From assembly GCA_031364845.1 (NCBI GenBank), contig JANLWX010000033.1, forward strand, positions 1-63,355: DNA of 63,355 bases. The letters run 5' to 3'. Source of the DNA: Candidatus Eiseniibacteriota bacterium. GTDB taxonomy: Bacteria; Eisenbacteria; RBG-16-71-46. The translations under genes were made by a program, and so were the position numbers. The notes beneath the pieces were generated by a model. That model ran no database searches, was not told the origin of the DNA, and was given only the letters and a program-made list of their open reading frames with translations. Positions 1-63,355 of the stretch are shown piece after piece. Each line of letters begins with the position of its first letter. Within the stretch, counting starts at the first letter, position 1.

Positions 1-141
1 CTGAGCGTGGCGATGCGGCAGTTGCGCGAGGCGGTCGGCATCGCGACCGACCTGCCGCTGCCGTCGCAGCCGGTGCCGTGGCAGGCGCGTGTGGCGCTCG
101 GAGCGTGCGCGGCGGGGCTGGTGTTGCAGTTGCGGTGGTGA
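1..141 (+). CDS. 3' end of a gene entering from the window edge (hypothetical)
   Basis: Frame 1 is open from base 1 (LSVAMRQLREAVGIATDLPLPSQPVPWQARVALGACAAGLVLQLRW) to TGA at 139-141, with GC-rich codon usage. Confidence 0.45.
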   Translation: MSVAMRQLREAVGIATDLPLPSQPVPWQARVALGACAAGLVLQLRW

Positions 142-155
142 AACTGTGTTGCGGA

Positions 156-197
156 CCTCACACCAGCTGCTTCAGCCACACGAAACCCCGAAGCCCC
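156..197. repeat. Dispersed ~42-bp repeat, copy A (copy B at 27621-27662)
   Basis: cctcacaccagctgcttcagccacacgaaaccccgaagcccc vs cctcacgccagttgcttcagcc-cacgaaactccgaagacccc. Confidence 0.7.
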
Positions 198-230
198 GTC
201 ACGAAAAGCCGCATGAGGATTGAGCCGTCA

Positions 231-563
231 CTATGCGATGGGCTTTCTAAAGGCTCGCAACCTGAGCCCTGAGAGCCCGAGCCACCCAGCCAGGCGGCCA
301 GGTGCGATTCCGGGACCGGCTTCCGCGACGACTCTTCCTCCAAAGCGAACGCTGAGTCTGACATCCGCCGTGCCGAGGATTGCCTGGAGTGGGAGCCTGA
401 ACAGATGAGCTTGCCGCGCCTGCCGCAGCAAAGCCCACCCGACATACAAGCTCGGCACGTCACACACGACCTCTCGGCCGACTGCACGAATGCTGGCCGA
501 GAGGTCCATGACGCGTATCGAGAGCATTCCCTCGACGTCGACCGCGTGACCCTTGGAAGCCAC
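231..563 (-). CDS. Hypothetical protein, translationally coupled to the upstream small gene
   Basis: GTG at 563 overlaps the TAG of 563-769; protein-like sequence MASKGHAVDVEGMLSIRV...GRVVAEAGPG. Confidence 0.55.
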   Translation of the reverse strand: MASKGHAVDVEGMLSIRVMDLSASIRAVGREVVCDVPSLYVGWALLRQARQAHLFRLPLQAILGTADVRLSVRFGGRVVAEAGPGIAPGRLAGWLGLSGLRLRAFRKPIA

Positions 564-769
564 TACTTGGCCTGCTGGTCCCGCGTACGGATCTTGAGCG
601 TGCCGTTCATCGTCCACGGTGCGCTCGGGCCATTCGCGGAGGTCCCTCCCGGTACGATCACCTTGAAGTCGTGAAACTCGTACGTGATTTCTGCTCCGCG
701 CCCGGTCAGTTTGTCATACAGGCCGATCGCGAGGTCCGGCCACGTCTGTGTCGCTTGAGCTGTCGTCAT
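563..769 (-). CDS. Small conserved-looking hypothetical protein (TWPDLAIGLYDKLTG...)
   Basis: ATG at 769 preceded by an AGGAG RBS; 68 aa. Confidence 0.7.
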   Translation of the reverse strand: MTTAQATQTWPDLAIGLYDKLTGRGAEITYEFHDFKVIVPGGTSANGPSAPWTMNGTLKIRTRDQQAK

Positions 770-892
770 ATGATCTCCTGTGAGGTTGATGTTGTGCTGC
801 AAGCAAGTGTGCGATGCAGTGCGGGAACACTGAAACTTACAGAGCCGCTACGCGCAGAACCGGAATGGCGTGAGACCGCCGCGTCCGATCGA

Positions 893-1420
893 CTACTGGG
901 CCGAAGGCATCAATACCGTGTCGATGACATGGATGACGCCGTTCGACGCGAGGATGTCGGTCTTGATGACGTTCGAAGAGCCGTTGAGTACGACGCCGCT
1001 CGCGCTGTTGATGCCGACCTTCTGCCCATTGACTGTCGTGGCCTCGGTGAGCGTCACGACATCCTTTGCCAGCACCTTGCCCGATACGACGTGGTACAGC
1101 AGCACGCCCTTCAGCGCCTGCGGATCCTTGAGCAGTGCATCCAGCGCGCCTGCCGGCAGCTTCGCGAACGCCTCGTCGGTCGGAGCGAAAACGGTGAATG
1201 GGCCCTTGCCTTTCAGCGTCTTGGCGAGGTCCGCCGCCTTCAGAGCCGTAAGCAGGGTGTTGAACGATCCTGCCGCCTTGGCGACCTGGACGATGTCTTT
1301 GCCCGACTTGTCGACGGCAGCGGACTTGGTCTTGTTGTAGGCGCCGGCCATGCCGACGGAGGACATGATGAGCGACGCCGCGGCGACGGTTGCGATGATC
1401 CCGACGATGTTCTTGCGCAT
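893..1420 (-). CDS. Fasciclin (FAS1) domain secreted protein
   Basis: Signal peptide; FAS1 motifs [19 protein letters not shown] and [11 protein letters not shown]. Confidence 0.95.
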
Positions 1421-2012
1421 GACAGGGTGCCTCGTACGAAGGGTCTTGAGCGTGGCCCGGGGCTGCGGCCCCGGATGAGCGGGTCATTGCTTCTCACCCG
1501 CACGGCATCCGATGCGCACATTTTGAACAGGATGTGTCCAGTTATTGCAATTGTGAGGAATGAGTCGACGCGTGAGCCTTGTGAGGCGAAGGGTCATGGC
1601 CCGGCGTCCGCGACCGCCGCGCCTGGGCGCACGCTCGCCGAAAGGAGTGGACGGCACCAAACAGAGCTTCAAACCGCGCGCGGGCGCGGCCTATCGCGTC
1701 GTCGTCGTGCTCGGGTGGAAAGGTATCTCGGTTTGACTCGCACGAACCAGCGCACCTGAGTTGCGGCGCGTGCAGGGGCAACACACCCAGCACGCGCTTG
1801 CGTTTCGGGGCGTCCCGCCCACGGTGCCGCCGTGGGCGGCGGGAGATCGTCAAAGCCAAACGGAGTCTTCACGAACCAAACCTGTGGATCGTCTCATGCA
1901 AGCTTCTTTCAGATAGATGCGGTCCCGCCCTGCACAGCTTGAGGAAAACCGTGCATCGCGGGGCGCCTGCCTGATATCGTTTCACGACCACTCGATCCGT
2001 GAGGAATCCTCC

Positions 2013-2294
2013 ATGACTGACACCACCACCGTGTGCGCTCGCGATCAGCATATATGGCAGGGCCTCGGCGAGGAGAGCGTGATCCTCGACCTCGAGGCCG
2101 GGGTTTATTACGGGCTCAACGTCGTCGGCAGCTCGGTGTGGCGTCTGATTCAGACGCCGCGGACGTTCGCCGATCTGCGCGATGCGGTGATCGCGGAATA
2201 CGCGGTCGACGCCGAGCGGTGCGCTCACGACCTGCGGGCTCTGCTCTCCATTCTCGAGCAACGCGGCATGATCGACGTCGCCGAGTCCGCATGA
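2013..2294 (+). CDS. PqqD-family RiPP recognition element (lasso peptide B1)
   Basis: ESVILDL..GVYYGLNVVGSSVWRLI...EYAVD..RC..DL..LL..L..RG is the typical RRE pattern; GAGGA RBS before ATG 2013. Confidence 0.92.
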   Translation: MTDTTTVCARDQHIWQGLGEESVILDLEAGVYYGLNVVGSSVWRLIQTPRTFADLRDAVIAEYAVDAERCAHDLRALLSILEQRGMIDVAESA

Positions 2295-2782
2295 TCGATG
2301 CTTCGCGCCTGGGTCGATGGTGGGCCACCGTCGAGATCTTCGTCATCGCCGCGGTGCTGCTGATACTCGTGCGCCTCGCGATCCGTCGCACGCCACTGCC
2401 GGAGATCCGCTCCCGGATCGCGGCCCGCACTCCCCGGGGAGCCACCCGCGCGCGCCTGCCCGCGAGCGAGATCGGCCGGCTGGTCTCGGCCGTCGGACGG
2501 CGACTACCCGGGATCGGCACCTGCCTGACCCACGCGCTCGTGACCGAGGCCTTGCTGCGCCGCGAGCACCACGCCGCGCAGTTGGTTGTCGGCATCAAGC
2601 GCGGGCACGGCTCCCGCCCAAGCGCGCACGCGTGGGTTACGAGTGATGACGTTGTCGTGGTGGGGGCGGCCGCCGATCTCGGCCGGTTCACACCACTCGC
2701 GGTTGGAAGAGATTCCTCAACCCTTCGGTCGTTCGCGGCAAACAACCCGAGGAGCGACGATCGGATAGCGAACATTTCGTAA
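2291..2782 (+). CDS. Lasso peptide B2 leader peptidase (transglutaminase-like)
   Basis: ATGA overlap with B1; catalytic motifs TCLTHAL (Cys) and AHAWV (His). Confidence 0.9.
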   Translation: MIDASRLGRWWATVEIFVIAAVLLILVRLAIRRTPLPEIRSRIAARTPRGATRARLPASEIGRLVSAVGRRLPGIGTCLTHALVTEALLRREHHAAQLVVGIKRGHGSRPSAHAWVTSDDVVVVGAAADLGRFTPLAVGRDSSTLRSFAANNPRSDDRIANIS

Positions 2783-2934
2783 CGCTGCACTCACTCCAGG
2801 CACCCGACGAATTCGGCTCGTTCGCCGCCTTCATCGGGAGCCGCATCAGCGATCTTCGCGTCACCTGAGCGCGAGGACGCAAATCAACCCTCACCGTTCG
2901 TGGTGAACGGGAGTTCAGTCCGAAAGGGATCGCC

Positions 2935-3057
2935 ATGATCGAAAAAGACACTCGCAAGCCTTATGCTGCTCCGGAACTCGTCGAATTCGGGTCCGTTGCG
3001 GACCTCACGGAGCGATTGGGCAGTGGATTCTGTGATAACGAGACGGGATGTGACTAG
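2935..3057 (+). CDS. Lasso-type RiPP precursor peptide, 40 aa: MIEKDTRKPYAAPELVEFGSVADLTE-RLGSGFCDNETGCD
   Basis: Translated by hand (below the ORF-track cutoff). YxxPxL RRE-binding motif, GxVxxLT with Thr at -2, GAAAGGGA RBS, position between B2 and the kinase. Confidence 0.9.
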   Translation: MIEKDTRKPYAAPELVEFGSVADLTERLGSGFCDNETGCD

Positions 3058-3078
3058 ACACCTCTGAACTCACCTCAT

Positions 3079-3106
3079 GGCGCGCCGGAAGAACTTCCGG
3101 CGCGCC
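3079..3106 (+). terminator. Perfect GC-rich stem-loop right after the precursor gene (terminator or mRNA stabiliser)
   Basis: ggcgcgccggaag-aa-cttccggcgcgcc; no U-tract. Confidence 0.7.
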
Positions 3107-3194
3107 TATCGATTCTGAAGGTGCCAGACTGATCGACAGCACACCCCCTCTCCTCCATATCCATCGCGCGTTCGGCCTCTCGCTCGCGAGTGAT

Positions 3195-4121
3195 GTGCCA
3201 CTTGCTGGGCTGCCGCGGTCGCACGACGCAACCGCGGAAGCAGACTGTCACGTCCGATTCCGGATAACGGGCGTGTCCCACGCCCCGGCAACAATTCGCC
3301 ACGCCACCGAGTGGCTGCACCGGTCACGGCGACCGGACGGACGTGTGTGGATCGCCGTCGGGCGTCGGGTGTCGGACTATGTGATTCGCTTCCCCGGCAT
3401 GGCCGAGTTCAACATCAGCGCCGATGGTCGTGAGATTCGCGCCCGCCGAGCCCGGGGCGTGCCCATGCGCACGCTCCGGCATCTGCTGCTCGATCACGTG
3501 CTTCCGCGCGTGCTCGACCTCAGAGGCGCGCTGGTGCTCCATGCCGCTGCCATCGCAACCGACGCGGGGGCTATCGTGTTCCTCGGCAAGAGCGGTCAGG
3601 GCAAGTCGACGCTGACCGCGAGCCTGGCTCGCGGAGGCCTTGCCGTGCTCGGCGACGACGTCATTGTCCTACGAGAGATTGCCGGGGTATGGCATGCCGT
3701 GCCGAGCCACCCTGGCCTGCGCCTGTGGCCGGATTCGGCGACGCTGCTCGAGGCGAGTGCATCCACCGGCCCGGTCGCGCACCACACGAACAAGCAAGGT
3801 GGCGATGCCGCACGCATGGGAGCGTGGCGGCGCGATTCACCCGTGCCGATCGCGCGCGCCTACGTGCTGGCGCCGGCCGATGCGTCGAAGTTGCCGGCCG
3901 TCGAGCCGTTGCCGACGCGGGGCGTATTCGCCCAGATCGTCGCCCAGACCTTTCGCTTCGATCCGGGGGCGAACAGCCCCTTGCGCGATGAGCTGCGCAC
4001 GCTGACGCGGCTCGCGGCGGCGCCGTGGTTCCGCACACTCGTGGTGCCACGTGACTATGCCGCGCTGCCGGGCGTGCGCGCGTGCATCGAGCGCGATCTC
4101 TCAACCGAGAAGCCATCGTGA
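3195..4121 (+). CDS. HprK-related kinase of the type found in paeninodin-like lasso clusters
   Basis: LHAAAI, Walker A GKSGQGKST, GDDV. The frame is open upstream (AFGLSLASDVPL), so the true start may be CTG at 3129. Confidence 0.88.
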   Translation: MPLAGLPRSHDATAEADCHVRFRITGVSHAPATIRHATEWLHRSRRPDGRVWIAVGRRVSDYVIRFPGMAEFNISADGREIRARRARGVPMRTLRHLLLDHVLPRVLDLRGALVLHAAAIATDAGAIVFLGKSGQGKSTLTASLARGGLAVLGDDVIVLREIAGVWHAVPSHPGLRLWPDSATLLEASASTGPVAHHTNKQGGDAARMGAWRRDSPVPIARAYVLAPADASKLPAVEPLPTRGVFAQIVAQTFRFDPGANSPLRDELRTLTRLAAAPWFRTLVVPRDYAALPGVRACIERDLSTEKPS

Positions 4122-5347
4122 GCTCGCGATTGCCGGCCCCGCCGGGCCACGAGATCGCTGCCTCGCCCGAGTTGCGCGTGTTGCTCGACATCGCGCGCAC
4201 GCGCGTGTCGTCCGAGCGTTCGCGGCGGATCCGTGCCGCGCTCGACGGGCCGTTAGACGCCGCCGCGCTCGTGACGCTCGCCGAGCGTCATGGCCTCGTG
4301 CCTCTGCTCCACCACCATCTCGGTGTCCCGGGTGCGCTGCCCGTCCCGGAGCGGCAACGCTTGGTCAGCCTCGCCCGCAACAGCGCCATGGTCAATCTGG
4401 CGCTGGTTGCCGAGTTGCACCGACTGCTCGACGATCTCGACGCGTCGGCGATCCCGGTGGTGCCGTACAAAGGCCCGGCGCTCGCGGCATCGCTCTATGG
4501 CAACTTCACACTACGGGAGTTCCGGGATCTAGACCTGCTCGTGCGCCCCAGTGACGTGCCGCGAATCCAGGAGTTGCTCATGCGCCGCGGCTATCTCAGC
4601 GAAGGCACGCCAGCGGGACTGCCGCTCAGCCTTGTGCTGCGCGAGGCATGCGAGATCCAGTTCTGCCGCCGGCGCGGGCGCGCCGTGGTCGAGGTCCACT
4701 GGGCGCTGATGCCGGGTTATCTGATGTCTGGAATGGATGAGGGAGTATGGGAGCGCCTCGTGCCGAGTGTTCTCGGGCATCGCCAGGTGCGCGCCCTCTC
4801 GACCGAAGATCTCCTCGTGTTCCTGTGCGCTCACGGCGCAAAACACGGGTGGGAACGGATCAGCTGGCTCACGGATGTGGCGGAGTGTGTCTCCTCCGCG
4901 GCGGCGCTCGACTGGGACGCCGTCATGATGCGCGCGAGAGAGACGCGCGCACGGCGCGCCCTCGGACTCGGTCTCTTGCTCGCGCGTGATCTGCTCGATG
5001 CCCCCGTGCCGGGCGACGTTCTGGACAGGCCGGATCTCTCGGCTCGCGACCCATCGCTCCGCGCGCTCGCCAATTCGGTGCTCGCGCGTTGGGATGCCGG
5101 CCAGCCTCTTCGCGCGAGGGACACCGTCCGCTTCCACCTCGCCACCCGTGATGGCGCCGGCGATCGCGTCCGCTATCTCGCGCTGCGCGCCGTGAACCTC
5201 AATGAACACGATTGGGGACTCATGGCACTGCCGCCAGCCCTCGCGGGGCTCTACTACCCGCTGCGTCTCGTGCGGCTCGCCGCGGAGGGGATTGCGCGCC
5301 TGCGGGCAGCGGGCCGCCATGTTGCGCGGGTCGCGGCGATCAAGTAG
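4118..5347 (+). CDS. Nucleotidyltransferase family protein (NTP_transf_5-like)
   Basis: GTGA overlap with the kinase; YKGPALA...R..RDLDLLV, VEVHW, HGAKHGW..ISWLTDV. Confidence 0.9.
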   Translation: MSSRLPAPPGHEIAASPELRVLLDIARTRVSSERSRRIRAALDGPLDAAALVTLAERHGLVPLLHHHLGVPGALPVPERQRLVSLARNSAMVNLALVAELHRLLDDLDASAIPVVPYKGPALAASLYGNFTLREFRDLDLLVRPSDVPRIQELLMRRGYLSEGTPAGLPLSLVLREACEIQFCRRRGRAVVEVHWALMPGYLMSGMDEGVWERLVPSVLGHRQVRALSTEDLLVFLCAHGAKHGWERISWLTDVAECVSSAAALDWDAVMMRARETRARRALGLGLLLARDLLDAPVPGDVLDRPDLSARDPSLRALANSVLARWDAGQPLRARDTVRFHLATRDGAGDRVRYLALRAVNLNEHDWGLMALPPALAGLYYPLRLVRLAAEGIARLRAAGRHVARVAAIK

Positions 5348-5807
5348 ACGACGTTGCCGTGATGGCCTCGCAGGCTCGCCGTGTGACCTCGTGCCGAAAG
5401 GCGAACAGCCGCTCGAGTTCGCGCCGCGCGAAGGCGCCGCCGAAGACGCGACCGAGCGCCCCGAACGGAAGCTCGTACTCGATGTCGTCGGTGAGGGCGC
5501 ACTCACGGGGGCCGTGCGGCGTGACGATGTGCCTGTGCATCCAGCGCGCGAACGGCCCCCGGATCATCGTGTCGGCGAACATCCTCCCGGGCTCGTACGC
5601 AACGTGCTCGGCCTCGATGGTTTGCCAGATGGGACCGATCTTGGTGCGGAGCGCTACCCGAGTCCCCACGGCGAGTGAGGCCGGGGGGATCAGGATCTCC
5701 GTGACTTGCCACGGGGGTTGGAGGCGCGCGAAGGCGTCCTTCGCCTCGTGGAAGGAAAAGACGGTCTCCGCGCTGGCTTTGATGAAGCTCTCCTTCACGA
5801 ATCGCAT
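5340..5807 (-). CDS. SRPBCC family protein
   Basis: MRFVKESFI..S.ETVFSFHE, F.DTM.RGPF..W.H.H, D.IEYELPFG, F.FRH. Confidence 0.88.
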   Translation of the reverse strand: MRFVKESFIKASAETVFSFHEAKDAFARLQPPWQVTEILIPPASLAVGTRVALRTKIGPIWQTIEAEHVAYEPGRMFADTMIRGPFARWMHRHIVTPHGPRECALTDDIEYELPFGALGRVFGGAFARRELERLFAFRHEVTRRACEAITATSST

Positions 5808-5952
5808 GGGGCTCCATTCGGTTGCGTGGGTGCTTCCATAACGCCCAGCAGCCGGCCGGCCGCGGCAATGCCACTCCGCCGCAGGTCGAAAGCTGAGCGC
5901 CACCCCATTGCAGTTACTAGGACAGGCTCCTAGGTTTCCACTTCCGGCCATC

Positions 5953-8900
5953 TCACGCCCCGCGACTCCCGCGCAACACTTCGAGCGCCACAAGGCGTTC
6001 GATCGCCTCGAGAGTCAACTCGTCCTTGCCGAGTTCCCTCACGCGCGACCAGCCGGTCCGCAGTTCCCGCGACAGTGCATCGGGCAGCGTGCGCAGCCAC
6101 CCTTCGATCCGCAGGTCGACGAACTCCCGCTTCTCCTCGATCGTCAACTCGTGAGCGAGCAGCAGGCGCGATGCCTCCTCGGCGTCGACGAGCGTCTGCA
6201 AGATGTGCCAGCGGTTGCCGGGCGGTTCCGCGCACAGAGCGCCGAAGGTGCCGCTCGAAGTCTCGCGGATCAGTTCCTCCTCGCGCGTGGTGAGGCTCTC
6301 GTGTTCCTTGGTCTCGTCCCAGCTCTCCGAGTCCTCGGCCATGTAACGCAGGTAGAGCATGGCGAACAGACAGGTCGGTGCCACCAGTTCCTCGCGGACC
6401 CTCACGTCAACCCACAACGCGGCCGCGGCGCGCAGGCACCGCTTGGCGGTGCCTTCTGCCAGCTTGCGGCCGAAGACCAGCGCCACCGACTCCTTCACGA
6501 AGCACGGCAACTCGCTCGCGATGATCTCGCGATAGCCCGGGACGTGCCGTTCGAGGAGAATCGCCGCGCGCCGGTCGAGCGCGGCGAGATCGCTCGTCAC
6601 GCCCGGCAGCCCCAGCGTCGTGCAGCCGAGGTTGTAGACGATGGCGCGCGGAAGCGTCACGCCCTCGGGCCATGCGTCGCGCAGATCCCGAACATCCGGG
6701 AGTTCCTTGCCGCCACCCCACTCTTCTGGATACTCGGGAATCGAGCGGCCGTAGTTCACCGAGCCGGTCGCCCGGATCCGAACGCGGGTCTGAGGAACGA
6801 GACCTCCAAACGGTGCGATCAGCGGCGCGATCCGCAAGAGCGTCTCGGTGTGAATGCGCACACCGGTCTCGAGCAGCTTGAAGAGCGCGTCGCTCTCCGA
6901 GCCACCGATTGCGGGCGGCAGAGAACGGACCGCCATGGCGGAGCGATACATTTCGGCGAGGCGATCGGCCTCGGCGGGCGCGTCGGCACGGATGCCCTGC
7001 ATCGTCACGCCATCGGCGCGGCAGAATTGAGCGACGACACCGGGATGCTGCGGATCGAATCCGCCGCGGAATCCCGCGCGGCCGGCGCCGATCAGGTACG
7101 TCAGTCGCGGTGCGGGCTCGCCGATGCGCCGCGCGCGCTCGGCCAGCCGGCGTTCCGCTTCGTCGCGCTTGGCGACGGCGAGCGTGTAGGCGACGTCGGT
7201 CGCAATCTTTCCGCTCTGCTCCGCGGTGTCGGACATGGCGACGAAGATGCGAACGAGCGCGCCGGTTCCATCGAACCGCGTCGTGAAGGTCGATGGCGTT
7301 GGCAGCCCTTCGGCTACCTGGCCGCGCTCGAGTGCTTGATAGAACGCTTCGAGCAGATCCGGCAGATGTGAGAGCGCCCCGACGTTCTCGCACAGCGGAA
7401 CCAGGCGCACCCGGACCACCCGCGCCCTCAGTGCTGCTCGTTTGGCTTCGGGAATCCGGCGGCTAAGGAACGCGTCGATCCGCTCGGGCAGTCCCGCGAA
7501 TAGGTTGTCGATCGCCTCGCGGTAGAGCGTGCCGATCTTTATGACGGCACCCAGTTCGGCCCTCGAATTCACCTGGGGGACGGAGATCTCGTAGATGGCG
7601 TTCTGCTGAGGTTCGATGTCGAGCCGCTCGCAGGCCAGGAGGAACAGGAAGTTCGCCCGGGCGACCGATGCGAGGATGCGGGAGATCTTCTCCTCATCCT
7701 GCTCGATGAACGGATTGGGGACGCGGAACAGGAGGTGACGATCCTCGCCCGGAATGATTCCGTGCCGCAGCAGCGCCAGCACCACCTTCTCCGGAACATC
7801 GAGCCAGTCGGGGCTGATTTGCCTTCCTTCGAAATCGAGCAGCACTTCGTTGCAGGGCCCGAGCAGGTCGACGATCGTCTCTTCGTACTCCTCGCGCGCC
7901 TCGACCAAAGGATTCCATTCGAGATGCGTGAGCGCGCGATGCACCCGGTCCGGAGCGCCTTCAGGCACGGACTCGATCGCTCGCGCGAGCTGGACGGCAC
8001 GATGCGTGGTGGAGTCGGGGTGCTTGGTCCCGGTCAGGCGGAGTTCTTCGTGCCTCGGATTCTCGAGGAACCGGCGATGCGCTTCATGAAATGCTTCCGG
8101 GTCGAGGTCGTCGAGGGCCGGGTATTTCTCCCGGGTGCACGTGCTCGTCCACACGCTCTCCTCGATCGACGGCATGGCCGCGGCGATCGCGGCGGGCGCG
8201 CTCGATCCAAGGCGGCCCTGGAGGATGAGCCGCGTGCGGACCCGGTCCATGAAGACCGCAAGTTCCTTCACGTCCTTCGATCCGTATGACAGCCGCTGCC
8301 ACGTCCCGTAGCGCGCGGAGTCCTTGCCCGCGAACGCGACGAAAGGTATCCCCCCGACGCCGCCCGACAGGAGGAATTCGAACGTGTCGACGGAGTTTCT
8401 GACGATCGCCCGCTCGTGCACGCCGTTGCTCAGACGGTCGAACGGTTCGCCGATCAAGCCCGGGAACGCCAGCGGCGAGTAGAACGTCCCGCCGAAATCG
8501 GTGCGTTCCACGCCGAGTGGCGCAAGCTCGTCCGCCGCGCGAGCCATGAAGTCGCGGCGCTCCTGCATGTAGGGCGACGGCCGGCGCAGTGCCGCGAGCG
8601 GACTCTGAAGTGCCGCGAGCGCCCAGTCCTGCGCGAGTGTCGACGGAGTGGCGACGAGCCACGCGGAGAGGTTCCCGAGGATCTCGCGGGCCCGGATATT
8701 TCCTGTCTTGATCTGGTCGGAGATCACCATCCAGCACGCGCGCGCACCGGTCGACGCGCCGAACATGTCCATCTTGGACAAGCCGGACAGTGTCACCACC
8801 CAGTCGCGCCACTCAGGGTGCGCGAAGACCGGATTGACGAACAATCCGACGTAGTCGAGGCGCTGATAGACCGAGTCGTAGAGGACGAAGACGCGATGTG

Positions 8901-9558
8901 CGACCGCGACACGCACGAGTTCCTCGACGAGTTCCCGCGGATAGACCGCGCCGGTCGGGTTGTGGGGATTGTTGATGATGACGCTCGAGATGCCGCCGGA
9001 GGCGAGGATGCGTTCCAGTTCCTGCGGAGAGGGAAGGAACTCGGGAGAGGACGTCGGCAGTTCGACGACCCGCTTGCCGGCCCGCTCGATGAACCAGTCG
9101 TACTCCCAACTCGGCCGCGGGACCACGACGCCGGTTCCATCCGCGCCCAGCACTTCGAGGACCATTGCCAGCCCGGAGCGCGTGCCCGGAGTGAAGATGA
9201 CCTCGTCCGGCAGGAACCGCACATCGCTCGCGGGATAGTCGATCAGGCCATCCCGGTTGAAGAAGCCCGCCACCTCGCTGCGGACATCCATGCGCCCCGT
9301 GGCGGGGCCGTAGCTGTGCACGGTGTTGCGGGTGATCCGCTGCGCGGCCCGCACGACCTCGGGGTGCGGAGCGAAGTCCGCGTTCTTGTAATCGCCCTGA
9401 GTAAGGTCGAGAGCCCCTTCCTGCTGCACCCTGCGGGCGAACAGGCGGACCAGCGGCTCGGGAGTGGCCAGGGCCGTGAGCGAGATAGGCCCGACGACGG
9501 GGTCCGTCGATGCAGGGGCCGGATCTGAAGTCAGCGGACTGATGGACTTGCTCTTCAT
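5953..9558 (-). CDS. ppcA: Fusion of a PLP-dependent aminotransferase class I/II with an archaeal-type phosphoenolpyruvate carboxylase
   Basis: N-half: YGPATG, NNPHNPTG, DSVY, SGLSK (PLP Lys), G.R, RLSY. C-half follows the PpcA motif order TKHPD, DFEG, FRVPNP, IYE, PLCE, RIFVAMSD, G.G..GFRG, YGRS, LPRAI. Confidence 0.85.
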   Translation of the reverse strand: MKSKSISPLTSDPAPASTDPVVGPISLTALATPEPLVRLFARRVQQEGALDLTQGDYKNADFAPHPEVVRAAQRITRNTVHSYGPATGRMDVRSEVAGFFNRDGLIDYPASDVRFLPDEVIFTPGTRSGLAMVLEVLGADGTGVVVPRPSWEYDWFIERAGKRVVELPTSSPEFLPSPQELERILASGGISSVIINNPHNPTGAVYPRELVEELVRVAVAHRVFVLYDSVYQRLDYVGLFVNPVFAHPEWRDWVVTLSGLSKMDMFGASTGARACWMVISDQIKTGNIRAREILGNLSAWLVATPSTLAQDWALAALQSPLAALRRPSPYMQERRDFMARAADELAPLGVERTDFGGTFYSPLAFPGLIGEPFDRLSNGVHERAIVRNSVDTFEFLLSGGVGGIPFVAFAGKDSARYGTWQRLSYGSKDVKELAVFMDRVRTRLILQGRLGSSAPAAIAAAMPSIEESVWTSTCTREKYPALDDLDPEAFHEAHRRFLENPRHEELRLTGTKHPDSTTHRAVQLARAIESVPEGAPDRVHRALTHLEWNPLVEAREEYEETIVDLLGPCNEVLLDFEGRQISPDWLDVPEKVVLALLRHGIIPGEDRHLLFRVPNPFIEQDEEKISRILASVARANFLFLLACERLDIEPQQNAIYEISVPQVNSRAELGAVIKIGTLYREAIDNLFAGLPERIDAFLSRRIPEAKRAALRARVVRVRLVPLCENVGALSHLPDLLEAFYQALERGQVAEGLPTPSTFTTRFDGTGALVRIFVAMSDTAEQSGKIATDVAYTLAVAKRDEAERRLAERARRIGEPAPRLTYLIGAGRAGFRGGFDPQHPGVVAQFCRADGVTMQGIRADAPAEADRLAEMYRSAMAVRSLPPAIGGSESDALFKLLETGVRIHTETLLRIAPLIAPFGGLVPQTRVRIRATGSVNYGRSIPEYPEEWGGGKELPDVRDLRDAWPEGVTLPRAIVYNLGCTTLGLPGVTSDLAALDRRAAILLERHVPGYREIIASELPCFVKESVALVFGRKLAEGTAKRCLRAAAALWVDVRVREELVAPTCLFAMLYLRYMAEDSESWDETKEHESLTTREEELIRETSSGTFGALCAEPPGNRWHILQTLVDAEEASRLLLAHELTIEEKREFVDLRIEGWLRTLPDALSRELRTGWSRVRELGKDELTLEAIERLVALEVLRGSRGA

Positions 9559-9570
9559 CGCTTCCGTCCC

Positions 9571-10401
9571 TCAGGTCCTCGGTTGGGCGACAGTCGACTG
9601 GTTGGCATCGAAACGGGCCGCAAACGCACGAACCGTCAGCACCGCGAGGCTGGCGGTGGCCACGCCGAAGAACACGAACCACACGCGATCAGGAATTTCG
9701 GCGAGGGAGAAGAGCTTCCGGTGCACGATCGAGGCCGCGAGCACGAGGCCGGAGAAGGTGAAGAGCGCCACCGCGCCCAGACGGACCTCGAGCCACACGT
9801 GTTGTCGAGCCAGCATCAGGCTGCCGAGTCCGTATGAGAGAAATGGCGCCGAGTAGATCTGGAGCAGGAGAGACGTCGCCTTCCAGGGCCACACGTTGAT
9901 CATCGCGGTGGGAGCGATCAGGAGGGCCAGGCCCGCCAACATGAGCGCTGCGCCTTGCGCGTTCAGATAACGCCGCGCCCAGGCCGGCAGAGGCGTGCTC
10001 GTTTGTGGGTAACTTGCGTCTCCGCGATGACGCCAGGCCAGCACGGCGGCGATCAGCGGGTATACGAAGTAGGCGCCGTACCAGACCCAGACCTGGCGTA
10101 GTGAATAGTCGAATTCGTGGCGGTGAAGAAGCGAGACCACGAACAGCATCCCGGTCCAGATTGCGATCATAGGAACCACGACCTTGACCTCACACCAGCG
10201 CCGCGCCAGGACAGCGCCGACCATGAAGACCAGGCCCGACAGATACATGGCGCCCAGGAATCGCGAGTGCAACGGCGGGACCTGCCACGGAATCATCTGC
10301 CCGATCTCGGCGGGTGTGAAGTAGCCGGCGAACCCGACTCGGAGCGCCAGCAAACCCACGGCAGCGAAGTAGATCCGGTGAAGCCAGGTCAGTGATTTCA
10401 T
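9571..10401 (-). CDS. Multi-pass membrane protein with a two-fold internal repeat
   Basis: About 8 hydrophobic helices; repeated PW.V.PL..RF.GA.YLS / PWK.T.L..QIYSAPFLS. Confidence 0.8.
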   Translation of the reverse strand: MKSLTWLHRIYFAAVGLLALRVGFAGYFTPAEIGQMIPWQVPPLHSRFLGAMYLSGLVFMVGAVLARRWCEVKVVVPMIAIWTGMLFVVSLLHRHEFDYSLRQVWVWYGAYFVYPLIAAVLAWRHRGDASYPQTSTPLPAWARRYLNAQGAALMLAGLALLIAPTAMINVWPWKATSLLLQIYSAPFLSYGLGSLMLARQHVWLEVRLGAVALFTFSGLVLAASIVHRKLFSLAEIPDRVWFVFFGVATASLAVLTVRAFAARFDANQSTVAQPRT

Positions 10402-10453
10402 CGTACCCCTCGATCCCAATGAGTTGGCTCATGTTGAACGGTTCAACGACACT

Positions 10454-11644
10454 TCAGCGCATGTCGGGAGTGCCGAGCAGTTTCCTCCCCAGAAATACCC
10501 GGACCGAGCTCCAGAAACCGCTGTCGGGCGGCGCCAGATAGGGAAATCGCGAGGAGGTCATCGAGGCGGGGTGGCCCACGCCGTCTCTTACCGGCTTGCC
10601 TTCCACTCCAGCGATGTAGAGCGTGAACAGAGTGTCCATGATGTCGTCCTCGGGTTTGCGGCCACCGCAGGTCTGATGGGCCACGTGGCGAAGGACAGAC
10701 CGCTCGATCTCGAGGAAAGACTGCGGTGCGCAAGGTTTGGTGAGGTCGACCACCAGGAAATCGGCTGCGACCATTCCTGCAAGTGCATCGCGATCTGCAT
10801 CCGTCCAATCATTCCGGCCATCGAGGCTGTCGTAGAACGCGACGTTACCGGCGAGCCTGTCTCGATAGGACTGCTGCTTTGCTGCCGGCACCTGAAACGG
10901 CCGGTCGAGGTTGTAAGCGTCGCGCACATCGATCCTGCGGCGGGCGGCCAGGCTAACGTTGGTGATCTCGGGCCGGCCCACGCGATCGAGTCGTCGGGCA
11001 GCAGCCCGCGTGTCGTCGCGCGTTGTGGTTTCTGCGGCGACGGCGATCAACGAAGGAGGATCGCTGTAGAGCCTGAGGAGATCGATCTCGATGACGATGG
11101 CCATTACATTGGCTCCCGCCAGTGCATTGTCGTCGCGCGGTGGGTCGAGCCGCCCGTCGATCGCGTGCGAGAAGAAGCCGGTGTTGAGGAAGAACGGATC
11201 GGCGCGCATGCCCGCAAACAGGCGGAAGCCATTTCCACGATCTTCGGCTTCCAGCACTCCGTAGCGACTCCGCGCGCTCGCTCCGGTGGAGCTCGTGCAC
11301 GTCACGACCTGCTCCTCCGCGACTTCTGACGTCTCGAAAGTGCAGTTGAGGGCGACCTCGTCGCCGGTTTCAAACGACGGCTCTCCTCCCGAATCTCGGA
11401 TCGTGGTCCGGCGCACGAGAATCGTGTAGTTGACCTTGTCGGAGAAGCGGCCGTTCCTCGGAACGAGCGGGTAGGAATCGAGGATGATCGTCACGAAGCC
11501 AGGCCGGCCGGGGGTGGGGAAGGCGAAGAGATCCGTCAGGTCGGCAGCTCTGCTCGCGGTCGTGGCGGGCCCATCGATGTGATCACTTGCGAGTCCGGGA
11601 CGAGCGAACAGGATTCCGATGACAAGAAAGAGCGACTTCCTCAC
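10454..11644 (-). CDS. DUF4331 family secreted protein
   Basis: Signal peptide then SDHIDGP, DLTDLFAF, FAG.R.DPFF, DRVGRP, GGR.PEDD, FPYLAPP. Confidence 0.88.
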   Translation of the reverse strand: MRKSLFLVIGILFARPGLASDHIDGPATTASRAADLTDLFAFPTPGRPGFVTIILDSYPLVPRNGRFSDKVNYTILVRRTTIRDSGGEPSFETGDEVALNCTFETSEVAEEQVVTCTSSTGASARSRYGVLEAEDRGNGFRLFAGMRADPFFLNTGFFSHAIDGRLDPPRDDNALAGANVMAIVIEIDLLRLYSDPPSLIAVAAETTTRDDTRAAARRLDRVGRPEITNVSLAARRRIDVRDAYNLDRPFQVPAAKQQSYRDRLAGNVAFYDSLDGRNDWTDADRDALAGMVAADFLVVDLTKPCAPQSFLEIERSVLRHVAHQTCGGRKPEDDIMDTLFTLYIAGVEGKPVRDGVGHPASMTSSRFPYLAPPDSGFWSSVRVFLGRKLLGTPDMR

Positions 11645-11833
11645 GGTTGGCGGGCTCCTGTCCTCACCGGCAATGGAAGTTGTCCTTCTAAGGAGGATCC
11701 GGCCTGCCCGCGGCCGGCGAACCTGACGCTTCGCGTTCCTATCATCGGACAGTGTCGCCCATCCCAGCGCAAGTCAACCGGTGCGAGCGCGGGATCGCGA
11801 ACCACGACCGCTGCCGGCCGGTAGCCCAACTCA

Positions 11834-12177
11834 CGCGGCGATCGCACCAACCTCGCGGCGTTCAACGGCGCGTTCGTGAGCCTGATGGGGCGCGCGACCG
11901 CGCTGCCCGACAGCGAGATGTCGGCGTTCAGCGACTTCGTGCTGCCGCTCGTCTATCCGCCCAATCCCAACCAGTTGCGCGACCGTTCCGTCGCAGGCGC
12001 TCCATCAGGACAAGCGAGCGCACAACGCGGTCAGGCTCGCCGTTGTCCGCCCGCATTCACTCGATGACCTGGGACGGGCGCAGCAGCGAGGGCCAGCCGG
12101 TGAACGCGGGGATCTACTTCATTCGCCTGAAGACCGGCGAACGGGTGTGGACAGGCACGGTGGTCCGGCTGCGCTGA
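11834..12177 (+). pseudogene. Relic of a large secreted protein: an internal fragment joined to a C-terminal FlgD-Ig tail
   Basis: RGDRTNLAAFNGAFVSLMGR...F.DFVLPLVYPPNPNQ followed out of frame by WDGRSSEGQPVNAGIYFIRLKTG; no start or signal peptide. Confidence 0.6.
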
Positions 12178-12281
12178 AAGTTTTTGCGCGGCCGTATTCA
12201 ACGGAAGCCAGCCCGATGGGCACTCCGATGATAACCTCGCGCTGAGTCGCGCCACGTTCCACGCCAAACCGGAGGCCCTTC

Positions 12282-12728
12282 GTGCACACACTCGCGCTCA
12301 CGATCCTGGTCATGGTCACGCTTGCCGCTCCCGCAACTCCGGTCGCCAAAGATGGCGTTGCGCTCACGGCGTTTCTGAACGAGTTCCTCGCAGGGGCGTC
12401 ACGCAACGATGCCGCCATGCACGATCGCTTCTGGGCCGACGATCTGATCTATACCGGGTCGTCGGGACGCCGGATCGGCAAGGACGAACTCATGAAAGAC
12501 GTCCGCTCCGCGCCGGCACCCGCGCCCAGCGATCCCAAGGTCGTCTACACCGCCGAGGACATTCGCATTCAGCAATACGGGGACGCGGCATTGGTGGCAT
12601 TTCGACTCGTCGCCACCACAACCGCGGCGGAATCCACGAGCGTGGCCCGCTATCTCAACAGCGGCATGTTCCTCAAGCGCGGCGGACGCTGGAAGGTGGT
12701 GGGCTGGCAGGCGACGAAGATGCCGTGA
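12282..12728 (+). CDS. NTF2-like / DUF4440 secreted protein
   Basis: Signal peptide; FWADDLIYTGSSG, IRIQQYGD.A.V.F, KRGGRWKVV.WQAT; GGAGG RBS. Confidence 0.88.
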   Translation: MHTLALTILVMVTLAAPATPVAKDGVALTAFLNEFLAGASRNDAAMHDRFWADDLIYTGSSGRRIGKDELMKDVRSAPAPAPSDPKVVYTAEDIRIQQYGDAALVAFRLVATTTAAESTSVARYLNSGMFLKRGGRWKVVGWQATKMP

Positions 12729-12763
12729 GCCAAGCCCATCGCGTCGATCCGTTCGAATTACGA

Positions 12764-12797
12764 GTGGCGCGGCACCAGCGATTCGGCGCCGCGCCAC
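12764..12797. terminator. Stem-loop between the convergent DUF4440 and DUF1579 genes (also at ~27755-27787)
   Basis: gtggcgcggcacc...ggcgccgcgccac in both duplicate copies. Confidence 0.65.
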
Positions 12798-12819
12798 GGT
12801 CACTGCAAGAGTTTCGCGG

Positions 12820-13317
12820 TTACTTCTTGCGCGAGTACTCCATCGTCATCCTCTTCATTTCCTTCTTGCCACCCGGCGGAACGCCATACATTTCGAACGT
12901 GTGGTGGTCGTCGTCGATGATGGTCGTCACCGTGCGCGCCTTGGCGGGCTTGCCCGTAATCGGATCGGACATCGTTCCGTTCCATGTGATCACGTTTCCG
13001 CCGGCGTTCGCGGTGCCTTCGATTTTCATGATTCCGATTCCCATGTTGTCGATCCACGTTGAGACGTACTTGCCGACCACGTTGTCGTAGCCGTAGAGAC
13101 CGATACCCGTGAACGGCATGCCCATCATCTCTCCGGTCGATACTTCCTGAACGTAGCGGCCATCCAGCAGACTCGTGACCGTCGCCGTGGTCTTCGCCTC
13201 CTGCCATGGCTGCGAGGGGTCCATCAGGAACTTGGCCGAGCACTCCCAGTCGCCGACCCACTTCTTCATCGCATCGTGCTGCGGACCGGGCGTGGCGGCC
13301 TTCGCCATCTTCTCCAT
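12820..13317 (-). pseudogene. DUF1579 family protein, 5'-truncated copy lacking the signal peptide
   Basis: Near-identical to 27808-28404 but missing its first ~33 codons, which are replaced by an unrelated relic. Confidence 0.75.
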
Positions 13318-13321
13318 CAGC

Positions 13322-13462
13322 GGCGCCGTAGTGTGCAGCGCTTCTGGTTATCAGTGGGATCCCGTCGTGGTCACGTCGGGCTCCGGCGTAGTGATCATCG
13401 GATGAATGGACCAGCGTGTGGACTCGACCGACGATATCTACGCTCGGCGCATCCCGTTCGAT
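13322..13462 (+). pseudogene. Fragment of a DIYAQR-type beta-propeller repeat protein with an internal stop
   Basis: GAVVCSASGYQWDPVVVTSGSGVVIIG*MDQRVDSTDDIYARRI; the TGA sits where the repeat normally has Trp. Confidence 0.6.
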
Positions 13463-13852
13463 GCTGCGGGCCCGACGGAAAGCCCGCGTCTGCATTATGC
13501 GATATGGATCATCAAGAGAGATCTCGCCGCGCGCCACGAGAGCAGACCGGCGCGTGCCTCCCGGTCGATCGAGCCGCACGCGCCGTGTTTGTCGTTACTC
13601 GGACAGGCTCCTAGCCGTGATAATGCGCGGGTTAGACGCACTGGGAGGGGCGGAAGAGCCACAATTGTCAGAAGTCGGGTGCGGATCATTGCATGTCCTC
13701 AATTGGCCCTCAATTCGTCATTGACTTCTCGTAGGAGCAGAGAGAGTCTCCGACACGCACCGGGGTGCGCTGCAAAGGCCGGTCGACGGAGCGTGTCTCT
13801 GCTTGACGTGGCCATATCACGATGAGCTGACGGCAATCCCATTGGCACCGCT

Positions 13853-14116
13853 TTGCTTGTCTCCACCTCGTGCGCGCCCAAGGCCCACCTGTTCCTCACT
13901 GAACAAGCGGTCAAGGATGCCCTGGACGACGATTTGATCACCGCCTGCGAGGTCGACTACTCGAACAGTCATATCTGTCGATCCCGAATTCCTCATAGCT
14001 CGCGAGAATTCCTCGTTCAGTATCGAGTGGGAATAGGCGGGCCCGATGTCTACCTCGAAATCCAGATGGGGCAGGATCGCTTATGTGTCGGGGCCGATCA
14101 TGGAAAGGGAGTTTGA
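13853..14116 (+). CDS. Small hypothetical protein or relic
   Basis: 87-aa ORF with protein-like composition; no recognisable motif. Confidence 0.25.
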   Translation: MLVSTSCAPKAHLFLTEQAVKDALDDDLITACEVDYSNSHICRSRIPHSSREFLVQYRVGIGGPDVYLEIQMGQDRLCVGADHGKGV

Positions 14117-14229
14117 CGTCTAGCCCCCGCGCCGCTCGCCGGATCTGAAGGGCGTGTGCGTGAGCATCCAAAGCAGCCTCCACCCGCCGCAGGCGGACAT
14201 ATTTCCCACACCGACTCGGGAGGGTCGCC

Positions 14230-15162
14230 ATGAACCGTTTCGTGCCAGTCTTTGTTTTTCTCGCTATCGGTCTCAGTGCCACCATGGCGTGGAGCCAGGT
14301 GCCTCAGCTCATCAGTTACCAGGGCGTCCTCGCTGACAATGCGGGCCAGTTAGTAACAGATGGTAACTATGACATCACCTTCCGGATCTTCGGCAGTGCG
14401 ACTGGCGGTTCGGCGCTTCACGACGAAACTCATATCGGCGTCCCGGTCTCCAAGGGTGGATTCAGCGTGCTGATCGGCAGCGTCCCGGGAGACCCCTTGC
14501 TGTTGCCGTTCACCGTCCCCTACTGGCTGGAGATCCAAGTGGCGCCCGATGCGTCGCCGCTGTCGCCACGTATCCAACTTGTCTCCTCGCCGTATGCCCA
14601 GACGGCGGAGACGGTGCTCGACGGCGCAATCACCAGTGCGAAGATAGCCGATGGGAGCGTCACGAGCCTCGACATCCTCGGTGAGCCGGGCATCGCTTTT
14701 GATCAGGGTGCTGTCAGCTACAGCGTTCCAGCCACGGGCGCCGACCTGGTTGCCCGAACCGTCACGATTACGACGCCGGCCGCCGGGTTCATAATGGTCA
14801 ACTTCAGTGGGTACATGGATATCGGCTCACACACGGCCGGCGTGTTGGGCCAACTGCGCGCCTCGATCTCAGAAACCACGGCACTCGGTCCCAACAGTAC
14901 CTGGAGCCTCAGTACGGTAGGCCGCGAGGTTGCTTCCGGCACGGTGTATGGGTCGACAGTCTCGAGGAGCTTCGTCTATTCCAAACCGGCCGGCACTTAC
15001 ACGTTCTACCTTGTTTGCGACAGCTTCGGTGGCGGCGAATCGGTCGTGATCCGGTACCCCTCACTGAATGCCGTATACATCCCAAGCGCGTATGGCACCT
15101 CGACCGGTGCCGGCCCGACAGGCCCGCAACCGTCCTCTTCGGACGGCCTCGCCCCCCGCTGA
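14230..15162 (+). CDS. Secreted hypothetical protein (QVPQLISYQG.L.D-type N-terminal domain)
   Basis: GGAGG RBS, signal peptide, ISYQGVL...F.IF, G.FSVLIG, PYA, GAITSAKIADG. Confidence 0.85.
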   Translation: MNRFVPVFVFLAIGLSATMAWSQVPQLISYQGVLADNAGQLVTDGNYDITFRIFGSATGGSALHDETHIGVPVSKGGFSVLIGSVPGDPLLLPFTVPYWLEIQVAPDASPLSPRIQLVSSPYAQTAETVLDGAITSAKIADGSVTSLDILGEPGIAFDQGAVSYSVPATGADLVARTVTITTPAAGFIMVNFSGYMDIGSHTAGVLGQLRASISETTALGPNSTWSLSTVGREVASGTVYGSTVSRSFVYSKPAGTYTFYLVCDSFGGGESVVIRYPSLNAVYIPSAYGTSTGAGPTGPQPSSSDGLAPR

Positions 15163-15352
15163 CGATGAGCGTCGACATGCGTACCACGTGGGACAGTATC
15201 CTACCCGCTCTATCGAGGCGGCCAGTTTTCTGGATCCGCGACCTCGAGTGCGATCGGCTTGGATCGGGCGAAGGAATGAGGCTAACGACAGGGAACGATG
15301 TCTGTGACGCGCAGTGCGTGTCATGCGCTTCATCATGAAAGGCCGGCATCCG

Positions 15353-15910
15353 ATGAGACATTCGATGATCATAATCGTCGCGGCGACCCTGGCTACGACC
15401 CTGGCTACGACAGCAATCAAGGCAGATGCCTTCACCTTGCGTGGCTACGTCGTGGCGACCGGAGGCACGCCCGCGACAGGAATCACCGGCGCCGGGCGGG
15501 CGATGTATGGCACCATCGGCCAATCGGTGGTCGGTGTGAGCAGCGCCGCGCGTACCGTCTGCGATGGGTTCTGGTGTTTCGGCGGCGTGCGCGTCTTGGC
15601 GGTTGAGCCGCTGGAAACCCTGGGGCTGCCCACGAAGGTGTCGTTCAGCGCGCCGCGACCGAATCCTGCGCACGACCGAGTCGGCTTCGAATTGGCCCTG
15701 CCCGGCGAGGCCACTGTGATTCTGACCATCTTCGACGTTCACGGGCGACATGTGCTCACCATGCTCGACCGCCGGCTGCACGCTGGTCATTATCGTGTGC
15801 AGTGGGATGGCTTGGACGGAGGCGGTGCCGGCGGCGCGGGAGTCTATTTTGCGCGCCTTCTGGTCGACGGCCGGCCAGTGGCCACTCAGCGTATCGTGAT
15901 GCTCCGATAG
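15353..15910 (+). CDS. Small secreted protein with a C-terminal FlgD-Ig/T9SS-like domain
   Basis: Signal peptide; GTIGQ...GFW; PNP, IFDVHGR, WDG, GVYFARL. Confidence 0.85.
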   Translation: MRHSMIIIVAATLATTLATTAIKADAFTLRGYVVATGGTPATGITGAGRAMYGTIGQSVVGVSSAARTVCDGFWCFGGVRVLAVEPLETLGLPTKVSFSAPRPNPAHDRVGFELALPGEATVILTIFDVHGRHVLTMLDRRLHAGHYRVQWDGLDGGGAGGAGVYFARLLVDGRPVATQRIVMLR

Positions 15911-16638
15911 CAGGTTCACGGTCATTCATCCCCGGCTCGCTCCGGTAAAATCGAAACAGGCACCATGAAGGCTGGGCTCAGGTGCGTCGACTGACTCTGC
16001 TTTAGACCAGAGATTGGGCGTCGCGCCGCATGAGCTGATTCATCGATCCCAACGGTCGTGACCGCGTCTTAGAAATTCAGCCTTCATCGGCTCTCCTCCC
16101 TGAGCGCCTTCAGGAGAGATCGGCCGAATTTCCCATGCCTCCGGACGTGCCGTTTGAGGAGGGCGTGCTCGACACGACCTACTCGAACCTCCCGGTGCGG
16201 CGGCAGAGTGCGGGCGAAGGATAGCGGTATGAAACGCATCCCTCCTCCGGTGCGAAGGCCTGATCGATTGTCCTGAGCGAGGCCCGGCAACCGGTCGTGC
16301 CGGGGTCGGTTGACTTCCGCGGGGATGGGCAACACAGTCCGACCATTGAAACGTGAGTGTCGGAGTTCGCTGGCTGCTGGCAGACTGGCTCCTCTTTCGC
16401 CTCATTGTCAGTCTGGTGATGGTCTCATTGGTGTGATGGTTGCAGGCCACCGGGGAGTTTTCCATTCTTGGAGGGTAGCGAACAACTTTTTTTCGGGTTC
16501 CTCGCGAGCCATCCGCGCGTGATCTAGTTCGAAGGGCGAGATGAACTCTTTGCGCTCGTTCCCGTATGTGGCTGCGGCGGATCGAATCCCAGAACTCGCC
16601 GCCCACCTACGTGCCCACTTCGATCGAGGACGAAACCG

Positions 16639-19600
16639 ATGACTCTGAGGCAAGTTTTTTGCTTTGCGCGGGCATGCGCGATCATCGTCGTTCTTCTCCA
16701 GCTTTACACATACGGCACAGCGCGAGGCGCGCCTTCAGCCAATTCCGGCAAGCCCAGGTTCGTTCGCGTCGGCGAAACGATCCGTATGCAGATGCCGCAA
16801 GCCGCCCTGGTGAACAAATGCATCCCCTTCGAACTCCTCGCCGAAGCCACGGACACGGTTACGATCGATGCCCGCGCGCTGGACTTCGACGTTGCGCTCG
16901 AGGTGTCGCGTCGCGGGGTAAACGGCGAGCTCGAGATCCTCGCCAAGGACGACAACAGCGGCACAGCGAGCAACAGTCGGATCACCGTGGGCCTCGTTGC
17001 CAGCGTGCCCTATCGCATCGTCGTGCGCTGCAAGGACGAGGATCTCACCGGCGAGTTCGAACTGCAGTTGACGGCGGGGAGGATCGAGCCGCTCGACTTC
17101 AAGGGGGAGCAGCAGGCCGAAATGGGCTACTGGAAAGCAATCGAGGACCGGGCGCGGGAGAATGGCGATCGGGTCCGCGAGGCGATTGGTCTGAACGGTC
17201 GCGCTACAATTCTACAGGCCCGTGGTGAGTACAATGAAGCGAGACCTCTCTTCGAACGGTGCGTGACGTTGATAGAAGAGGCCTTCGGTCCGGAAGACCA
17301 AAACCTCGCCACGAATCTGAACAACCTTGCCCTGCTTCTGCAGGTCATGGGCTCTTACGGAGAAGCGAAGCCGCTATACGAGCGGGCTCTGGCGATTTGG
17401 GAAAAGCAGCGAGGTCCCCAGGACCTCGATGTGGCTACGGCCATGAACAACCTCGGCATCATTCACCTCCTCCTTGGGTCCTACGCGGAGGCAAAATCGT
17501 TCTACGAGCGCTCGCTGGCCATCCGCGAAGAGAAGTTGGGTCCCGAGGATCCGCTGGTCGCGAACAGCCTCGGTAATCTAGCGGGATTGCTACAAACGGA
17601 AGGCGATTTCATGGCAGCCAAGCCCTTGTTCGAGCGCTCCCTGGCGATCCGCGAGAAACAGCTTGGCCCCGAGCATCCCCTGGTCGCCAATGGGCTCTCC
17701 AACCTGGGAGCGTTGTTTCTGGCACTCGGCGCCTATGCCGACGGCAAGGCGGCCATGGAGCGTGCCCTGGTCATTCGTGAGAAACAGCTCGGCACGCAAC
17801 ATCCGCTATTTGCAAAGACTCTCAACAATGTCGGGAGCACACTCGCGAAGATGGGAGACTACGCCGGCTCGAAGCGAGTTCTCGAGCGTTCGCTGGCGAT
17901 CTCCGAGAAACAACTCGGTCCGGACAACCCGGACGTGATTCAAACCCGCGCCGACCTCGCCGATCTGGCACTCGCCATGGGATCGCATGCAGAGGCTGAG
18001 TCGCTCCAGCTTCAATGTCTTGCGTTACGAGAGAAAAAATTTGGTCCGGAGCATCCTCACGTCGCCGCAAGCCTCACCAGCCTAGCCGTAATCTACCGGG
18101 TGCAGGGCGCCTACGCGAAGGCGAAGCGGCTCTGCGAGCGGGCGCTGGCGTATCACGAGAAACTCCTCGGGCCGGATCATCCCGAGGTAGCGAAGGATCT
18201 GAATGCCTTGGCTCGGATAGAGGCACTCATGGGTGAACGTGAGGAGGCGCTAAAGGATGCGCTCCGCGCCGAACAGCTCGGCAGAAACCATCTTCGCCTG
18301 ACGGCTCGCGTTCTCCCGGAACGGCAGGCGCTTCGCTACGCAACCGTTCGAGCCCAGGGCTTGGACCTCGCGCTCTCTATCGCGGTGAAGAGTGGCGCCG
18401 GTGACCCGAAGGTCGCGCGTGAGACCTGGGAGTCGCTGATCCGTTCGCGCGCCCTTGTTCTCGACGAGATGGCCGCACGGCACAAGGCACTCGCTCTAGC
18501 GAACGATCCCGAGATCGAAGCCCTGGAGCGGAAGCTCACTGCCACCAGCGCGCGTTATGCGAATCTGCTCGTTCGTGGACCCGGGCGAGATCCGATCGAG
18601 CGCTATCGTGGACTCCTCGACGACGCGTGGCATGAGAAGGAGCAGACTGAGCAGGTCCTCGCGGGGATGAGTTCTGCGTTCCGTCCTGACGCTGGCGGCG
18701 AGACGGGCGGTTTCGACGAGATCGCCCGCGATCTACCGCCGAAGGGCGCCCTCGTGGCCTTCGCCCTCTACAACCGATACAAGGTTGCCGACTCGCGCAC
18801 GATCACGTCCGCTGCGGACTCCGCAGCAGCGACGGACACGACGGGTGCGTCTCGAATCGTGCCGTCGTATCTGGCGTTCGTCTTGCACGGCGAGAAGTCA
18901 GAGCCGGTCGTCGTGCCACTGGGCCCTGCCGAAGAGATCGACCGCCTCGTGTCGGTATGGCAGCGCGAGGCCGCCACCGGCAGTCAGGTTTCATGGCGCT
19001 CGGCGGCAGCGACCGAGGAGTCGTATCGTCGGGCAGGCGCTCGGCTGAGGGCACGGGTCTGGGATCCGCTCGCTTCGCACATCGGTCGTGCCCGGAGAAT
19101 CTTCGTAATTCCGGATGGAGCCATAAATCTCGTAAGCCTGGTGGCGCTGCCGGTCGGAAAATCGGCCTATCTCATCGAGAAGTCTCCCCTGATCCATTAC
19201 CTATCCGCCGAGCGGGACCTCACGGGATCGAAGGCGGAGCGCACCCGCGGAACCGGCCTTCTTGCGTTGGGTGGGCCGGCGTTCGACGACACGAGCTTCG
19301 CGACGCCGAATCCGGCGGATCGCCTCCCCGAGCCGGCCATTGCCAGCCTCGCTAAAGCTTCCGGCCCTGCCGTCGCTCCGGCGCTCCCCTTCCGCGGAGA
19401 GAGATCGGATTGCAGCGATTTCGCCGCCGTTCAGTTCGAGGCCCTGCCGGGGTCGCTCCGCGAGGTCGGGGAGATCACGGTGCTGTGGAACTCCGCAGCG
19501 GCGGCGAAAAGCGATGGGATGACCAATGGAACGGGCGCCACCGGCGCTACTGAGTGGACTGGGGACGCCGCCAACGAAGCGGCATTCAAACGAGGTGCGC

Positions 19601-20196
19601 CCGGCCGGCGTGTGCTGCATCTCGCCACGCACGGTTTCTTCCTCGGCGGGGCGTGCAGGTCGGCGCTGGAAACCTCACGCGGAGTCGCAACGCCAATTCC
19701 AAACGCGGAGACAGCGCCACGTCCGCTCGAAGCGACGTCGCCTCCTCCGATGGCGGGTGAGAACCCGCTACACCTCTCGGGTCTCGCCTTTGCGGGCGCG
19801 AATCTCCGCAGCGTAGTCCGCGGTGATGAAGACGACGGAATCCTGACTGCCGAGGAGATTGCTTCGCTCGATCTCTCCGGCGTCGAATGGGCGGTGCTGT
19901 CGGCCTGCGAAACGGGAGTCGGTGACGTCCGCGCGGGCGAAGGTATGTTCGGCCTGCGGCGCGCGTTCCAGGTCGCTGGCGTAGGAGCGTTGATCACCAG
20001 CCTGTGGTCGGTAGAGGACGAATCGACACGCGCCTGGATGAGGTCGCTCTACGAGGGCCGTCTCGAGAACCATCTCGACACGGCCGAGGCCGCACGGCGC
20101 GCCGGCCTGGAGGTGCTTCGGGACCACCGAGCGCGGAAGCAGTCCACGCACCCCTTCTATTGGGGCGCATTCGTCGCGGCCGGCGACTGGCGGTGA
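16639..20196 (+). CDS. TPR-repeat CHAT (caspase-like) domain protein
   Basis: About 8 kinesin-light-chain-like 42-aa TPRs (ERSLAIREK.LGPEHP.VA..L.NL); CHAT motifs IPDG, LHLATHG, VLSACETG, SLWSV.D, HPFYWGAF. Confidence 0.95.
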   Translation: MTLRQVFCFARACAIIVVLLQLYTYGTARGAPSANSGKPRFVRVGETIRMQMPQAALVNKCIPFELLAEATDTVTIDARALDFDVALEVSRRGVNGELEILAKDDNSGTASNSRITVGLVASVPYRIVVRCKDEDLTGEFELQLTAGRIEPLDFKGEQQAEMGYWKAIEDRARENGDRVREAIGLNGRATILQARGEYNEARPLFERCVTLIEEAFGPEDQNLATNLNNLALLLQVMGSYGEAKPLYERALAIWEKQRGPQDLDVATAMNNLGIIHLLLGSYAEAKSFYERSLAIREEKLGPEDPLVANSLGNLAGLLQTEGDFMAAKPLFERSLAIREKQLGPEHPLVANGLSNLGALFLALGAYADGKAAMERALVIREKQLGTQHPLFAKTLNNVGSTLAKMGDYAGSKRVLERSLAISEKQLGPDNPDVIQTRADLADLALAMGSHAEAESLQLQCLALREKKFGPEHPHVAASLTSLAVIYRVQGAYAKAKRLCERALAYHEKLLGPDHPEVAKDLNALARIEALMGEREEALKDALRAEQLGRNHLRLTARVLPERQALRYATVRAQGLDLALSIAVKSGAGDPKVARETWESLIRSRALVLDEMAARHKALALANDPEIEALERKLTATSARYANLLVRGPGRDPIERYRGLLDDAWHEKEQTEQVLAGMSSAFRPDAGGETGGFDEIARDLPPKGALVAFALYNRYKVADSRTITSAADSAAATDTTGASRIVPSYLAFVLHGEKSEPVVVPLGPAEEIDRLVSVWQREAATGSQVSWRSAAATEESYRRAGARLRARVWDPLASHIGRARRIFVIPDGAINLVSLVALPVGKSAYLIEKSPLIHYLSAERDLTGSKAERTRGTGLLALGGPAFDDTSFATPNPADRLPEPAIASLAKASGPAVAPALPFRGERSDCSDFAAVQFEALPGSLREVGEITVLWNSAAAAKSDGMTNGTGATGATEWTGDAANEAAFKRGAPGRRVLHLATHGFFLGGACRSALETSRGVATPIPNAETAPRPLEATSPPPMAGENPLHLSGLAFAGANLRSVVRGDEDDGILTAEEIASLDLSGVEWAVLSACETGVGDVRAGEGMFGLRRAFQVAGVGALITSLWSVEDESTRAWMRSLYEGRLENHLDTAEAARRAGLEVLRDHRARKQSTHPFYWGAFVAAGDWR

Positions 20197-20381
20197 AGGG
20201 GCTCGGTCCACAACCGGACCCTTACTTTCATCCTTGCCAGCCCCGTGCGCCGGGGCGGTCGAGCCGTCGGACACGACAACCCGCGCTTCGAGCCCGCGAG
20301 CTCCGCGGCAATCGGATCCCAAACGCGCGCACGCCGCGCAGCGCCGGCGCGGCGGTACATCGGCGATGCCGGATTCTAAGT

Positions 20382-20426
20382 TGGTGCGTCGCCTTGGAAT
20401 CGAACCAAGAACCTGCTGATTAAGAG
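20382..20426 (-). tRNA. 3' half of tRNA-Lys(CTT), att-site remnant 1 (not a full tRNA)
   Basis: Minus strand CTCTTAATCAGCAGGTTCTTGGTTCGATTCCAAGGCGACGCACCA: anticodon loop, T-arm, CCA; no D-arm upstream. Confidence 0.9.
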
Positions 20427-20464
20427 ACCCTAACCGCCGCCAGCTCGAAGCGATTGTCGCTCAC
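20427..20464. repeat. Integrative-element arm next to the tRNA fragment, copy 1 (short)
   Basis: accctaaccgccgccagctcgaagcgattgtcgctcac matches 32549-32586. Confidence 0.85.
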
Positions 20465-20498
20465 CCCCGGGTGAGAACAACGCCCTGAGACTCCACAG

Positions 20499-23270
20499 CT
20501 AGTGCAGCACCACGAGCCGTTGCCGCAGGTCAACGCCCGGCGCCCGCAGCCGTACGAAATAGACGCCCGTGTCCAGATGGCTCGTGTCGAATGTGCGCGT
20601 GTGGGCGCCGGCTTCGAAGAACCGATCGACGAGCACCGCGACCTCGCGGCCCTGCAGGTCGAACATCGTGATCTCGACCGGCGCCCTCCTGGGAACCACG
20701 AACGTGAGCGCGGCGCGGCCTCGCGCTGGCGTGGGCACGATCGGCGCGAGTGCGAAAAAAGTAAGTGCGCCTCCGGGGACGGCGCTGACCGACGTGACGA
20801 TCGAGAACGCCCCGTTGCTCGCATCGGAGACGATGCCACCGTCGGCGCCGCGCGCATCGACACGAAGGTAGGCGTCGTTCGCGACGGCAGGTCCCGTGAT
20901 GGTCCAGCCGTACGATCCCGTGTTGGGCACACCCGCCGCGATCAACTCCCAGGGTCCGCTCGCACCCGTGCGCGAGACGTAGAGGTCGACCGACAGGACG
21001 CCGTGATCGCCCGCGGCGGACCAGCGCACCGTGGTGGGCGAGCCGATGACCAGCGATTCGCCGCCGTTCGCGGCCAACACTGTGGCCGTCAGCGGCGTAG
21101 GATTGGCGGCGCCGAGCGCCGCCAAGGCCTGGCGCGGCTGGTTGCCGACGTTCAGGAAATAGCCAGCGACGTAGACGTTGGATCCGTCCGTGGACAGCGC
21201 CGAGACGCTCGATTCTGCATTCGGGTCCCATGCCGTCGCGAGACCCGCCCCGTCGAGCGCGGCGACCCTGGAGCGTGTCTGCCCGCCGATCGTGCCGAAC
21301 GCACCGCCCGCGTATACGGTCGAGCCGGCGAGGGCGAGTGCGCCGACCCGATTGTCCGCTCCAGGATTCCAGGCGGTGACCGTCGCTGAAGCCGAATCAA
21401 TCGCGGCGACGTAGCCGCGTGGCTGTCCCGCGACGCTCGTGAAAGCGCCTCCGGCGTACAGTGTCGGTCCATCGACGGCCAGTGCCAGGACCTCACCGTT
21501 CGCTCCCGGGTTCCAGGCGGTAGCGAGGCCCGTCGTGGCGTCGAGCGCTGCGATGCGGGAGCGTGACTGCCCGCCGATGCTGGTCTGAAACAAGCCGCCC
21601 GCAAAGACAGTGTTGCCGCTCACTGCGATCGCGTTCACGGCTCCGGTCGCGCTCGGATTCCAGGCGGTCAGGATGCCGGACGCTTCGTCGAACGCCGCAA
21701 TGCGATTCCGGGGCTGTCCGCCCGTGCTCGTGAACGATCCACCGACGTAGAGTACGCCGCCTGCCGGAACGATCGCGTTGACGAAGCTGTTCGGCGACGG
21801 ATTCCACGGAGTCGCGAGGCCGCTGGCCGAGTCGATCGCGGCGAGGTAGCTGCGTGCCTGTCCGCCGATGTTGTTGAAGTGGCCGCCGACGAAAACTTTC
21901 GAGCCGGAAGCCGCCACGATGTTGACGTAGGAGAGGTCGGGGTTGGGATTCCAGTCGGTCACGCGATTAGTAGTCAGGTCGATCGCAGCCAGGTGGGAAC
22001 GCAGCTTCACGTCAATTCCCCAGAACGTTCCGCCCACCACGACCGTCGAGCCACTCGGCAGCACGGAGTAGACATCGTAACCGGGGTCGGGAGGATCCCA
22101 GCCCGTCGCGAGACCCGTCGTGGCGTCGAGGGCCGCCACTCTAGCACGCGATGCCCCGCCGATCAGCTCGAAGTTCCCCCCGGCGTAGACCGTGGACCCG
22201 GTCCGCGCGATCGCGAAGACCGTCGAGCTCGCATCCGGATTCCAGGAGGTCGCGTTTCCCGTGCCGGCGAGGTTGAGCTCGGCGATGCTCTTGCGCGGAG
22301 CGCCACCGATGGACGTGAAGGACCCGCATGCATAGATCATCGAGCCGTTCAGCAGCAGTTGGTAGACAAGGCCGTTCGAAGTCGGGTTCCATGCGGTCGC
22401 CGCCGCGCTGCCAGCATCGATCGCGGCGACGGAATTGCGCAACGACCCACCGATTGTCGTGAAGGATCCGCTGACGTACACGGTGGACCCGCTGACTTGG
22501 ATCGAGCGGACTACGCCGGGGAAGCCGGTATCGAGCGGGTTGGGGTTCCACGCGGCCGCGAGCCCGGTGGCGGCGTCGAGCGCCGCGAGGCCGCTGCGAC
22601 TCTGGCCGCCGATGTTGTTGAACCCGCCTCCTGCATAGACGGTCGAACCGCTCACCGCCAAGCCATAGACGGTGCCACTGATTCCGCCAAAGCTCGAGTG
22701 CGGATCCCAGCCCGACGCGAGTCCGGTGGTGCGGTCGATCGCGGCGAGGCCCCAGCGCCCCTGGCCTCCGATGTTGTAGAAGGACCCACCCACGTAAAGC
22801 TTCGATCCGTCCAGGGCCAGGCTCCACACCGTTCCATCTGGGGACGGGGCCCAGCCGTCCAGCGTGCCGTCGGCGCGAACGTGCGCCAGGTTCGACCGAG
22901 GTACGCCGTTGACCGACGTGAATTCGCCGCCCAGGTAGAAGCCTCCCTCCCCATCAGGCGCGATCGTCCGAACGGAGGCGCTAATGCCATTCACTCGGGG
23001 CGAGGTCGCGGTCAGACTGCCCGTACCGGCGTCGAACGCAACGTAGGGCCCGGTGTATCGACCCACCGCGTCGAAGTACCCGCCGATATACAAGGTATTA
23101 CCGTGGAGGGCAGTCGTCAGGACCTGGTTGTTGGTCACCGGAAACTCTGGGTTGGCCTGCTGCGCCAGGCCGGGGCACGTGAGCGCGCCGACCCCAAAAA
23201 GAGCGAGGACTCCTGCAGCAAGTCGGAGAAGCGAGGAACGCAGTGCGGAGTGCAGCGTGAAACCTGCCAC
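20499..23270 (-). CDS. Secreted beta-propeller repeat protein (GG.F...GG..R..LAA.D..TG....W.P repeats) with Ig-like and FlgD/T9SS-like C-terminus
   Basis: More than 12 tandem ~50-aa repeats; GTG at 23270 with GGAGG RBS and signal peptide; FDLQGR...GVYFVRL tail. Confidence 0.9.
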   Translation of the reverse strand: MAGFTLHSALRSSLLRLAAGVLALFGVGALTCPGLAQQANPEFPVTNNQVLTTALHGNTLYIGGYFDAVGRYTGPYVAFDAGTGSLTATSPRVNGISASVRTIAPDGEGGFYLGGEFTSVNGVPRSNLAHVRADGTLDGWAPSPDGTVWSLALDGSKLYVGGSFYNIGGQGRWGLAAIDRTTGLASGWDPHSSFGGISGTVYGLAVSGSTVYAGGGFNNIGGQSRSGLAALDAATGLAAAWNPNPLDTGFPGVVRSIQVSGSTVYVSGSFTTIGGSLRNSVAAIDAGSAAATAWNPTSNGLVYQLLLNGSMIYACGSFTSIGGAPRKSIAELNLAGTGNATSWNPDASSTVFAIARTGSTVYAGGNFELIGGASRARVAALDATTGLATGWDPPDPGYDVYSVLPSGSTVVVGGTFWGIDVKLRSHLAAIDLTTNRVTDWNPNPDLSYVNIVAASGSKVFVGGHFNNIGGQARSYLAAIDSASGLATPWNPSPNSFVNAIVPAGGVLYVGGSFTSTGGQPRNRIAAFDEASGILTAWNPSATGAVNAIAVSGNTVFAGGLFQTSIGGQSRSRIAALDATTGLATAWNPGANGEVLALAVDGPTLYAGGAFTSVAGQPRGYVAAIDSASATVTAWNPGADNRVGALALAGSTVYAGGAFGTIGGQTRSRVAALDGAGLATAWDPNAESSVSALSTDGSNVYVAGYFLNVGNQPRQALAALGAANPTPLTATVLAANGGESLVIGSPTTVRWSAAGDHGVLSVDLYVSRTGASGPWELIAAGVPNTGSYGWTITGPAVANDAYLRVDARGADGGIVSDASNGAFSIVTSVSAVPGGALTFFALAPIVPTPARGRAALTFVVPRRAPVEITMFDLQGREVAVLVDRFFEAGAHTRTFDTSHLDTGVYFVRLRAPGVDLRQRLVVLH

Positions 23271-23390
23271 AGTGACCTCCCGAGGTGTTGGCGAGCCGCC
23301 GACAGAAATTACGGTAGGTGGGTTCGGCGACGGGATCAAGAGCCGTCTTTCCCGTGGGATCGCGTTTATGCCAGATCCGAGGTGTTCTAG

Positions 23391-23968
23391 ACAGTATGGA
23401 ACGACCGGCCTGCGGACGTAGGGTGTTGTCCTCGCGAACGAGAACACTGCCGGTGGCGGGGACGCCGCCACACTCGATCGCGGGTTAGTGCCCTGCGGCA
23501 CCAGAGCCGCACACGAAGGAGGCCGATCGTGAGCACGAACTCTATCACCTGGGTGGGGATGGACGCCCACAAGAACTCGATCAAGGTGGCGGTGTTGCTG
23601 CCCGAGCAGACGGACCCCGTCGAATGGACGGAGGACACCACGTCCGAGGCCGTCCGTCGACTGGCGCGCCGGCTGCAACGCCAGGCTCCCGGGGAGGTCG
23701 CAGATGCTACGAGGCCGGGGCGGAGGCGGCGAAGGCGTTCAGCGGCAAGATCGACTGGAGGGGCGTGCTCGGGAAGTCTCCGGTGGTCGGGGCTGAAAGT
23801 CGGGCGAGCGCCCTTGTTTGTGTGGAACCAAGCAAACAGCAGGAGTAGCCCGAAGCATCAAGATTGATCGGGTCTCGGTGCTGATCGAAATCGGCGAAAA
23901 ACCCGCGGCCACCCCGAAGGGTGGCCGCACGGAGTCAAGCGATCGCCTTGACCTAGGGTTCCATATCA
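23391..23968 (+). mobile_element. Internally deleted IS110/IS1111-family element keeping both non-coding ends
   Basis: Subterminal inverted repeats TATGGAAC (23395-23402) and GTTCCATA (23958-23965); TTGACC at 23948; transposase N-terminus inside. Confidence 0.75.
23529..23719 (+). pseudogene. IS110 DEDD transposase N-terminal fragment, frameshifted and truncated
   Basis: WVGMDAHKNSIKVAV...frameshift...CYEAG; GGAGG RBS. Confidence 0.88.
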
Positions 23969-26900
23969 CTGCACGAAGACCACCTTGTGCGAAGACTCCA
24001 CTCCGCCAGCCTTCATGCGCACGAAGTAGATCCCGCTGGACGTGGCTCGTGCCGGGGCCCAACGGTAACTGGTGACTCCCGCGGTCTGGCGGCCCTTGAA
24101 CACCGACGCCATGCGACGGCCCTGGGGGTCAAACAGGTCGAGTTGGACAGTTCCCGCTTCGGGGATCGACACCGACATCTCGAGGACGCCGCCACCGAGC
24201 ACCGGATTCCGGCTCAGCTTCAGGGATGCGCGCGATGCAATGCCCGGAGCCGGTTCTACCCCGACCAGCGGCGTGGCCCAATCCCCGATCTCGAAGCTCG
24301 GAATGTCCGCGGCGGCGATGTCCACGGCCGAGAGGGCTTCGACGTCGTCGGGCTGGCCCAGCGGGAGAATGCGCATCCCGTTGCCCACGGCGCTCGCGCC
24401 GCCCACGATCGAGATCAGCAGAGGCGCGTCCCACGACGCCACGAACACCGGCCCGGAGGCGAGGTGGCGGACCTGATCGGGCATCCGGTCGAAGTCGGCC
24501 TGCGGGTTCAGCGCGTCCAGCGTGGCGACCACGGTGCCGTTCATCAGCACCTGGAGGCGATGAGTGGTCGTCGCCGCAGCGTCCGATCCGACCCGGTGCG
24601 CGTGGCTGCCGAGGTCCAGCGGTCCCATCCGCAGCTTGCTCCCGACCTTTTCGGCCTGTACCGGAAGCACGTCCTGCTCGGCGGGATTCCCGGTGCGCTT
24701 GCCGCGGGCGGTGAGCTTCATTCGCGCCCCGGCTGCCTGCTCGCTCGCCTGCTTGATGCGCGAGAGACGTAGCAGCGTCTCGGCCGACGGCTTTTCAGCG
24801 CGCACCTTGACCCCGTCGTTTCCGCTCGAGCCGATGTTGTGAGCGACGAGCTTGCCCCCGGCGGCGGTGAGGTAGGCCTGTCCCTTCGACTCGTTGGTGG
24901 CGCCGGAACTCCCGACATCGAGACCGCCGCGCGCGAACCTCATCGAGTCGAGACTCGCGACCCCCGGGTTCTTCTGCCGCAGACTCGTCCCCGTGATCTC
25001 GGTGACCAGCGTGGCTCCCACGGCTTCGAAGCTCACTTCGTCGCCCTGATAGCGGGTGGCGCCGATCATCATGTCGAACGGCATCGGGTCGGCCAGTATC
25101 TGCGGCCCCGTCCCGGCTCCTGGCCGTTTGTAGGCCGTGGTCACCTTGACCCCCGAGCTGGCGATGCTGGCCTTGTCCTTGAGGTTCGAACGGCTCGTGT
25201 TGATGCTCGCCGCGGTCGTGCTGTTGCCAGGACCGGCCAGCACTTCGACCAGTCGCACCGACTGCGTGGGTGGATAGGTGCCGGCATGCACCACGGCGCC
25301 CTGATCCAGAATCGCGATCTTCACTCCGGTCGCACCAATTTTCGAGAAGTCCGCGCGCAGCACGATCGAATCGGGATAGACCGTCTCCGTGACCACCGCG
25401 ATCGTCGAATCGGGAACGCAGCCGACCTTGCCGCGCGTCCTCTTCTCGAGGAACGCCCCGGCGTCCGTGGCCGTATTGAATCCCATGCGGTCGCCAAACT
25501 TGATGGAGGAACCGGTGGACTTGTCGACGACCACATCGATGCCGTCGTTACCGGAGGAGCCGATTCCAACGACCGTGGCACCATCGCCGGTCGGGCTGCC
25601 GCCGAACGACGACGATCCCTTGGGCTCCATGCGAATACCGCCGCTCGAAGCGCCCATCGAATCCACGAGGGCGGGTTCCCCACGGATGACCACCTCACCC
25701 AGGTTGCTGGCCGTGATCACGGCGCCCGGGTGAGCGGCCGCCAGGGTGGCCGGAGCCTTCACCTTGAGCACCGTCGTGACCGCAGTGAGAGGCTGTCGCG
25801 GACTGGCAGCCGAGAACACGAGTTTGTCCGCCACAACCTGGGTTCCGCCGATGTTCACGGACTTCCCGCCGCTGAAGACGATCGACTGTTGCAGCTGCCC
25901 GCCCGGCTTCTTCTTGAGACCGACATCGACGCCCCCGATCCCGTCGCCCGCAGCCTGAATCTCGTTCGAGAGTGTCGTTCCCGAACGATGGAGCACGCTC
26001 GCGTTGGGCACCTGGCACGAATGCACTCGGACGCTTCCTTGATAAGCCTCGACGTGGATCTCGGAAGATTCCAGATCGGTGAAGTCCGGCGTGATGTCGA
26101 TGCCGTTCGCCACCACGTCCAGCGTGATCCTCCCCAGTGAAACCGGATCTCCGTTTGCGGTGCCGACCATTTCAGCGACGATCCGACCGCCCTGATCGAC
26201 CGCGGGGTCGACTGGCAGCGCGCCGTGGAAATCGATGCCGCGGCCCTCGTCCGGCGCCGAGGCCGGGAACGACACGCCGTCGTTTCCACTCGAGCCGATG
26301 TTGGAGACCACCAGCAGGTCCCCGCGCGTGCTGACGAGCGCGCCGCCCGTGGCGGTGTTGGTGATCCCGTCGAACTCGGCCGATGCCGCCGGGGTCGTGT
26401 CCATCGCAAAGCGGATCACCCGCCCGGGCTCCAGCACGTAGAGGTAACCGTTGGGAGTTGCCGCAACGTCGTTCTGGATCCCCGCGTGTGAGCCCGGGAA
26501 GCTCTCGGTCCACGCGGCCCACCCGCGAACGCTGGCCCCGGCGGTGGTGATCTCTGCGACCTTCACAGAGCCGGAGGTGTATCCGTCGCTTGCGAACACG
26601 TGGCCCGCCCGGTCACAGGCGAGACCGTAGGACGAGTAGAGGGGCACGGGGACCGAGTTCTCCTGGTACTGGAACGAGCCCACCAGGTTCCCGTTGGAAT
26701 CGATCTTGTGGAGGAAGGAGCCCGCCGCCCACAGGTTTCCATCTTCATCGATAGCGAGGCCGGACCCCGATTGGTAGGTGAAATCGAGAACAATGGTGTC
26801 CATTGGGGCTCCCGCGGGCGACAGCTTGGCAATCGCGGCGACATTCTGGGATGGCTGCGAAATGTCGAGATAGATGTTTCCGGAACCATCGACAGCAATG

Positions 26901-27325
26901 TCCGCATATTCGCTCGGGTGGGGCCTTGCGCCGACCGTGGAGAACGAACCCAGTACGTTCCCCAGCGTGTCCATGCGCACTACGACATTGCAGCCGATCC
27001 CATGCACGTAGAGCTCATCGTTCGGGCCGAATGCGAGAGTGCTGGCACCCTGCAGGCCATTCGAACAAGCAGATGTCTCGCTGATGGTTCGCACCAGGGA
27101 CCCGGCGGATGAATACACGCTGATCTGCGCGGTGGTGAGGTTGTGGACGTAGACCTCTCCGACGCTCGAGACGGCAATTGATATGGAATAACCCGGGGTC
27201 GCCCATTCCGAAACGGCGTAGGGCGATTGAGCGGCGGCGGGGGTGGCGACGATCAGCAGGGAAACGAGAGCAAGACTGTGGACCCATCGAATCATCGGGC
27301 GGCTCCTTGGTTGACGGTGAACCAT
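23966..27325 (-). CDS. Secreted NHL-type propeller protein with three IGSSGNDG-led domains and a FlgD/T9SS-like C-terminus
   Basis: Signal peptide; IAVDGSGNIY and GLAIDEDGNLW repeats; IGSSGNDG three times; LFDPQGR...SGIYFVRM tail. Confidence 0.88.
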   Translation of the reverse strand: MVHRQPRSRPMIRWVHSLALVSLLIVATPAAAQSPYAVSEWATPGYSISIAVSSVGEVYVHNLTTAQISVYSSAGSLVRTISETSACSNGLQGASTLAFGPNDELYVHGIGCNVVVRMDTLGNVLGSFSTVGARPHPSEYADIAVDGSGNIYLDISQPSQNVAAIAKLSPAGAPMDTIVLDFTYQSGSGLAIDEDGNLWAAGSFLHKIDSNGNLVGSFQYQENSVPVPLYSSYGLACDRAGHVFASDGYTSGSVKVAEITTAGASVRGWAAWTESFPGSHAGIQNDVAATPNGYLYVLEPGRVIRFAMDTTPAASAEFDGITNTATGGALVSTRGDLLVVSNIGSSGNDGVSFPASAPDEGRGIDFHGALPVDPAVDQGGRIVAEMVGTANGDPVSLGRITLDVVANGIDITPDFTDLESSEIHVEAYQGSVRVHSCQVPNASVLHRSGTTLSNEIQAAGDGIGGVDVGLKKKPGGQLQQSIVFSGGKSVNIGGTQVVADKLVFSAASPRQPLTAVTTVLKVKAPATLAAAHPGAVITASNLGEVVIRGEPALVDSMGASSGGIRMEPKGSSSFGGSPTGDGATVVGIGSSGNDGIDVVVDKSTGSSIKFGDRMGFNTATDAGAFLEKRTRGKVGCVPDSTIAVVTETVYPDSIVLRADFSKIGATGVKIAILDQGAVVHAGTYPPTQSVRLVEVLAGPGNSTTAASINTSRSNLKDKASIASSGVKVTTAYKRPGAGTGPQILADPMPFDMMIGATRYQGDEVSFEAVGATLVTEITGTSLRQKNPGVASLDSMRFARGGLDVGSSGATNESKGQAYLTAAGGKLVAHNIGSSGNDGVKVRAEKPSAETLLRLSRIKQASEQAAGARMKLTARGKRTGNPAEQDVLPVQAEKVGSKLRMGPLDLGSHAHRVGSDAAATTTHRLQVLMNGTVVATLDALNPQADFDRMPDQVRHLASGPVFVASWDAPLLISIVGGASAVGNGMRILPLGQPDDVEALSAVDIAAADIPSFEIGDWATPLVGVEPAPGIASRASLKLSRNPVLGGGVLEMSVSIPEAGTVQLDLFDPQGRRMASVFKGRQTAGVTSYRWAPARATSSGIYFVRMKAGGVESSHKVVFVQ

Positions 27326-27620
27326 CGGGTCGCCTCCCTCATATACTCGCGATGCATCCAACATCCGTGCGGGTCGTGGCGGCTCGACTCATCACTTGTC
27401 CAACGGGGGAGCCATGACAATTGGCTTCGCGCGTGTCGAGAGTCAAGGAATCTTTCGTTGGGCCCGGTCACCTACGCCCCGGGAGCGGCGACGGCGGTAC
27501 CCGCGCGGTCCCCGCCCGCAAGGTCGCAGCCCGCACTGTACGGCATCTCCCACAGGCTGCGGACTGGGACTACGAAAAGCCCGTCTCCAAAGCACCCCGC
27601 GACATCGCCTCGTATCAGGC

Positions 27621-27662
27621 CCTCACGCCAGTTGCTTCAGCCCACGAAACTCCGAAGACCCC
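27621..27662. repeat. Dispersed ~42-bp repeat, copy B
   Basis: Matches 156-197; lies just before the truncated DUF4440 relic. Confidence 0.7.
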
Positions 27663-27668
27663 AGCGTG

Positions 27669-27731
27669 ATGTTCGTGAAACGGGGTGGACGCTGGAAGGC
27701 GGTGGGCTGGCAGGCCACGGAGATGCCGTGA
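27669..27731 (+). pseudogene. 3' remnant of a DUF4440 gene
   Basis: MFVKRGGRWKAVGWQATEMP* vs MFLKRGGRWKVVGWQATKMP* at 12666-12728. Confidence 0.85.
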
Positions 27732-27807
27732 ACGACGCGGTCGTCTGAACGCAAGTGGCGCGGCACCGGGATCAGGCGCCGCGCCACGGTTCAGTGTGAG
27801 TTCGCGA

Positions 27808-28404
27808 CTACTTCTTTCGCGAGTACTCCATCGTCATCGTCTTCATTTCCTTTTTGCCACCCGGCGGAACGCCATACATCTCGAAGGTGTGGTGGTCGTC
27901 GTCGACCAGGGTCGTCACCATGCGCGCCTTGGCCGGCTTGCCCGTCATCGGATCCGACATCGATCCGGTCCAGGAAATCACATTGCCGCTGGCGTTCGCA
28001 GTGCCTTCGCTCTTCATGATTCCGGTTCCCATGTTGTCGATCCACGTCGACACGTACTTGCCGATCACGTTGTCGTAGCCGTAGACACCCATGCCCGTGA
28101 AAGGCATGCCCATCATCTCGCCGGATGAGACCTCCTGCACGTAGCGACCGTCCAGCAGGCTCGTGATCGTCGCCGTGGTCTTCGCTTCCTGCCACGGCTG
28201 CGACGGGTCCATCTGGAACTTGGCTGTGCACTCCCAGTCGCCGACCCACTTCTTCATGGCTTCGTGCTGCGGACCCGGCGTGGCGGCCTTCGCCATCTTC
28301 TCCATCATGACCTGCTGTTCGGCATTCATCTTCGGAGCGTCTTCAGCCATGGCAACCGACGAGACGCACAACGCAACCGCGGCAATCGTGAACAGTCTTT
28401 TCAT
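27808..28404 (-). CDS. DUF1579 family secreted protein (intact copy)
   Basis: AGGAGG RBS, signal peptide, PGPQH, G.G.YGYDN...KYVSTWIDNMGT. Confidence 0.92.
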   Translation of the reverse strand: MKRLFTIAAVALCVSSVAMAEDAPKMNAEQQVMMEKMAKAATPGPQHEAMKKWVGDWECTAKFQMDPSQPWQEAKTTATITSLLDGRYVQEVSSGEMMGMPFTGMGVYGYDNVIGKYVSTWIDNMGTGIMKSEGTANASGNVISWTGSMSDPMTGKPAKARMVTTLVDDDHHTFEMYGVPPGGKKEMKTMTMEYSRKK

Positions 28405-28633
28405 CAAAACACCTCCTGTGTGGGGCACCGGTGCGGGAGGCTAGCAAAGCTGAGCCGCAGATGCACGGGCGCTAATCCCTGTGTCGTGCAGCCGGCTGAG
28501 CGCTTCACCGCTCACGAGCGATTTCCCTAGAGCGGAGCTGGGACCAGATCTAGAATCGAGGTGCCGCGTGCTCGTTCTTTGTGGTTCCTGATCGAACTCG
28601 CGAACGCGCTCACAGACCATCAAGGGGGCCGCC

Positions 28634-30961
28634 ATGATGCACTCGCATCGATTGCTTCCGCTCGTTCTCCTCTCGTGTCTGCCGAGCCTCGCGATGGCGA
28701 CGCCTCAGAACGTCACGACGTCTCTTTCGGTATTCGACACTCATACGCCGGGAATCTGGCGCCAGGAAGTGCGCGGGCGCAGCGTCGCCCGCTCGGTTCG
28801 GAACTACAACTGGGTGATCAACCAGCGTTTCTGGCTCGAGCGCTCCGCCGTGGGTGTTTGGGTCTCGGGTCAGGCGCTCGAGAGCTTCACTTGCGTGAGC
28901 AATAGCATCCTGGGGAACCCGAATGGTCCAGGGTTCTGGCGCATCCGGCGCACCTATTACCAGAACGACGTGCGGCGCTTTCGACTCCATTACCGCGTCT
29001 CATGGGTGGGTCATCTGAACACCGTCATCCGTGATTCGATTCCCAGTCCAAGTGAAGTGGATCCGGCGAATTCACGGTTCGCGATGACGATGGATCATCT
29101 CGAAATCGTGCTTCCAGTGGAGCCCACGGATCCCACACAGGACACCGATCCCCCCATCAACGAATTGGTCGAGATCACCGACGAAAACGGGGCCCTGCAT
29201 CTTCTTGGTCAGCCCGGCTTCGAGATGATGCCAGACACGCAGATGAACCCGGGAGGCTACCAACTCGCAACGACGGAACTGTCTACCTTCACCCTGCCAC
29301 CGGCGGCTCAGCGAATCAGCGATCCCGGCATGCCGCCGATGACGGGCCAGGTCGAGATTTCGCCGGGTGTCGTCATCGAGTTCCTGATGGACGTGTTCGG
29401 GAACGTGCAGGTGGATCACGCACCGCCGCCCGGACCGGATGATCCGCTCTCGCCCACGGTGCTCGGGCGCCAGAAGCACCAGGGACTCGTCGGGCAGCCG
29501 TCCCGAATCGACGGCAACGATCTGGCGGTCGACCAGGATGTCGTGCCGCTCCAACTCTATTCCTGGGCGCTCACTGCAATCGGCGAGGTGCTGGGCGCGA
29601 CCTCCGGGCAGAACGTCAGCGGTCCACCCGTGGACCTGGACGCGAATTCTGCGGCCGACAATGCCCTGGGTGCCCCGGTCCCGATGGATCCTACCGTTCG
29701 CGACATCTTCGACATCCGCAATTCCGGCGCTTCGTCGGTGGACGTCGTGATCGATGAAGACGACGACCCCACCGGCCTCGAGTTGAGCAACTACAACGCC
29801 AGGCTGAACGCCGCGGGCCTCGCATCGATGTACCCGCCGTTCAAACTCGGTATCAAGAAGCTCGAGATGCGCCAGACCTGGGGTTTCGACCGGCGCATGG
29901 TGATGGACACGTGGCTTCACCATTGGATATGGAACGCGCAGAGTCGGGTCGTCGTGCGCGCTCGCCCTTATCGCGTGTGTGTCTCAAAGATCGGGTTGTC
30001 GAGCTTTACGAGCGATCACCGAAAGTTTCCGGTCGGCCAGCTTTCACAGTCGTCGAGCTATGGGCTTGTGAATTTGCGATTCTTCCGGCTGTGCTATCGA
30101 ATCTATCGCCCGCATGTGAACGACGTGCGCATCAAGCTCGACCAGCTCTTCATTGTCTTGCCGCTCGACCCGAACAATCCCAATTCGGATCTCATGGCGC
30201 TCACCACGACGAGCGACGAGAACCAGCTCCACCAAACCGTACCGCCCGCCGTGCTCGCCGGGCTCCAGCCGGATCCGCTGGCTTACGACCAGAGCGGGCT
30301 GCTACTGCAACCGCTCGATCCGATCACGGACTGTATGGACGTAGGTGGCGGCGGCACCAACATCTTCGAGGCCGACCTGTCGACGCTCGGGACCTCGCAA
30401 CAAAGCGTGCCCGTGGTCGCGAACGAGGATCTGGCGACCGAACTGCGAAACAACCAGCTGCAGCTCTATTGCTGGATATTGGCGCCGAACGGCACGGTGA
30501 AATCCGAATCCTTCGCCGATCAGGTCCACCCCTCGACGCCAGTGGTGTTCACGATTCCCGGCACGCCCGCGATTCCCTGGTTCCGGGACGCCAACAACCT
30601 TTCCGTGCCGGACCCAACGTTACTCGCGCTACGGTTGAACATCGTGACCGCCGTAGACAGGCCGCAACAGTTCGCGGCGCGCTTGCACCAGAATGTTCCC
30701 AATCCGTTCGGTGGATCGACCAACGTGCGGTTCACGGTGCCGGGTCGTGCGGGTGCCACCGGCGCGTTGCCCGTTCGGCTCTCGATCTTCGACGTACAGG
30801 GTCGCGAGATCACACGGCCCCTCGACGGCCGGCTCGAACCAGGCGACTACACGATTCCTTTGGAACGCAGTGACCTGGGAGGATCGAAATCTGCGGTGTT
30901 CTTCTACCGCCTCGAGGTCGCGGGAGAGAAAATCACACGGAGGTTGGTGACGCTGAAGTGA
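28634..30961 (+). CDS. Secreted hypothetical protein with a two-fold internal repeat and a FlgD/T9SS-like C-terminus
   Basis: Signal peptide; repeats LEIVLP.EP..P...TDEN..LH / LFIVLP.DP..P...SDENQLH and LQLYSW / LQLYCW; QNVPNPF, IFDVQGR, FFYRL. Confidence 0.88.
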   Translation: MMHSHRLLPLVLLSCLPSLAMATPQNVTTSLSVFDTHTPGIWRQEVRGRSVARSVRNYNWVINQRFWLERSAVGVWVSGQALESFTCVSNSILGNPNGPGFWRIRRTYYQNDVRRFRLHYRVSWVGHLNTVIRDSIPSPSEVDPANSRFAMTMDHLEIVLPVEPTDPTQDTDPPINELVEITDENGALHLLGQPGFEMMPDTQMNPGGYQLATTELSTFTLPPAAQRISDPGMPPMTGQVEISPGVVIEFLMDVFGNVQVDHAPPPGPDDPLSPTVLGRQKHQGLVGQPSRIDGNDLAVDQDVVPLQLYSWALTAIGEVLGATSGQNVSGPPVDLDANSAADNALGAPVPMDPTVRDIFDIRNSGASSVDVVIDEDDDPTGLELSNYNARLNAAGLASMYPPFKLGIKKLEMRQTWGFDRRMVMDTWLHHWIWNAQSRVVVRARPYRVCVSKIGLSSFTSDHRKFPVGQLSQSSSYGLVNLRFFRLCYRIYRPHVNDVRIKLDQLFIVLPLDPNNPNSDLMALTTTSDENQLHQTVPPAVLAGLQPDPLAYDQSGLLLQPLDPITDCMDVGGGGTNIFEADLSTLGTSQQSVPVVANEDLATELRNNQLQLYCWILAPNGTVKSESFADQVHPSTPVVFTIPGTPAIPWFRDANNLSVPDPTLLALRLNIVTAVDRPQQFAARLHQNVPNPFGGSTNVRFTVPGRAGATGALPVRLSIFDVQGREITRPLDGRLEPGDYTIPLERSDLGGSKSAVFFYRLEVAGEKITRRLVTLK

Positions 30962-31013
30962 GCATCACCGTGCCCACGCGCCGACGGTTGTCCTAGGGGC
31001 TGATTCCTCGCCA

Positions 31014-31259
31014 CTGCCGGTCCACCATGGCGATCGCCACGCCATCTACGAGTTCATCAACCATGCGTCGAAGGCGCAAAAGATCATCTGGCTCGACCAC
31101 AGTGGTGAGGATCAACTTTACGCGACCCTGCAACCTGGCCGCACGCTGATCCAGCCCACCTATCTCACCCATCCCTGGATGGTGCGGAAGCTAGATGGAG
31201 TGTGCTTCGGCGTCTACATCCCAACGCCAGCGCCGGGCCGAGTCATCCTTCGCGACTGA
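31014..31259 (+). pseudogene. VHL beta-domain-like coding fragment without a canonical start
   Basis: Hand translation YEFINHASKAQKIIWLDHSGEDQLYATLQPGRTLIQPTYLTHPWMVR matches the VHL pattern F.N...W.D..G..Y..L.PG...TY.THPW. Confidence 0.75.
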
Positions 31260-31345
31260 ACCAGCGCGGTGATCCGGCAGCTTCCCTGCCGATTTGGTGG
31301 TTGCCGCGCAGCGTTCGTTGCAAGTGCGGGTGGCCGCGAGCTCGC

Positions 31346-31696
31346 CTAAAGCAGAGACCTTCGCCGGGCGAGTGCCGCTGCCACCAGCGCCCGAACAGGA
31401 GGGCGGCCGGCCTCGGCCAGGGAGCGGATCTTTACGTGACGCAGCCCCTTGCCAGTGCCTTCCAGCAGTTGTTTGGGGTCCGCTAGTACGGCCCCCTGAT
31501 AGAAGCCTAGATTGATGTAGCCGCGCATGGGCATGATGTAGGCGTAGCCGTCGGTCATCTTCTTCGGCCCGACGCCATAGGTGGCGGCGTTGTCGCCGAG
31601 CCGTACGGTTTCAACCGTGTTCACGTCGACGTCCCGGATCATCGCCCGCAAGCTGCGCGCGATGGCGGCGAGGTCGGGCTCGACACCCGCGAGCAA
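31346..31696 (-). CDS. DUF1801 (YdhG-like) protein
   Basis: YINLGFYQGA.L.DP..LLEGTGK.LRHVKI; start may be CTG 31738, which follows GGAGG. Confidence 0.85.
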   Translation of the reverse strand: MLAGVEPDLAAIARSLRAMIRDVDVNTVETVRLGDNAATYGVGPKKMTDGYAYIMPMRGYINLGFYQGAVLADPKQLLEGTGKGLRHVKIRSLAEAGRPPVRALVAAALARRRSLL

Positions 31697-31971
31697 TTCG
31701 TCGAAAGTGCCTTGCGCCGCTTTTGGAAGATGGGCCAGGGGGTTGCCTCCATTTCGGTTTTCCGGCGGAGGGCGGAGCCCCTGCGCTACCAGCGCAGCTG
31801 CGGCGCGAACACCGGATCGGTGGTCATCATCTGTCAGGTGGTACCCTACGGACGTCGATCAGGGTGGCCCCACTGAGGAGATCCGCCCATGATCGGCGTG
31901 GCATCGTCTCGCCTGGGCGGCACTGTCCCACGGGGTGCACCCAGCCGGCGTGAACACAACGAAAGTGGCCC

Positions 31972-32331
31972 ATGAGTCCAAAACCGGAATTGATCCGCGT
32001 CTCGCGACGCGACGACATCGTTCAGGTCGATCTGCTCACGCCCGTGCTGTTCGGCGACGCCGCCATCGAGCGCATGGCGGACGAGGTGGCCGAGATCATC
32101 GATGCCGAAACAATCCCTCTCATCGTGATGAACTTCGAGCACGTTAAATATATCTCCAGCATGATGCTCGGGACGCTGATCGCGTTGTTCAACCGGGTCA
32201 GGGCGCGCGGCGGGCAGCTCCGGCTCGCGGCATTGCGGGAAAGGCACCAACGGCTGCTGGTGTTGGTGCGGCTCGATGGCGTGTTCGAGGTGCATCCCAC
32301 CCCCGAGCAGGCGGCCGCAAGCTTCAAGTGA
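31972..32331 (+). CDS. STAS domain anti-sigma factor antagonist
   Basis: IVMNFEHVKYISS..LG.LI.L....R.RGGQLRL, L.LVRLD.VF. Confidence 0.88.
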   Translation: MSPKPELIRVSRRDDIVQVDLLTPVLFGDAAIERMADEVAEIIDAETIPLIVMNFEHVKYISSMMLGTLIALFNRVRARGGQLRLAALRERHQRLLVLVRLDGVFEVHPTPEQAAASFK

Positions 32332-32503
32332 CCTCGTCAGAGTCCGAGGCACGGGCGCGAGGATCGCGGTCGTGGTGAAGCCGCGGAGACGAGTCGCCTG
32401 AATCGCCGATGCGCCGGGAGACTTCGTGCGCGCTGACGGGGCTCTCTTCCGCGTTCGCAGGACATCGGCGAACACGGCGGTAGCCTGTCGAATGCGCGAG
32501 GTT

Positions 32504-32548
32504 TGGTGCGCCGCCTTGGAATCGAACCAAGAACCTACTGATTAAGAG
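32504..32548 (-). tRNA. 3' half of tRNA-Lys(CTT), att-site remnant 2
   Basis: Minus strand CTCTTAATCAGTAGGTTCTTGGTTCGATTCCAAGGCGGCGCACCA; two substitutions relative to 20382-20426. Confidence 0.9.
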
Positions 32549-32688
32549 ACCCTATCCGCCGTCAGCACGAAGCGATTGTCGCTCAACATATTGCGAAGAA
32601 CCACAAGACGTTGCACGGGTTCAGCTCGGGCATTCTGAGGCGTTCGAAGGCATCCTGTGGAGCGCAAAACGGGACAGGTTGTCCCGCT
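32549..32688. repeat. Integrative-element arm, copy 2 (~140 bp)
   Basis: Shares cagcacgaagcgattgtcgctcaac and an identical 30-mer ggagcgcaaaacgggacaggttgtcccgct with 35556-35681. Confidence 0.9.
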
Positions 32689-32724
32689 CGCTGCGACGTC
32701 GAGACGCCATAGAGAAGTCTGCCC

Positions 32725-32990
32725 GTTCAGCTTCACAAGCCTGCGCGTGAGCACGTTGGAACCGATTCGTAACTGCAACAAGTAGATCCCCCGTAGGAAG
32801 CACGGCCCAAGTCGAACCGTGCCGTGTGACGTCCGGCCGCTCGTAGACCATCCGCGATCGAGACCGCCTCGCGACCAGGCAGGTCGAGTAGACGAAGCTC
32901 CGCGCGGCCATGCCGCGGCTGAGCCCAAGCGATGTCGGTTCTCGTAGAACGGTTTCGGGCGCACCGATTCGATCCGCGGCGGCCAGATTC
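32725..32990 (-). pseudogene. Frameshifted relic of a FlgD/T9SS-like C-terminal domain
   Basis: RPKPF / AELRLLDLPGRE..IADG.R.AGRH / GIYLLQLRIG..VLTRRLVKL spread over several frames. Confidence 0.65.
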
Positions 32991-33532
32991 CGCCCGTGAG
33001 GCGTCGATCCCTGTGGTCGTCGTCACCCCGAGTGCGGCTGTGTGGCTGGTCGCGGGAAGTCGGGCGCCCGGCCCTTCCTCTTACCGGCAGGGATGGAACG
33101 CCGGGTGGTGAGCAGTACCTTCTCTTATGCTCTGAGAGATGGGTGCCCTCGCGTAGGCGACCACGAGACAGCGCGCGGAACGGAATCGGTGACGAAGAGG
33201 AAAAGGACAGTAGTTTGCCGCCGTGAGCCCTCTGACAAGGGGCACCCCCCAGTTGTCCCACTCGCGCCATGAGCTAGATTCACTCGGTGCCGCCGTTGAC
33301 TTCCGGAACTCTGAGCCGCCCCCGCCCGTTTCAGGGTCGTGCCGATTTTTGGGTGCGCGAAATGCGTTGAGTGTGTCTTGAATGGATCCCAACGGGGTCT
33401 CCATCACCTCGACGTTGGAAGGTGTATCCAAACGTCTTAAGCTTCTAGGGTCTTATGCTCCGCTCGCCGAGATCCTTTGCCTAGATCCTTGATACGGGCG
33501 CATCTGTGACCAGGAGTCCAACGGGAGGACTT

Positions 33533-35494
33533 GTGTCGAGAGCTCGCGAACCTAGAGAACACGTTCGGATCTTCGTTGGGTCAACCTTCGAGGACCTGAA
33601 AAACTATCGGAGGGCGGTGAGGGATGCGTTGTCACAGCTCGAGATTATCGTGCGTGGCATGGAGTACTTCGGATCGAGGCCCGGCACTCCTGTTGAAGAG
33701 TGCCTTAAAGCTGTCAGATCCTGCAGGATGTATGTCGGGATCTTCGGCATGCGCTACGGTAGCATTCCCGATGGGCATGAACGCTCAATGACGCATCTCG
33801 AGTATGACGAAGCACAACTAAGACAACTGCCGTCGCTCATATATATTCTTGATGAAGCGCAGCCGCTATTGCCTAAGTACGTGGAAACGGGTCCAGGTGC
33901 CGAGGCGCTACGGTTCCTCAAGGGCCAACTTGCAAAGAGACATGTCGTCAGCAGGTTTACCTCTCCTGAGGATCTCGCGCGACGAGTACTCCATGACGTT
34001 CCTGAAGCCTTACGGAATATCGGCGCGAATCTGGATTGCGCATTCCCCGAACTCGCGCCAGCTGCTGCGGGACCTCAAGACAATAGCCCTGTACTCGTCC
34101 TCGCGAGCACAACTGGAGTGTCGCTGACAATAAACCGGGATTTTTTCAGTTTCGGCGAGGAGGACCAAGCGCACATCTTGCGGCGCATACGAGACATTCT
34201 TGGGGATGAGTTCAGTGGACCTATCCCTGTGCGGAAGAAAGAACCCGGGAGCGTTAGGCTCCTTGTAGAGTTGCCTCCAGAATTTGCGGAGCGACTCGTG
34301 TGGGCTGTACGGCAGGGACGCTTAGATGATTTGCAGGTGGTCACGGCAGATGTGGTCGACATCGAGCCTCTAGGGCGCGGTGAGCAAACTACAGAACCTG
34401 AAGATTACCGCGATGAACTCTCGAATCTAGCCTCGAGAACAGTAGAGGAGTCATCTCGGCAGCCCCCGCTGCCGACGCTAAACCCGCGGCAAACATTCGA
34501 ATCGTTCATCGTCGGGAGCAGCAATCGCTTCGCGCACGCAGCCGCGCTGGCCGTCGCGCAGAGCCCCGGAAGTTTCCAGCTGTTCATATGCGGCGGTATG
34601 GGCCTCGGTAAGACGCACCTACTGCATGCCATAGGAAATGCTGTGCTGCGGTCACACCCCGACGCGCGCGTCCTTTATGTGTCAGGCGAGCGCTTCACGA
34701 ACGAGATGATGTATTCGATCCAACACGCGCAGACCATGGCGTTCCGGAACAAGTACCGGAGTGTCGACCTGCTGCTGATCGACGACATCCAGTGCCTCGC
34801 CGGTAAGGAGAGTATCCAGGAGGAGTGCTTCTACACGTTCAACGCGCTGCGCGACGCCCACAAGCAGGTCGTCGTGACAGCCGACAAGCCGCCTAATGAC
34901 ATCCCGATACTCGAAAACCGGCTGGCATTGCAATTGAATCGCGACTTGATCGCGAACGTGCAGCAGCCTGATCTCGAGATGCGGATCGCGATCCTGCGCA
35001 ACCGCTGCGCCGCCGAGGGTGACAGCGAACGCGTGCCGCCGAACGTGCTGCAGCTGATCGCCGACCGCATCCGCAACGTCCGCGATCTCGAAGGTTGCCT
35101 CGCCCGGCTGCTCGTGATGGCCTCGCTCGTCGAGCGCGACATAACGGTTGACTTGGCGGAGGAGGTGCTGCACGAGTACGTCGACCCGAAGCTTGGTCAC
35201 CTTTCTCCGGAGCGCATCCTGGCGGTAGTGTCCGAGCGGTTCGGGGTCCGAACTGACGCTCTGCGCGGCAAGCGACGCACGCAGGCGGTGGCGCTGCCGC
35301 GACAGGTGGCCATGTATCTGCTGCGCCAACTCACGGATCTGTCGTTGGTGGAAATTGGGCGGCTGCTCGGCGGACGCGACCACACCACGGTGCTCTACGC
35401 GTGTGACAAAGTAGAAGTGATGCTGACAAAGGACAAAGAATTGGCGCAGATCGTGAGTGAGATCACAATCAGTCTCGCGCCACGGGGTTCTTGA
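33533..35494 (+). CDS. DUF4062 (TIR-like) + ~100-aa linker domain + DnaA domains III-IV fusion
   Basis: N-terminus IFVGSTFEDL...GMEYF...G.RYGS...S.THLEYDEA; from ~34478 LNP..TFESFIVG.SN, GLGKTHL, LLLIDDIQ, NVRDLEG, PRQVAMYL, GGRDHTTV; GGGAGG RBS before GTG 33533. Confidence 0.93.
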   Translation: MSRAREPREHVRIFVGSTFEDLKNYRRAVRDALSQLEIIVRGMEYFGSRPGTPVEECLKAVRSCRMYVGIFGMRYGSIPDGHERSMTHLEYDEAQLRQLPSLIYILDEAQPLLPKYVETGPGAEALRFLKGQLAKRHVVSRFTSPEDLARRVLHDVPEALRNIGANLDCAFPELAPAAAGPQDNSPVLVLASTTGVSLTINRDFFSFGEEDQAHILRRIRDILGDEFSGPIPVRKKEPGSVRLLVELPPEFAERLVWAVRQGRLDDLQVVTADVVDIEPLGRGEQTTEPEDYRDELSNLASRTVEESSRQPPLPTLNPRQTFESFIVGSSNRFAHAAALAVAQSPGSFQLFICGGMGLGKTHLLHAIGNAVLRSHPDARVLYVSGERFTNEMMYSIQHAQTMAFRNKYRSVDLLLIDDIQCLAGKESIQEECFYTFNALRDAHKQVVVTADKPPNDIPILENRLALQLNRDLIANVQQPDLEMRIAILRNRCAAEGDSERVPPNVLQLIADRIRNVRDLEGCLARLLVMASLVERDITVDLAEEVLHEYVDPKLGHLSPERILAVVSERFGVRTDALRGKRRTQAVALPRQVAMYLLRQLTDLSLVEIGRLLGGRDHTTVLYACDKVEVMLTKDKELAQIVSEITISLAPRGS

Positions 35495-35522
35495 TGGCCT
35501 GCCAGGGTGCGTCGACGGAAGA

Positions 35523-35553
35523 TGGTGCGCCGCGAACGTATCGAACCTTCAAC
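35523..35553 (-). tRNA. Degenerate tRNA 3'-end remnant, att-site remnant 3
   Basis: Minus strand GTTGAAGGTTCGATACGTTCGCGGCGCACCA; same GCGGCGCACCA end as copy 2 with a different T-stem. Confidence 0.6.
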
Positions 35554-35555
35554 AC

Positions 35556-35681
35556 CAGCACGAAGCGATTGTCGCTCAACGTATTGCTAAAAACCACAAT
35601 AAGTTGCTGGGTTCTAGCTCGGGTACTCCCGGGTGGTCGAAGGCATCTCAGGGAGCGCAAAACGGGACAGGTTGTCCCGCT
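35556..35681. repeat. Integrative-element arm, copy 3
   Basis: Aligns to 32563-32688; contains the GGGACA/TGTCCC inverted motif. Confidence 0.9.
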
Positions 35682-35958
35682 GTCGGGACAATTGGTGCCG
35701 CGGCAGGCACCGCATCGCATTCCAATGAAACACCCCACTTGCTCACTAAGACATCTCGGCGAACGTGGAGCGTCTTCATCTAGTTGAATGCGCGCCGGCC
35801 AACTTTCGACCAGAGTGCATGCACGATGCCTTGTAATGGTGACTTGCTACGTTGCGTCCGTTCGACCGACTTCCTACAGAACCCAACAGGTGTCAACTGA
35901 GCCGTGCTCGTCATCCGTGACCAAATCGCTCCAACCGCGCAGCGGCGGCGAGACGGTT

Positions 35959-36290
35959 GTGCTGGGCCTCGAGCGCATCATTGGTCGCAAGTGACCTCAC
36001 GCCCGTGAGCTACTTTTGTCACGGCGTTCAGGTGGCTCGTTCGGTTCGTCGCGTCGAGACTCACACCGGCTCGGAGAGACTTTGGCTACAGGACAAGTTC
36101 GCTCGTCGGACCGGGGCTGCTCCTGACCAATCACCACGTGCTGTCCGATAAGGTGGAGGCTTCGAACAGCCGGATCGAATTCGACTATGAGGACGGCTTA
36201 GACTGAGGCAGAACTCACGACACTGCTCCCTGACCTCGACCCGGTCCGAATCTTTGTGTCCAACAAGCCGCTCCATTTCGCCCTGGTCAC
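35959..36290 (+). pseudogene. Degraded trypsin-like serine protease
   Basis: GLERIIG / SDL.PVSYF..G..VARSV.RV / LVGPGLLLTNHHVL....EAS.SRIEFDYE / LDP..IFVSN..LHFALV across frameshifts and stops. Confidence 0.75.
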
Positions 36291-36407
36291 TAATCGCGAT
36301 CCCGACCAGCAAGGACGTGGAAGCCGGAAACGACTAATCCGGTTGAGCTCGAACGATCGATCGGCCGCGGAGACGCGTCGCGAAACTAATCCGTTCGGAG
36401 AATCCAG

Positions 36408-37538
36408 ATGGCCGCACCAGACGACACCCCAGTTGTGGACGCCCCCGCAGCGCAGGCGGACGAACGGTCCCAACAATCAAAGTCCACCAGTCCTCACGTC
36501 ACGGTTCGCCACTTCTTTTGGGCGGCCGCCTTTGGATTTGTCCCGATTGTCATGTTTTGTGTTCGCCTGCATCAGGACCTCGCCTTGCAGGCACTCGCCG
36601 TCGCAATGCTTCTGGCGTGTTCCGCAGCATTGGCGGGGGGCCTTCTTGGATTTCTCTTCGGAATCCCGCGCACGCTGCAACAGGGAGAGGAGCTGTCGTC
36701 CTCTTCGCAAGCGGCGAACATAAAGGCTGGTGACTCGTCGAGAGAACAAGCCGTCACAGGCACCGTGGGGCTTGTGCATCGGGTTAATACGAATCTCGAG
36801 CAGATCTCGGACTGGCTCACCAAGATCCTCGTCGGTGTGGGCCTTACTCAAGTGAATGAGATTCGCAAGACGGGTGGCGAGATCGTGACATCGATGGGCA
36901 CAGCCTTTGGTTCGAGTGCCGGCGCACAGCCCCTCGCGGCCACGATCCTCATCTACTTCCTTATTTTCGGTTTCCTGGCCGGCTACCTGTGGACGCGCCT
37001 GTATCTGGCCTCAGAACTAAGGCGCGCCGATCAGGGCGCAGTTCGCGAACTCCGAGACGAACTTCGGCAAACACGCAAAGAGGTTGCGGTTCTGCAGGAG
37101 GTCTCACCCGTTGCACTTAATGTGTCGGCAGACCGCCCGACAGCACTGGCCAGGCGCGCGGCTAGTCTGCGACCGATTCTCAATCGACGCGATCCGCAGA
37201 AGGGGCGCTGGGGTGGACTGCGCGAAAGCAACTTTCGTTTCGTAAAGGCCGGGAAGATCCGTCCGCTTCGCAGCGACCCTGAGAATTTCCGAATTCCGCT
37301 CGAGGTGCGTTCGACCGATCCTGTCAATCATCCGCTTACGGGCACGGTGCGCTTCCATCTTCACGATACGTTTCAGCAGGATATTGAGGAGGTGGAGGTG
37401 GTCGACGGTGTGGGACGGCTTGAACTGGTGGCTTATGGCGCCTTCACCGTCGGTATCGAACTCGAGGACGGGACCACTTTGGAGCTCGATCTGGCTGATC
37501 CGGATATTGATGCGCCGGCGATATTCAAGGTACGTTAA
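36408..37538 (+). CDS. Membrane protein with a C-terminal prokaryotic YEATS (pYEATS) domain
   Basis: TM region GFLFGIPR...NTNLEQISDWLTKILVGVGLTQ...GYLWTR; C-terminus DPQKGRWGG, V.FHLHDTF, AYGAFTVG. Confidence 0.82.
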   Translation: MAAPDDTPVVDAPAAQADERSQQSKSTSPHVTVRHFFWAAAFGFVPIVMFCVRLHQDLALQALAVAMLLACSAALAGGLLGFLFGIPRTLQQGEELSSSSQAANIKAGDSSREQAVTGTVGLVHRVNTNLEQISDWLTKILVGVGLTQVNEIRKTGGEIVTSMGTAFGSSAGAQPLAATILIYFLIFGFLAGYLWTRLYLASELRRADQGAVRELRDELRQTRKEVAVLQEVSPVALNVSADRPTALARRAASLRPILNRRDPQKGRWGGLRESNFRFVKAGKIRPLRSDPENFRIPLEVRSTDPVNHPLTGTVRFHLHDTFQQDIEEVEVVDGVGRLELVAYGAFTVGIELEDGTTLELDLADPDIDAPAIFKVR

Positions 37539-37652
37539 GGGCGGGGGCTGACGGTGGGCATTGGTCTTATAAGAGTGGCAAATGGGTTTGGTGACCTCGT
37601 GGCGCACTGCAGACTGCCAGCGCACGGCCACGTATCCCGTGGAGCTACGTCG

Positions 37653-39230
37653 ATGCTTGCTAGCATGCTTCTCTTGGCCGCGACCGCGCTTGCAGACGCC
37701 ACCCCCAGCGCGGTCACGCGCGTGACGTTTGACCTCAACTCAACAGCGATAGATGTCACGCTGCCCTTCGACGAGGAATTCATTCTCGAAGGAACTGCGC
37801 CAGAAGGCGTGCGGTCGATGGAGCTCAAGCGTCGCGGCGGCAACGGAGCTGAATGGTCGCGAGAGTGGAATCCGAAGTTGCCCGTCAAGAAGGGCGACAA
37901 GTTTCAGTTTTGGGTTCCAGCGCTTGCGCCCGACGAGACCCAAACGTTTGTTCTCAGCTGGATCCGCGACCTGACCGCGGACGAGAAGGCGACCTTTCGA
38001 ACCAAAGCCGTGGCCACTCTCGATCGTCAGCTCCGAGACGGTGAATCTCTTTCAGAGGTGACTCGCAACGTGCAGAGCGCCGCCCGCTTCATGGAAGTCT
38101 TGCGAGCTTCCATTCCAGACCGTGAAAAGGTCTCTAAGTGGCCGCCGGCCTTGGAGTCTCCAGAGAGTTTCAGGCAGAGGCTTGAACAGCTTTCTGTCGC
38201 TGCGAGAATCGATGACGCGGTGCAGAATCGACAGGCGATCGTGACGTTGTTCCCGAGTGCGGCTGCTCGATTATCTAAGGCGCTACAGGAATTGGGAAAG
38301 TCGCGAGGTATTCAGGCCATTGCGGCCTCACCAGACTCCACCAACTCGGTCGACAAGGGCGTCCTCGACTATGCGCGCTGGCTGCTCGTCGGCGTCCGCT
38401 CAGATGAAATCGGAGCAGTTGCGGATGGGCGAGTTCGCGTGGGAGAGCTCAACGTCACGGCGCCGGCGACCACCCAGGGGCTGGCGGAGGTCTGGAGCGT
38501 TGACTCGTTGGCGAGCCGCATCGGTAACTTGGCTTGGAGTGAAGCCTCGCTTCGTAAGTTCGAAAACGGCGTATTCGTAAGTCCGCGTCTCGAGAAGCTC
38601 CGAGCTCGGGGCGGTTGGAGCAAGGACGACGAGGCCGACTTGCGAGCTCGCCTCGCCGCAGTGAACGGAGAGTTCCGCAACGTTCTGGGAACTCTCGAGC
38701 AGCTGCGAGCAGCAGTGGCCGAACGAAATGGCGTGATCGTCGGGTTGGTTGAAAAGTTTGAAGTCTTGGATCTTTCTCAACTAACACTTCACGGTTCGAC
38801 TACTGGCACCTTTGAGACGCGTGCCAAGTCCCGAACATCTACTGATCTTGGCGTGCTGTCGTGCCCCAACATTGATCAGGTGTTCCCTTACTTCGGGGTC
38901 AACTTCTACTGGGCGCCCGTCAATAAGCGCGTTCCGCTACGCCAACACGACGGTCTCGGCAAGAGGCTAGCTCTGACAGTCGGGCTGACAGCTACAAAAG
39001 TCGCCGGGGACAGGGTCAGTGGAGTCATCGGTGAACGCGCCGTTCTGGTGGGACTCGGCTTCCGCCTGACCGACATCGCGCGGCTGAGCGGCGGCTACCT
39101 GGTATTCCGAGCAGGAGATCGCAATCCATACGTCAACCAGACCCACATCCGTAGCAGCTTCTACGGGGCGGTGTCGCTCGACAACGACGTTCGAAGCATT
39201 CTGGGCAAGATTGTTGACACGCTGTTCTAG
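37653..39230 (+). CDS. Secreted hypothetical protein (helical middle, beta-rich C-terminus)
   Basis: Signal peptide; LPFDEEF.L.G; PYFGVNFY..PVNK, alternating beta-strand pattern, terminal Phe. Confidence 0.8.
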   Translation: MLASMLLLAATALADATPSAVTRVTFDLNSTAIDVTLPFDEEFILEGTAPEGVRSMELKRRGGNGAEWSREWNPKLPVKKGDKFQFWVPALAPDETQTFVLSWIRDLTADEKATFRTKAVATLDRQLRDGESLSEVTRNVQSAARFMEVLRASIPDREKVSKWPPALESPESFRQRLEQLSVAARIDDAVQNRQAIVTLFPSAAARLSKALQELGKSRGIQAIAASPDSTNSVDKGVLDYARWLLVGVRSDEIGAVADGRVRVGELNVTAPATTQGLAEVWSVDSLASRIGNLAWSEASLRKFENGVFVSPRLEKLRARGGWSKDDEADLRARLAAVNGEFRNVLGTLEQLRAAVAERNGVIVGLVEKFEVLDLSQLTLHGSTTGTFETRAKSRTSTDLGVLSCPNIDQVFPYFGVNFYWAPVNKRVPLRQHDGLGKRLALTVGLTATKVAGDRVSGVIGERAVLVGLGFRLTDIARLSGGYLVFRAGDRNPYVNQTHIRSSFYGAVSLDNDVRSILGKIVDTLF

Positions 39231-39238
39231 GGGGACTC

Positions 39239-39688
39239 ATGGCTCTCCTGTCGCCCGCCACCTTTGACCTAAGTCCCTCAAAAGGACCTCTTCCGATCGA
39301 GGTCGCAGCGTCTCATCGGTTGCGGGCAGATGGAGAGACGCGGGTCACAATTCGCTACGTCCTTGATGCCAGTCGACCGGTTCGCTTTCGTGACGGCAAC
39401 AGGCTGGTGACGGAGGTCACGACCCCTCCGGCGACCGTGTTTGAGACCGAGACGACGGTGACTTACAGCCTTAGGTTGGACTGGAGCAAGCCTCCTGGTG
39501 AGGTCGGCGGAGTACCGATTCGCGCGGAGTTCCATGACGAATCTGGTGGGCTGGTAGCTCCGTTGCAGCGCACCTTCATCGCAAGTGGATCTGTGGAAGC
39601 AATCGGTCCTCTTTCGCTCGGCACCCCGAAAGTACGTAAGAAGGTAAGCGCCAAGAAGACAGCACGCGGTAGCAGGAAGGGAAAGTGA
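39239..39688 (+). CDS. Hypothetical protein with a basic C-terminal tail
   Basis: 8-bp gap after the previous gene; GTGA overlap with the next. Confidence 0.7.
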   Translation: MALLSPATFDLSPSKGPLPIEVAASHRLRADGETRVTIRYVLDASRPVRFRDGNRLVTEVTTPPATVFETETTVTYSLRLDWSKPPGEVGGVPIRAEFHDESGGLVAPLQRTFIASGSVEAIGPLSLGTPKVRKKVSAKKTARGSRKGK

Positions 39689-40386
39689 AGCGGGCCTGGG
39701 CTGTTGGGCTCCTTCCGCTGGTCTTGAGCTGCGGGTCCTATGACCCCCATGACCATGTGGTCGCCCCGTCTGTGACGACTTTCAGCGTAGCGCCACGGAA
39801 TGCGCTCGCTGATGGGTCAGGATTGGTGATGCTGACTTGTGTCGTTCCGGCAACCGCAACCGACAAGGCCGTCACCTTCAACGCACTTGGGGCCACCTTT
39901 GCGGGCACGACTGCGAATTCTGTGAAAGTCGCTGCTGACCCATCCGGCGTGGCCACTGCGTATCTGCGGGCACCTCGGGTCTCGGGCACCGTCCGCGTAT
40001 GGTCGGTCACTTCGGTGACGACCGTGGTTGATTCTGTGATCTTCGACCGGGCATATCCAACTCGACTCGCGCTCGAACCTGACAAGTTCGTCGTGACCGG
40101 TAGCACGGGCGAGACCTCAATTACCGTGAGTTTAGGGCGAATCGTGGGCATGCCCAGTGACGGTCTAGTCCTGTCAGCGGCCGCGCGCGACACCCTGGGT
40201 GCAAGCCAAGGACAACTAGGTGCCTTGCTTCCTTCAACGAGTACGGAGGCGGGTGCCACAGCGAAGGTGCGATGGTCGGTTGCTGGCTCGCCCTACCGCG
40301 GAAGAGTGACCATCGTAGTCTCGTCGCCAAGTGATGGAACAGGCGGTGTTCTCGTGGATTCGGTCCGAATCGTCGTATCCCAGTGA
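39685..40386 (+). CDS. Lipoprotein with Ig-like (invasin/Big-type) domains
   Basis: Lipobox LVLSC; ALADG...VTF...AD.SGVATA.L. Confidence 0.75.
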   Translation: MKRAWAVGLLPLVLSCGSYDPHDHVVAPSVTTFSVAPRNALADGSGLVMLTCVVPATATDKAVTFNALGATFAGTTANSVKVAADPSGVATAYLRAPRVSGTVRVWSVTSVTTVVDSVIFDRAYPTRLALEPDKFVVTGSTGETSITVSLGRIVGMPSDGLVLSAAARDTLGASQGQLGALLPSTSTEAGATAKVRWSVAGSPYRGRVTIVVSSPSDGTGGVLVDSVRIVVSQ

Positions 40387-40667
40387 TCCCACTCGGAGGG
40401 AGAGCCCAATCGCTTTCCTGGTACGTGAGGATGCGTCCGCCCGTGAGTTCTTGATAAACAAACTGCCAAGCGTGTCCGTGATCAAAAATCTTCAACTACA
40501 TTAATGCGCCGTGAGCGATTATCCATCACGGTCCCGCCTCAGCGGCCATTCGATGGGCATTGCGGCAACGCAGGAAAAAAACCGGCTTTGGGCCCAGGGG
40601 CGACGGTGAAGAGATGGTTGCGACGGCGCCTACGGCATTGCTGCCATTCGTGCGATTGTGGCTCCGC

Positions 40668-41771
40668 CTACGACTCAACCTTCAGGCGTCCGCCGAATGT
40701 CGGGTCGTTTGGAGGTAAGTTTCGTGGCCGATAGGTGGGAAGGGCGGTGAGACGCTTGAGCACGGATGCATGCACAAACACGTGTGGCGACGCGGCCTCC
40801 CTTGCAACGTTTCTCGCAGCGCCAAAGGTCCATCGCCAGCCTGTTTTCTTGGTCGCCGCGTTGAACCTCTTGACCGGAATCGCTTCTACCGCCCACCATC
40901 CGCCCGTGAGGGATTCGTGCCCGCCCGCTAAGGGATCGGCTGGGGACCCGGTGCCATTCAACTCACGGAGCAACGCGTCGTCGTCAACCTGCATCCCGCA
41001 TGTGCGTGCCTCGCGCATCATCCAGTCGAATGTGATCTTTGCAAGACCGGTTTCGGCGGCCGGATAGCCGCCGCCGACATCGGAGTGGACCCCGGCAAAC
41101 CAGACGTTCTTGACATCCTGCCCGGGTAACGCAGGAGCCATGAGGTTTTGCCGGAAGCAGGAGCGTCGTTCGTCGATCGACACGGCGTGGCGAACGTGGG
41201 TCACCTCAGGATTGTGGGCGGTGAACGGAAAGGTCCGGAACTGATTGATCATTCCCACGGATCCGACGGTGTCCCAAACGCCAACGAAGTGTACCGGGCA
41301 TGGCGTGGCCAGCGTGTCCTTGAACTCAGCACATAGCACACCGCCTGGTGTGCGGGGGCCGAAATCCCTCTGCCAATAGCTTTGGGCATACTTGATGAGG
41401 TTTTCCGACCCGGGGCGCAATAGGCCGATGGAGTGGAGCATTCCAGCTAGAGCCCGTACCGTAAATGCTCCACGACTGAAACCGAAGAGGTAGACTTTGT
41501 CGCCTGGTAGGTACTGCGACATGAGAAAGCGATAGGCATCTTCGATGTTCCGCATGAAACCGTCGCCGAATGCGAGGCCCTTGAGAAGCGACCAGCGTTT
41601 CCCGATACGCGTCGTCTTCCATGGCTCCGGCATCGTGCCGACGCCGGCATCGTAGAATGTGACTTGGGAAGACGACGGGCGCGCGACCTTGTACGTTCGA
41701 ATGACGTTCGTATGATCGCCATCGAATTGCCCGTTCGTGCCGTCGCAACACACGACAATGTTTTTGGACAT
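40668..41771 (-). CDS. DUF2235 (Tle1-like alpha/beta hydrolase) protein
   Basis: KNIVVCCDGT, GVGT, GFSRGA, GVWDTV, HAVSIDERR, WFAGVHSDVGGGY. Confidence 0.95.
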   Translation of the reverse strand: MSKNIVVCCDGTNGQFDGDHTNVIRTYKVARPSSSQVTFYDAGVGTMPEPWKTTRIGKRWSLLKGLAFGDGFMRNIEDAYRFLMSQYLPGDKVYLFGFSRGAFTVRALAGMLHSIGLLRPGSENLIKYAQSYWQRDFGPRTPGGVLCAEFKDTLATPCPVHFVGVWDTVGSVGMINQFRTFPFTAHNPEVTHVRHAVSIDERRSCFRQNLMAPALPGQDVKNVWFAGVHSDVGGGYPAAETGLAKITFDWMMREARTCGMQVDDDALLRELNGTGSPADPLAGGHESLTGGWWAVEAIPVKRFNAATKKTGWRWTFGAARNVAREAASPHVFVHASVLKRLTALPTYRPRNLPPNDPTFGGRLKVES

Positions 41772-41921
41772 GTCTGGCTCCTGGTTGAGCGCTCTTCTGT
41801 CAACTCGTCCATTGCGATCGATCAACGCTGAGATTATCCTGCTGTCGCAGTCAGGCGACAATCCACTTTGTACAATCTGGCAGAGTTGTGCAACGCGTAC
41901 GTGTATTAAGATGGAGGTCGC

Positions 41922-43877
41922 ATGGGGCGTGCATTCAACGGAGTAAGGCCTGTCAACCGGTACCTGCGTGGATATTCACTAGATCCGGGGTTCTCAACTC
42001 GGCTCGACACCGCCGGCATTAACGAAGTCGTCTATCGCGTTCCCTTCGAGGATCTCGCACCCGGACCGGTCGGAGAATACATCGAAGTACTCGATTTTGA
42101 TCCAGCGAGCGATTGCTGGTACGAGCCCGTCGACTTGAGCGACGAAAGAATCGCATCACAACACGGTATCGCGCCAAGTGAAGGCAGCCCTCAGTTCCAT
42201 CAGCAGTTCGTTTACGCGGTGGCCATGAAGACCATTCGCCACTTCGAACGGGCTCTCGGGCGAAAAATCGTCTGGTATCCCCGCCTCATTGGTCCAGCAC
42301 GTCGGGCGAGCGAAGCGCGAAGGTGGGATCGGGAGTATGTGGCACGGCTCCGGATTTACCCACATGGCCTCCGAGACGCCAACGCCTACTACGACCCCGA
42401 CAAGGCGGCTCTGCTGTTCGGCTACTTTACAGCGGCGGATAAGTCACAAGGGACCAACTACCCAGGCGGTCTAGTATTCACTTGTCTGAGTCCCGACATT
42501 GTCGCCCACGAGACGACCCACGCCATCTTGGATTCAATCCACCATCGATACATGGAAGACACGAATCCCGACGTCGCAGGCTTCCATGAAGGCTTCGCCG
42601 ACATCGTCGCATTGTTGCAGCGTTTTACCTTCGGTGACCTGATCGAGCATCAACTCTTCGCGAGCGGAGGCAGGCTAGATCGGTATAACGTGTTGGGCGA
42701 ACTGGCCACACAATTCGGGGAAGCGCTCGAAGGAAACCGTGGGGCGTTGCGTCACATGATTGGGCAATGGAACGAGAAGGGCGAGTGGGAGCCCATAAAA
42801 CCGGACCCTTCGGACTATCGTCTTAACGTGGAAGCGCATGACCGAGGTGCGGTGCTTGTCGCCACCATGTTCGATGTGTTTCGACGTGTCTACGAGTTTC
42901 GCACGGCTGACCTATTCAGGCTTGCTGGGGCGGGATCGTCGAGGGCGTCGGACGGGAGCATCAATCGTGACCTGCTGCACCGCCTGGCGGGCGAAGCGAG
43001 CGAGATTGCCGAGCACCTCCTGCACATTTGCATTCGGGCGCTTGACTACTGTCCGCCAAACGACATCACATTTGGGAATTATCTGCGAGCCTTGGTCACG
43101 GCGGATCTCGACATCGCCCCGGAAGACGAAAACGGATATCGTCTCGCCTTAATTGAGGCGTTCCGCGCGCGCGGAATCTTCCCGACGCACGTGAACATCT
43201 TGTCGATTGAGAGTCTGTGTTGGGACCATCCGGATTTTACTGATCGTCAGGTAGATGTGGTGAGTTGGCTCATCACGCAGATCAAAGAAGATATCACCGG
43301 ATTGATGGAGACCGTTGATCGACGGGAGCTTTACGAACGATCACAGAAGGCACAAGCAAAGTTGAACGCAATCCTCATGGGAAAGGCGGCCCGTCACGGA
43401 CCGTACGAGTGGGAACAGTTTCTCAACGAACTTGGGTTGACGTCCCGTCCCGTCTCGGAGTTGTTCGGCAAGGACTCGCGAAAGGTGCGATTCCTGTTCG
43501 AGGACAAACCTAACAATACTTACGTTCCTAAGATCGAGGTTCACACCATTCGCCCGGCGTTCCGAGCCGGTCGCGAGGGACGGCAGGTCCAGCAGGTGGT
43601 CATCACGCTCACGCAGCGGGTGACGGTTGACATCGGCGAGGATGGCCAGCGCCGCGTCATGGTGTTCCGTGGGGGTTGTTCAATGATTTTGAGTCTCGGC
43701 AATCTGAACGCCGTCGAGTACGTCATCCTTAAGGACGTCAAAGGCTATGATCGCTTCTGCCGCCAGGAGCGCTACCTGACTGGTGAGGACCAAAACGCCG
43801 CATCGCCGCCACCATCGCTGTACTCGGACGACGATCGGTCATGGCGGCTGGACTTCAACCTATTGCATCGCCACTAG
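41922..43877 (+). CDS. Cytoplasmic gluzincin / M4-like zinc metallopeptidase
   Basis: FHQQFVYAV, NAYYDP...LLFGYF, DIVAHETTHAILD, FHEGFADIVAL; no signal peptide; GGAGG RBS. Confidence 0.88.
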   Translation: MGRAFNGVRPVNRYLRGYSLDPGFSTRLDTAGINEVVYRVPFEDLAPGPVGEYIEVLDFDPASDCWYEPVDLSDERIASQHGIAPSEGSPQFHQQFVYAVAMKTIRHFERALGRKIVWYPRLIGPARRASEARRWDREYVARLRIYPHGLRDANAYYDPDKAALLFGYFTAADKSQGTNYPGGLVFTCLSPDIVAHETTHAILDSIHHRYMEDTNPDVAGFHEGFADIVALLQRFTFGDLIEHQLFASGGRLDRYNVLGELATQFGEALEGNRGALRHMIGQWNEKGEWEPIKPDPSDYRLNVEAHDRGAVLVATMFDVFRRVYEFRTADLFRLAGAGSSRASDGSINRDLLHRLAGEASEIAEHLLHICIRALDYCPPNDITFGNYLRALVTADLDIAPEDENGYRLALIEAFRARGIFPTHVNILSIESLCWDHPDFTDRQVDVVSWLITQIKEDITGLMETVDRRELYERSQKAQAKLNAILMGKAARHGPYEWEQFLNELGLTSRPVSELFGKDSRKVRFLFEDKPNNTYVPKIEVHTIRPAFRAGREGRQVQQVVITLTQRVTVDIGEDGQRRVMVFRGGCSMILSLGNLNAVEYVILKDVKGYDRFCRQERYLTGEDQNAASPPPSLYSDDDRSWRLDFNLLHRH

Positions 43878-43894
43878 GCTCGGGAGGTGCAAGC

Positions 43895-45316
43895 ATGGCC
43901 AAGACGTCGGCGAATATTCGCATGTACCGCCTAGATGAGCTGGGGGATTGCTTCCTCGTCACCTTCACATCGGGCGCGTCCAAGAGTCGATTGTTAATCG
44001 ACTGCGGCTCGTTTCGAAATACCGCTGCTTCGATGACGCGATTGAAGAGACTGGTGCAGCAGATCGCCGTAGACACTCAGGGTCAGCCTCTCGACGTTGT
44101 CGTAGGCACGCACCAGCACAACGATCACGTGAGTGGGTTCGTGCACTGCAAGACGGAATTCGAGAAGATCGGCGTGCGGCGTGTGTGGCTATCATGGCTG
44201 GACGATCCGGGCGACGCTAAGGCACATAATATTGGCAAGGACCACAACAACTTGATGCTGGGCTTGGCGGAGGCCCGGGACCGACTTCATGCGCAGGTCG
44301 GGCGCACTGCGGCCAATCGACCCACGGCGCGTCGCTCTCTTATGGTGCTGGACGACATTCTTGGGTTCTACGGCGCGAATGCCGCGGGGTCTGTGCCCGA
44401 ATTGCCGGCCAAGGGTATCGCGAACCTCAAGGCGATCGGCACCGAAGATCCGGTCTATCTTCGGCCCGGGCGAACACTTGAAATGCCGGGGCTGCCCGCG
44501 TCGAGCGTTCGCATCCACGTCTTAGGCCCGCCGAGGGACGAGAAGTTGCTGTACCGTAAGGACCCGCGGAAAGGCGAAAGCTACGATCACGCACTAGCGA
44601 ATCACGTGCTAAGGGCGAACAGCTTTCTCGCGGCGGTCAAGAAAAGGAGCTCGACCACTACAACTCGGGATTCCGCGTATCCATTTAAGCAGGCATTTGA
44701 ACGAAGAGGGTCCTCGGGCTCTAAGGAGCTTCGCGAAATGCGCAGTCGCTACCGCACGCAGCAGGATCACTGGCGGACAATCAACGACGACTGGCTTCTT
44801 CAGTCGGAATCGCTCGCGCTCTATTTGGACACGTTTACAAACAACTCGAGCCTCGTGCTAGCGATCGAACTCGTGGAAAGCGGCAAAGTACTGCTATTTG
44901 CTGCCGATGCCCAGACCGGCAACTGGGCTAGTTGGGAGGATGTAAAATGGGAGCGGGCTGACGTCAGTACGGACGACCTGCTTGCCCGGACGGTGCTCTA
45001 TAAGGTCGGGCATCATGCCAGTCATAACGCGACGTTAGTCGATACCTTTGAGAAGCTGGGCCGGGCCGACCTCATTGCCCTAATTCCGGTTCACAAGAAG
45101 GATCCGAACATCACCAAAGCAAACGGCTGGAAGATGCCCGCGAAGAATCTCTTCAAGCGCCTCGTCGAAAAGACCGATCATCGTGTCCTGCAGATGGACG
45201 ATAAGAACCCGGCATCGTGCGACCCAAAGAAGGAACCGGCGAAGTCTGCGTGGAAGCGAGCTGGCATCAAGCCTAAGGTGACAGCCGAGTCGATCGAGGT
45301 TGAGATCACCGGATAG
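43895..45316 (+). CDS. MBL-fold (ComEC-like) metallo-hydrolase
   Basis: LGDCFL, LIDCG, THQHNDHVSG, NNSSLV, LFAADAQ, KVGHHASHNAT; GGGAGG RBS. Confidence 0.92.
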   Translation: MAKTSANIRMYRLDELGDCFLVTFTSGASKSRLLIDCGSFRNTAASMTRLKRLVQQIAVDTQGQPLDVVVGTHQHNDHVSGFVHCKTEFEKIGVRRVWLSWLDDPGDAKAHNIGKDHNNLMLGLAEARDRLHAQVGRTAANRPTARRSLMVLDDILGFYGANAAGSVPELPAKGIANLKAIGTEDPVYLRPGRTLEMPGLPASSVRIHVLGPPRDEKLLYRKDPRKGESYDHALANHVLRANSFLAAVKKRSSTTTTRDSAYPFKQAFERRGSSGSKELREMRSRYRTQQDHWRTINDDWLLQSESLALYLDTFTNNSSLVLAIELVESGKVLLFAADAQTGNWASWEDVKWERADVSTDDLLARTVLYKVGHHASHNATLVDTFEKLGRADLIALIPVHKKDPNITKANGWKMPAKNLFKRLVEKTDHRVLQMDDKNPASCDPKKEPAKSAWKRAGIKPKVTAESIEVEITG

Positions 45317-45533
45317 GTGTGGCCTGGCGGCGGCCTGATGGTTTCAGCCCGACAGATGGCCTCGTGCCAGCGAGGAGTTACTATCCCGCCTCTCCGCTAC
45401 GGTCACCAGAGTCAGCAGATCCCGATCCCTTGTCCGAAAAGGACTAGAGGCGGATTGTGTAGCTGCTATTCGGTACGGCGTCCCCGTTGCGGCAAAGTCG
45501 GCCGGGCTGGGTTAGTTCGGGAGGAGGGTGTGC

Positions 45534-47408
45534 ATGGCCGCATTGACAGGTCGTATCAAGCCATATGTATCGCTTGTCCTCGCCCGTGTTGTGCGTGGCA
45601 AAGGACTGTCCGGAGTGCTCGACGCTGCCCTGACAGAGTTGCGTGCCGACTTGAAAATGACTAAGTCAGCAGACTCCAAGCGGCGGTTCATCGACCAAGC
45701 GCCAGAATCCACGACCGGTGACCTAGTAGCCGCATTGCTACGCTATCGCCAGCACCATACACCGGCATGGCTCATCCCGAACAGTGATGACGCGGAGCTC
45801 ATCGATGTACACCACCATGTGCTTATCGCGCTGCGCCGTGGCCGATATGTTGCATTTCACTGCTCCGAACCGGCGGGCCAGCAAGTGATTATTCGGAGGC
45901 TTAGTGAACCCAGGGGAGCGTTCAAGGGCCTGGAATCAATAGAGCCCCATGTGCTCAACGCCGCCTTCATTGATGGGCCGGCGAAGACCTTGTGGCTTAC
46001 CAGCCTCGGACGGAATGTCGCCACGAAGGCGGACAGCAAAGTCTTGGCGGGCATCAGCCTCCAAGACGCCCTCGACCCGCTTGCGGATCAGGCATACTAC
46101 TTTACGGCCGCAAGGGTGGAGTCGACGTTCCTTCGGGAGCCGGGGGCTCTGCGCGGCCGCAGCGTGGGTGCTGTTCCGCAGCATTCCCGCATATGGGCGG
46201 GCGCATCACGAGATTGGGAAGAGTTTGCCCGGAGGGTATCCCTTATTCTTCGTCAGCTGGAAGCGACTGAAGCTGCGAATAGATCAGAAGTAGCCCCGCT
46301 ACCAGTGCTCGCGGTCCCGACGAGCTACTCACCAGACGTCCACGGGGCCTTCGACGTAAGTATCCTTCCTCCGGAACTCTTTGCCGATGAACCGGCGGCC
46401 GATGAGGAGCAGCGGCAACGCATGGAGCGTTGGAGCTATGGCGCCAACTTTGAAATTCTTGAGACAAGCGGTCCGAATTTTAGTGCGCGACTCTCACTCG
46501 ATGGGGAGCCGCTTGGCGATTTTCGCTTCGAGGTGCGTCTAGGCCCTCGTGATCGGTTGATCCTGCATGTCGAACCGCGCCAACAGCTGACGGGAGACGC
46601 GGCTCTGTTTCGCGATGCAGAACGCATCTGCGGCAACCGAGACTGGGTGAAGATCAGGTACGACTCTGGTCATACGCTGATTTCGGGTGCCATCTTCGTC
46701 ACGCGCTTTCGCGATTATCCGTTCAGGGGCTGGCAGTTTGCCGATTTGTCGGGTTTCGACGTAACTCGGGAGAAGCCCGTTGGTGCTGACGGCAGGACCT
46801 TCGCGCCTGATCAAGTTGGCAAACAGAAGTCCCTATTCTGTTGGATTAGTACGCGATGGCCGGGGCTCGACTCCAATAGCCACGGCTCAGGGTGGCTGGC
46901 CTGTGACGACGGTCCCGGTGAGATTGCAGACTTTCTCCACCTCAATCTTCCCGCAAATGCACCTCCACTTCTAACGCTCATCCACGTGAAAGGCTCTTCA
47001 GGTCGAGGCCCGAAAAGAGGTGTCTCCGTGTCCGACTACGAGGTGGTTAGTGCCCAGGCAGTGAAGAACCTTCGCTTTCTTGACCGCACGAATCTAGCCG
47101 ATCGTTTTGAAGCCGGGGGCTCCGGCCCGGTTGGCAGGCTGGTCTGGCGAGATGGCGTGATGATGAAGAACCGGGACGGCATGGTGAAAGCGCTTCGAAG
47201 TCTTGGGGCTAATTTTCAGCGTCGGCTCGTCATTCTCCAACCGAGGATCACCCAGGCCGAGCACGACGCCGTCCGCGCCCTTCAAGCAACCGGCAAAGAC
47301 AGCCCTCGCGTCGCCCGAATGCGGCAACTCGATACGCTGCTTCTGGCGACGCAAGGCGATTGTCGCAATCTTGATGCGGAATTGGTGGTAGTTGGGGCGC
47401 GCAGTTGA
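45534..47408 (+). CDS. Hypothetical protein with a C-terminal PD-(D/E)XK-like nuclease signature
   Basis: CDDGPGEIADF...LIHVKG...YEVV..QAVKNL; GGAGG RBS; the fold call is inferred. Confidence 0.7.
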   Translation: MAALTGRIKPYVSLVLARVVRGKGLSGVLDAALTELRADLKMTKSADSKRRFIDQAPESTTGDLVAALLRYRQHHTPAWLIPNSDDAELIDVHHHVLIALRRGRYVAFHCSEPAGQQVIIRRLSEPRGAFKGLESIEPHVLNAAFIDGPAKTLWLTSLGRNVATKADSKVLAGISLQDALDPLADQAYYFTAARVESTFLREPGALRGRSVGAVPQHSRIWAGASRDWEEFARRVSLILRQLEATEAANRSEVAPLPVLAVPTSYSPDVHGAFDVSILPPELFADEPAADEEQRQRMERWSYGANFEILETSGPNFSARLSLDGEPLGDFRFEVRLGPRDRLILHVEPRQQLTGDAALFRDAERICGNRDWVKIRYDSGHTLISGAIFVTRFRDYPFRGWQFADLSGFDVTREKPVGADGRTFAPDQVGKQKSLFCWISTRWPGLDSNSHGSGWLACDDGPGEIADFLHLNLPANAPPLLTLIHVKGSSGRGPKRGVSVSDYEVVSAQAVKNLRFLDRTNLADRFEAGGSGPVGRLVWRDGVMMKNRDGMVKALRSLGANFQRRLVILQPRITQAEHDAVRALQATGKDSPRVARMRQLDTLLLATQGDCRNLDAELVVVGARS

Positions 47409-47418
47409 GCGCAAGGTA

Positions 47419-49257
47419 ATGAAGCCCAGTAAGGGCTATACGGCCCGCGTTAACAAGGTCGAGTACTTGCAGCTCGCCGGGCGTATTTACGGCCACACAG
47501 ATCGGGAATTAGAGCGGATGCTTCTGCCGATTCTCCGGATTCTCTGGCCTGCATTGGTGCGTCCGGAGGCGCGGTCGAAGCTCGACACCGCTGGCATCGA
47601 CTTTTATCTCGGGTCGCCCCCACGATTCGATCTCGTCATTCAGTGTAAAGGTAGCATCAAGGACGAGGTTACAAGCAAAGTGGTACGCAGCGCTGCTGCC
47701 TCGAGCGTGAAATTCCGCCGGAGCGGGCTGTCGTCGGAGCGCTACCTACTCTTCACGAACAAGCCAGTGAAGGGTCGGGAGATCGCGGCCTCTATGGGGA
47801 CCGTCTTAGACACCCTGCGTGAATCAGGGTCGGCGTTCGCAGCTGAGCATTGGGACACGCGCGAGCTTCTCAAGCAGTTGTTCAACCATCTCGTGCGTCG
47901 AGTAATCGCTCACTTGCGCTCAGTAACCGGCGCTGCTGTTCGCGAGCATCTCGTGTTAGAGCCACCGCTGTGTGCCGATCTCATCGAAGTGCCATGTGGA
48001 CGACGGTTGCTGGCCGTCGATCCACAACAAATCCGGACTGCCAACGAGCTCGAGGCGGGGTTACTGGATCCAGCCAAACTGCTGTTCGACTCACCGCGAA
48101 GCAATCTCTCGGTCTTGCTCGGCGAGTACGGATACGGGAAAACCATCTGCCTGATTAGGGGCGTCGCCGACGCGGCACGGACCGTGATCTTTATCCCTGC
48201 TGCCCGCATCCCGAACGAGACGCTTAACACCAAGTCCCTGCTGATGTCGTGCGTGAATCTCGACGGGTTTGGTCAAGACTACGATGGTGAAACGCGTATG
48301 GAAGCTCTGCGATTGACCAGAGGGGTTCTCGAATACCTCTTTAAGCGGGACAAGGAGCCGTGGGCCCTTGTCATCGACGGGCTGGACGAGTCCGCGGAGC
48401 TCAACAGACCCGGACGCTTGCGGAACCTCATCAATGCGCTCCGAGAAATCAAGATCCCGGTCGTGCTTTCAGCACGCACAGAGTGGTGGCGGGTGCAGGA
48501 GTCTGAACTGCGGTCACGCGATCCCGGCTCAAGAAAGCAAGAACCAATCGTTCGTAAGTGGCAGGTCGTCAATCTGGAAATGTGGGGCTATCGCGAGGTC
48601 GCCGCATTTGCACAGCGGTTTGCTAGTTCGCGTTCCGAGCCGGCATCAATCCAGAGGATCCTAACCTTCGCTACACTTGTGCAGGAAGGAAGCTACGAGC
48701 GGTTCTATGGCGATATCCCAAGACGGCCGCTCTTTCTTCGTTGGATTCTTGAGACTCTCGAGACCGATGAGATTCGACCAGAGAATCGGGTCTCGCTGTT
48801 TGAGCACTGGCTACGTCTCAAACTTGAGCGTGACTTCGGACGACCGTTAGATTTGGGAGGCGCAGGAAGAGTAGGTATCGCTTCGACCGAAGAGAAGTTG
48901 CTGGTTCGGCGCCGCCTCGCCCGCGCTGCAATGGAAGCAGCAGCGGGGTGCATGCACGAGCACGTCGACGACGCAATATTGTTGCGCGCAGAATGTTCCT
49001 TCGAGAAGTTGAGGGGAATGTGCCCTGAACTTGCGGACGTCATAGACCCGACCGGCCTAGTCATCAATAGCTTGCTTCGGGCAGTCCGACGGAAGGAGGA
49101 GGATTACTGGATGTCCTTTACGCATCGGGCGTATCAAGAATACTTCTTGGCGCAGTGGTTGAAGTCACACCACGCGTCGGCTGATGGATACCCGCCTGCC
49201 GTTGCGGAGTGGCTGCAACTCATTAACGAACATGAGACAAAAGCGCCCCTTGAATGA
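47419..49257 (+). CDS. REase-like domain + NACHT/STAND-like NTPase with no C-terminal sensor repeats
   Basis: GIDF...IQCK; Walker A GEYGYGKT; Walker B LVIDGLDE; PLFL; FTHRAYQEYFLA. Confidence 0.82.
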   Translation: MKPSKGYTARVNKVEYLQLAGRIYGHTDRELERMLLPILRILWPALVRPEARSKLDTAGIDFYLGSPPRFDLVIQCKGSIKDEVTSKVVRSAAASSVKFRRSGLSSERYLLFTNKPVKGREIAASMGTVLDTLRESGSAFAAEHWDTRELLKQLFNHLVRRVIAHLRSVTGAAVREHLVLEPPLCADLIEVPCGRRLLAVDPQQIRTANELEAGLLDPAKLLFDSPRSNLSVLLGEYGYGKTICLIRGVADAARTVIFIPAARIPNETLNTKSLLMSCVNLDGFGQDYDGETRMEALRLTRGVLEYLFKRDKEPWALVIDGLDESAELNRPGRLRNLINALREIKIPVVLSARTEWWRVQESELRSRDPGSRKQEPIVRKWQVVNLEMWGYREVAAFAQRFASSRSEPASIQRILTFATLVQEGSYERFYGDIPRRPLFLRWILETLETDEIRPENRVSLFEHWLRLKLERDFGRPLDLGGAGRVGIASTEEKLLVRRRLARAAMEAAAGCMHEHVDDAILLRAECSFEKLRGMCPELADVIDPTGLVINSLLRAVRRKEEDYWMSFTHRAYQEYFLAQWLKSHHASADGYPPAVAEWLQLINEHETKAPLE

Positions 49258-49266
49258 AAGGGGCGC
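49243..49266 (-). terminator. Intrinsic terminator-like hairpin between convergent ORFs
   Basis: gcgcccctt-gaatga-aaggggcgc preceded by aaaa, which is a U-tract on the minus strand. Confidence 0.6.
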
Positions 49267-49272
49267 CCGGAG

Positions 49273-49647
49273 CTAGGGTGCGTTGCGAAGTGAAGCCTCG
49301 ACGTCGACGACCACACGGTATGCGTAGAGCAAACCGTTGAAGAGGCCGTGGGCTTCAATGAACACCTGGCTGACAGATGTGACGTCTTGGTAGGGCCGAG
49401 AGAGTATGAGTGTCCATCGCCCGGGGGATCCTGAATTTAGGATGCGGGCTGCTTGGTCTGTGGTCAGGTAGGCTTGAGCCACCCAACGCGCTTTCTCGAG
49501 AAATTTTTGATCGACGACATGACAGGAGAGCTGAATATCCATCATGGCTTTGGACGATAGGCTCACATGTACGGCAATACTGAAACCCCTGTTGATGCCA
49601 AGCCTTGCCAAGCGGAAGCGCTCAACGAACAAGTGCGAATCCGGCAT
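49273..49647 (-). CDS. Hypothetical protein, possibly 5'-truncated
   Basis: 124-aa ORF ending just before a minus-strand terminator. Confidence 0.35.
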   Translation of the reverse strand: MPDSHLFVERFRLARLGINRGFSIAVHVSLSSKAMMDIQLSCHVVDQKFLEKARWVAQAYLTTDQAARILNSGSPGRWTLILSRPYQDVTSVSQVFIEAHGLFNGLLYAYRVVVDVEASLRNAP

Positions 49648-50080
49648 TCAATAGCCTCCAGAAAACAAGGAGTGGAACCATTCGACTCCTTGAGGCTGGA
49701 AGCGATTGTCGCGGTCGTTCTAGCACATAAACCGTTACACGTCAATGGTTTACGCCGACAAATCAGTGCGCATATAGCTATTTGGCTGGAGCCGCTTCCA
49801 ACCGGCTACAGCGGCCCCGAAACCATGACGGGGCGAGACGGCCTGCTCAAGCGATTGACCGGCGTCCTTGTAGAACGCGCGCTGGCGGCCCGAGATGCCC
49901 GTCATCTGGCCACGAACCCGGGTGAGGCGGGTTCTAACGGCAACGCTCGCAATGTGACGACCCTGAAGACTATGACGACCGAGCAGGCAACTTCGATCAG
50001 CGCGATCGCAACGATATCTTTGCGTCGCACTTGGTGAAGGGAGCGCCGTCTGCGCTTGACCGGCTTCGACGATTCAGTCC

Positions 50081-50734
50081 TCACGGAGAACGCGTAAGGT
50101 ATCCCGACGTGCAGGTGATCCGACCGAGACACGGGTCCGCAATCCTTTCTATCTCGGCTCCGTATTGAGCGGTGCGAACGACGGCAAAGGCTCGAACCTG
50201 GCTGGTCGGGAAAGCGTCTCGGAGTAGCGATACGCTCGCGAGCAGGATCGCTCCCCTGGTAATGACGTCATCGACAACCACGATCTCGGTTGGGGTATGT
50301 CCGAGTTCCGCTTGGACGGTCATTGAACCGTAGTGGATGTTCGGTGAGGGCCGTTCGCCTGGAGCCGCGAAGGCTGCCTTTGGGACAGCCTTGACGCGCT
50401 TGAGCAAGGGGGAAACTCGGCTTCCAAAGCCTTCGACCTTCAAGGCGTCGCAGATTCGCTGCGCTGGCCATAGGCCGTTCTTGAGGGGTAGCGCACTGCG
50501 GGGTGCTGGGACCAGAACGACGTCGCCATGGAGGAGGGTCTCTAGCGCGGAGCCGGACCATTCTTCACGCAGACGCTTCGCCGCAAACTGCGACATAGTC
50601 AGGCCGCTGGAAAGGCGGACTGAGTCATTCTTCAGGCCGTACGTGATTGTCCGCGAATTCTGGGATACTTCCGAGCTTCCTCGCGGCGAGTAAACCAGGA
50701 AAGCGCCGAAGATCGCTTCAGAAAGCAGCGGCAG
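50081..50734 (-). CDS. Phosphoribosyltransferase-like protein coupled to DprA
   Basis: LVPAPRS; PRPP loop VVVDDVITRGA; overlaps the DprA stop; start probably CTG near 50734. Confidence 0.85.
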   Translation of the reverse strand: MPLLSEAIFGAFLVYSPRGSSEVSQNSRTITYGLKNDSVRLSSGLTMSQFAAKRLREEWSGSALETLLHGDVVLVPAPRSALPLKNGLWPAQRICDALKVEGFGSRVSPLLKRVKAVPKAAFAAPGERPSPNIHYGSMTVQAELGHTPTEIVVVDDVITRGAILLASVSLLRDAFPTSQVRAFAVVRTAQYGAEIERIADPCLGRITCTSGYLTRSP

Positions 50735-51416
50735 ACAGCTGCCTTCCGTCGGCTGGCAATACGTCGAGCAGATCCTCCGTGCTCGAGAGCAAACGAGCTC
50801 CGTAGCCGAGCATCTCCTGGGGCCAAGTAAGCGATCGGTTCTCAAGGACCGATTGCATCATGAACAGTGGGCGACCAAGCCGCAGCGCCTCCCAGCCTTG
50901 GGACAAAGTTCCGCTGGAATCTCCAGCTTCGACAATGACCGAGGCGTGGCACATGAGAGCCATTGTGCGATTTCTTCGCGGAAAATTCGAAGGCCTGACC
51001 GGATAGCCGATCGGAAATTCAGAAACAACCAGGTGTTCCCGAGCTAGCAGCTGCTGCAGTTCCGCGTGCTCTTTCGGATAGGCCTGATCAAGCGGCGTGC
51101 CGATCACGGCGATGGTCCTGCCGCCGGCCTCGAGGGCGGCGCGTTGCGCCGTCCCGTCGACCCCCTTGGCAAGTCCGCTGACGACGACTACGTTCCGCTC
51201 GACTAGTTCGCGAGCAAGCTTCGCCGCTCGTCGAAGACCGTCAGAACTTGCTTCACGTGATCCAACCATCGCTACGCGTACGGTGCCTTGGGCAAGACGG
51301 AAGTCACCCGCGGCGAACAGGCTCTTGGGCGCGTTAAGCGTCTCGATGTCGTTTAGCGGGCCAAGGAGTTCGTTTGGAGACAGGCTCTGAAAAGGCGGTG
51401 CTGGGATCTTGGCCAT
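50718..51416 (-). CDS. dprA: DprA/Smf (SLOG) family protein, short form
   Basis: VAMVGSR, VVSGLAKGVD, YPKEH, SEF, FPRRNR, VEAG..SGTL. Confidence 0.93.
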   Translation of the reverse strand: MAKIPAPPFQSLSPNELLGPLNDIETLNAPKSLFAAGDFRLAQGTVRVAMVGSREASSDGLRRAAKLARELVERNVVVVSGLAKGVDGTAQRAALEAGGRTIAVIGTPLDQAYPKEHAELQQLLAREHLVVSEFPIGYPVRPSNFPRRNRTMALMCHASVIVEAGDSSGTLSQGWEALRLGRPLFMMQSVLENRSLTWPQEMLGYGARLLSSTEDLLDVLPADGRQLSAAAF

Positions 51417-51611
51417 GGACGCCCTTTCTTCCGAGTTTGAGCTACGTCCTCAATCAGAAACTAGACGATTGAAGGAAGGGGATTCAACGGCCAAAATTAT
51501 CCCGTTGCCGCTTCCGTTGCCCTGGCGCCCGCCAAGCTCAAGCTGCAGGATGGACCAGCACCCTTGCCCAGCGGAGAGGATAGTCGCTAAACGATGCTAC
51601 CGCCATGGAGC

Positions 51612-52250
51612 ATGCAGGGCGATTTGATGCGCTTTTCAAGGCTGGATGGGTGCTCGATCCCGGTCTTCGCCATCGGCTTTCGAATCGAGGATAGCTTTGC
51701 GGATCCTTGGACAGAGCGATTCAACCAGTTCAAATTCGGCCATGCCACCCGACAGTCGGCCGCCATCAAAGGGGCCTGTGCGACCCTCCCGGCCGCAATT
51801 ATGTCCGCGGGCCTTCCGACTTCCGCCACGATTGTCTCGGCCATCGGGTCGGCGGACGTGACCTTGGACGTGAAAAGTCCTTTAGCGAAGTTGGGAATAG
51901 CGGTCGCTGCTCGGACCGGGTGGGACTGGCAGCCGGGTGTCCTGCAAAAGCGCGCGCATCAGTCCCTCAAGACCCTGCGTTCGGCTGAGGATCGGGATGC
52001 CATGGTCGGGGGGGTGTACACCGCCGGCGCCGTACAGGCCGCGACGATAGTCATCCTCGATGACTTCGCGACTCGTGGGTCTACGATCGAGGATATCGCG
52101 CGGGCGCTGCGCACTAGGCAGCCGACGATCGAGTTGTACGGCGTCGTGCTAGCCAAGAATGAGAGAATTGAGTGGTCGGAGCGTCTTGGGCAGCCTGTCA
52201 GCAACGGGCACATTCCTCGGCGACTCGAGGATCTTTGGGATACTGAATAG
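51612..52250 (+). CDS. Second phosphoribosyltransferase-like protein, divergent from DprA
   Basis: PRPP loop VILDDFATRGST; GGAG RBS. Confidence 0.82.
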   Translation: MQGDLMRFSRLDGCSIPVFAIGFRIEDSFADPWTERFNQFKFGHATRQSAAIKGACATLPAAIMSAGLPTSATIVSAIGSADVTLDVKSPLAKLGIAVAARTGWDWQPGVLQKRAHQSLKTLRSAEDRDAMVGGVYTAGAVQAATIVILDDFATRGSTIEDIARALRTRQPTIELYGVVLAKNERIEWSERLGQPVSNGHIPRRLEDLWDTE

Positions 52251-52281
52251 TTGTGCAAGGTCCCAGGAATTGTGAAGTTTG

Positions 52282-52878
52282 TCACCTACTCTTGGGCTGA
52301 TTCCAGACCACGTAGCGCTGGCGATTGACGCTAAGCAATGAAAAAGTGATGTACAGGGCGCCGGTCAGCCCTGTGGCTGCAAAGGCAGTCCCAAGCCTTC
52401 CCCAAAAGTCCAGCATCCAGCGCATGCGCTGGCCTTCGAAGGTAGTCGAGTCAATAAAGTGCGTGGGCTGAGAACCCCACAGGCAAATCGCCGCGAGTAG
52501 TAAGAAAAGGACGCCAGTGAAGGCCTCCGGTCCGCGCTCACGGAACGCGCGACGGAGCCGCCCCCGGACGAAGTTCCCATCGTGTATGACCTTTTCACCA
52601 TCCTTCTCTAGAATCTCTAGTGTACCAACCGGTTGAAAGGCGTGATCACGTACGCGCCAATGCCTCCGATAGTCGAGCACAAGCGATTCGCAGAGGTCCT
52701 CCGTGGCCTTGCGAACATCCGCGGAGTCATCACTCTCAATCCGAAACGTAAGAACATCGGGTTGTTCTCGGCTGACTATGCCCCACGTGTTTGTTCGAGC
52801 CCTAAAGACAGTCAAAACGTGACCTCGCCGAAGGTCACCCTGCTTGGGTTGTGGAATCGTCGCAAGAATACGCTCCAT
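52282..52878 (-). CDS. Hypothetical protein with two C-terminal TM helices
   Basis: ATG at 52878; hydrophobic segments FTGVLFLLLAAICLW and LGTAFAATGLTGALYITFSLL. Confidence 0.6.
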   Translation of the reverse strand: MERILATIPQPKQGDLRRGHVLTVFRARTNTWGIVSREQPDVLTFRIESDDSADVRKATEDLCESLVLDYRRHWRVRDHAFQPVGTLEILEKDGEKVIHDGNFVRGRLRRAFRERGPEAFTGVLFLLLAAICLWGSQPTHFIDSTTFEGQRMRWMLDFWGRLGTAFAATGLTGALYITFSLLSVNRQRYVVWNQPKSR

Positions 52879-53250
52879 ATGAGTTGTTACTTCGCTGCTG
52901 GACTGGTTTGGGTGGGGCATCCAGCCAAGGACATCGAGGATGACTGGCAAATGGTCATCTGGGATTCGCGTTTTCCATCGGCTTCTGGCCCGCATGCGGC
53001 ACGGCCTCCTCAATTGGGGGAGTGTTTGTCTGATTTGCACATCCGGCGCCCGTGTACACACGCGCGGTCCGGGACACAAACGCGCACTCAATTAAGTGTG
53101 AAGAACGTTCGGTGACGACGCCACAAATAGGCTATCCGTGCCTCGCACGCCTTCAACTAGCTGAAGAACATGGTGTTTTGCGCCGTCTATTCTGGTCCCT
53201 TGGCTCCTGATCCCATCTTCCAGTCCATTTGTGGACAGAAACTGTAGCCA

Positions 53251-54270
53251 CTACCAGATTGACGCGGAAGTGGAGTCGAAAAATTCGACATCCAGCGCCG
53301 GCTTCCTGGTTCTCATGGTCTGCAGTGCGACTGCTCGCCTCTTCAGCGATCTGTTCCCCGGACCCTCGGGATCACCATGGATCCCGACGAGCAGGTTTGT
53401 CACCTTGCTGTGGACAATCGCGCTCAAGATGTGATCATCGGAAGCCCCGAAGGAGAAACCTACCACGACGAGGGTTCCTCCGATGCTCGTGAAGCTGCGA
53501 TAGGCTCGGGACAGGTAGTCGCTGTGACGAATACGACGCATCTTACTGCGACTATCCCCTTCTGCCACGAATAGCGGGTAGTAGTCTTTCGCCAACGCTT
53601 CCCGGATCTGCTCGAGTAGCCGAATACCGGTGCGCGTCCATGTGTACTTTTGGAGCTCGTCCCCGGCATCAAAGATGTGTAATCCACCGTGTAAGTAGAA
53701 GATGCGTTGACGGTCCGTCTTTTCGACGTCCCACGTAACGTAGGGTGCGTGTCTGTCCTCGGGGGCGCGAAATCCGTCATCACACTCAATTGCAGGTTGA
53801 AGCTCATCCTGCATGAACGCCCAATACATGAGCAGATCGTAGTTAAGTGAATAGATGCGATCAAAGCGAGCCAGAAAGTGCCGGCACCGCTCGTAGCTTG
53901 CATTGCTAATCTCGGCCGGGAACGGAGGATGGTTGCCGGCGATTGCCTCGACAAGTACTTCGCGAAGAGAGCTCGCATCACTTCGCATTGCCTTGCTCCG
54001 TGGTGTGGGCGTGCCGTCGTAAACCTCGAGTAGGGCTGCAGCGCTTCGCATCGCACGCATCACGATTTCGAAGTCTGTCGTATTGAGCGCTCCGAACGCC
54101 GCCTTCGCCTCCGCCGAGCACTTTTCGAAGTCCGCGCGCTCAAACAGCGACTTGTACGAGAAGATGTCATCGCGACACGCCCTGCTGAACCCATTTCCCA
54201 ACAGGACGTGCGGTTTCTTGTCGGGCGAGTGTTTCTTGATTGCCTTGTCGAGAGTCAATTGTATGGCCAT
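53251..54270 (-). CDS. DUF4917 (SIR2-like) protein
   Basis: LLGNGFS, YSLNYDLL.YW, DDGF, YLHGGLH, PLFVAEG, GFSFG.SD.HI; AGGAG RBS. Confidence 0.9.
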   Translation of the reverse strand: MAIQLTLDKAIKKHSPDKKPHVLLGNGFSRACRDDIFSYKSLFERADFEKCSAEAKAAFGALNTTDFEIVMRAMRSAAALLEVYDGTPTPRSKAMRSDASSLREVLVEAIAGNHPPFPAEISNASYERCRHFLARFDRIYSLNYDLLMYWAFMQDELQPAIECDDGFRAPEDRHAPYVTWDVEKTDRQRIFYLHGGLHIFDAGDELQKYTWTRTGIRLLEQIREALAKDYYPLFVAEGDSRSKMRRIRHSDYLSRAYRSFTSIGGTLVVVGFSFGASDDHILSAIVHSKVTNLLVGIHGDPEGPGNRSLKRRAVALQTMRTRKPALDVEFFDSTSASIW

Positions 54271-54364
54271 CTCATCTCCTTGAGTCGCACGCCAAGGTCG
54301 CGCCAGCTCTTACGCGTCGAAGGCGCCGTAGCTTCACGAAATAAGGTGACGGAGCACAAGAGGG

Positions 54365-55600
54365 CTAGAGATCTTGCCACTCTTCGTCGTCCGTGCGTAC
54401 GCGAAGGATGAACCTGTCCAATAGCGGAACCGCCAGAGAATATTTGGCCCACCGATTCTTGTAGACTAATCCGGCGTCACCAAGGGATGCGAGCATTTGG
54501 TTAACGTGACTTGGGCTAAATGCTTTGGACAACACGCGCTGACTACTTTCCACGATGTCCTGAACAGTAAATTCGGAATCGGAATTATCAAGCTTCGCGA
54601 TAGCCCACAGAAGATCGCGTTGGCGATCAGTGGCGCGAGACCATCGTCCCGCGAAGAAATCGGCGTCAAGCTTGCGCGTAATCTCGTCCATGGGTATCGG
54701 GGCCAGTGCATGACCGGAGGCAGCATCAGACACCCAGATGTCGAAGCATTCCCGGCACACATATTGAATAAAGTAGGGATACCCGGCCGACATATCTGCA
54801 ATCGTCTCGACAGAGGCGGACTCGAATTGTACGGGACACTTAGCATCCGCAATCGGTTTCAAAATGGCTTGGCGAGTAGCGACTGGGTCGAGTGAGTTAA
54901 GGCTGATCACATGGAACATCCGTTCCGCGTATGTGCGGGCCTCAACCAACTTCGGAAACAGTGTCGGCAATCCCGTCAAAGCAAGCATGAAAGGGATTTC
55001 TTGTCGCTGTATCGACTGAAAGACATCTAGAAGCAATGAGAGGGGGTACTCCTCTTTCGCTGCATGATCAGAAAGGTTCTGGGCCTCGTCATAGGCGAAA
55101 ATGATGCCACGCTTGCCAGTGTGACGGAGAACTTTCCAGACTTCTTGAAGTACCCGTTTGAGCTTGTCGGAGCTGAGTCCAGGGGTGTTATGAAATTGAT
55201 CTTGCAATGCTTGGTAGTCGAGAACGCGATGGGCCAGGCCTGGTGTTTCTGAATCGTCGTGGCCCGCTTCCGGCACGATACCAAACGACCTCGTGGCCAC
55301 GGACAAGTCAGTCAGCAAGCGAACAACGACGTTGATCTCGCTCAACGTTGCTGACTCGGACAAATCGGTCCCAACCCATACCCAGCCCGCGGATAGAGCA
55401 ATTGGCTTGAAGGTCTCAAGCAGGACGGTTTTCCCCACGCCTCGAAGCCCTGTCAACACAAGACTTTGCAGGACAATGTCTTGGCGGAGCAGTCGCGCAA
55501 ATTCTTCGATTTCTGACTCCCTGCCAGCCAGATACCTCGGCATGTGGCCGGCCCCTGGACGGTAGGGATTAGCGAACTTTTCGAATTGAGCCTTCGGCAT
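54365..55600 (-). CDS. AAA+/STAND-like ATPase with a probable C-terminal winged HTH
   Basis: NPYRPGAG..P..LAGRE, GLRGVGKT, DEAQ, GYPYFIQ, L...GLVY. Confidence 0.9.
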   Translation of the reverse strand: MPKAQFEKFANPYRPGAGHMPRYLAGRESEIEEFARLLRQDIVLQSLVLTGLRGVGKTVLLETFKPIALSAGWVWVGTDLSESATLSEINVVVRLLTDLSVATRSFGIVPEAGHDDSETPGLAHRVLDYQALQDQFHNTPGLSSDKLKRVLQEVWKVLRHTGKRGIIFAYDEAQNLSDHAAKEEYPLSLLLDVFQSIQRQEIPFMLALTGLPTLFPKLVEARTYAERMFHVISLNSLDPVATRQAILKPIADAKCPVQFESASVETIADMSAGYPYFIQYVCRECFDIWVSDAASGHALAPIPMDEITRKLDADFFAGRWSRATDRQRDLLWAIAKLDNSDSEFTVQDIVESSQRVLSKAFSPSHVNQMLASLGDAGLVYKNRWAKYSLAVPLLDRFILRVRTDDEEWQDL

Positions 55601-55688
55601 GGACGCTCCGCAAGTAAAAGGTGCACCGGAGCTTAAAGGAATCTGATAGGCAACTCAAGGCGTAATTACTGGTATGACTAAATTAAGC

Positions 55689-55718
55689 TTGACGGCTAAA
55701 TGTTCATTGGTTTATCCT
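55689..55718 (+). promoter_or_regulatory. Candidate sigma70 promoter for the CBASS operon
   Basis: TTGACG-18 bp-TATCCT in an AT-rich divergent intergenic region. Confidence 0.4.
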
Positions 55719-55849
55719 TCGGTTGTGACTCCCCGCAATTTCAAAGGCCGGAGCCCCTCGGCTCGGGAATGTGACCTGAACGCACCGAAGAAGCCCCAGA
55801 CGCTAGCTGAATATGCGCCAAGCGCCCCGCCAGCGCACAACAGGGAGAG

Positions 55850-55912
55850 AAGGAAGTTGCGATCGTCGTCCATGGCCGGCCAAAGGTTGTCGAGAAGACC
55901 ACGATGTCGTTC
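55850..55912 (+). pseudogene. Possible relic of a multi-ubiquitin (Ubl) domain
   Basis: Startless frame reads KEVAIVVHGRPKVVEKTTMSF, resembling the Multi_ubiq N-terminus (I.VNGRPK.V....LSF). Confidence 0.45.
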
Positions 55913-56007
55913 CGTACTACCCGCCTACGCAAACGCTCAGCTCGAAATTGTTTACCCGCTCATCCATCAGCCACACTGTATGTGGCGTAACAAAAAGAGA
56001 AGAAACC

Positions 56008-56241
56008 ATGGGAAAGAAGAACATCCACATCGTCCCCGCAGACAAGGGCTGGGCGGTGAAACGCGAAGGCCAGAAGCATCCGATCTCGGAGCATCGTACG
56101 CAGGAGAACGCGGACAAAGCGGGACGACCAATCGCACGACGGGATGGTGTAGAGATCGTTACTCACGGCCGCGACGGTCAGATCCGCGACAAAGACAGTT
56201 TCGGCAGTGACCCGAACCCGCCGAAAGATCGGAAGCATTGA
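56008..56241 (+). CDS. DUF2188 family protein
   Basis: HIVP...GWAVK.EG......TQ..A...GR..A......H..DG.IR..DSFG.DP.PPKD. Confidence 0.93.
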   Translation: MGKKNIHIVPADKGWAVKREGQKHPISEHRTQENADKAGRPIARRDGVEIVTHGRDGQIRDKDSFGSDPNPPKDRKH

Positions 56242-56261
56242 TCGGAGTCGGAAGGAACCAC

Positions 56262-57389
56262 ATGTTCACTACACGGACTGATTACCTCGACACACTTCTT
56301 GCCTACATTTGCGAGGAGCTGCAGCTATCCGAAGCCGCGCACGCCGCCGCCGAACATCGCTACCATGCGGTCGGCGACTGGCTCAATGCTCCGGGTAGTA
56401 CGCTCGCGGCATGGAGGCCGACGATCTACCCCCAAGGTTCGTTCCGCATCGGCACCTGCGGCCGGCCCCTCACCGGTGCGGAGTTCGACCTCGATCTCGT
56501 CTGTGAACTCGACCTCGGCATCAAGCAGGTATCGCCGCTCGTTCTCCTCAACATGGTCGAGCATCGGCTGCGGCAGCACTCCGTCTACAACGGGATGATC
56601 GAGCGCAAGAAGCGCTGCATCCGACTCACGTACGCGAACGAGTTCCACCTCGACGTGCTGCCGGCGCGGCCGACGTGGCCGCCTGATGGGACGCAGGTGC
56701 TCATCCCGGACCGCGAGCTCGAGGCATGGCTTCGGAGCAACCCGAAGGGCTACGCCGCCTGGTTTTGCGGCCGGACCGAGCTGTACTTCGCCGAGCTGCG
56801 CAAGCGCGCCGTCGAACCACTTCCCGATCACGAGACGGCGAAGGAGAAAACCCCGCTGCAGCGCGGCGTGTTGCTTCTCAAGCGGTGGCGTGACGTGGAC
56901 TACCAGAAGAATTGTGACGCGGCACCGCGGTCAATTGTTGCGACGACTTTGGCGGGCAACTTCTACCGCGGCACGCTCTCGACCGGCGAAACCTTCGGTG
57001 ACATCGTCCGCTCGATCGCGACAGCGACCGCCCAGAACGGGAACCCCTTGAGGGTGGTAAATCCGGCTCAGCCGAATGAAGTTCTCAGTGAGCAATGGGA
57101 GCGTCTGCCCGAGACGTATCGACTCTTCAGGGCGAGGATCGCGGCACTGAATGCGACGTGGACGACGATCCAAGAGACTGGGACGATTGAAGATGTTGCA
57201 GCGGCGCTCGGCGTGCTGTTCGGCGACCCCGTCACCCAGCGGGCATTCAAGCGCTTCACGAAAGAGCAGGTGGAGACGCAGCGCAAGAGCGGCACCCTCG
57301 GCGTCGCACGCGCCACTGGCGCGCTCGCGATCGCGTCGCTTCCGCGTACCGCGCCCATCCGTTCGAACACGTTCTATGGCGAGGAATAG
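56262..57389 (+). CDS. CBASS CD-NTase (cGAS/DncV-like nucleotidyltransferase)
   Basis: QGSF.IGT, EFDLDL, FHLDVLPA, SNPKGYA.WF, PLQR.V.LLKRWRD, C-terminal NTFYGEE. Confidence 0.95.
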   Translation: MFTTRTDYLDTLLAYICEELQLSEAAHAAAEHRYHAVGDWLNAPGSTLAAWRPTIYPQGSFRIGTCGRPLTGAEFDLDLVCELDLGIKQVSPLVLLNMVEHRLRQHSVYNGMIERKKRCIRLTYANEFHLDVLPARPTWPPDGTQVLIPDRELEAWLRSNPKGYAAWFCGRTELYFAELRKRAVEPLPDHETAKEKTPLQRGVLLLKRWRDVDYQKNCDAAPRSIVATTLAGNFYRGTLSTGETFGDIVRSIATATAQNGNPLRVVNPAQPNEVLSEQWERLPETYRLFRARIAALNATWTTIQETGTIEDVAAALGVLFGDPVTQRAFKRFTKEQVETQRKSGTLGVARATGALAIASLPRTAPIRSNTFYGEE

Positions 57390-57813
57390 GCCACCAGGAC
57401 CAGGGCGACTGAGCCCCGCCCAACAGTCGGCGATGATGCTCTCGGGCTGGCCGGGATTTCGACTCGTCTCCCGCGGCAAGCGTCACGTTTGGGAGGGCAC
57501 GCTTCGGCCGACCCCGTTGAGTCAGGTCTACACGGTCAAGATCTCGTACGCCGACTGGGAGAATCCCAAGGTCCTCGTCATCAACCCAGTGCTTGAGCCG
57601 CGAGCCGATGGCTCGATTCCCCACCGCTACGGAGACGAGAGCTTGTGCCTCTACGTGCCGGGGCAGTGGACCCGCGCGAACTACATCAGCGAGGCCATCA
57701 TCCCGTGGACGGTCCTCTGGCTCTATCACTACGAGATCTGGCGCGTCACCGGCGAATGGCTCGGGGGCGGCGTTCATCCGCTCAAGTCTTCAACTGAATC
57801 GCCGCACCCGTGA
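57376..57813 (+). CDS. Stand-alone E2-like protein of type II (short) CBASS
   Basis: WEG.L.PTPLS..Y.V.I.Y, IPHRY...LCLY, IIPW...WL..YE.W..TGEWLGGG.HP; overlaps the CD-NTase end. Confidence 0.88.
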   Translation: MARNRPPGPGRLSPAQQSAMMLSGWPGFRLVSRGKRHVWEGTLRPTPLSQVYTVKISYADWENPKVLVINPVLEPRADGSIPHRYGDESLCLYVPGQWTRANYISEAIIPWTVLWLYHYEIWRVTGEWLGGGVHPLKSSTESPHP

Positions 57814-58727
57814 AAAACTTTCGCATCCTTTCCATCGACGGGGGCGGAATCAAGGGCGTGTTTCCGGCCGCCTTCCTCGCCGCGATAGAGCGTTCCATCG
57901 GCAAGCGCATCGCCGACCACTTCGATCTACTGGTCGGCACCTCCACGGGCGGGATTATCGCTCTCGGTCTGGGACTCGGATTCACGGCCGAGGAGATGCT
58001 CAATTTCTACCAAACGCACGGCCCGAAAATTTTCCCAAGCTCATGGTGGCAGCGGATGACGCGCGGCGCGCGCGGCCTCGTCCAGTCCCGCTACGACGCC
58101 TCGGTTCTCCGTACGGCCCTCGAGGACGTGTTCGGCGACAGGAAGTTGGGCGACGCCAAGAAACATTTAGTCATCCCGGCGACGAGCGCGAACACAGGCG
58201 ACGTGTACATCTACAAGACTCCGCATCACTCGCGCTTTCAGATCGACCAACATGAGAGCGCGGTCAATGTCGCCTTGGCCACAGCAGCTGCTCCGACGTA
58301 CTTCCCCGCCCACGTAGCCCCGACAGGAGTGACGCTGCTCGACGGCGGCCTATGGGCGAACAACCCGATCATGGTCGGAGTGGTGGAGGCCATCGCGATC
58401 CTGGAGCAGCCGCGAGAAGCCATCCGCGTGTTGAGTCTAGGGTGCACGACCACACCAATGCGTCTCAGCGCGTTCGCTCGCCGAACCGGGGGGCTTGCCG
58501 CATGGGCAAAGCCAGCGGTTGCGTGGGTCATGCGTGGGCAGGCGGTTACCGCGACGAATCAAGCGGGGCTGCTCCTCGGAAAGCAGAACGTGCTGCGGAT
58601 TCAACCCGAGGTTGCCGCCGGCGTGTTCGCGCTCGACAACGCCGGCTCTATTCAGGAACTTATCGGCTTGGGCAACGAGCAAGCCCGCTTCCATTGTGAT
58701 CAAGTTGAAGCCACTTTCATGAGCTAA
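57810..58727 (+). CDS. capV: CBASS patatin-like phospholipase effector
   Basis: ILSIDGGGIKG, GTSTG, AAPTYF, DGGLWANNP; GTGA overlap. Confidence 0.92.
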   Translation: MKNFRILSIDGGGIKGVFPAAFLAAIERSIGKRIADHFDLLVGTSTGGIIALGLGLGFTAEEMLNFYQTHGPKIFPSSWWQRMTRGARGLVQSRYDASVLRTALEDVFGDRKLGDAKKHLVIPATSANTGDVYIYKTPHHSRFQIDQHESAVNVALATAAAPTYFPAHVAPTGVTLLDGGLWANNPIMVGVVEAIAILEQPREAIRVLSLGCTTTPMRLSAFARRTGGLAAWAKPAVAWVMRGQAVTATNQAGLLLGKQNVLRIQPEVAAGVFALDNAGSIQELIGLGNEQARFHCDQVEATFMS

Positions 58728-58917
58728 GAATACCGTGACCCAGGGTTCATGTTCCGAATCTGCCGATGGGCCGGTATTTCGACCTTGCCATGTCATGGCT
58801 GCCGGTGTTGCGCTGACGTAGCCAGACGCTTGTCGACGGCTGCTGGCCAAGCCTATCTCAAGCACCTACGTCTGGGTGGGAGCGAGGGATGACCAAAGGC
58901 GAAACGGAGTTTGATCG

Positions 58918-59388
58918 ATGAACAAGAGAGAGCAGAGAAAGTCTGCCTACAAGCGGTTTCGCCTCGATCCCCCAACAGTGGAGCTCCGGCCCGATGGTTC
59001 CGAACGTCAGATGGATCTCGTTTGGATCGAGATCATGAAAGACGAGACAGGCCGTTATCTGGCGGCCGTCGGCGATCGTTACGTCCTCCGACTTAATTTC
59101 GACCATATCCGCGAGACCGTTTCGAACCCTACTCCCGGATCGCGGACCGGCCACGACGCGGAAGCGACATTCCTCCTCAAGACGCAGGTCGTATTCACGG
59201 CCCAGGTCCCAAGCGGCATCATTCATCGGCCACTTCGTCACGACAGCATCACCCGCCGCCGTGTGCGCAGGGCTGATCAGGCGGTCGTCATTCCACTCTC
59301 GGGTACCGCGAACAAGACCTCCGAAGCAGCCTGGATCGGGATTCTCGGCATTGCAGTCCTCGCCCTCATCGGACGTTTGAAGATCTAG
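58918..59388 (+). CDS. Hypothetical protein with a C-terminal TM helix
   Basis: GGAG RBS; 156 aa; hydrophobic tail WIGILGIAVLALIG. Confidence 0.6.
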   Translation: MNKREQRKSAYKRFRLDPPTVELRPDGSERQMDLVWIEIMKDETGRYLAAVGDRYVLRLNFDHIRETVSNPTPGSRTGHDAEATFLLKTQVVFTAQVPSGIIHRPLRHDSITRRRVRRADQAVVIPLSGTANKTSEAAWIGILGIAVLALIGRLKI

Positions 59389-59440
59389 GCGGGGGCCTGC
59401 CTGTTCCGGGAAGCTGCCCCACATCATTCGGTGTAGGCAC

Positions 59441-59694
59441 GTGTATGTGGCCCTCGGCATCAGCGTCGAGGGCAAGAAGGAAGTGCTTGGCCTGGGGATC
59501 GAACCGAACGAGGGCGCCAAGTTCTGGCTGAAGGTGGTCACTGAACTCAAGAACCGCGGCGTGCTCGCCGCGCTCAGCGAGTTCGAACGGAAGTGGGGCG
59601 ACCGCTACCCGATGGTCCGCGAAGAACGGCGGATGTTCGAAGGACAACTGCCCGCGTGCCCGGAAAGGGCTTACACAGAAATCTGGACACGCTC
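59441..59694 (+). mobile_element. IS256-family relic (transposase fragments + right end)
   Basis: YVALGI..EGKKEVLG....NEGAKFWL.V.TELKNRGV joined to AL.EF..KW...YP; terminal TTACACAGAAATCTGGACACGCTC. Confidence 0.88.
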
Positions 59695-59761
59695 TCTCTG
59701 GACTCGAAACGCGCCAATATGACGAACGACAAGCTCCACCCTCACCTCGTGACCAACCATG

Positions 59762-60469
59762 TCACTCGTCGTCCTTGCCCGCGCTCAGCGAGGAGCCGTC
59801 GGTGAACAGGATTGTTTTGGGCTCCCAAACGATCTTCATGTTCTCGTGCTTTGTGCCCACCCAGCGATTGTGGTCGTCCATGAACTGGTTGTAGTTCCAG
59901 TACCGCGACGCACGCCTGTTCGATCCAGCCATGAGCACGTCGTCCTCCTTGAGACCCAACCGAATGATCTGGTCGCCGAACAAGTCGTTGAAGACCAGCG
60001 TCCCCTGAAAGCCACGGATGTCCTTGCCCGAATGATTCGTGAACATGACCTTGCATGCCATCGAGGCATCATACTCGCCTTGGGCGAGGCGCTTCTCGTA
60101 GACTGTGACAGTGACCGCCTCACGCAGTATGGCACGTTGCTTCTCGGCTTCCGCTCTTGCGTGGACAATCCGAAGGCTCTCCTCATGCGCTTCAGTCGCG
60201 GCGTGAGCCTCGGCTTCGCGTTCCTCCTTGATGATTGCTCCGATAGTTTTCCCGACCGGAAGAGATGGCGTCTTGCCACCGAAGGCATCCTGGAGCGCTG
60301 AGCGCATCACGTATCGTTGAAGGAGTCCGACTTCTTCGACCGTGAGATCGTGGCTGTTCCTGATGTCCTGGAGGATCCTGTCTTTGTTTTCAGCGGTGAT
60401 CGTCTTACCTTTAACCCCACCGCAGCCGATAAGGCTGAGTACAAGAAGGAATTTGGCAAGTACCCGCAT
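59762..60469 (-). CDS. Hypothetical lipoprotein
   Basis: GAGGAG RBS; lipobox LIGC; NHSGKDIRGF.G.L.F.DLFG, YNQF, F.DGS. Confidence 0.8.
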   Translation of the reverse strand: MRVLAKFLLVLSLIGCGGVKGKTITAENKDRILQDIRNSHDLTVEEVGLLQRYVMRSALQDAFGGKTPSLPVGKTIGAIIKEEREAEAHAATEAHEESLRIVHARAEAEKQRAILREAVTVTVYEKRLAQGEYDASMACKVMFTNHSGKDIRGFQGTLVFNDLFGDQIIRLGLKEDDVLMAGSNRRASRYWNYNQFMDDHNRWVGTKHENMKIVWEPKTILFTDGSSLSAGKDDE

Positions 60470-60543
60470 CGCGGCTCCTCTGCTGGCGCCGCGTGTTCAA
60501 CGTGGCCGACGCCGGTTGAGTCTGCTTCGGCTGGTGATCGCCC

Positions 60544-61395
60544 ATGGATGAGCGACAATCGGGCAAGAATTCGCATACTCTCGTGGATCTGGTCGCCCAG
60601 CGCAACCACGGCCTCACCTTCGACTACGAAAGCGCCAACGACATGGCTGAGCACATGATCGAAGATAGGATCCCGTGCGACTGGCGCGACCTCCAATTGG
60701 AGGTCGCCAAAATCCTCGAGGAGTGCGGTCTCGATGTGGAGGTCGAGCGACGCGTACAAACCGTCCGAGGTGCGTTGGAAATTGATGTCCACGCGCGCGA
60801 GACGACGCAATCGCCTGCCATGACATACATCTGCGAATGCAAGCATTGGAGTCGCCCAGTTCCTCGCGAGGTCGTCCATGGGTTTCGAACCGCTGTGGCG
60901 GATTACGGGGCTCACGCAGGTATCATCATTTCAACGGCTGGTTTTCAGAGCGGTGCACATATGGCTGCCAAGAACACAAATATCATCCTCGTGGACTGGC
61001 GTGGGTTCCAGCAACTCTTTCTAGATCGATGGCATGCGAAATTCGTCGACCGCCTGGATGCGATAGCGAGGCCTCTGGTAAACTACACTTACGACATGTT
61101 GCGCACTGTTGACAAGAAAGCCACATGCATCCCCAATTTCGACTTGGATAGGCTTCGCGACCTCCAGGGGCGATTCGAGTTTCTTGCACGACTGGGAAGT
61201 ATGCCACGACTGTATCTCCGCGATAGAGCCGAGCGCGCCCCCAAGCTGCCGTTTGAAGTATCGGACGTGCTTGTCGGGCGAAAGGACCAGATCACATCCT
61301 ACAGATCATTTGAAGAGTTCTACAGCGAGATCGTCCCTCCTGTTCTTGATCTTTTCGATCGAATGTTTGGTGAAGCCATGAGATGCAATGAGTAA
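60544..61395 (+). CDS. Mrr-like restriction endonuclease
   Basis: EIDV...ICECKHW..PV, G...G.IIST.GFQSGA; true start may be ATG 60643 or 60655. Confidence 0.88.
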   Translation: MDERQSGKNSHTLVDLVAQRNHGLTFDYESANDMAEHMIEDRIPCDWRDLQLEVAKILEECGLDVEVERRVQTVRGALEIDVHARETTQSPAMTYICECKHWSRPVPREVVHGFRTAVADYGAHAGIIISTAGFQSGAHMAAKNTNIILVDWRGFQQLFLDRWHAKFVDRLDAIARPLVNYTYDMLRTVDKKATCIPNFDLDRLRDLQGRFEFLARLGSMPRLYLRDRAERAPKLPFEVSDVLVGRKDQITSYRSFEEFYSEIVPPVLDLFDRMFGEAMRCNE

Positions 61396-61687
61396 TTGTC
61401 TAGCTTGTAACCGCCTCACAAAGCGCCTCGTTGATCATCATTGATATGAGCGGCAGCTGTGCGTCCCGGGATTCCGCAGGCACAGGAAGGTGAAGTACAC
61501 GTGTGCCCTGAGATCTGGCTGTGTCTAGCGGGGTCCAGCGGATCAGACGGCGAAGAACGCCAAGCGATTAGCAAGCCCAGGGCACTTCTGAAGGGAACTC
61601 AGAGGTGCCTGTCACGACGACTCTTCGTTGAAGGTGCGACAATGGCTAAACTTATGCTGACCTAGATCCAGTTGCGCCGTAGCCACT

Positions 61688-62248
61688 CTAAAGGGCGAAC
61701 ATTCTGAAAACGGAGACGAGCAGGAGCGCAATCCAGAAGACTCCACTTCCAGCATAGAGCAAATCAAGTCCCAGACTGTGGCTTATGAAGCGGGACATTC
61801 TCACAGACATGGGTGTTTGTGACCAGCCCAGCCGTGGTCTGTCAGGCTCTCGCCGCCTTGGGAGGTCGTCACTAATCGGCGTTGTCGGAGGAGGGAGCTT
61901 GTACTGCCGGCTGAAGAGGCCGGCATACCAGTCCCTGCCGGTGAGTCCCCAATGACGATGCTCGATCTCGATGGCACGATGAGCAATATTCTCGAACAAC
62001 GCCCGGCTGCGCAGTTCCAGAATCCACAAACAGAGCGTCAGCCACAACGCAAACACGGAACCGCTCGCTCGAGCGGGCCAAGCGGTGTCTCGGCCAAGAA
62101 CGGCGCCAGCTAGAAAGCCAATCGCGGCAACGTAGAGTCCTGCAATCGTGAAGCGGCTATTTACGAGCTGGCCATGATATTCATGGACGGCAGCGTATTC
62201 TGTCCGGAGGTTCTCGGGATCAGGGTGGGAGAGGGGATCATCGTTCAT
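61688..62248 (-). CDS. Hypothetical membrane protein (about 3 TM helices)
   Basis: ATGA overlap with the integrase stop; hydrophobic segments; EY...R...RA.EIE pattern. Confidence 0.7.
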   Translation of the reverse strand: MNDDPLSHPDPENLRTEYAAVHEYHGQLVNSRFTIAGLYVAAIGFLAGAVLGRDTAWPARASGSVFALWLTLCLWILELRSRALFENIAHRAIEIEHRHWGLTGRDWYAGLFSRQYKLPPPTTPISDDLPRRREPDRPRLGWSQTPMSVRMSRFISHSLGLDLLYAGSGVFWIALLLVSVFRMFAL

Positions 62249-63195
62249 GTGCGTTGCCTTTCTGGAGGTCCACACACAGGTCGAAGGTCATCCACGATAC
62301 CCTTTCGGCCATTGAGTGGATGTTTCGCGATCTGCGATCGCAAATGCACGGGACTTGCCGCCAGGTAGCCGGTCGTGGTCGTGATGCGATCGTGTCCCAT
62401 CATCTGGGAAAGAGCAAAAATCTCACAGCCACCCTCGATCATCAGCGTCGCAAATGTGTGCCGAAGTGCGTGGAGGCGGAAAGCGATGCCGCTTGCGACC
62501 CGCAGTGACCGGACCAAATGCCTCAGGCCCTCATCGGTCAGACCGGCATCGGAGGTGGACGAAGGAAAGGCTGCAAGGCACCACTTCCCCGCCCTGCCGC
62601 GTTCTTTCAAGTAGCGTCGCATGATGTCAGCGTAGGTTGCGCTCAGCGGGACTATCCGATCTTTTGCGCCCTTACCGTGACGGACAAGGAGTGCGCGTTG
62701 CTCGAAATCGAGATCCGCCACTTCCAAGTGAAGAAGTTCCTTGCGGCGCAGGCCGGCCCAAATCACAGTCGCGAGGAGCGCGTGATTTCGGTACCGCTCG
62801 AATTCCGTTCGCCACCGGTAGTTCAAGACCTTCTCGAGAAGCAGCCGAGCCTGATCTTCCGGTAGGCGCCTCGGAAGAGTCTTCTCCAGGCGCGGCAGGG
62901 CGACTCCAGCAGCTGGATTCTCGGTGAGGTGGCCGCCATCCACGCACCAACGAAAGAAGACGCTCAGTGATTTGTGGTACGTCAGGTACGTCTGCGTGGA
63001 CCAGTGCCGCTCGGCGCGGCCATGGTAAAAGAAGGAACGCACGACTGCAGTCGTGCAGTCTTCGAGGCGATCTACACTTGTTGCACGTTGAAAGAGCGTC
63101 GCGACCACGCGATAGCGATTGATCGTCGCGGGAGAGTAACCACGCAAGTAGTGTGCTTCGTCGCACATCTGCTGGCAGAGAGCATTGATATTCAT
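62245..63195 (-). CDS. Tyrosine recombinase/integrase (XerC/D-like architecture)
   Basis: GLRRKEL (R), GKGAKDR (K), HALRHTFAT (HxxR), MMGH, Y nucleophile in TTTGY. Confidence 0.95.
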   Translation of the reverse strand: MNINALCQQMCDEAHYLRGYSPATINRYRVVATLFQRATSVDRLEDCTTAVVRSFFYHGRAERHWSTQTYLTYHKSLSVFFRWCVDGGHLTENPAAGVALPRLEKTLPRRLPEDQARLLLEKVLNYRWRTEFERYRNHALLATVIWAGLRRKELLHLEVADLDFEQRALLVRHGKGAKDRIVPLSATYADIMRRYLKERGRAGKWCLAAFPSSTSDAGLTDEGLRHLVRSLRVASGIAFRLHALRHTFATLMIEGGCEIFALSQMMGHDRITTTTGYLAASPVHLRSQIAKHPLNGRKGIVDDLRPVCGPPERQRT

Positions 63196-63317
63196 ATACT
63201 TATGCTGTACATTACCCACTGCGCCATCAGTCGGAACGCCCTGTTCCGGTGCGGATGTGGTCGAATCATGTCGTCACGACCGGTCGCTTTGGGCCAACCT
63301 TAGCCAGAAATCACCAT

Positions 63318-63355
63318 GCGGGTGTAGTTCAGTGGTAGAACGCTTCCTTGCCAAG
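63318..63355 (+). tRNA. tRNA-Gly(GCC), 5' part only, cut by the window end
   Basis: GCGGGTG TA GTTC AGTGGTA GAAC G CTTCC TT GCC AA G. Confidence 0.9.

Follow-up and report, generated by a model that had tools for sequence, protein, structure and literature searches.

According to the account in PMC8100219, phosphoenolpyruvate carboxylase (PEPC) carries out an essentially irreversible reaction and, in its archaeal-type form (PepcA/PpcA), is a stand-alone enzyme with a 55–60 kDa subunit; for the Clostridium version, aspartate is a competitive inhibitor with respect to PEP. In the plant enzyme, as described in PMC6521631, the terminal carboxylate pairs with a catalytic arginine. The window analysed here is a 63,355-nucleotide stretch of DNA from a Candidatus Eiseniibacteriota bacterium, and it contains a gene in which an archaeal-type PEPC is joined to an aminotransferase. 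Both halves come from known families and their fusion is apparently undescribed, no paper on an aminotransferase–PEPC fusion having been found in a literature search. We propose that the protein is probably a one-gene aspartate maker, which uses PEP, HCO3- and glutamate. The gene and its parts are arranged as follows:

5953..9558 (-): fusion gene, 1201 aa, N-terminal PLP aminotransferase and C-terminal long archaeal-type PEPC (open reading frame and Pfam)
8215..9471 (-): fold-type I aminotransferase domain, aa 30–448 (Pfam, structure matches and alignment)
8059..8223 (-): linker, aa 446–500 (alignment and dN/dS)
5956..8058 (-): archaeal-type PEPC domain, aa 501–1201 (Pfam, AF2 model and alignment)
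6025..6414 (-): helical insertions, aa 1049–1178, absent from standard archaeal-type PEPCs
5956..5973 (-): C-terminal RGSRGA, the PEPC R..G motif plus one Ala; all 121 full-length members end in GA

The frame is open throughout, with no internal stop. The fusion claimed in the original prediction was borne out by matches well above cut-off to both PF00155 (aa 50–345; E = 6e-30, 105.1 bits against 19.7) and PF14010 (aa 550–1023; E = 1.2e-29, 103.6 bits against 25). Relatives are 76–86% identical and are scattered patchily among uncultured bacteria of several phyla. Both halves lie in one alignment block at 101 of 152 related loci, while 7 are whole but frameshifted and 44 are cut by contig ends; a lone half was found at none of the 152, and no split form was seen. 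An assembly chimera or chance fusion was rejected on these grounds. A search for longer fused forms of 2103–5000 aa scored none, which is weak evidence. Purifying selection acts on both parts (dN/dS over 14 pairs of 0.02–0.11 for the aminotransferase and 0.06–0.20 for the PEPC core), and invariant positions make up 48% of the N-terminal half versus 27% of the PEPC half.

The AF2 model of the C-terminal half (pLDDT 91, pTM 0.91) has the expected PEPC barrel fold, its best match being the Clostridium perfringens enzyme 3ODM (E = 3.6e-21; Z = 32.2, rmsd 2.6 Å over 495 residues). A helical tail of ~150 aa had been predicted to follow the PEPC; since residues 7–705 of the model (705 being protein residue 1201) align onto 3ODM residues 1–537, this segment is in fact an internal insertion, mainly aa 1049–1178, and it is a PEPC motif that ends the protein. 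All six catalytic motifs named beforehand are present in the protein, which was also aligned to 3ODM and part of maize PEPC: H513 (TKHPD; 8020–8022), R612 (FRVPNP), E724 (PLCE), D777 (MSD), R831 (GFRGG; 7066–7068) and R971 (LPRAI), which we take to be the equivalents of E. coli Ppc H138, R396, E506, D543, R587 and R713, respectively. These six are invariant across the 121 full-length family members and the 14 stand-alone archaeal-type PEPCs used for comparison, and belong to a set of 17 such positions (the others being D515, D575, E577, S776, Q854, R857, R925, R927, R938, R1196 and G1200). Gly1200 aligns with the terminal glycine of the stand-alone enzymes and is followed by the extra alanine in 121/121 members; the placement of the PEPC at the C-terminal end of the fusion leaves the terminal carboxylate free.

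The fold of PepcA/PpcA (PF14010, TIGR02751, 3ODM) is thus shared end to end, together with the core catalytic and C-terminal motif residues, but the fusion PEPC is about 700 aa rather than ~500–550 aa, contains helical insertions, carries an attached aminotransferase and is 20–26% identical to the stand-alone members aligned. The TIGR02751 equivalog score falls below cut-off (96.1 against 146.05). Four features of the PEPC half are family-specific: M775 (7234–7236), immediately before the Ser-Asp motif, which is Met in 121/121 members and Arg/Lys in 13 of the 14 stand-alone enzymes; K784; R827 (7078–7080); and the terminal alanine. The bacterial/plant PEPCs (PF00311; 1JQN, 1JQO) have the same barrel and C-terminal register (Z = 16–19) but differ in size, and the protein has no PF00311 match at E 0.1. 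The nearest relatives of the PEPC half among 1.84 billion representatives are unfused long archaeal-type PEPCs (P0161, P0164 and P0227, the last named Ca. Micrarchaeota), for which the literature search found no study. They lack the aminotransferase domain, are 28–32% identical to the fusion and, in a quick tree, form its sister group with support of 89; P0161 and P0164 resemble the fusion in TKHPD, in the insert that follows and in the PQ motif, but have Arg at position 775 and end in G.

The original prediction had also recognised aminotransferase motifs in the first ~450 residues, and the domain indeed spans aa 30–448, with PLP-binding residues that are invariant in the family. The PLP lysine is K262 (8773–8775), accompanied by the conserved set D228, Y231, N200, W151, Y83, R273 and R422, and K262, D228, Y231, N200, R273 and R422 do not vary across the 121 members. 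Among solved structures, it best matches aspartate aminotransferases of subgroup Ib (1BJW, E = 1.8e-25). The Ib aspartate and prephenate enzymes (Thermus 1BJW, Arabidopsis 5WMH, Rhizobium 6F77/6F35) have in common with the fusion the PLP lysine and the Asp/Tyr/Asn/Trp/Arg set, but structural alignments give 19–25% identity, there is a 3-residue insertion after the PLP lysine along with other indels, and the substrate of the fusion is a predicted one. In subgroup Ib, a lysine (Thermus Lys101) binds the distal carboxylate. The fusion has Arg127 (9178–9180) at this position in 121/121 members, a conservative change that departs from the canonical Lys of the subgroup.

The N-terminal half sits on a very long branch in a quick tree, and a search of the ESM Atlas with it returned generic PF00155 clusters only. 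Its sister in that tree, with support of 90 though in a tree that joins long branches, is the unfused 'GGARP' aminotransferase family (G000:C95, L085), which likewise has Arg at the Lys101 site and a 3-residue insertion after GD. The two also share a 1-residue deletion after PSW and the motifs D-x-VY, ASTG-R, PF-AF and W-RLS-G, at a profile identity of about 28–30%. Profile–profile scores for the origin of this half were 160–180 for GGARP, not exceeding the 170–269 for Lys-type groups, from alignments that differ in depth. The function assigned to GGARP comes from automatic names (aspartate aminotransferase), and the family is found together with one Lys-type subfamily less often than expected (1 overlap against 4.9).

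These features bear on whether the aminotransferase acts on oxaloacetate at all. The carboxylase might be genuine while its partner prefers another pair (involving, for example, prephenate, aromatic amino acids, basic amino acids or a non-glutamate donor), with looser coupling between the two. Such a reading would fit the absence of any NCBIfam aminotransferase equivalog at cut-off (the best reach 106–109 bits against 415, with GntC at 106 and alanine aminotransferase at 100 leading), the prephenate aminotransferases among the top structural matches, the replacement of the Ib lysine by Arg, and the N-terminal PEP[LF]VR segment with its invariant Glu34. It is quite unlikely, however, given that R127 is basic and invariant, that the unfused family sharing its indels is automatically named aspartate aminotransferase and seldom accompanies the Lys-type subfamily, and that the glutamate-synthase operons described below suit a glutamate donor. 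A repurposed pair, the alternative offered at the outset, is kept in consideration because residues peculiar to the family occur in each of the two active sites (M775, R827, R127).

A more drastic repurposing is that the remodelled PEPC site has lost carboxylation and performs a known side activity of PEPCs, the hydrolysis of PEP to pyruvate, and that the aminotransferase then makes alanine. The loss of Arg/Lys before Ser-Asp, the Arg gained in the glycine loop and the extended C-terminus could be read in this way, as could the presence of alanine aminotransferase among the best NCBIfam and PDB matches and of another PEPC in many carriers. We regard this as very improbable: the RxR...YxR arginines of all stand-alone enzymes are retained, and a basic residue at position 127 has a role that fits a dicarboxylic substrate.

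The two domains are joined by a variable linker. Across aa 446–505, the linker has a mean identity of 52% with 2 of 60 positions invariant, aa 458–479 are absent from three members, and its dN/dS is the highest in the protein. Docking of the halves supports an interface weakly, with a mark of 0.37 against 0.00 for the best control; separate runs agreed in 0% of contacts, and partner pLDDT was at least 88. Of the solved pairs, 116 of 157 scored at least this high, as did 2 of 215 mismatched pairs; among these, just 18 solved pairs and both mismatched ones stayed at 0.60 or less. In the full-length AF2 model (pTM 0.70), the N-terminal half is poorly modelled, so that no domain geometry can be read from it. 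We regard a tether between the domains as more probable than a rigid tunnel. Fusion by itself need not give channelling (as argued in PMC5976638), and true channelling of oxaloacetate is a tentative possibility here.

The linker also matters for the idea that the N-terminal domain serves chiefly, with PLP bound, to sense nitrogen status through glutamate/2-oxoglutarate or aspartate and to turn the carboxylase on or off. A precedent at this metabolic node is described in PMC8100219, where MaeB malic enzymes carry a PTA domain without catalytic activity; the N-terminal half is the more conserved (48% versus 27% invariant) and lies on its very long branch, the fusion adjoins the GlnK gene at three loci, and the source host encodes other aminotransferases as well. 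Against this, all PLP and substrate-carboxylate residues checked are invariant, and the variable linker speaks against tight allosteric contact, leaving the sensor with a slim chance.

Gene neighbourhoods offer a further line of evidence for aspartate synthesis. At one locus (L064), the order is gltB-gltD-fusion, with 2 bases between the preceding stop and the fusion start; at another (L030), it is gltB-amtB-glnK-fusion, with stop abutting start; and two more (L029, L014) have amtB-glnK-fusion. The gltB genes of the two operons are 45% identical and the two operon-linked sets of fusion copies do not form one clade (p-AU 5e-11). A rough, post hoc estimate gives a probability of 0.002 that two of 49 neighbourhood groups would be placed in this way by chance. 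The positioning of two unrelated copies directly after glutamate-synthase operons thus supports the conversion of PEP, bicarbonate and glutamate to aspartate. As a general rule, linkage to nitrogen operons is not supported: they occur at 4 of the 117 loci with more than 1.5 kb upstream and at none of 18 additional carrier regions used as a test set (4 duplicate earlier loci), and no gltB turned up in 18 of the 50 carriers, the source genome among them. Neighbours are unrelated at most fusion loci. A conserved gene cluster or biosynthetic operon was likewise rejected, no neighbour being common across lineages in the 152 loci; blocks with NfnAB-like and 2-oxoacid oxidoreductase genes, kdsD/kdsC-nrdR-lon or a TonB receptor are limited to groups of close relatives.

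In the source genome, the fusion gene looks to lie within a stack of islands at tRNA-Lys, marked by three further features of the window:

20376..20426 (.): 51-bp copy (96%) of the tRNA-Lys(CTT) 3' end, a likely attachment-site relic bounding the island segment with the fusion gene
32503..32548 (.): 46-bp exact copy of the tRNA-Lys(CTT) 3' end, a second likely attachment-site relic
62248..63273 (-): tyrosine integrase (PF00589), lying at the island region's far end

A promoter and terminator scan gave results at chance level. No match to ppc, pyruvate carboxylase or malic enzyme was found in this genome, and bacterial ppc is absent from 23 of 50 carriers, as might be expected if the fusion were a general anaplerotic replacement for PEPC with the aminotransferase as an incidental passenger. 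That account is barely credible: ppc is retained in the other 27 carriers, it is also missing from most relatives without the fusion (not over cut-off in 57 of 60 relatives of the source host), and the supposed passenger is the more constrained half. Simple replacement of ppc was rejected for the same two genomic reasons. A pyruvate carboxylase/oxaloacetate decarboxylase domain occurs in 3 of 49 carriers, each of which also has ppc.

The bifunctional route from PEP through oxaloacetate to aspartate in the original prediction accordingly gains from the intact fold, core residues, purifying selection and two glutamate-synthase operons, but anaplerosis as the main role fares poorly, because oxaloacetate would exit as aspartate, 27 of 50 carriers have ppc as well, and relatives of the source host mostly do without it. 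We infer both catalytic activities, the aspartate product and the glutamate donor. The PEPC half would carboxylate PEP with bicarbonate to give oxaloacetate, which the aminotransferase half would transaminate with glutamate to L-aspartate, and the irreversible carboxylation would pull the reversible transamination forwards. In this way, a single gene would let the cell feed newly made C4 skeletons into nitrogen assimilation. Reverse use, from aspartate to PEP, was rejected given the irreversibility stated in PMC8100219. The aspartate inhibition of Clostridium PepcA reported there implies that aspartate made by the fusion would act back on its own carboxylation step, unless the family has escaped such inhibition. 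A fuller scheme, rather unlikely as a whole, is a single-polypeptide aspartate synthase (PEP + HCO3- + Glu -> Asp + 2-oxoglutarate + Pi) that channels oxaloacetate, has a PEPC site rebuilt for product tolerance (M775, K784, R827 and the terminal Ala), is gated by nitrogen status and moves between phyla as a one-gene CO2/ammonium-assimilation cassette.

The PEPC half belongs to a long, uncharacterised archaeal-type branch with an altered active site. If our reading is true, the fusion would be a naturally occurring single gene that takes PEP, bicarbonate and glutamate through to aspartate. One protein would then bear on three questions: oxaloacetate channelling by fusion, the escape of an archaeal-type PEPC from competitive inhibition by aspartate and the role of Arg-type aminotransferases. 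The fusion would be a compact part for engineering the CO2-fixing production of aspartate-family amino acids. It would also represent an extra CO2-fixing step, easily overlooked in the genomes of uncultured bacteria from soil, sediment and sludge.

The gene at 5953–9558 on the minus strand is a single open frame of 1201 codons, and the original prediction that it fuses an aminotransferase to an archaeal-type PEP carboxylase (PEPC) was borne out by Pfam HMM matches far above the cut-offs to both PF00155 (aa 50–345, E 6e-30) and PF14010 (aa 550–1023, E 1.2e-29). Both halves are divergent, since the protein scored 96 against a cut-off of 146 for TIGR02751 and reached no aminotransferase equivalog cut-off in NCBIfam. 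The six predicted PEPC motifs are all present (H513, R612, E724, D777, R831 and R971). An AF2 model of aa 497–1201 (pLDDT 91, pTM 0.91) was built from a 57-row alignment that takes in 14 stand-alone PEPCs, of which it is therefore not independent. Its top Foldseek match was Clostridium PepcA (3ODM, E 3.6e-21), and structure prediction thus supports a PEPC-like fold: VIA-align paired model residues 7–705 with 3ODM chain residues 1–537 (Z 32.2, rmsd 2.6 Å over 495 residues), compared with Z 15–19 for plant and E. coli PEPCs. The ~150-aa helical tail said to follow this domain was not recovered. Instead, the final residue of the protein aligns with the end of PepcA, and the "tail" therefore consists of insertions within the PEPC half:

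aa 520–550, 685–705, 750–764, 806–815 and 1049–1178: internal insertions

Seventeen core PEPC positions are invariant in 121/121 full-length fusion members and 14/14 stand-alone enzymes. Four features are peculiar to the PEPC half of the fusion family: M775 (Arg/Lys in 13 of the 14 stand-alone PEPCs), K784, R827 in the glycine loop (120/121 fusion members; Arg in 0/14 stand-alone enzymes) and a single extra Ala past the terminal Gly (121/121). In plant PEPC, according to excerpts of PMC6521631, a catalytic Arg pairs with the terminal carboxylate, and a need for a free PEPC C-terminus would on this basis explain why the aminotransferase is placed N-terminally.

Among solved structures, the closest relatives of the N-terminal half are subgroup-Ib enzymes such as Thermus aspartate aminotransferase, with prephenate aminotransferases among them, and K262, D228, Y231, N200, W151, Y83, R273 and R422 are invariant. 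Fusion R127 aligns with Thermus K101, which we take to be the lysine binding the distal carboxylate; a literature search found no paper supporting this role. The host genome contains 13 PF00155 matches, and the GAKQ/GGKP motif is absent from all seven unfused class I candidates examined there. A possible source for this half is the GGARP family of unfused aminotransferases, whose host representative (L085:1447–2769, contig G000:C95) has Arg at the K101 site and several indels in common with the fusion. However, profile–profile scores do not favour such an origin, and the GGARP–fusion join in the tree connects long branches, which counts against it. The GGARP family is itself large, carries Arg at the Ib lysine site, has no close solved structure and bears the automatic name aspartate aminotransferase. 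The four NCBI-named relatives of its C95 member make Ca. Eisenbacteria the likely affiliation of the host. It occurs in 23/61 genomes (a tally of relatives that takes in the unpublished genome G038 as one row, no claim depending on G038 alone) and is distributed in a near-complementary manner to one Lys-type subfamily (13/61), with an overlap of 1 genome against 4.9 expected (p = 0.01 overall and 0.13 within the family, kin not being independent).

Among 8000 scored candidates there were 426 matches to the fusion; the 120 listed (query included) are all two-domain, the other 119 at 76–86% identity. A GTDB scan gave 157 matching stretches, from which 72 loci were examined, all from metagenome-assembled genomes (Acidobacteriota, Gammaproteobacteria, Myxococcota, Chloroflexota, Ca. 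Eisenbacteria and Bradymonadales), and a metagenome scan gave 209, with 80 loci examined. Of these 152 loci, 101 hold the gene whole, 7 hold it whole but frameshifted and 44 are truncated at a contig end; a half on its own was seen in none. Across 14 chosen pairs, dN/dS was 0.02–0.11 for the aminotransferase, 0.06–0.20 for the PEPC core, 0.03–0.35 for its C-terminal part and 0.12–0.62 for the linker, with dS close to saturation in the three pairs involving the window copy. The fusion is real and assembled from known families. Database entries give it automatic names alone, and no paper on such a fusion was found in a full-text collection that has few subscription papers; the passages retrieved on PEPC families also make no mention of it.

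A search of 1.84 billion representatives gave 119 hits in all, with the fusion family represented by one full-length match plus fragments. The closest other proteins were unfused long PEPCs of 905–1037 aa (P0161, P0164 and P0227), followed by standard PEPCs. A quick tree placed the fusion together with P0161 and P0164 (support 89), separate from standard enzymes (99), and the long PEPCs are apparently an unstudied branch. Two of the three were scored against TIGR02751, both falling under the cut-off, and one of the three, P0227, is named Ca. Micrarchaeota.

Besides the host, 3/36 genomes from its family carry the fusion gene, as do 23/301 genomes of one Acidobacteriota class; it was not found in the sole same-genus genome (93% complete). 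The four host-family copies are not monophyletic (p-AU 2.8e-5, 29 of 57 rows used), and the window copy clusters with those of Acidobacteriota (support 100). These patterns are most simply read as repeated horizontal transfer, and bins may hold foreign contigs. The immediate neighbours of the fusion are unrelated to it, and its setting is as follows:

upstream of the fusion: membrane protein of no known function and DUF4331
downstream of the fusion: SRPBCC protein
20376–20426 and 32503–32548: tRNA-Lys(CTT) 3'-end copies
62248–63273: tyrosine integrase
G000:C34, 43622–43697: listed with the tRNA-Lys(CTT) repeats and integrase

The window also contains defence genes. In the genome from the same genus, 2.4 kb separates the core sequence leading into the window from an intact tRNA-Lys. 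This arrangement is consistent with a stack of islands at tRNA-Lys that carries the fusion as cargo, the contig's join to the intact tRNA being presumed. Assembly overlaps link the window start to contig C203, on which the 3' quarter of another fusion copy is found (aa 910–1201, 94.5% identical, dN/dS 0.10).

Several other features were noted. With its two tRNA-Lys(CTT) repeats and integrase, most of the window looks like a stack of islands, which the same-genus genome does not have at the corresponding position. C203 (L204) encodes the truncated fusion 3' end (4011–4904), a Vsr endonuclease (1561–2079) and an unannotated ORF (2096–2878), and each of its ends overlaps the terminal ~700 bp of contig C126, as a repeat or strain variant. 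Further features of the window are:

1917–5347 (+): PqqD, transglutaminase-like, HprK-related kinase and nucleotidyltransferase genes, together resembling a lasso-peptide/RiPP cassette and shared with the same-genus genome; no precursor gene identified in it
12659–13319 and 27662–28307: duplicated DUF1579 gene region, 86% identical
16639–20196 (+): 1185-aa TPR and CHAT (caspase-like) protein, stopping shortly before the first tRNA-Lys repeat
33485–35491 (+): DUF4062 joined to DnaA ATPase and DnaA C-terminal domains, island region
36390–37535 (+): pYEATS-domain protein
40671–41975 (-): Tle1-like phospholipase domain protein
50721–51449: DprA-like
53254–55654: DUF4917 and AAA ATPase
56211–58724 (+): SMODS/DncV-like nucleotidyltransferase and patatin, CBASS-like defence pair
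60538–61392: Mrr endonuclease

In the host genome (97% complete) we found no bacterial ppc over the cut-off and no pyruvate carboxylase domain, ATP-PEPCK, malic enzyme or gltB; GTP-PEPCK, isocitrate lyase and one Glu/Leu/Phe/Val dehydrogenase are present. The idea that the fusion is a plain substitute for ppc was ruled out, because ppc is kept in 27/50 carriers (47 of the 72 GTDB loci and a further three from the host's family, with one genome accounting for two of the ppc-negative rows) and is rare (3/60) in the host's relatives. A pyruvate carboxylase/oxaloacetate decarboxylase domain occurs in 3/49 carriers and gltB in 32/50.

No neighbour gene is universal across the 152 fusion loci. Nitrogen operons adjoin the fusion at four:

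L064 (Vicinamibacteria): gltB 485–5095, gltD 5098–6576, fusion start 6579
L030 (Thermoanaerobaculia): LysR, gltB, amtB, glnK, fusion; stop and start abut
L029: amtB, glnK, fusion; abutting
L014: LysR, amtB, glnK, fusion

The gltB genes of L064 and L030 are 45% identical and a single clade for both sets of fusion copies is rejected (p-AU 5e-11); the fusion was therefore placed beside glutamate-synthase genes on two separate occasions. The chance of two such placements among 49 neighbourhood groups is 0.002, a rough and post hoc value; the setting was seen in 4/117 loci with enough upstream DNA and in 0/18 regions fetched afterwards (4 duplicates). At L043, LysR, isocitrate dehydrogenase and amine oxidase genes precede the fusion. 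In a group of 13–15 loci (L033, L036, L126, L129, L135 and related) the genes for NfnAB/GltD-like proteins and 2-oxoacid:ferredoxin oxidoreductase are oriented divergently to the fusion, and that for a MOFRL glycerate kinase convergently.

Judging from fold and residues, the PEPC half would convert PEP and bicarbonate to oxaloacetate and phosphate, and the aminotransferase would then convert oxaloacetate and glutamate to aspartate and 2-oxoglutarate. Excerpts of PMC8100219 describe PEPC carboxylation as irreversible and aspartate as a competitive inhibitor of Clostridium PepcA, and our guess, on the latter ground, is that the family-specific PEPC-site changes relieve product inhibition by aspartate. 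The linker is variable (~22 residues shorter in three members), and the full-length model (pTM 0.70) does not fix the domain arrangement. Docking of aa 33–445 on aa 462–1048 (partner pLDDT at least 88) scored 0.37 against 0.00 for the best control, weak support, with runs of 0.40, 0.01 and 0.37 and 0% contact agreement; the docking mark was attained by 116/157 solved and 2/215 mismatched pairs, those at 0.60 or below being only 18 solved pairs plus both mismatches. According to a review (PMC5976638), genetic fusion by itself did not channel but clusters of fusion did, and a tetrameric PEPC tethered to a dimeric aminotransferase could form clusters of the channelling type. Glutamate synthase or dehydrogenase would restore the glutamate, and overall a single gene would thus pull ammonium and CO2 into aspartate.

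Follow-up and report, generated by a model that had tools for sequence, protein, structure and literature searches.

Two preprints from 2026 (bioRxiv 10.64898/2026.05.01.722283 and 10.64898/2026.09.04.749371) describe DUF4062, renamed NIR, as an anti-phage NADase, and the NIR domains tested to date in these studies work in abortive defence. According to the first of them, the glutamate E97 is required for defence and NIR/TIR enzymes are switched on by oligomerisation. For a second group of proteins, the bacterial TRADD-N proteins, Kaur et al. 2021 (eLife, PMC8195603) proposed a model in which the TRADD-N domain contacts both of its flanks and holds an effector off; the accessible text of that article presents the TRADD-N conflict systems as predictions, without experimental testing. 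Inactive enzyme copies have been proposed as decoys in other systems in the accessible text of Kaur et al. 2020 (PMC7159879). Proteins of the form effector, TRADD-N and variable part are therefore already known, as predictions. Here we analyzed a window (the whole stretch of DNA, 63,355 nucleotides) in which one gene joins a probable NIR domain and a TRADD-N-like domain to domains III-IV of DnaA. What we did not find described is the presence of core host proteins among the partners of such TRADD-N domains. The features of the locus are collected in Table 1.

Table 1. Coordinates of the fusion gene, its domains and its surroundings in the window
Feature	Position	Strand	Basis or remark
Fusion gene, NIR/DUF4062 - TRADD-N-like - DnaA III-IV	33533..35494	+	ORF, Pfam, junction-bridging contigs
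DUF4062/NIR domain, probable NADase (Pfam core 33566-33814)	33557..34030	+	PF13271 E 1.7e-23
Predicted catalytic Glu99 of the NIR domain	33800-33802	+	alignment with 10wc_A
TRADD-N-like domain, RRM/ferredoxin fold	34103..34360	+	161 homologues; model pLDDT 93
Gly248-Ser249, beta2-beta3 turn of the TRADD-N-like domain	34247-34252	+	
Linker; fusion junction near 34468	34361..34468	+	low pLDDT, GC3 0.46
DnaA domain III (AAA+)	34469..35173	+	Walker A/B and sensors kept; box VII eroded; two short in-frame deletions
Walker A GGMGLGKT in domain III	34592-34615	+	
Arginine finger replaced by Gln476	34931-34933	+	
DnaA domain IV (DnaA-box-binding HTH)	35207..35413	+	1/34 conserved columns changed
Att-like repeat, left unit border	32503..32688	-	tRNA-Lys(CTT) 3' half (32503-32548) and conserved arm
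Degenerate second att-like repeat, right unit border	35523..35681	-	28 nt past the fusion stop
Third tRNA-Lys 3' half copy and short arm	20381..20463	-	94% over 83 nt
Defence-island context	50081..63219	.	PADLOC matches
ShosTA-like pair	50081-51416		PADLOC
PDC-S21	53251-54270		PADLOC
CBASS cyclase-E2-phospholipase	56238-58727		PADLOC
Integrase-like ORF	62245-63219		judged from sequence alone

The fusion gene is a single stop-free frame of 653 aa. Its GTG start at 33533 has GGAGG 4 nt upstream and agrees with the starts of homologues; an alternative GTG at 33506 gives 662 aa, and the residue numbers of the fusion protein used here run from 33506 (those from 33533 are lower by 9). Three Pfam families were matched above gathering threshold, namely DUF4062 (residues 21-103), Bac_DnaA (325-482) and Bac_DnaA_C (568-636). 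The preliminary description had reported one uninterrupted frame through DUF4062, a middle domain and DnaA III-IV, and the frame from 33506 or 33533 to 35494 and the Pfam matches bear this out. An assembly chimera or binning artefact is hardly credible as the origin of the gene. The fusion is present in one assembly only, but its junction near 34470, where a coverage check had been advised, is bridged by single contigs from two samples. One contig of the run that is possibly the source (X1) spans 32519-34857 with 0 differences to the locus, and a contig from another sample in that study's collection (X2) covers 34323-34601 with 0 differences across the junction; this bridging rests on assembled contigs, not raw reads, from one study. 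Moreover, the nearest dnaA in our searches is only 72% identical, so that no parent gene for a chimera is at hand. We conclude that the fusion ORF is real. One contig of a further run (X4) skips 32551-35522, and we set this skip aside because one side of it has only 27 nt and the repeat explains it.

The N-terminal part is probably an NAD-destroying immune enzyme. PF13271 scored 83 bits on the fusion protein against a cut-off of 24.7, and Glu99 aligns with counted position 97 of chain 10wc_A of KpSwz (Swarozyc). That position is Ala in the chain, consistent with an E97A construct, and the NIR glutamate is invariant in all 18 aligned rows. An NADase-type effector with this glutamate had been suggested before, and both the alignment with KpSwz and the NADase assignment of DUF4062 in the two preprints argue for it. 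The nearest DUF4062 domains are 48-67% identical; they are followed by unrelated C-termini, none of which is DnaA.

The middle domain, given as about 100 aa and left unidentified in the preliminary description, is TRADD-N-like. In the fusion protein it matched PF20694 (TRADD-like_N) with 17 bits and an E-value of 0.0053, below the cut-off of 23.7, and NCOA6_TRADD-N with an E-value of 0.023; at least 25 of 150 homologues matched PF20694 at E <= 0.001, and an Atlas lead gave the TRADD-N assignment high confidence. The domain has an RRM-like fold with the uS motif in the beta2-beta3 turn, as in bacterial TRADD-N proteins, and the Gly-Ser (GS) motif is strongly conserved among the homologues (G in 149 and S in 144 of 150). 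The fusion protein carries one TRADD-N copy between effector and variable part, and in 110 of the 150 homologues the domain is flanked by over 60 aa on either side. A fold search with the middle-domain model returned no row clear of generic folds, with SEA-like and RRM folds tied; neither the fold searches nor a PDB sequence search contained a solved TRADD-N structure, and these searches hold no evidence against the TRADD-N assignment. The SEA cleavage site of MUC1 is Gly-Ser. SEA domains cleave within a beta-hairpin (PMC10556640, accessible text), and by analogy we speculate that the Gly-Ser turn may cleave itself in the same style. Through the GS motif, bacterial TRADD-N domains would become accessible to experiment for the first time.

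The C-terminal part retains, besides Walker A, the motifs LLLIDDIQ (Walker B), NVRDLEG (sensor II), KRR..PRQ and RDHTTV (DnaA-box binding), and its box VII, the arginine-finger segment, reads RLALQL, all as first noted. No Pfam match to DnaA_N (domains I-II) was found in the fusion protein, and the TIGR00362 alignment begins at profile position 85, in line with the reported absence of these domains. The canonical dnaA of the host lies beside dnaN on another contig (C116) and is 68% identical to the fused copy; one perfect and three one-mismatch DnaA boxes are found near it. The separate dnaA that the preliminary description had called for thus exists, and the fused gene is a second copy. The other 119 top matches to the DnaA part are DnaA proteins of ordinary length that are at most 72% identical, and names among the nearest of them indicate Ca. 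Eisenbacteria. The GC-rich codons reported for the DnaA part are real (GC3 of 0.72-0.89 compared with 0.46-0.60 in the N-terminal parts), but the recent capture deduced from them is not supported. In a 48-row DnaA tree with both copies, the end branch of the fused copy is 0.61 compared with a median of 0.068 (about 9-fold), and the fused copy falls outside the starred clade holding the host dnaA, a placement that is unsure for so long a branch. In addition, all 30 canonical genes compared lie at a dS of 0.73 or more from the fused dnaA, and its GC3 (0.793) is lower than in any of them. Judging from dS, GC3 and tree placement, the capture was therefore not recent, and its donor is a relative in the host's family, not the host's own dnaA.

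Since its capture, the fused DnaA has eroded unevenly. It departs from the consensus at 31 of 182 conserved columns, whereas canonical proteins (n = 120) depart at a median of 2 columns and never at more than 9. Changes affect 25 of 142 conserved columns in domain III compared with 1 of 34 in domain IV (Fisher p 0.03), and neutral simulations of the sparing of domain IV gave p 0.006-0.015. A three-point estimate of dN/dS was approximately 0.28 overall compared with a canonical median of 0.18, and 0.22, 0.54 and 0.18 in regions IIIa, IIIb and IV, respectively; these values are rough, derive from pairwise distances and include the normal history of the unsampled donor. The open frame alone is weak evidence because 11-17% of neutral simulations remain stop-free.

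No second DUF4062-DnaA fusion was found among the 25 other matches to the N-terminal part, the 119 other top matches to the DnaA part or 119 other long DnaA proteins, and the TRADD-N profile matched none of those 263 proteins. These searches score only approximately 8000 candidates and therefore show rarity, not absence; within them, the exact NIR-TRADD-N-DnaA fusion is a rare singleton. The preliminary description held that the idea of a defence protein would fail if homologous fusions did not exist and the DnaA part had a dN/dS near 1. A homologous fusion was indeed not found, but dN/dS is about 0.28. Singleton status, the many changed columns and the low GC3 would all be expected if an effector-TRADD-N cassette had gained a dnaA fragment by chance through island recombination and were now drifting into decay. 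We consider this course of events unlikely, since domain IV has stayed nearly unchanged (p about 0.01), no stop has arisen, both deletions are in frame and dN/dS is well below 1.

To locate the changes in function, we compared the fusion with residues of B. subtilis DnaA for which filament or ssDNA roles are described (PMC6669920; bioRxiv 10.1101/2022.03.18.484894; accessible text of both). The equivalents of R264, F218, I190 and T225 are Q476, C430, M402 and I437 in the fusion, and those of K222, R202, R206, L269, G317 and R321 are kept; H231 was excluded because the whole family carries Tyr. Four of the 10 residues are thus changed, which is not significant against the background of domain III (p 0.075), and the cluster of changes in box VII gave p 0.075 after scan correction. 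Activation through assembly of a DnaA filament is weakened as an idea because these four equivalents are changed.

The preservation of domain IV fits DNA sensing and a decoy equally well. A DNA sensor would use domain IV to bind DnaA-box arrays, either on exposed oriC copies or on plasmids and phages entering the cell, and clustering would activate the NADase. In keeping with this proposal, it is domain IV that has been selectively preserved in the fused DnaA, and oligomerisation is reported to activate NIR/TIR enzymes. However, the filament residues are gone, and the sister partners S1, L7/L12 and AhcY (below) do not read DNA. A DNA sensor must also account for self-activation because the host chromosome has DnaA boxes of its own. 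We therefore regard DNA sensing as improbable. A role as a regulator of a host process appears more improbable still. In this reading the protein would halt replication under stress, by occupying oriC or promoters controlled by DnaA or by poisoning filaments of native DnaA, and NADase activity would be a local or secondary output. Loss of the arginine finger with retention of the DNA- and nucleotide-binding motifs is what would be expected of a chain terminator, and some family members carry sigma-type or XRE HTH domains (22 and 9 of those listed). Nevertheless, none of the 205 further genomes searched in the phylum has the gene, the NIR domains tested in the preprints serve abortive defence, and no DnaA boxes lie near the gene's own promoter (none in 32550-33560 or in 35495-36400).

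The TRADD-N family places the fusion in a wider context. By hand counts over 150 listed of the 161 homologues, the homologues carry 60 TIR/SEFIR, 14 EAD, 7 DUF4145, 9 XRE-HTH and 2 PNP domains. The partners include 22 sigma-type domains, 3 NRPS, 2 STAND and 2 CSD/RRM, together with eight ribosomal proteins or IF-1 (S6, L25, L7/L12, IF-1 and four cases of S1, of which one is a weak S1-domain hit). Most of the partners are non-essential, which argues against a decoy (12 kinases, 6 sugar transferases, 6 TPR/HEAT proteins and many without family assignment). The C-terminal parts (127) fell into 88 clusters, 78 of them singletons, and the N-terminal parts (118) into 33; the homologue library was clustered at 50%, so the apparent variety of partners is inflated. 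Nine of 10 housekeeping fusions checked were one-member clusters also at 90%, and some partners are fragments, both of which would suit chance fusion. Resolution of the TRADD-N tree is poor, with stars on 14 of its 148 branches, and partner types did not cluster on it above shuffles; this scatter fits repeated capture without proving it. A GTDB motif scan gave 23 loci, of which 13 are true TRADD-N members (8 Planctomycetota, 2 Bacteroidota and 1 each in Calditrichia, KSB1 and Longimicrobium). Four of the 23 loci were dropped as weak and CpaB-like, and six were dropped for lack of a profile match. On viral contigs, three pattern matches were obtained, and none was confirmed. In the phylum of the fusion host, the family occurs in 1 of 206 genomes.

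In all three genomes checked, the core gene captured as a partner is accompanied by a native gene. The RecA partner in Runella sp. MFBS21, an isolate genome, is 93% identical to native RecA, the RpsA partner in a Saprospiraceae bin 90% to native RpsA, and the AhcY partner in a Phycisphaerales bin (unpublished genome G208) 77% to native AhcY. The Runella SEFIR-TRADD-N-RecA gene was seen in a single genome out of 301 in its family and lies downstream of bSEFIR, TIR-APAZ/pAgo (Argonaute) and PDC-M50A genes. Its RecA is changed at 13 of 297 conserved columns compared with a median of 0, and against 20 native recA genes its pN is 0.039 and its pS at least 0.50. An intact RecA copy at such a pS, and the recurrence of like captures across unrelated phyla, speak further against chance fusion. 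Among the other family loci, PADLOC gave matches for neighbouring genes at L044 and L037 but none for the single gene scanned at L047; several more have no obvious defence neighbours in their ORF lists, in which some genes were scanned.

The fusion gene itself lies in a tandem island array and has no operon partner. It is the only long ORF within a 3-kb unit bounded by two att-like repeats. The tRNA part of the left repeat matches, over 46 of 46 nt, a tRNA-Lys on contig C34, where the intact tRNA-Lys(CTT) adjoins an integrase-like ORF; in the degenerate right copy, a 126-nt repeat is 83% identical and the tRNA remnant 80%. PADLOC found matches in 7 of 20 other ORFs scanned, rightward of the fusion gene and all approximately 15 kb or farther away. 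The defence setting expected for the gene thus holds in that PADLOC matches occur in the same island, with about 15 kb and an att-like border separating them from it. The sole PADLOC match of the fusion protein is a weak one to an ATPase. No promoter or terminator above chance was detected at the locus, and no Rfam match or intact tRNA was found in the window. Likewise, dnaN, rpmH and recF were not recognised in the ORF lists of the window, in agreement with the preliminary description.

Overall, after weighing these data, we tentatively favor a reading of the fusion as an abortive-defence protein encoded by one gene and built of effector, TRADD-N and variable part, with a disarmed DnaA as bait (integrated decoy), a reading we hold with somewhat less than even confidence. 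The DnaA part duplicates a host protein, as do the partners in the three sister genomes. A decoy for anti-DnaA proteins had been suggested before; the TRADD-N-like middle domain and the recurrent second copies of core genes in its family lend the idea weight by analogy. In the putative mechanism, TRADD-N would keep the NIR NADase off by contacts with both flanks, as in the model of Kaur et al. 2021. The DnaA copy would still bind nucleotide and keep its domain IV surface, could not build the origin-melting filament and would thereby be tolerated alongside the real DnaA. A DnaA-inhibiting or DnaA-hijacking factor of a phage or mobile element would bind the bait and cause NIR to be clustered or released, possibly with SEA-like self-cleavage at the Gly-Ser turn as a speculative release step, and depletion of NAD+ would then arrest the infected cell. 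In one study (PMC4776307), a cryptic-prophage protein reportedly binds DnaA, and in another (PMC4887207) a phage protein is said to block DnaI, a loader related to DnaA; triggers of this type are plausible in principle.

We also consider it possible, with rather more doubt, that the fusion belongs to a widespread bacterial integrated-decoy platform in which NADase or other effectors with a TRADD-N family domain repeatedly capture host core proteins as baits. These baits would include DnaA, RecA, S1, S6, L25, L7/L12, IF-1, sigma factors and cold-shock proteins, possibly with release by Gly-Ser self-cleavage. The interest of the fusion gene rests mainly on this family pattern, of which it would be the DnaA member. 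Characterised phage sensors mostly recognise phage proteins or nucleic acids directly, and to fuse a duplicated host target with an enzyme that kills the cell is to follow the integrated-decoy strategy of plants. If the decoy reading is true, each captured partner names a host protein targeted by invaders, and the catalogue of partners would indicate which host proteins come under phage attack in uncultured phyla and yield a list of phage-host interactions, anti-DnaA factors included. The SEFIR-TRADD-N-RecA gene of the Runella isolate makes the decoy idea directly testable. In the open-access literature, we found no description of a DUF4062-DnaA fusion, no on-topic description of TRADD-N with a RecA partner, and no description of a bacterial family that uses recognisable copies of core genes as decoys.

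The described NIR proteins Swarozyc, Vulcan, Vesta and PsAvs2 resemble the fusion in that, as far as the preprints' main texts go, an N-terminal NIR domain with its glutamate and a C-terminal sensing part are encoded by one gene located in a defence island. Their sensors (an HTH-like auxiliary domain, HEAT repeats or STAND-TPR) bind phage proteins directly, whereas the fusion has no AUX, HEAT or STAND-TPR sensor and ends in DnaA III-IV. The terms DnaA, TRADD and decoy are absent from the main texts of both NIR preprints, whose supplements may list such fusions. The bacterial TRADD-N proteins of Kaur et al. 2021 share the order of effector, TRADD-N and variable part and the GS motif at the beta2-beta3 turn. 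Their C-terminal partners, as given in the accessible part of PMC8195603, are repeats, STAND NTPases, caspases, PAS, GUN4 and HTH domains; the table contains one DrHyd (DUF4062)+TRADD-N+TIR+TPR protein and ECF/sigma-type HTH partners, and as searched, in contrast to the family described here, no DnaA, ribosomal, CSD or RRM partner. Neither 'DnaA' nor 'decoy' occurs in the main text. Compared with DnaA itself (TIGR00362; B. subtilis 8BTG), the fusion shares domains III-IV, Walker A/B, the sensors and the six residues listed above but lacks domains I-II, has four residues changed and is a second copy away from the origin. For bNACHT11 (PMC11702601), mimicry was hypothesised without a recognisable copy of a host gene, unlike in the fusion, according to the accessible text. 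Integrated decoys of plant NLRs (the RRS1-WRKY model, accessible text of PMC11702601) are built on an NLR/STAND core that the fusion does not have; they resemble it in carrying, within an immune protein, a copy of a host protein whose original activity is possibly lost.

TRADD-N switch domains also lie in fusion genes at other loci (see table), among them fusions to second copies of host proteins. The RecA part of the Runella fusion is a full-length second copy, and its gene, which is preceded by bSEFIR, TIR-APAZ/pAgo and PDC-M50A genes, is the best experimental entry point to the TRADD-N family. A further set of variable partners, with TRADD-N absent, was found within the DUF4062 clade of the DnaA fusion gene itself: xanthine/uracil permease, PF04073 and PF00563 (EAL-like) domains, as represented by database proteins P0004, P0007, P0010, P0021, P0009, P0006, P0015 and P0018. 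Among DnaA proteins, one from Longimicrobium (P0297, 671 aa) gave an unusually high score and numerous AAA matches; its ATPase domain is possibly doubled.

TRADD-N fusions at other loci, and genes of the window
Feature	Position	Remarks
SEFIR-TRADD-N-RecA	L045:5287-7176	Runella sp. MFBS21, NZ_JARNTW010000011.1
SEFIR-TRADD-N-RpsA	L056:2-1189	Saprospiraceae bin; RpsA second copy; truncated by contig end
Cyclase-TRADD-N-AhcY	L035:1-1614	unpublished genome G208; AhcY second copy; truncated by contig end
SIR2-TRADD-N-MinD/ParA-like ATPase	L046:4924-7290	
TIR-TRADD-N-NRPS module	L055:2637-6896	
Nucleotidyltransferase-TRADD-N-TIR	L037:5505-7994	adjoins PDC-M30 pair
Large secreted proteins	window 20499-23678, 23966-27364	C-terminal domain resembled, by eye, by an apparent remnant at 32733-33026
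Membrane protein with pYEATS domain	within window 36408-47408	
Tle1-like phospholipase domain	within window 36408-47408	
Possible peptidase with MBL-fold hydrolase	window 41922-45316	candidate pair
Unknown protein, 626 aa	within window 36408-47408	

In the window, the island genes at 36408-47408 had few family matches. Two stretches that resemble each other, 12800-13579 and 27791-28428 (-), are probably a duplicated small gene in the two left-hand island units. By eye, 32733-33026 (-) appeared to be a broken remnant, similar to the domain in which the large secreted proteins end, and a 1201-aa ORF (5953-9558, -) seemed to combine a PLP aminotransferase-like N-terminus with a PEP-carboxylase-like C-terminus.

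The three tRNA-Lys 3′ halves (20381-20463, 32503-32688 and 35523-35681) share one arm motif. The presence of a similar arm after a tRNA fragment in sequencing run X4, which belongs to a separate study, suggests a family of integrative elements.
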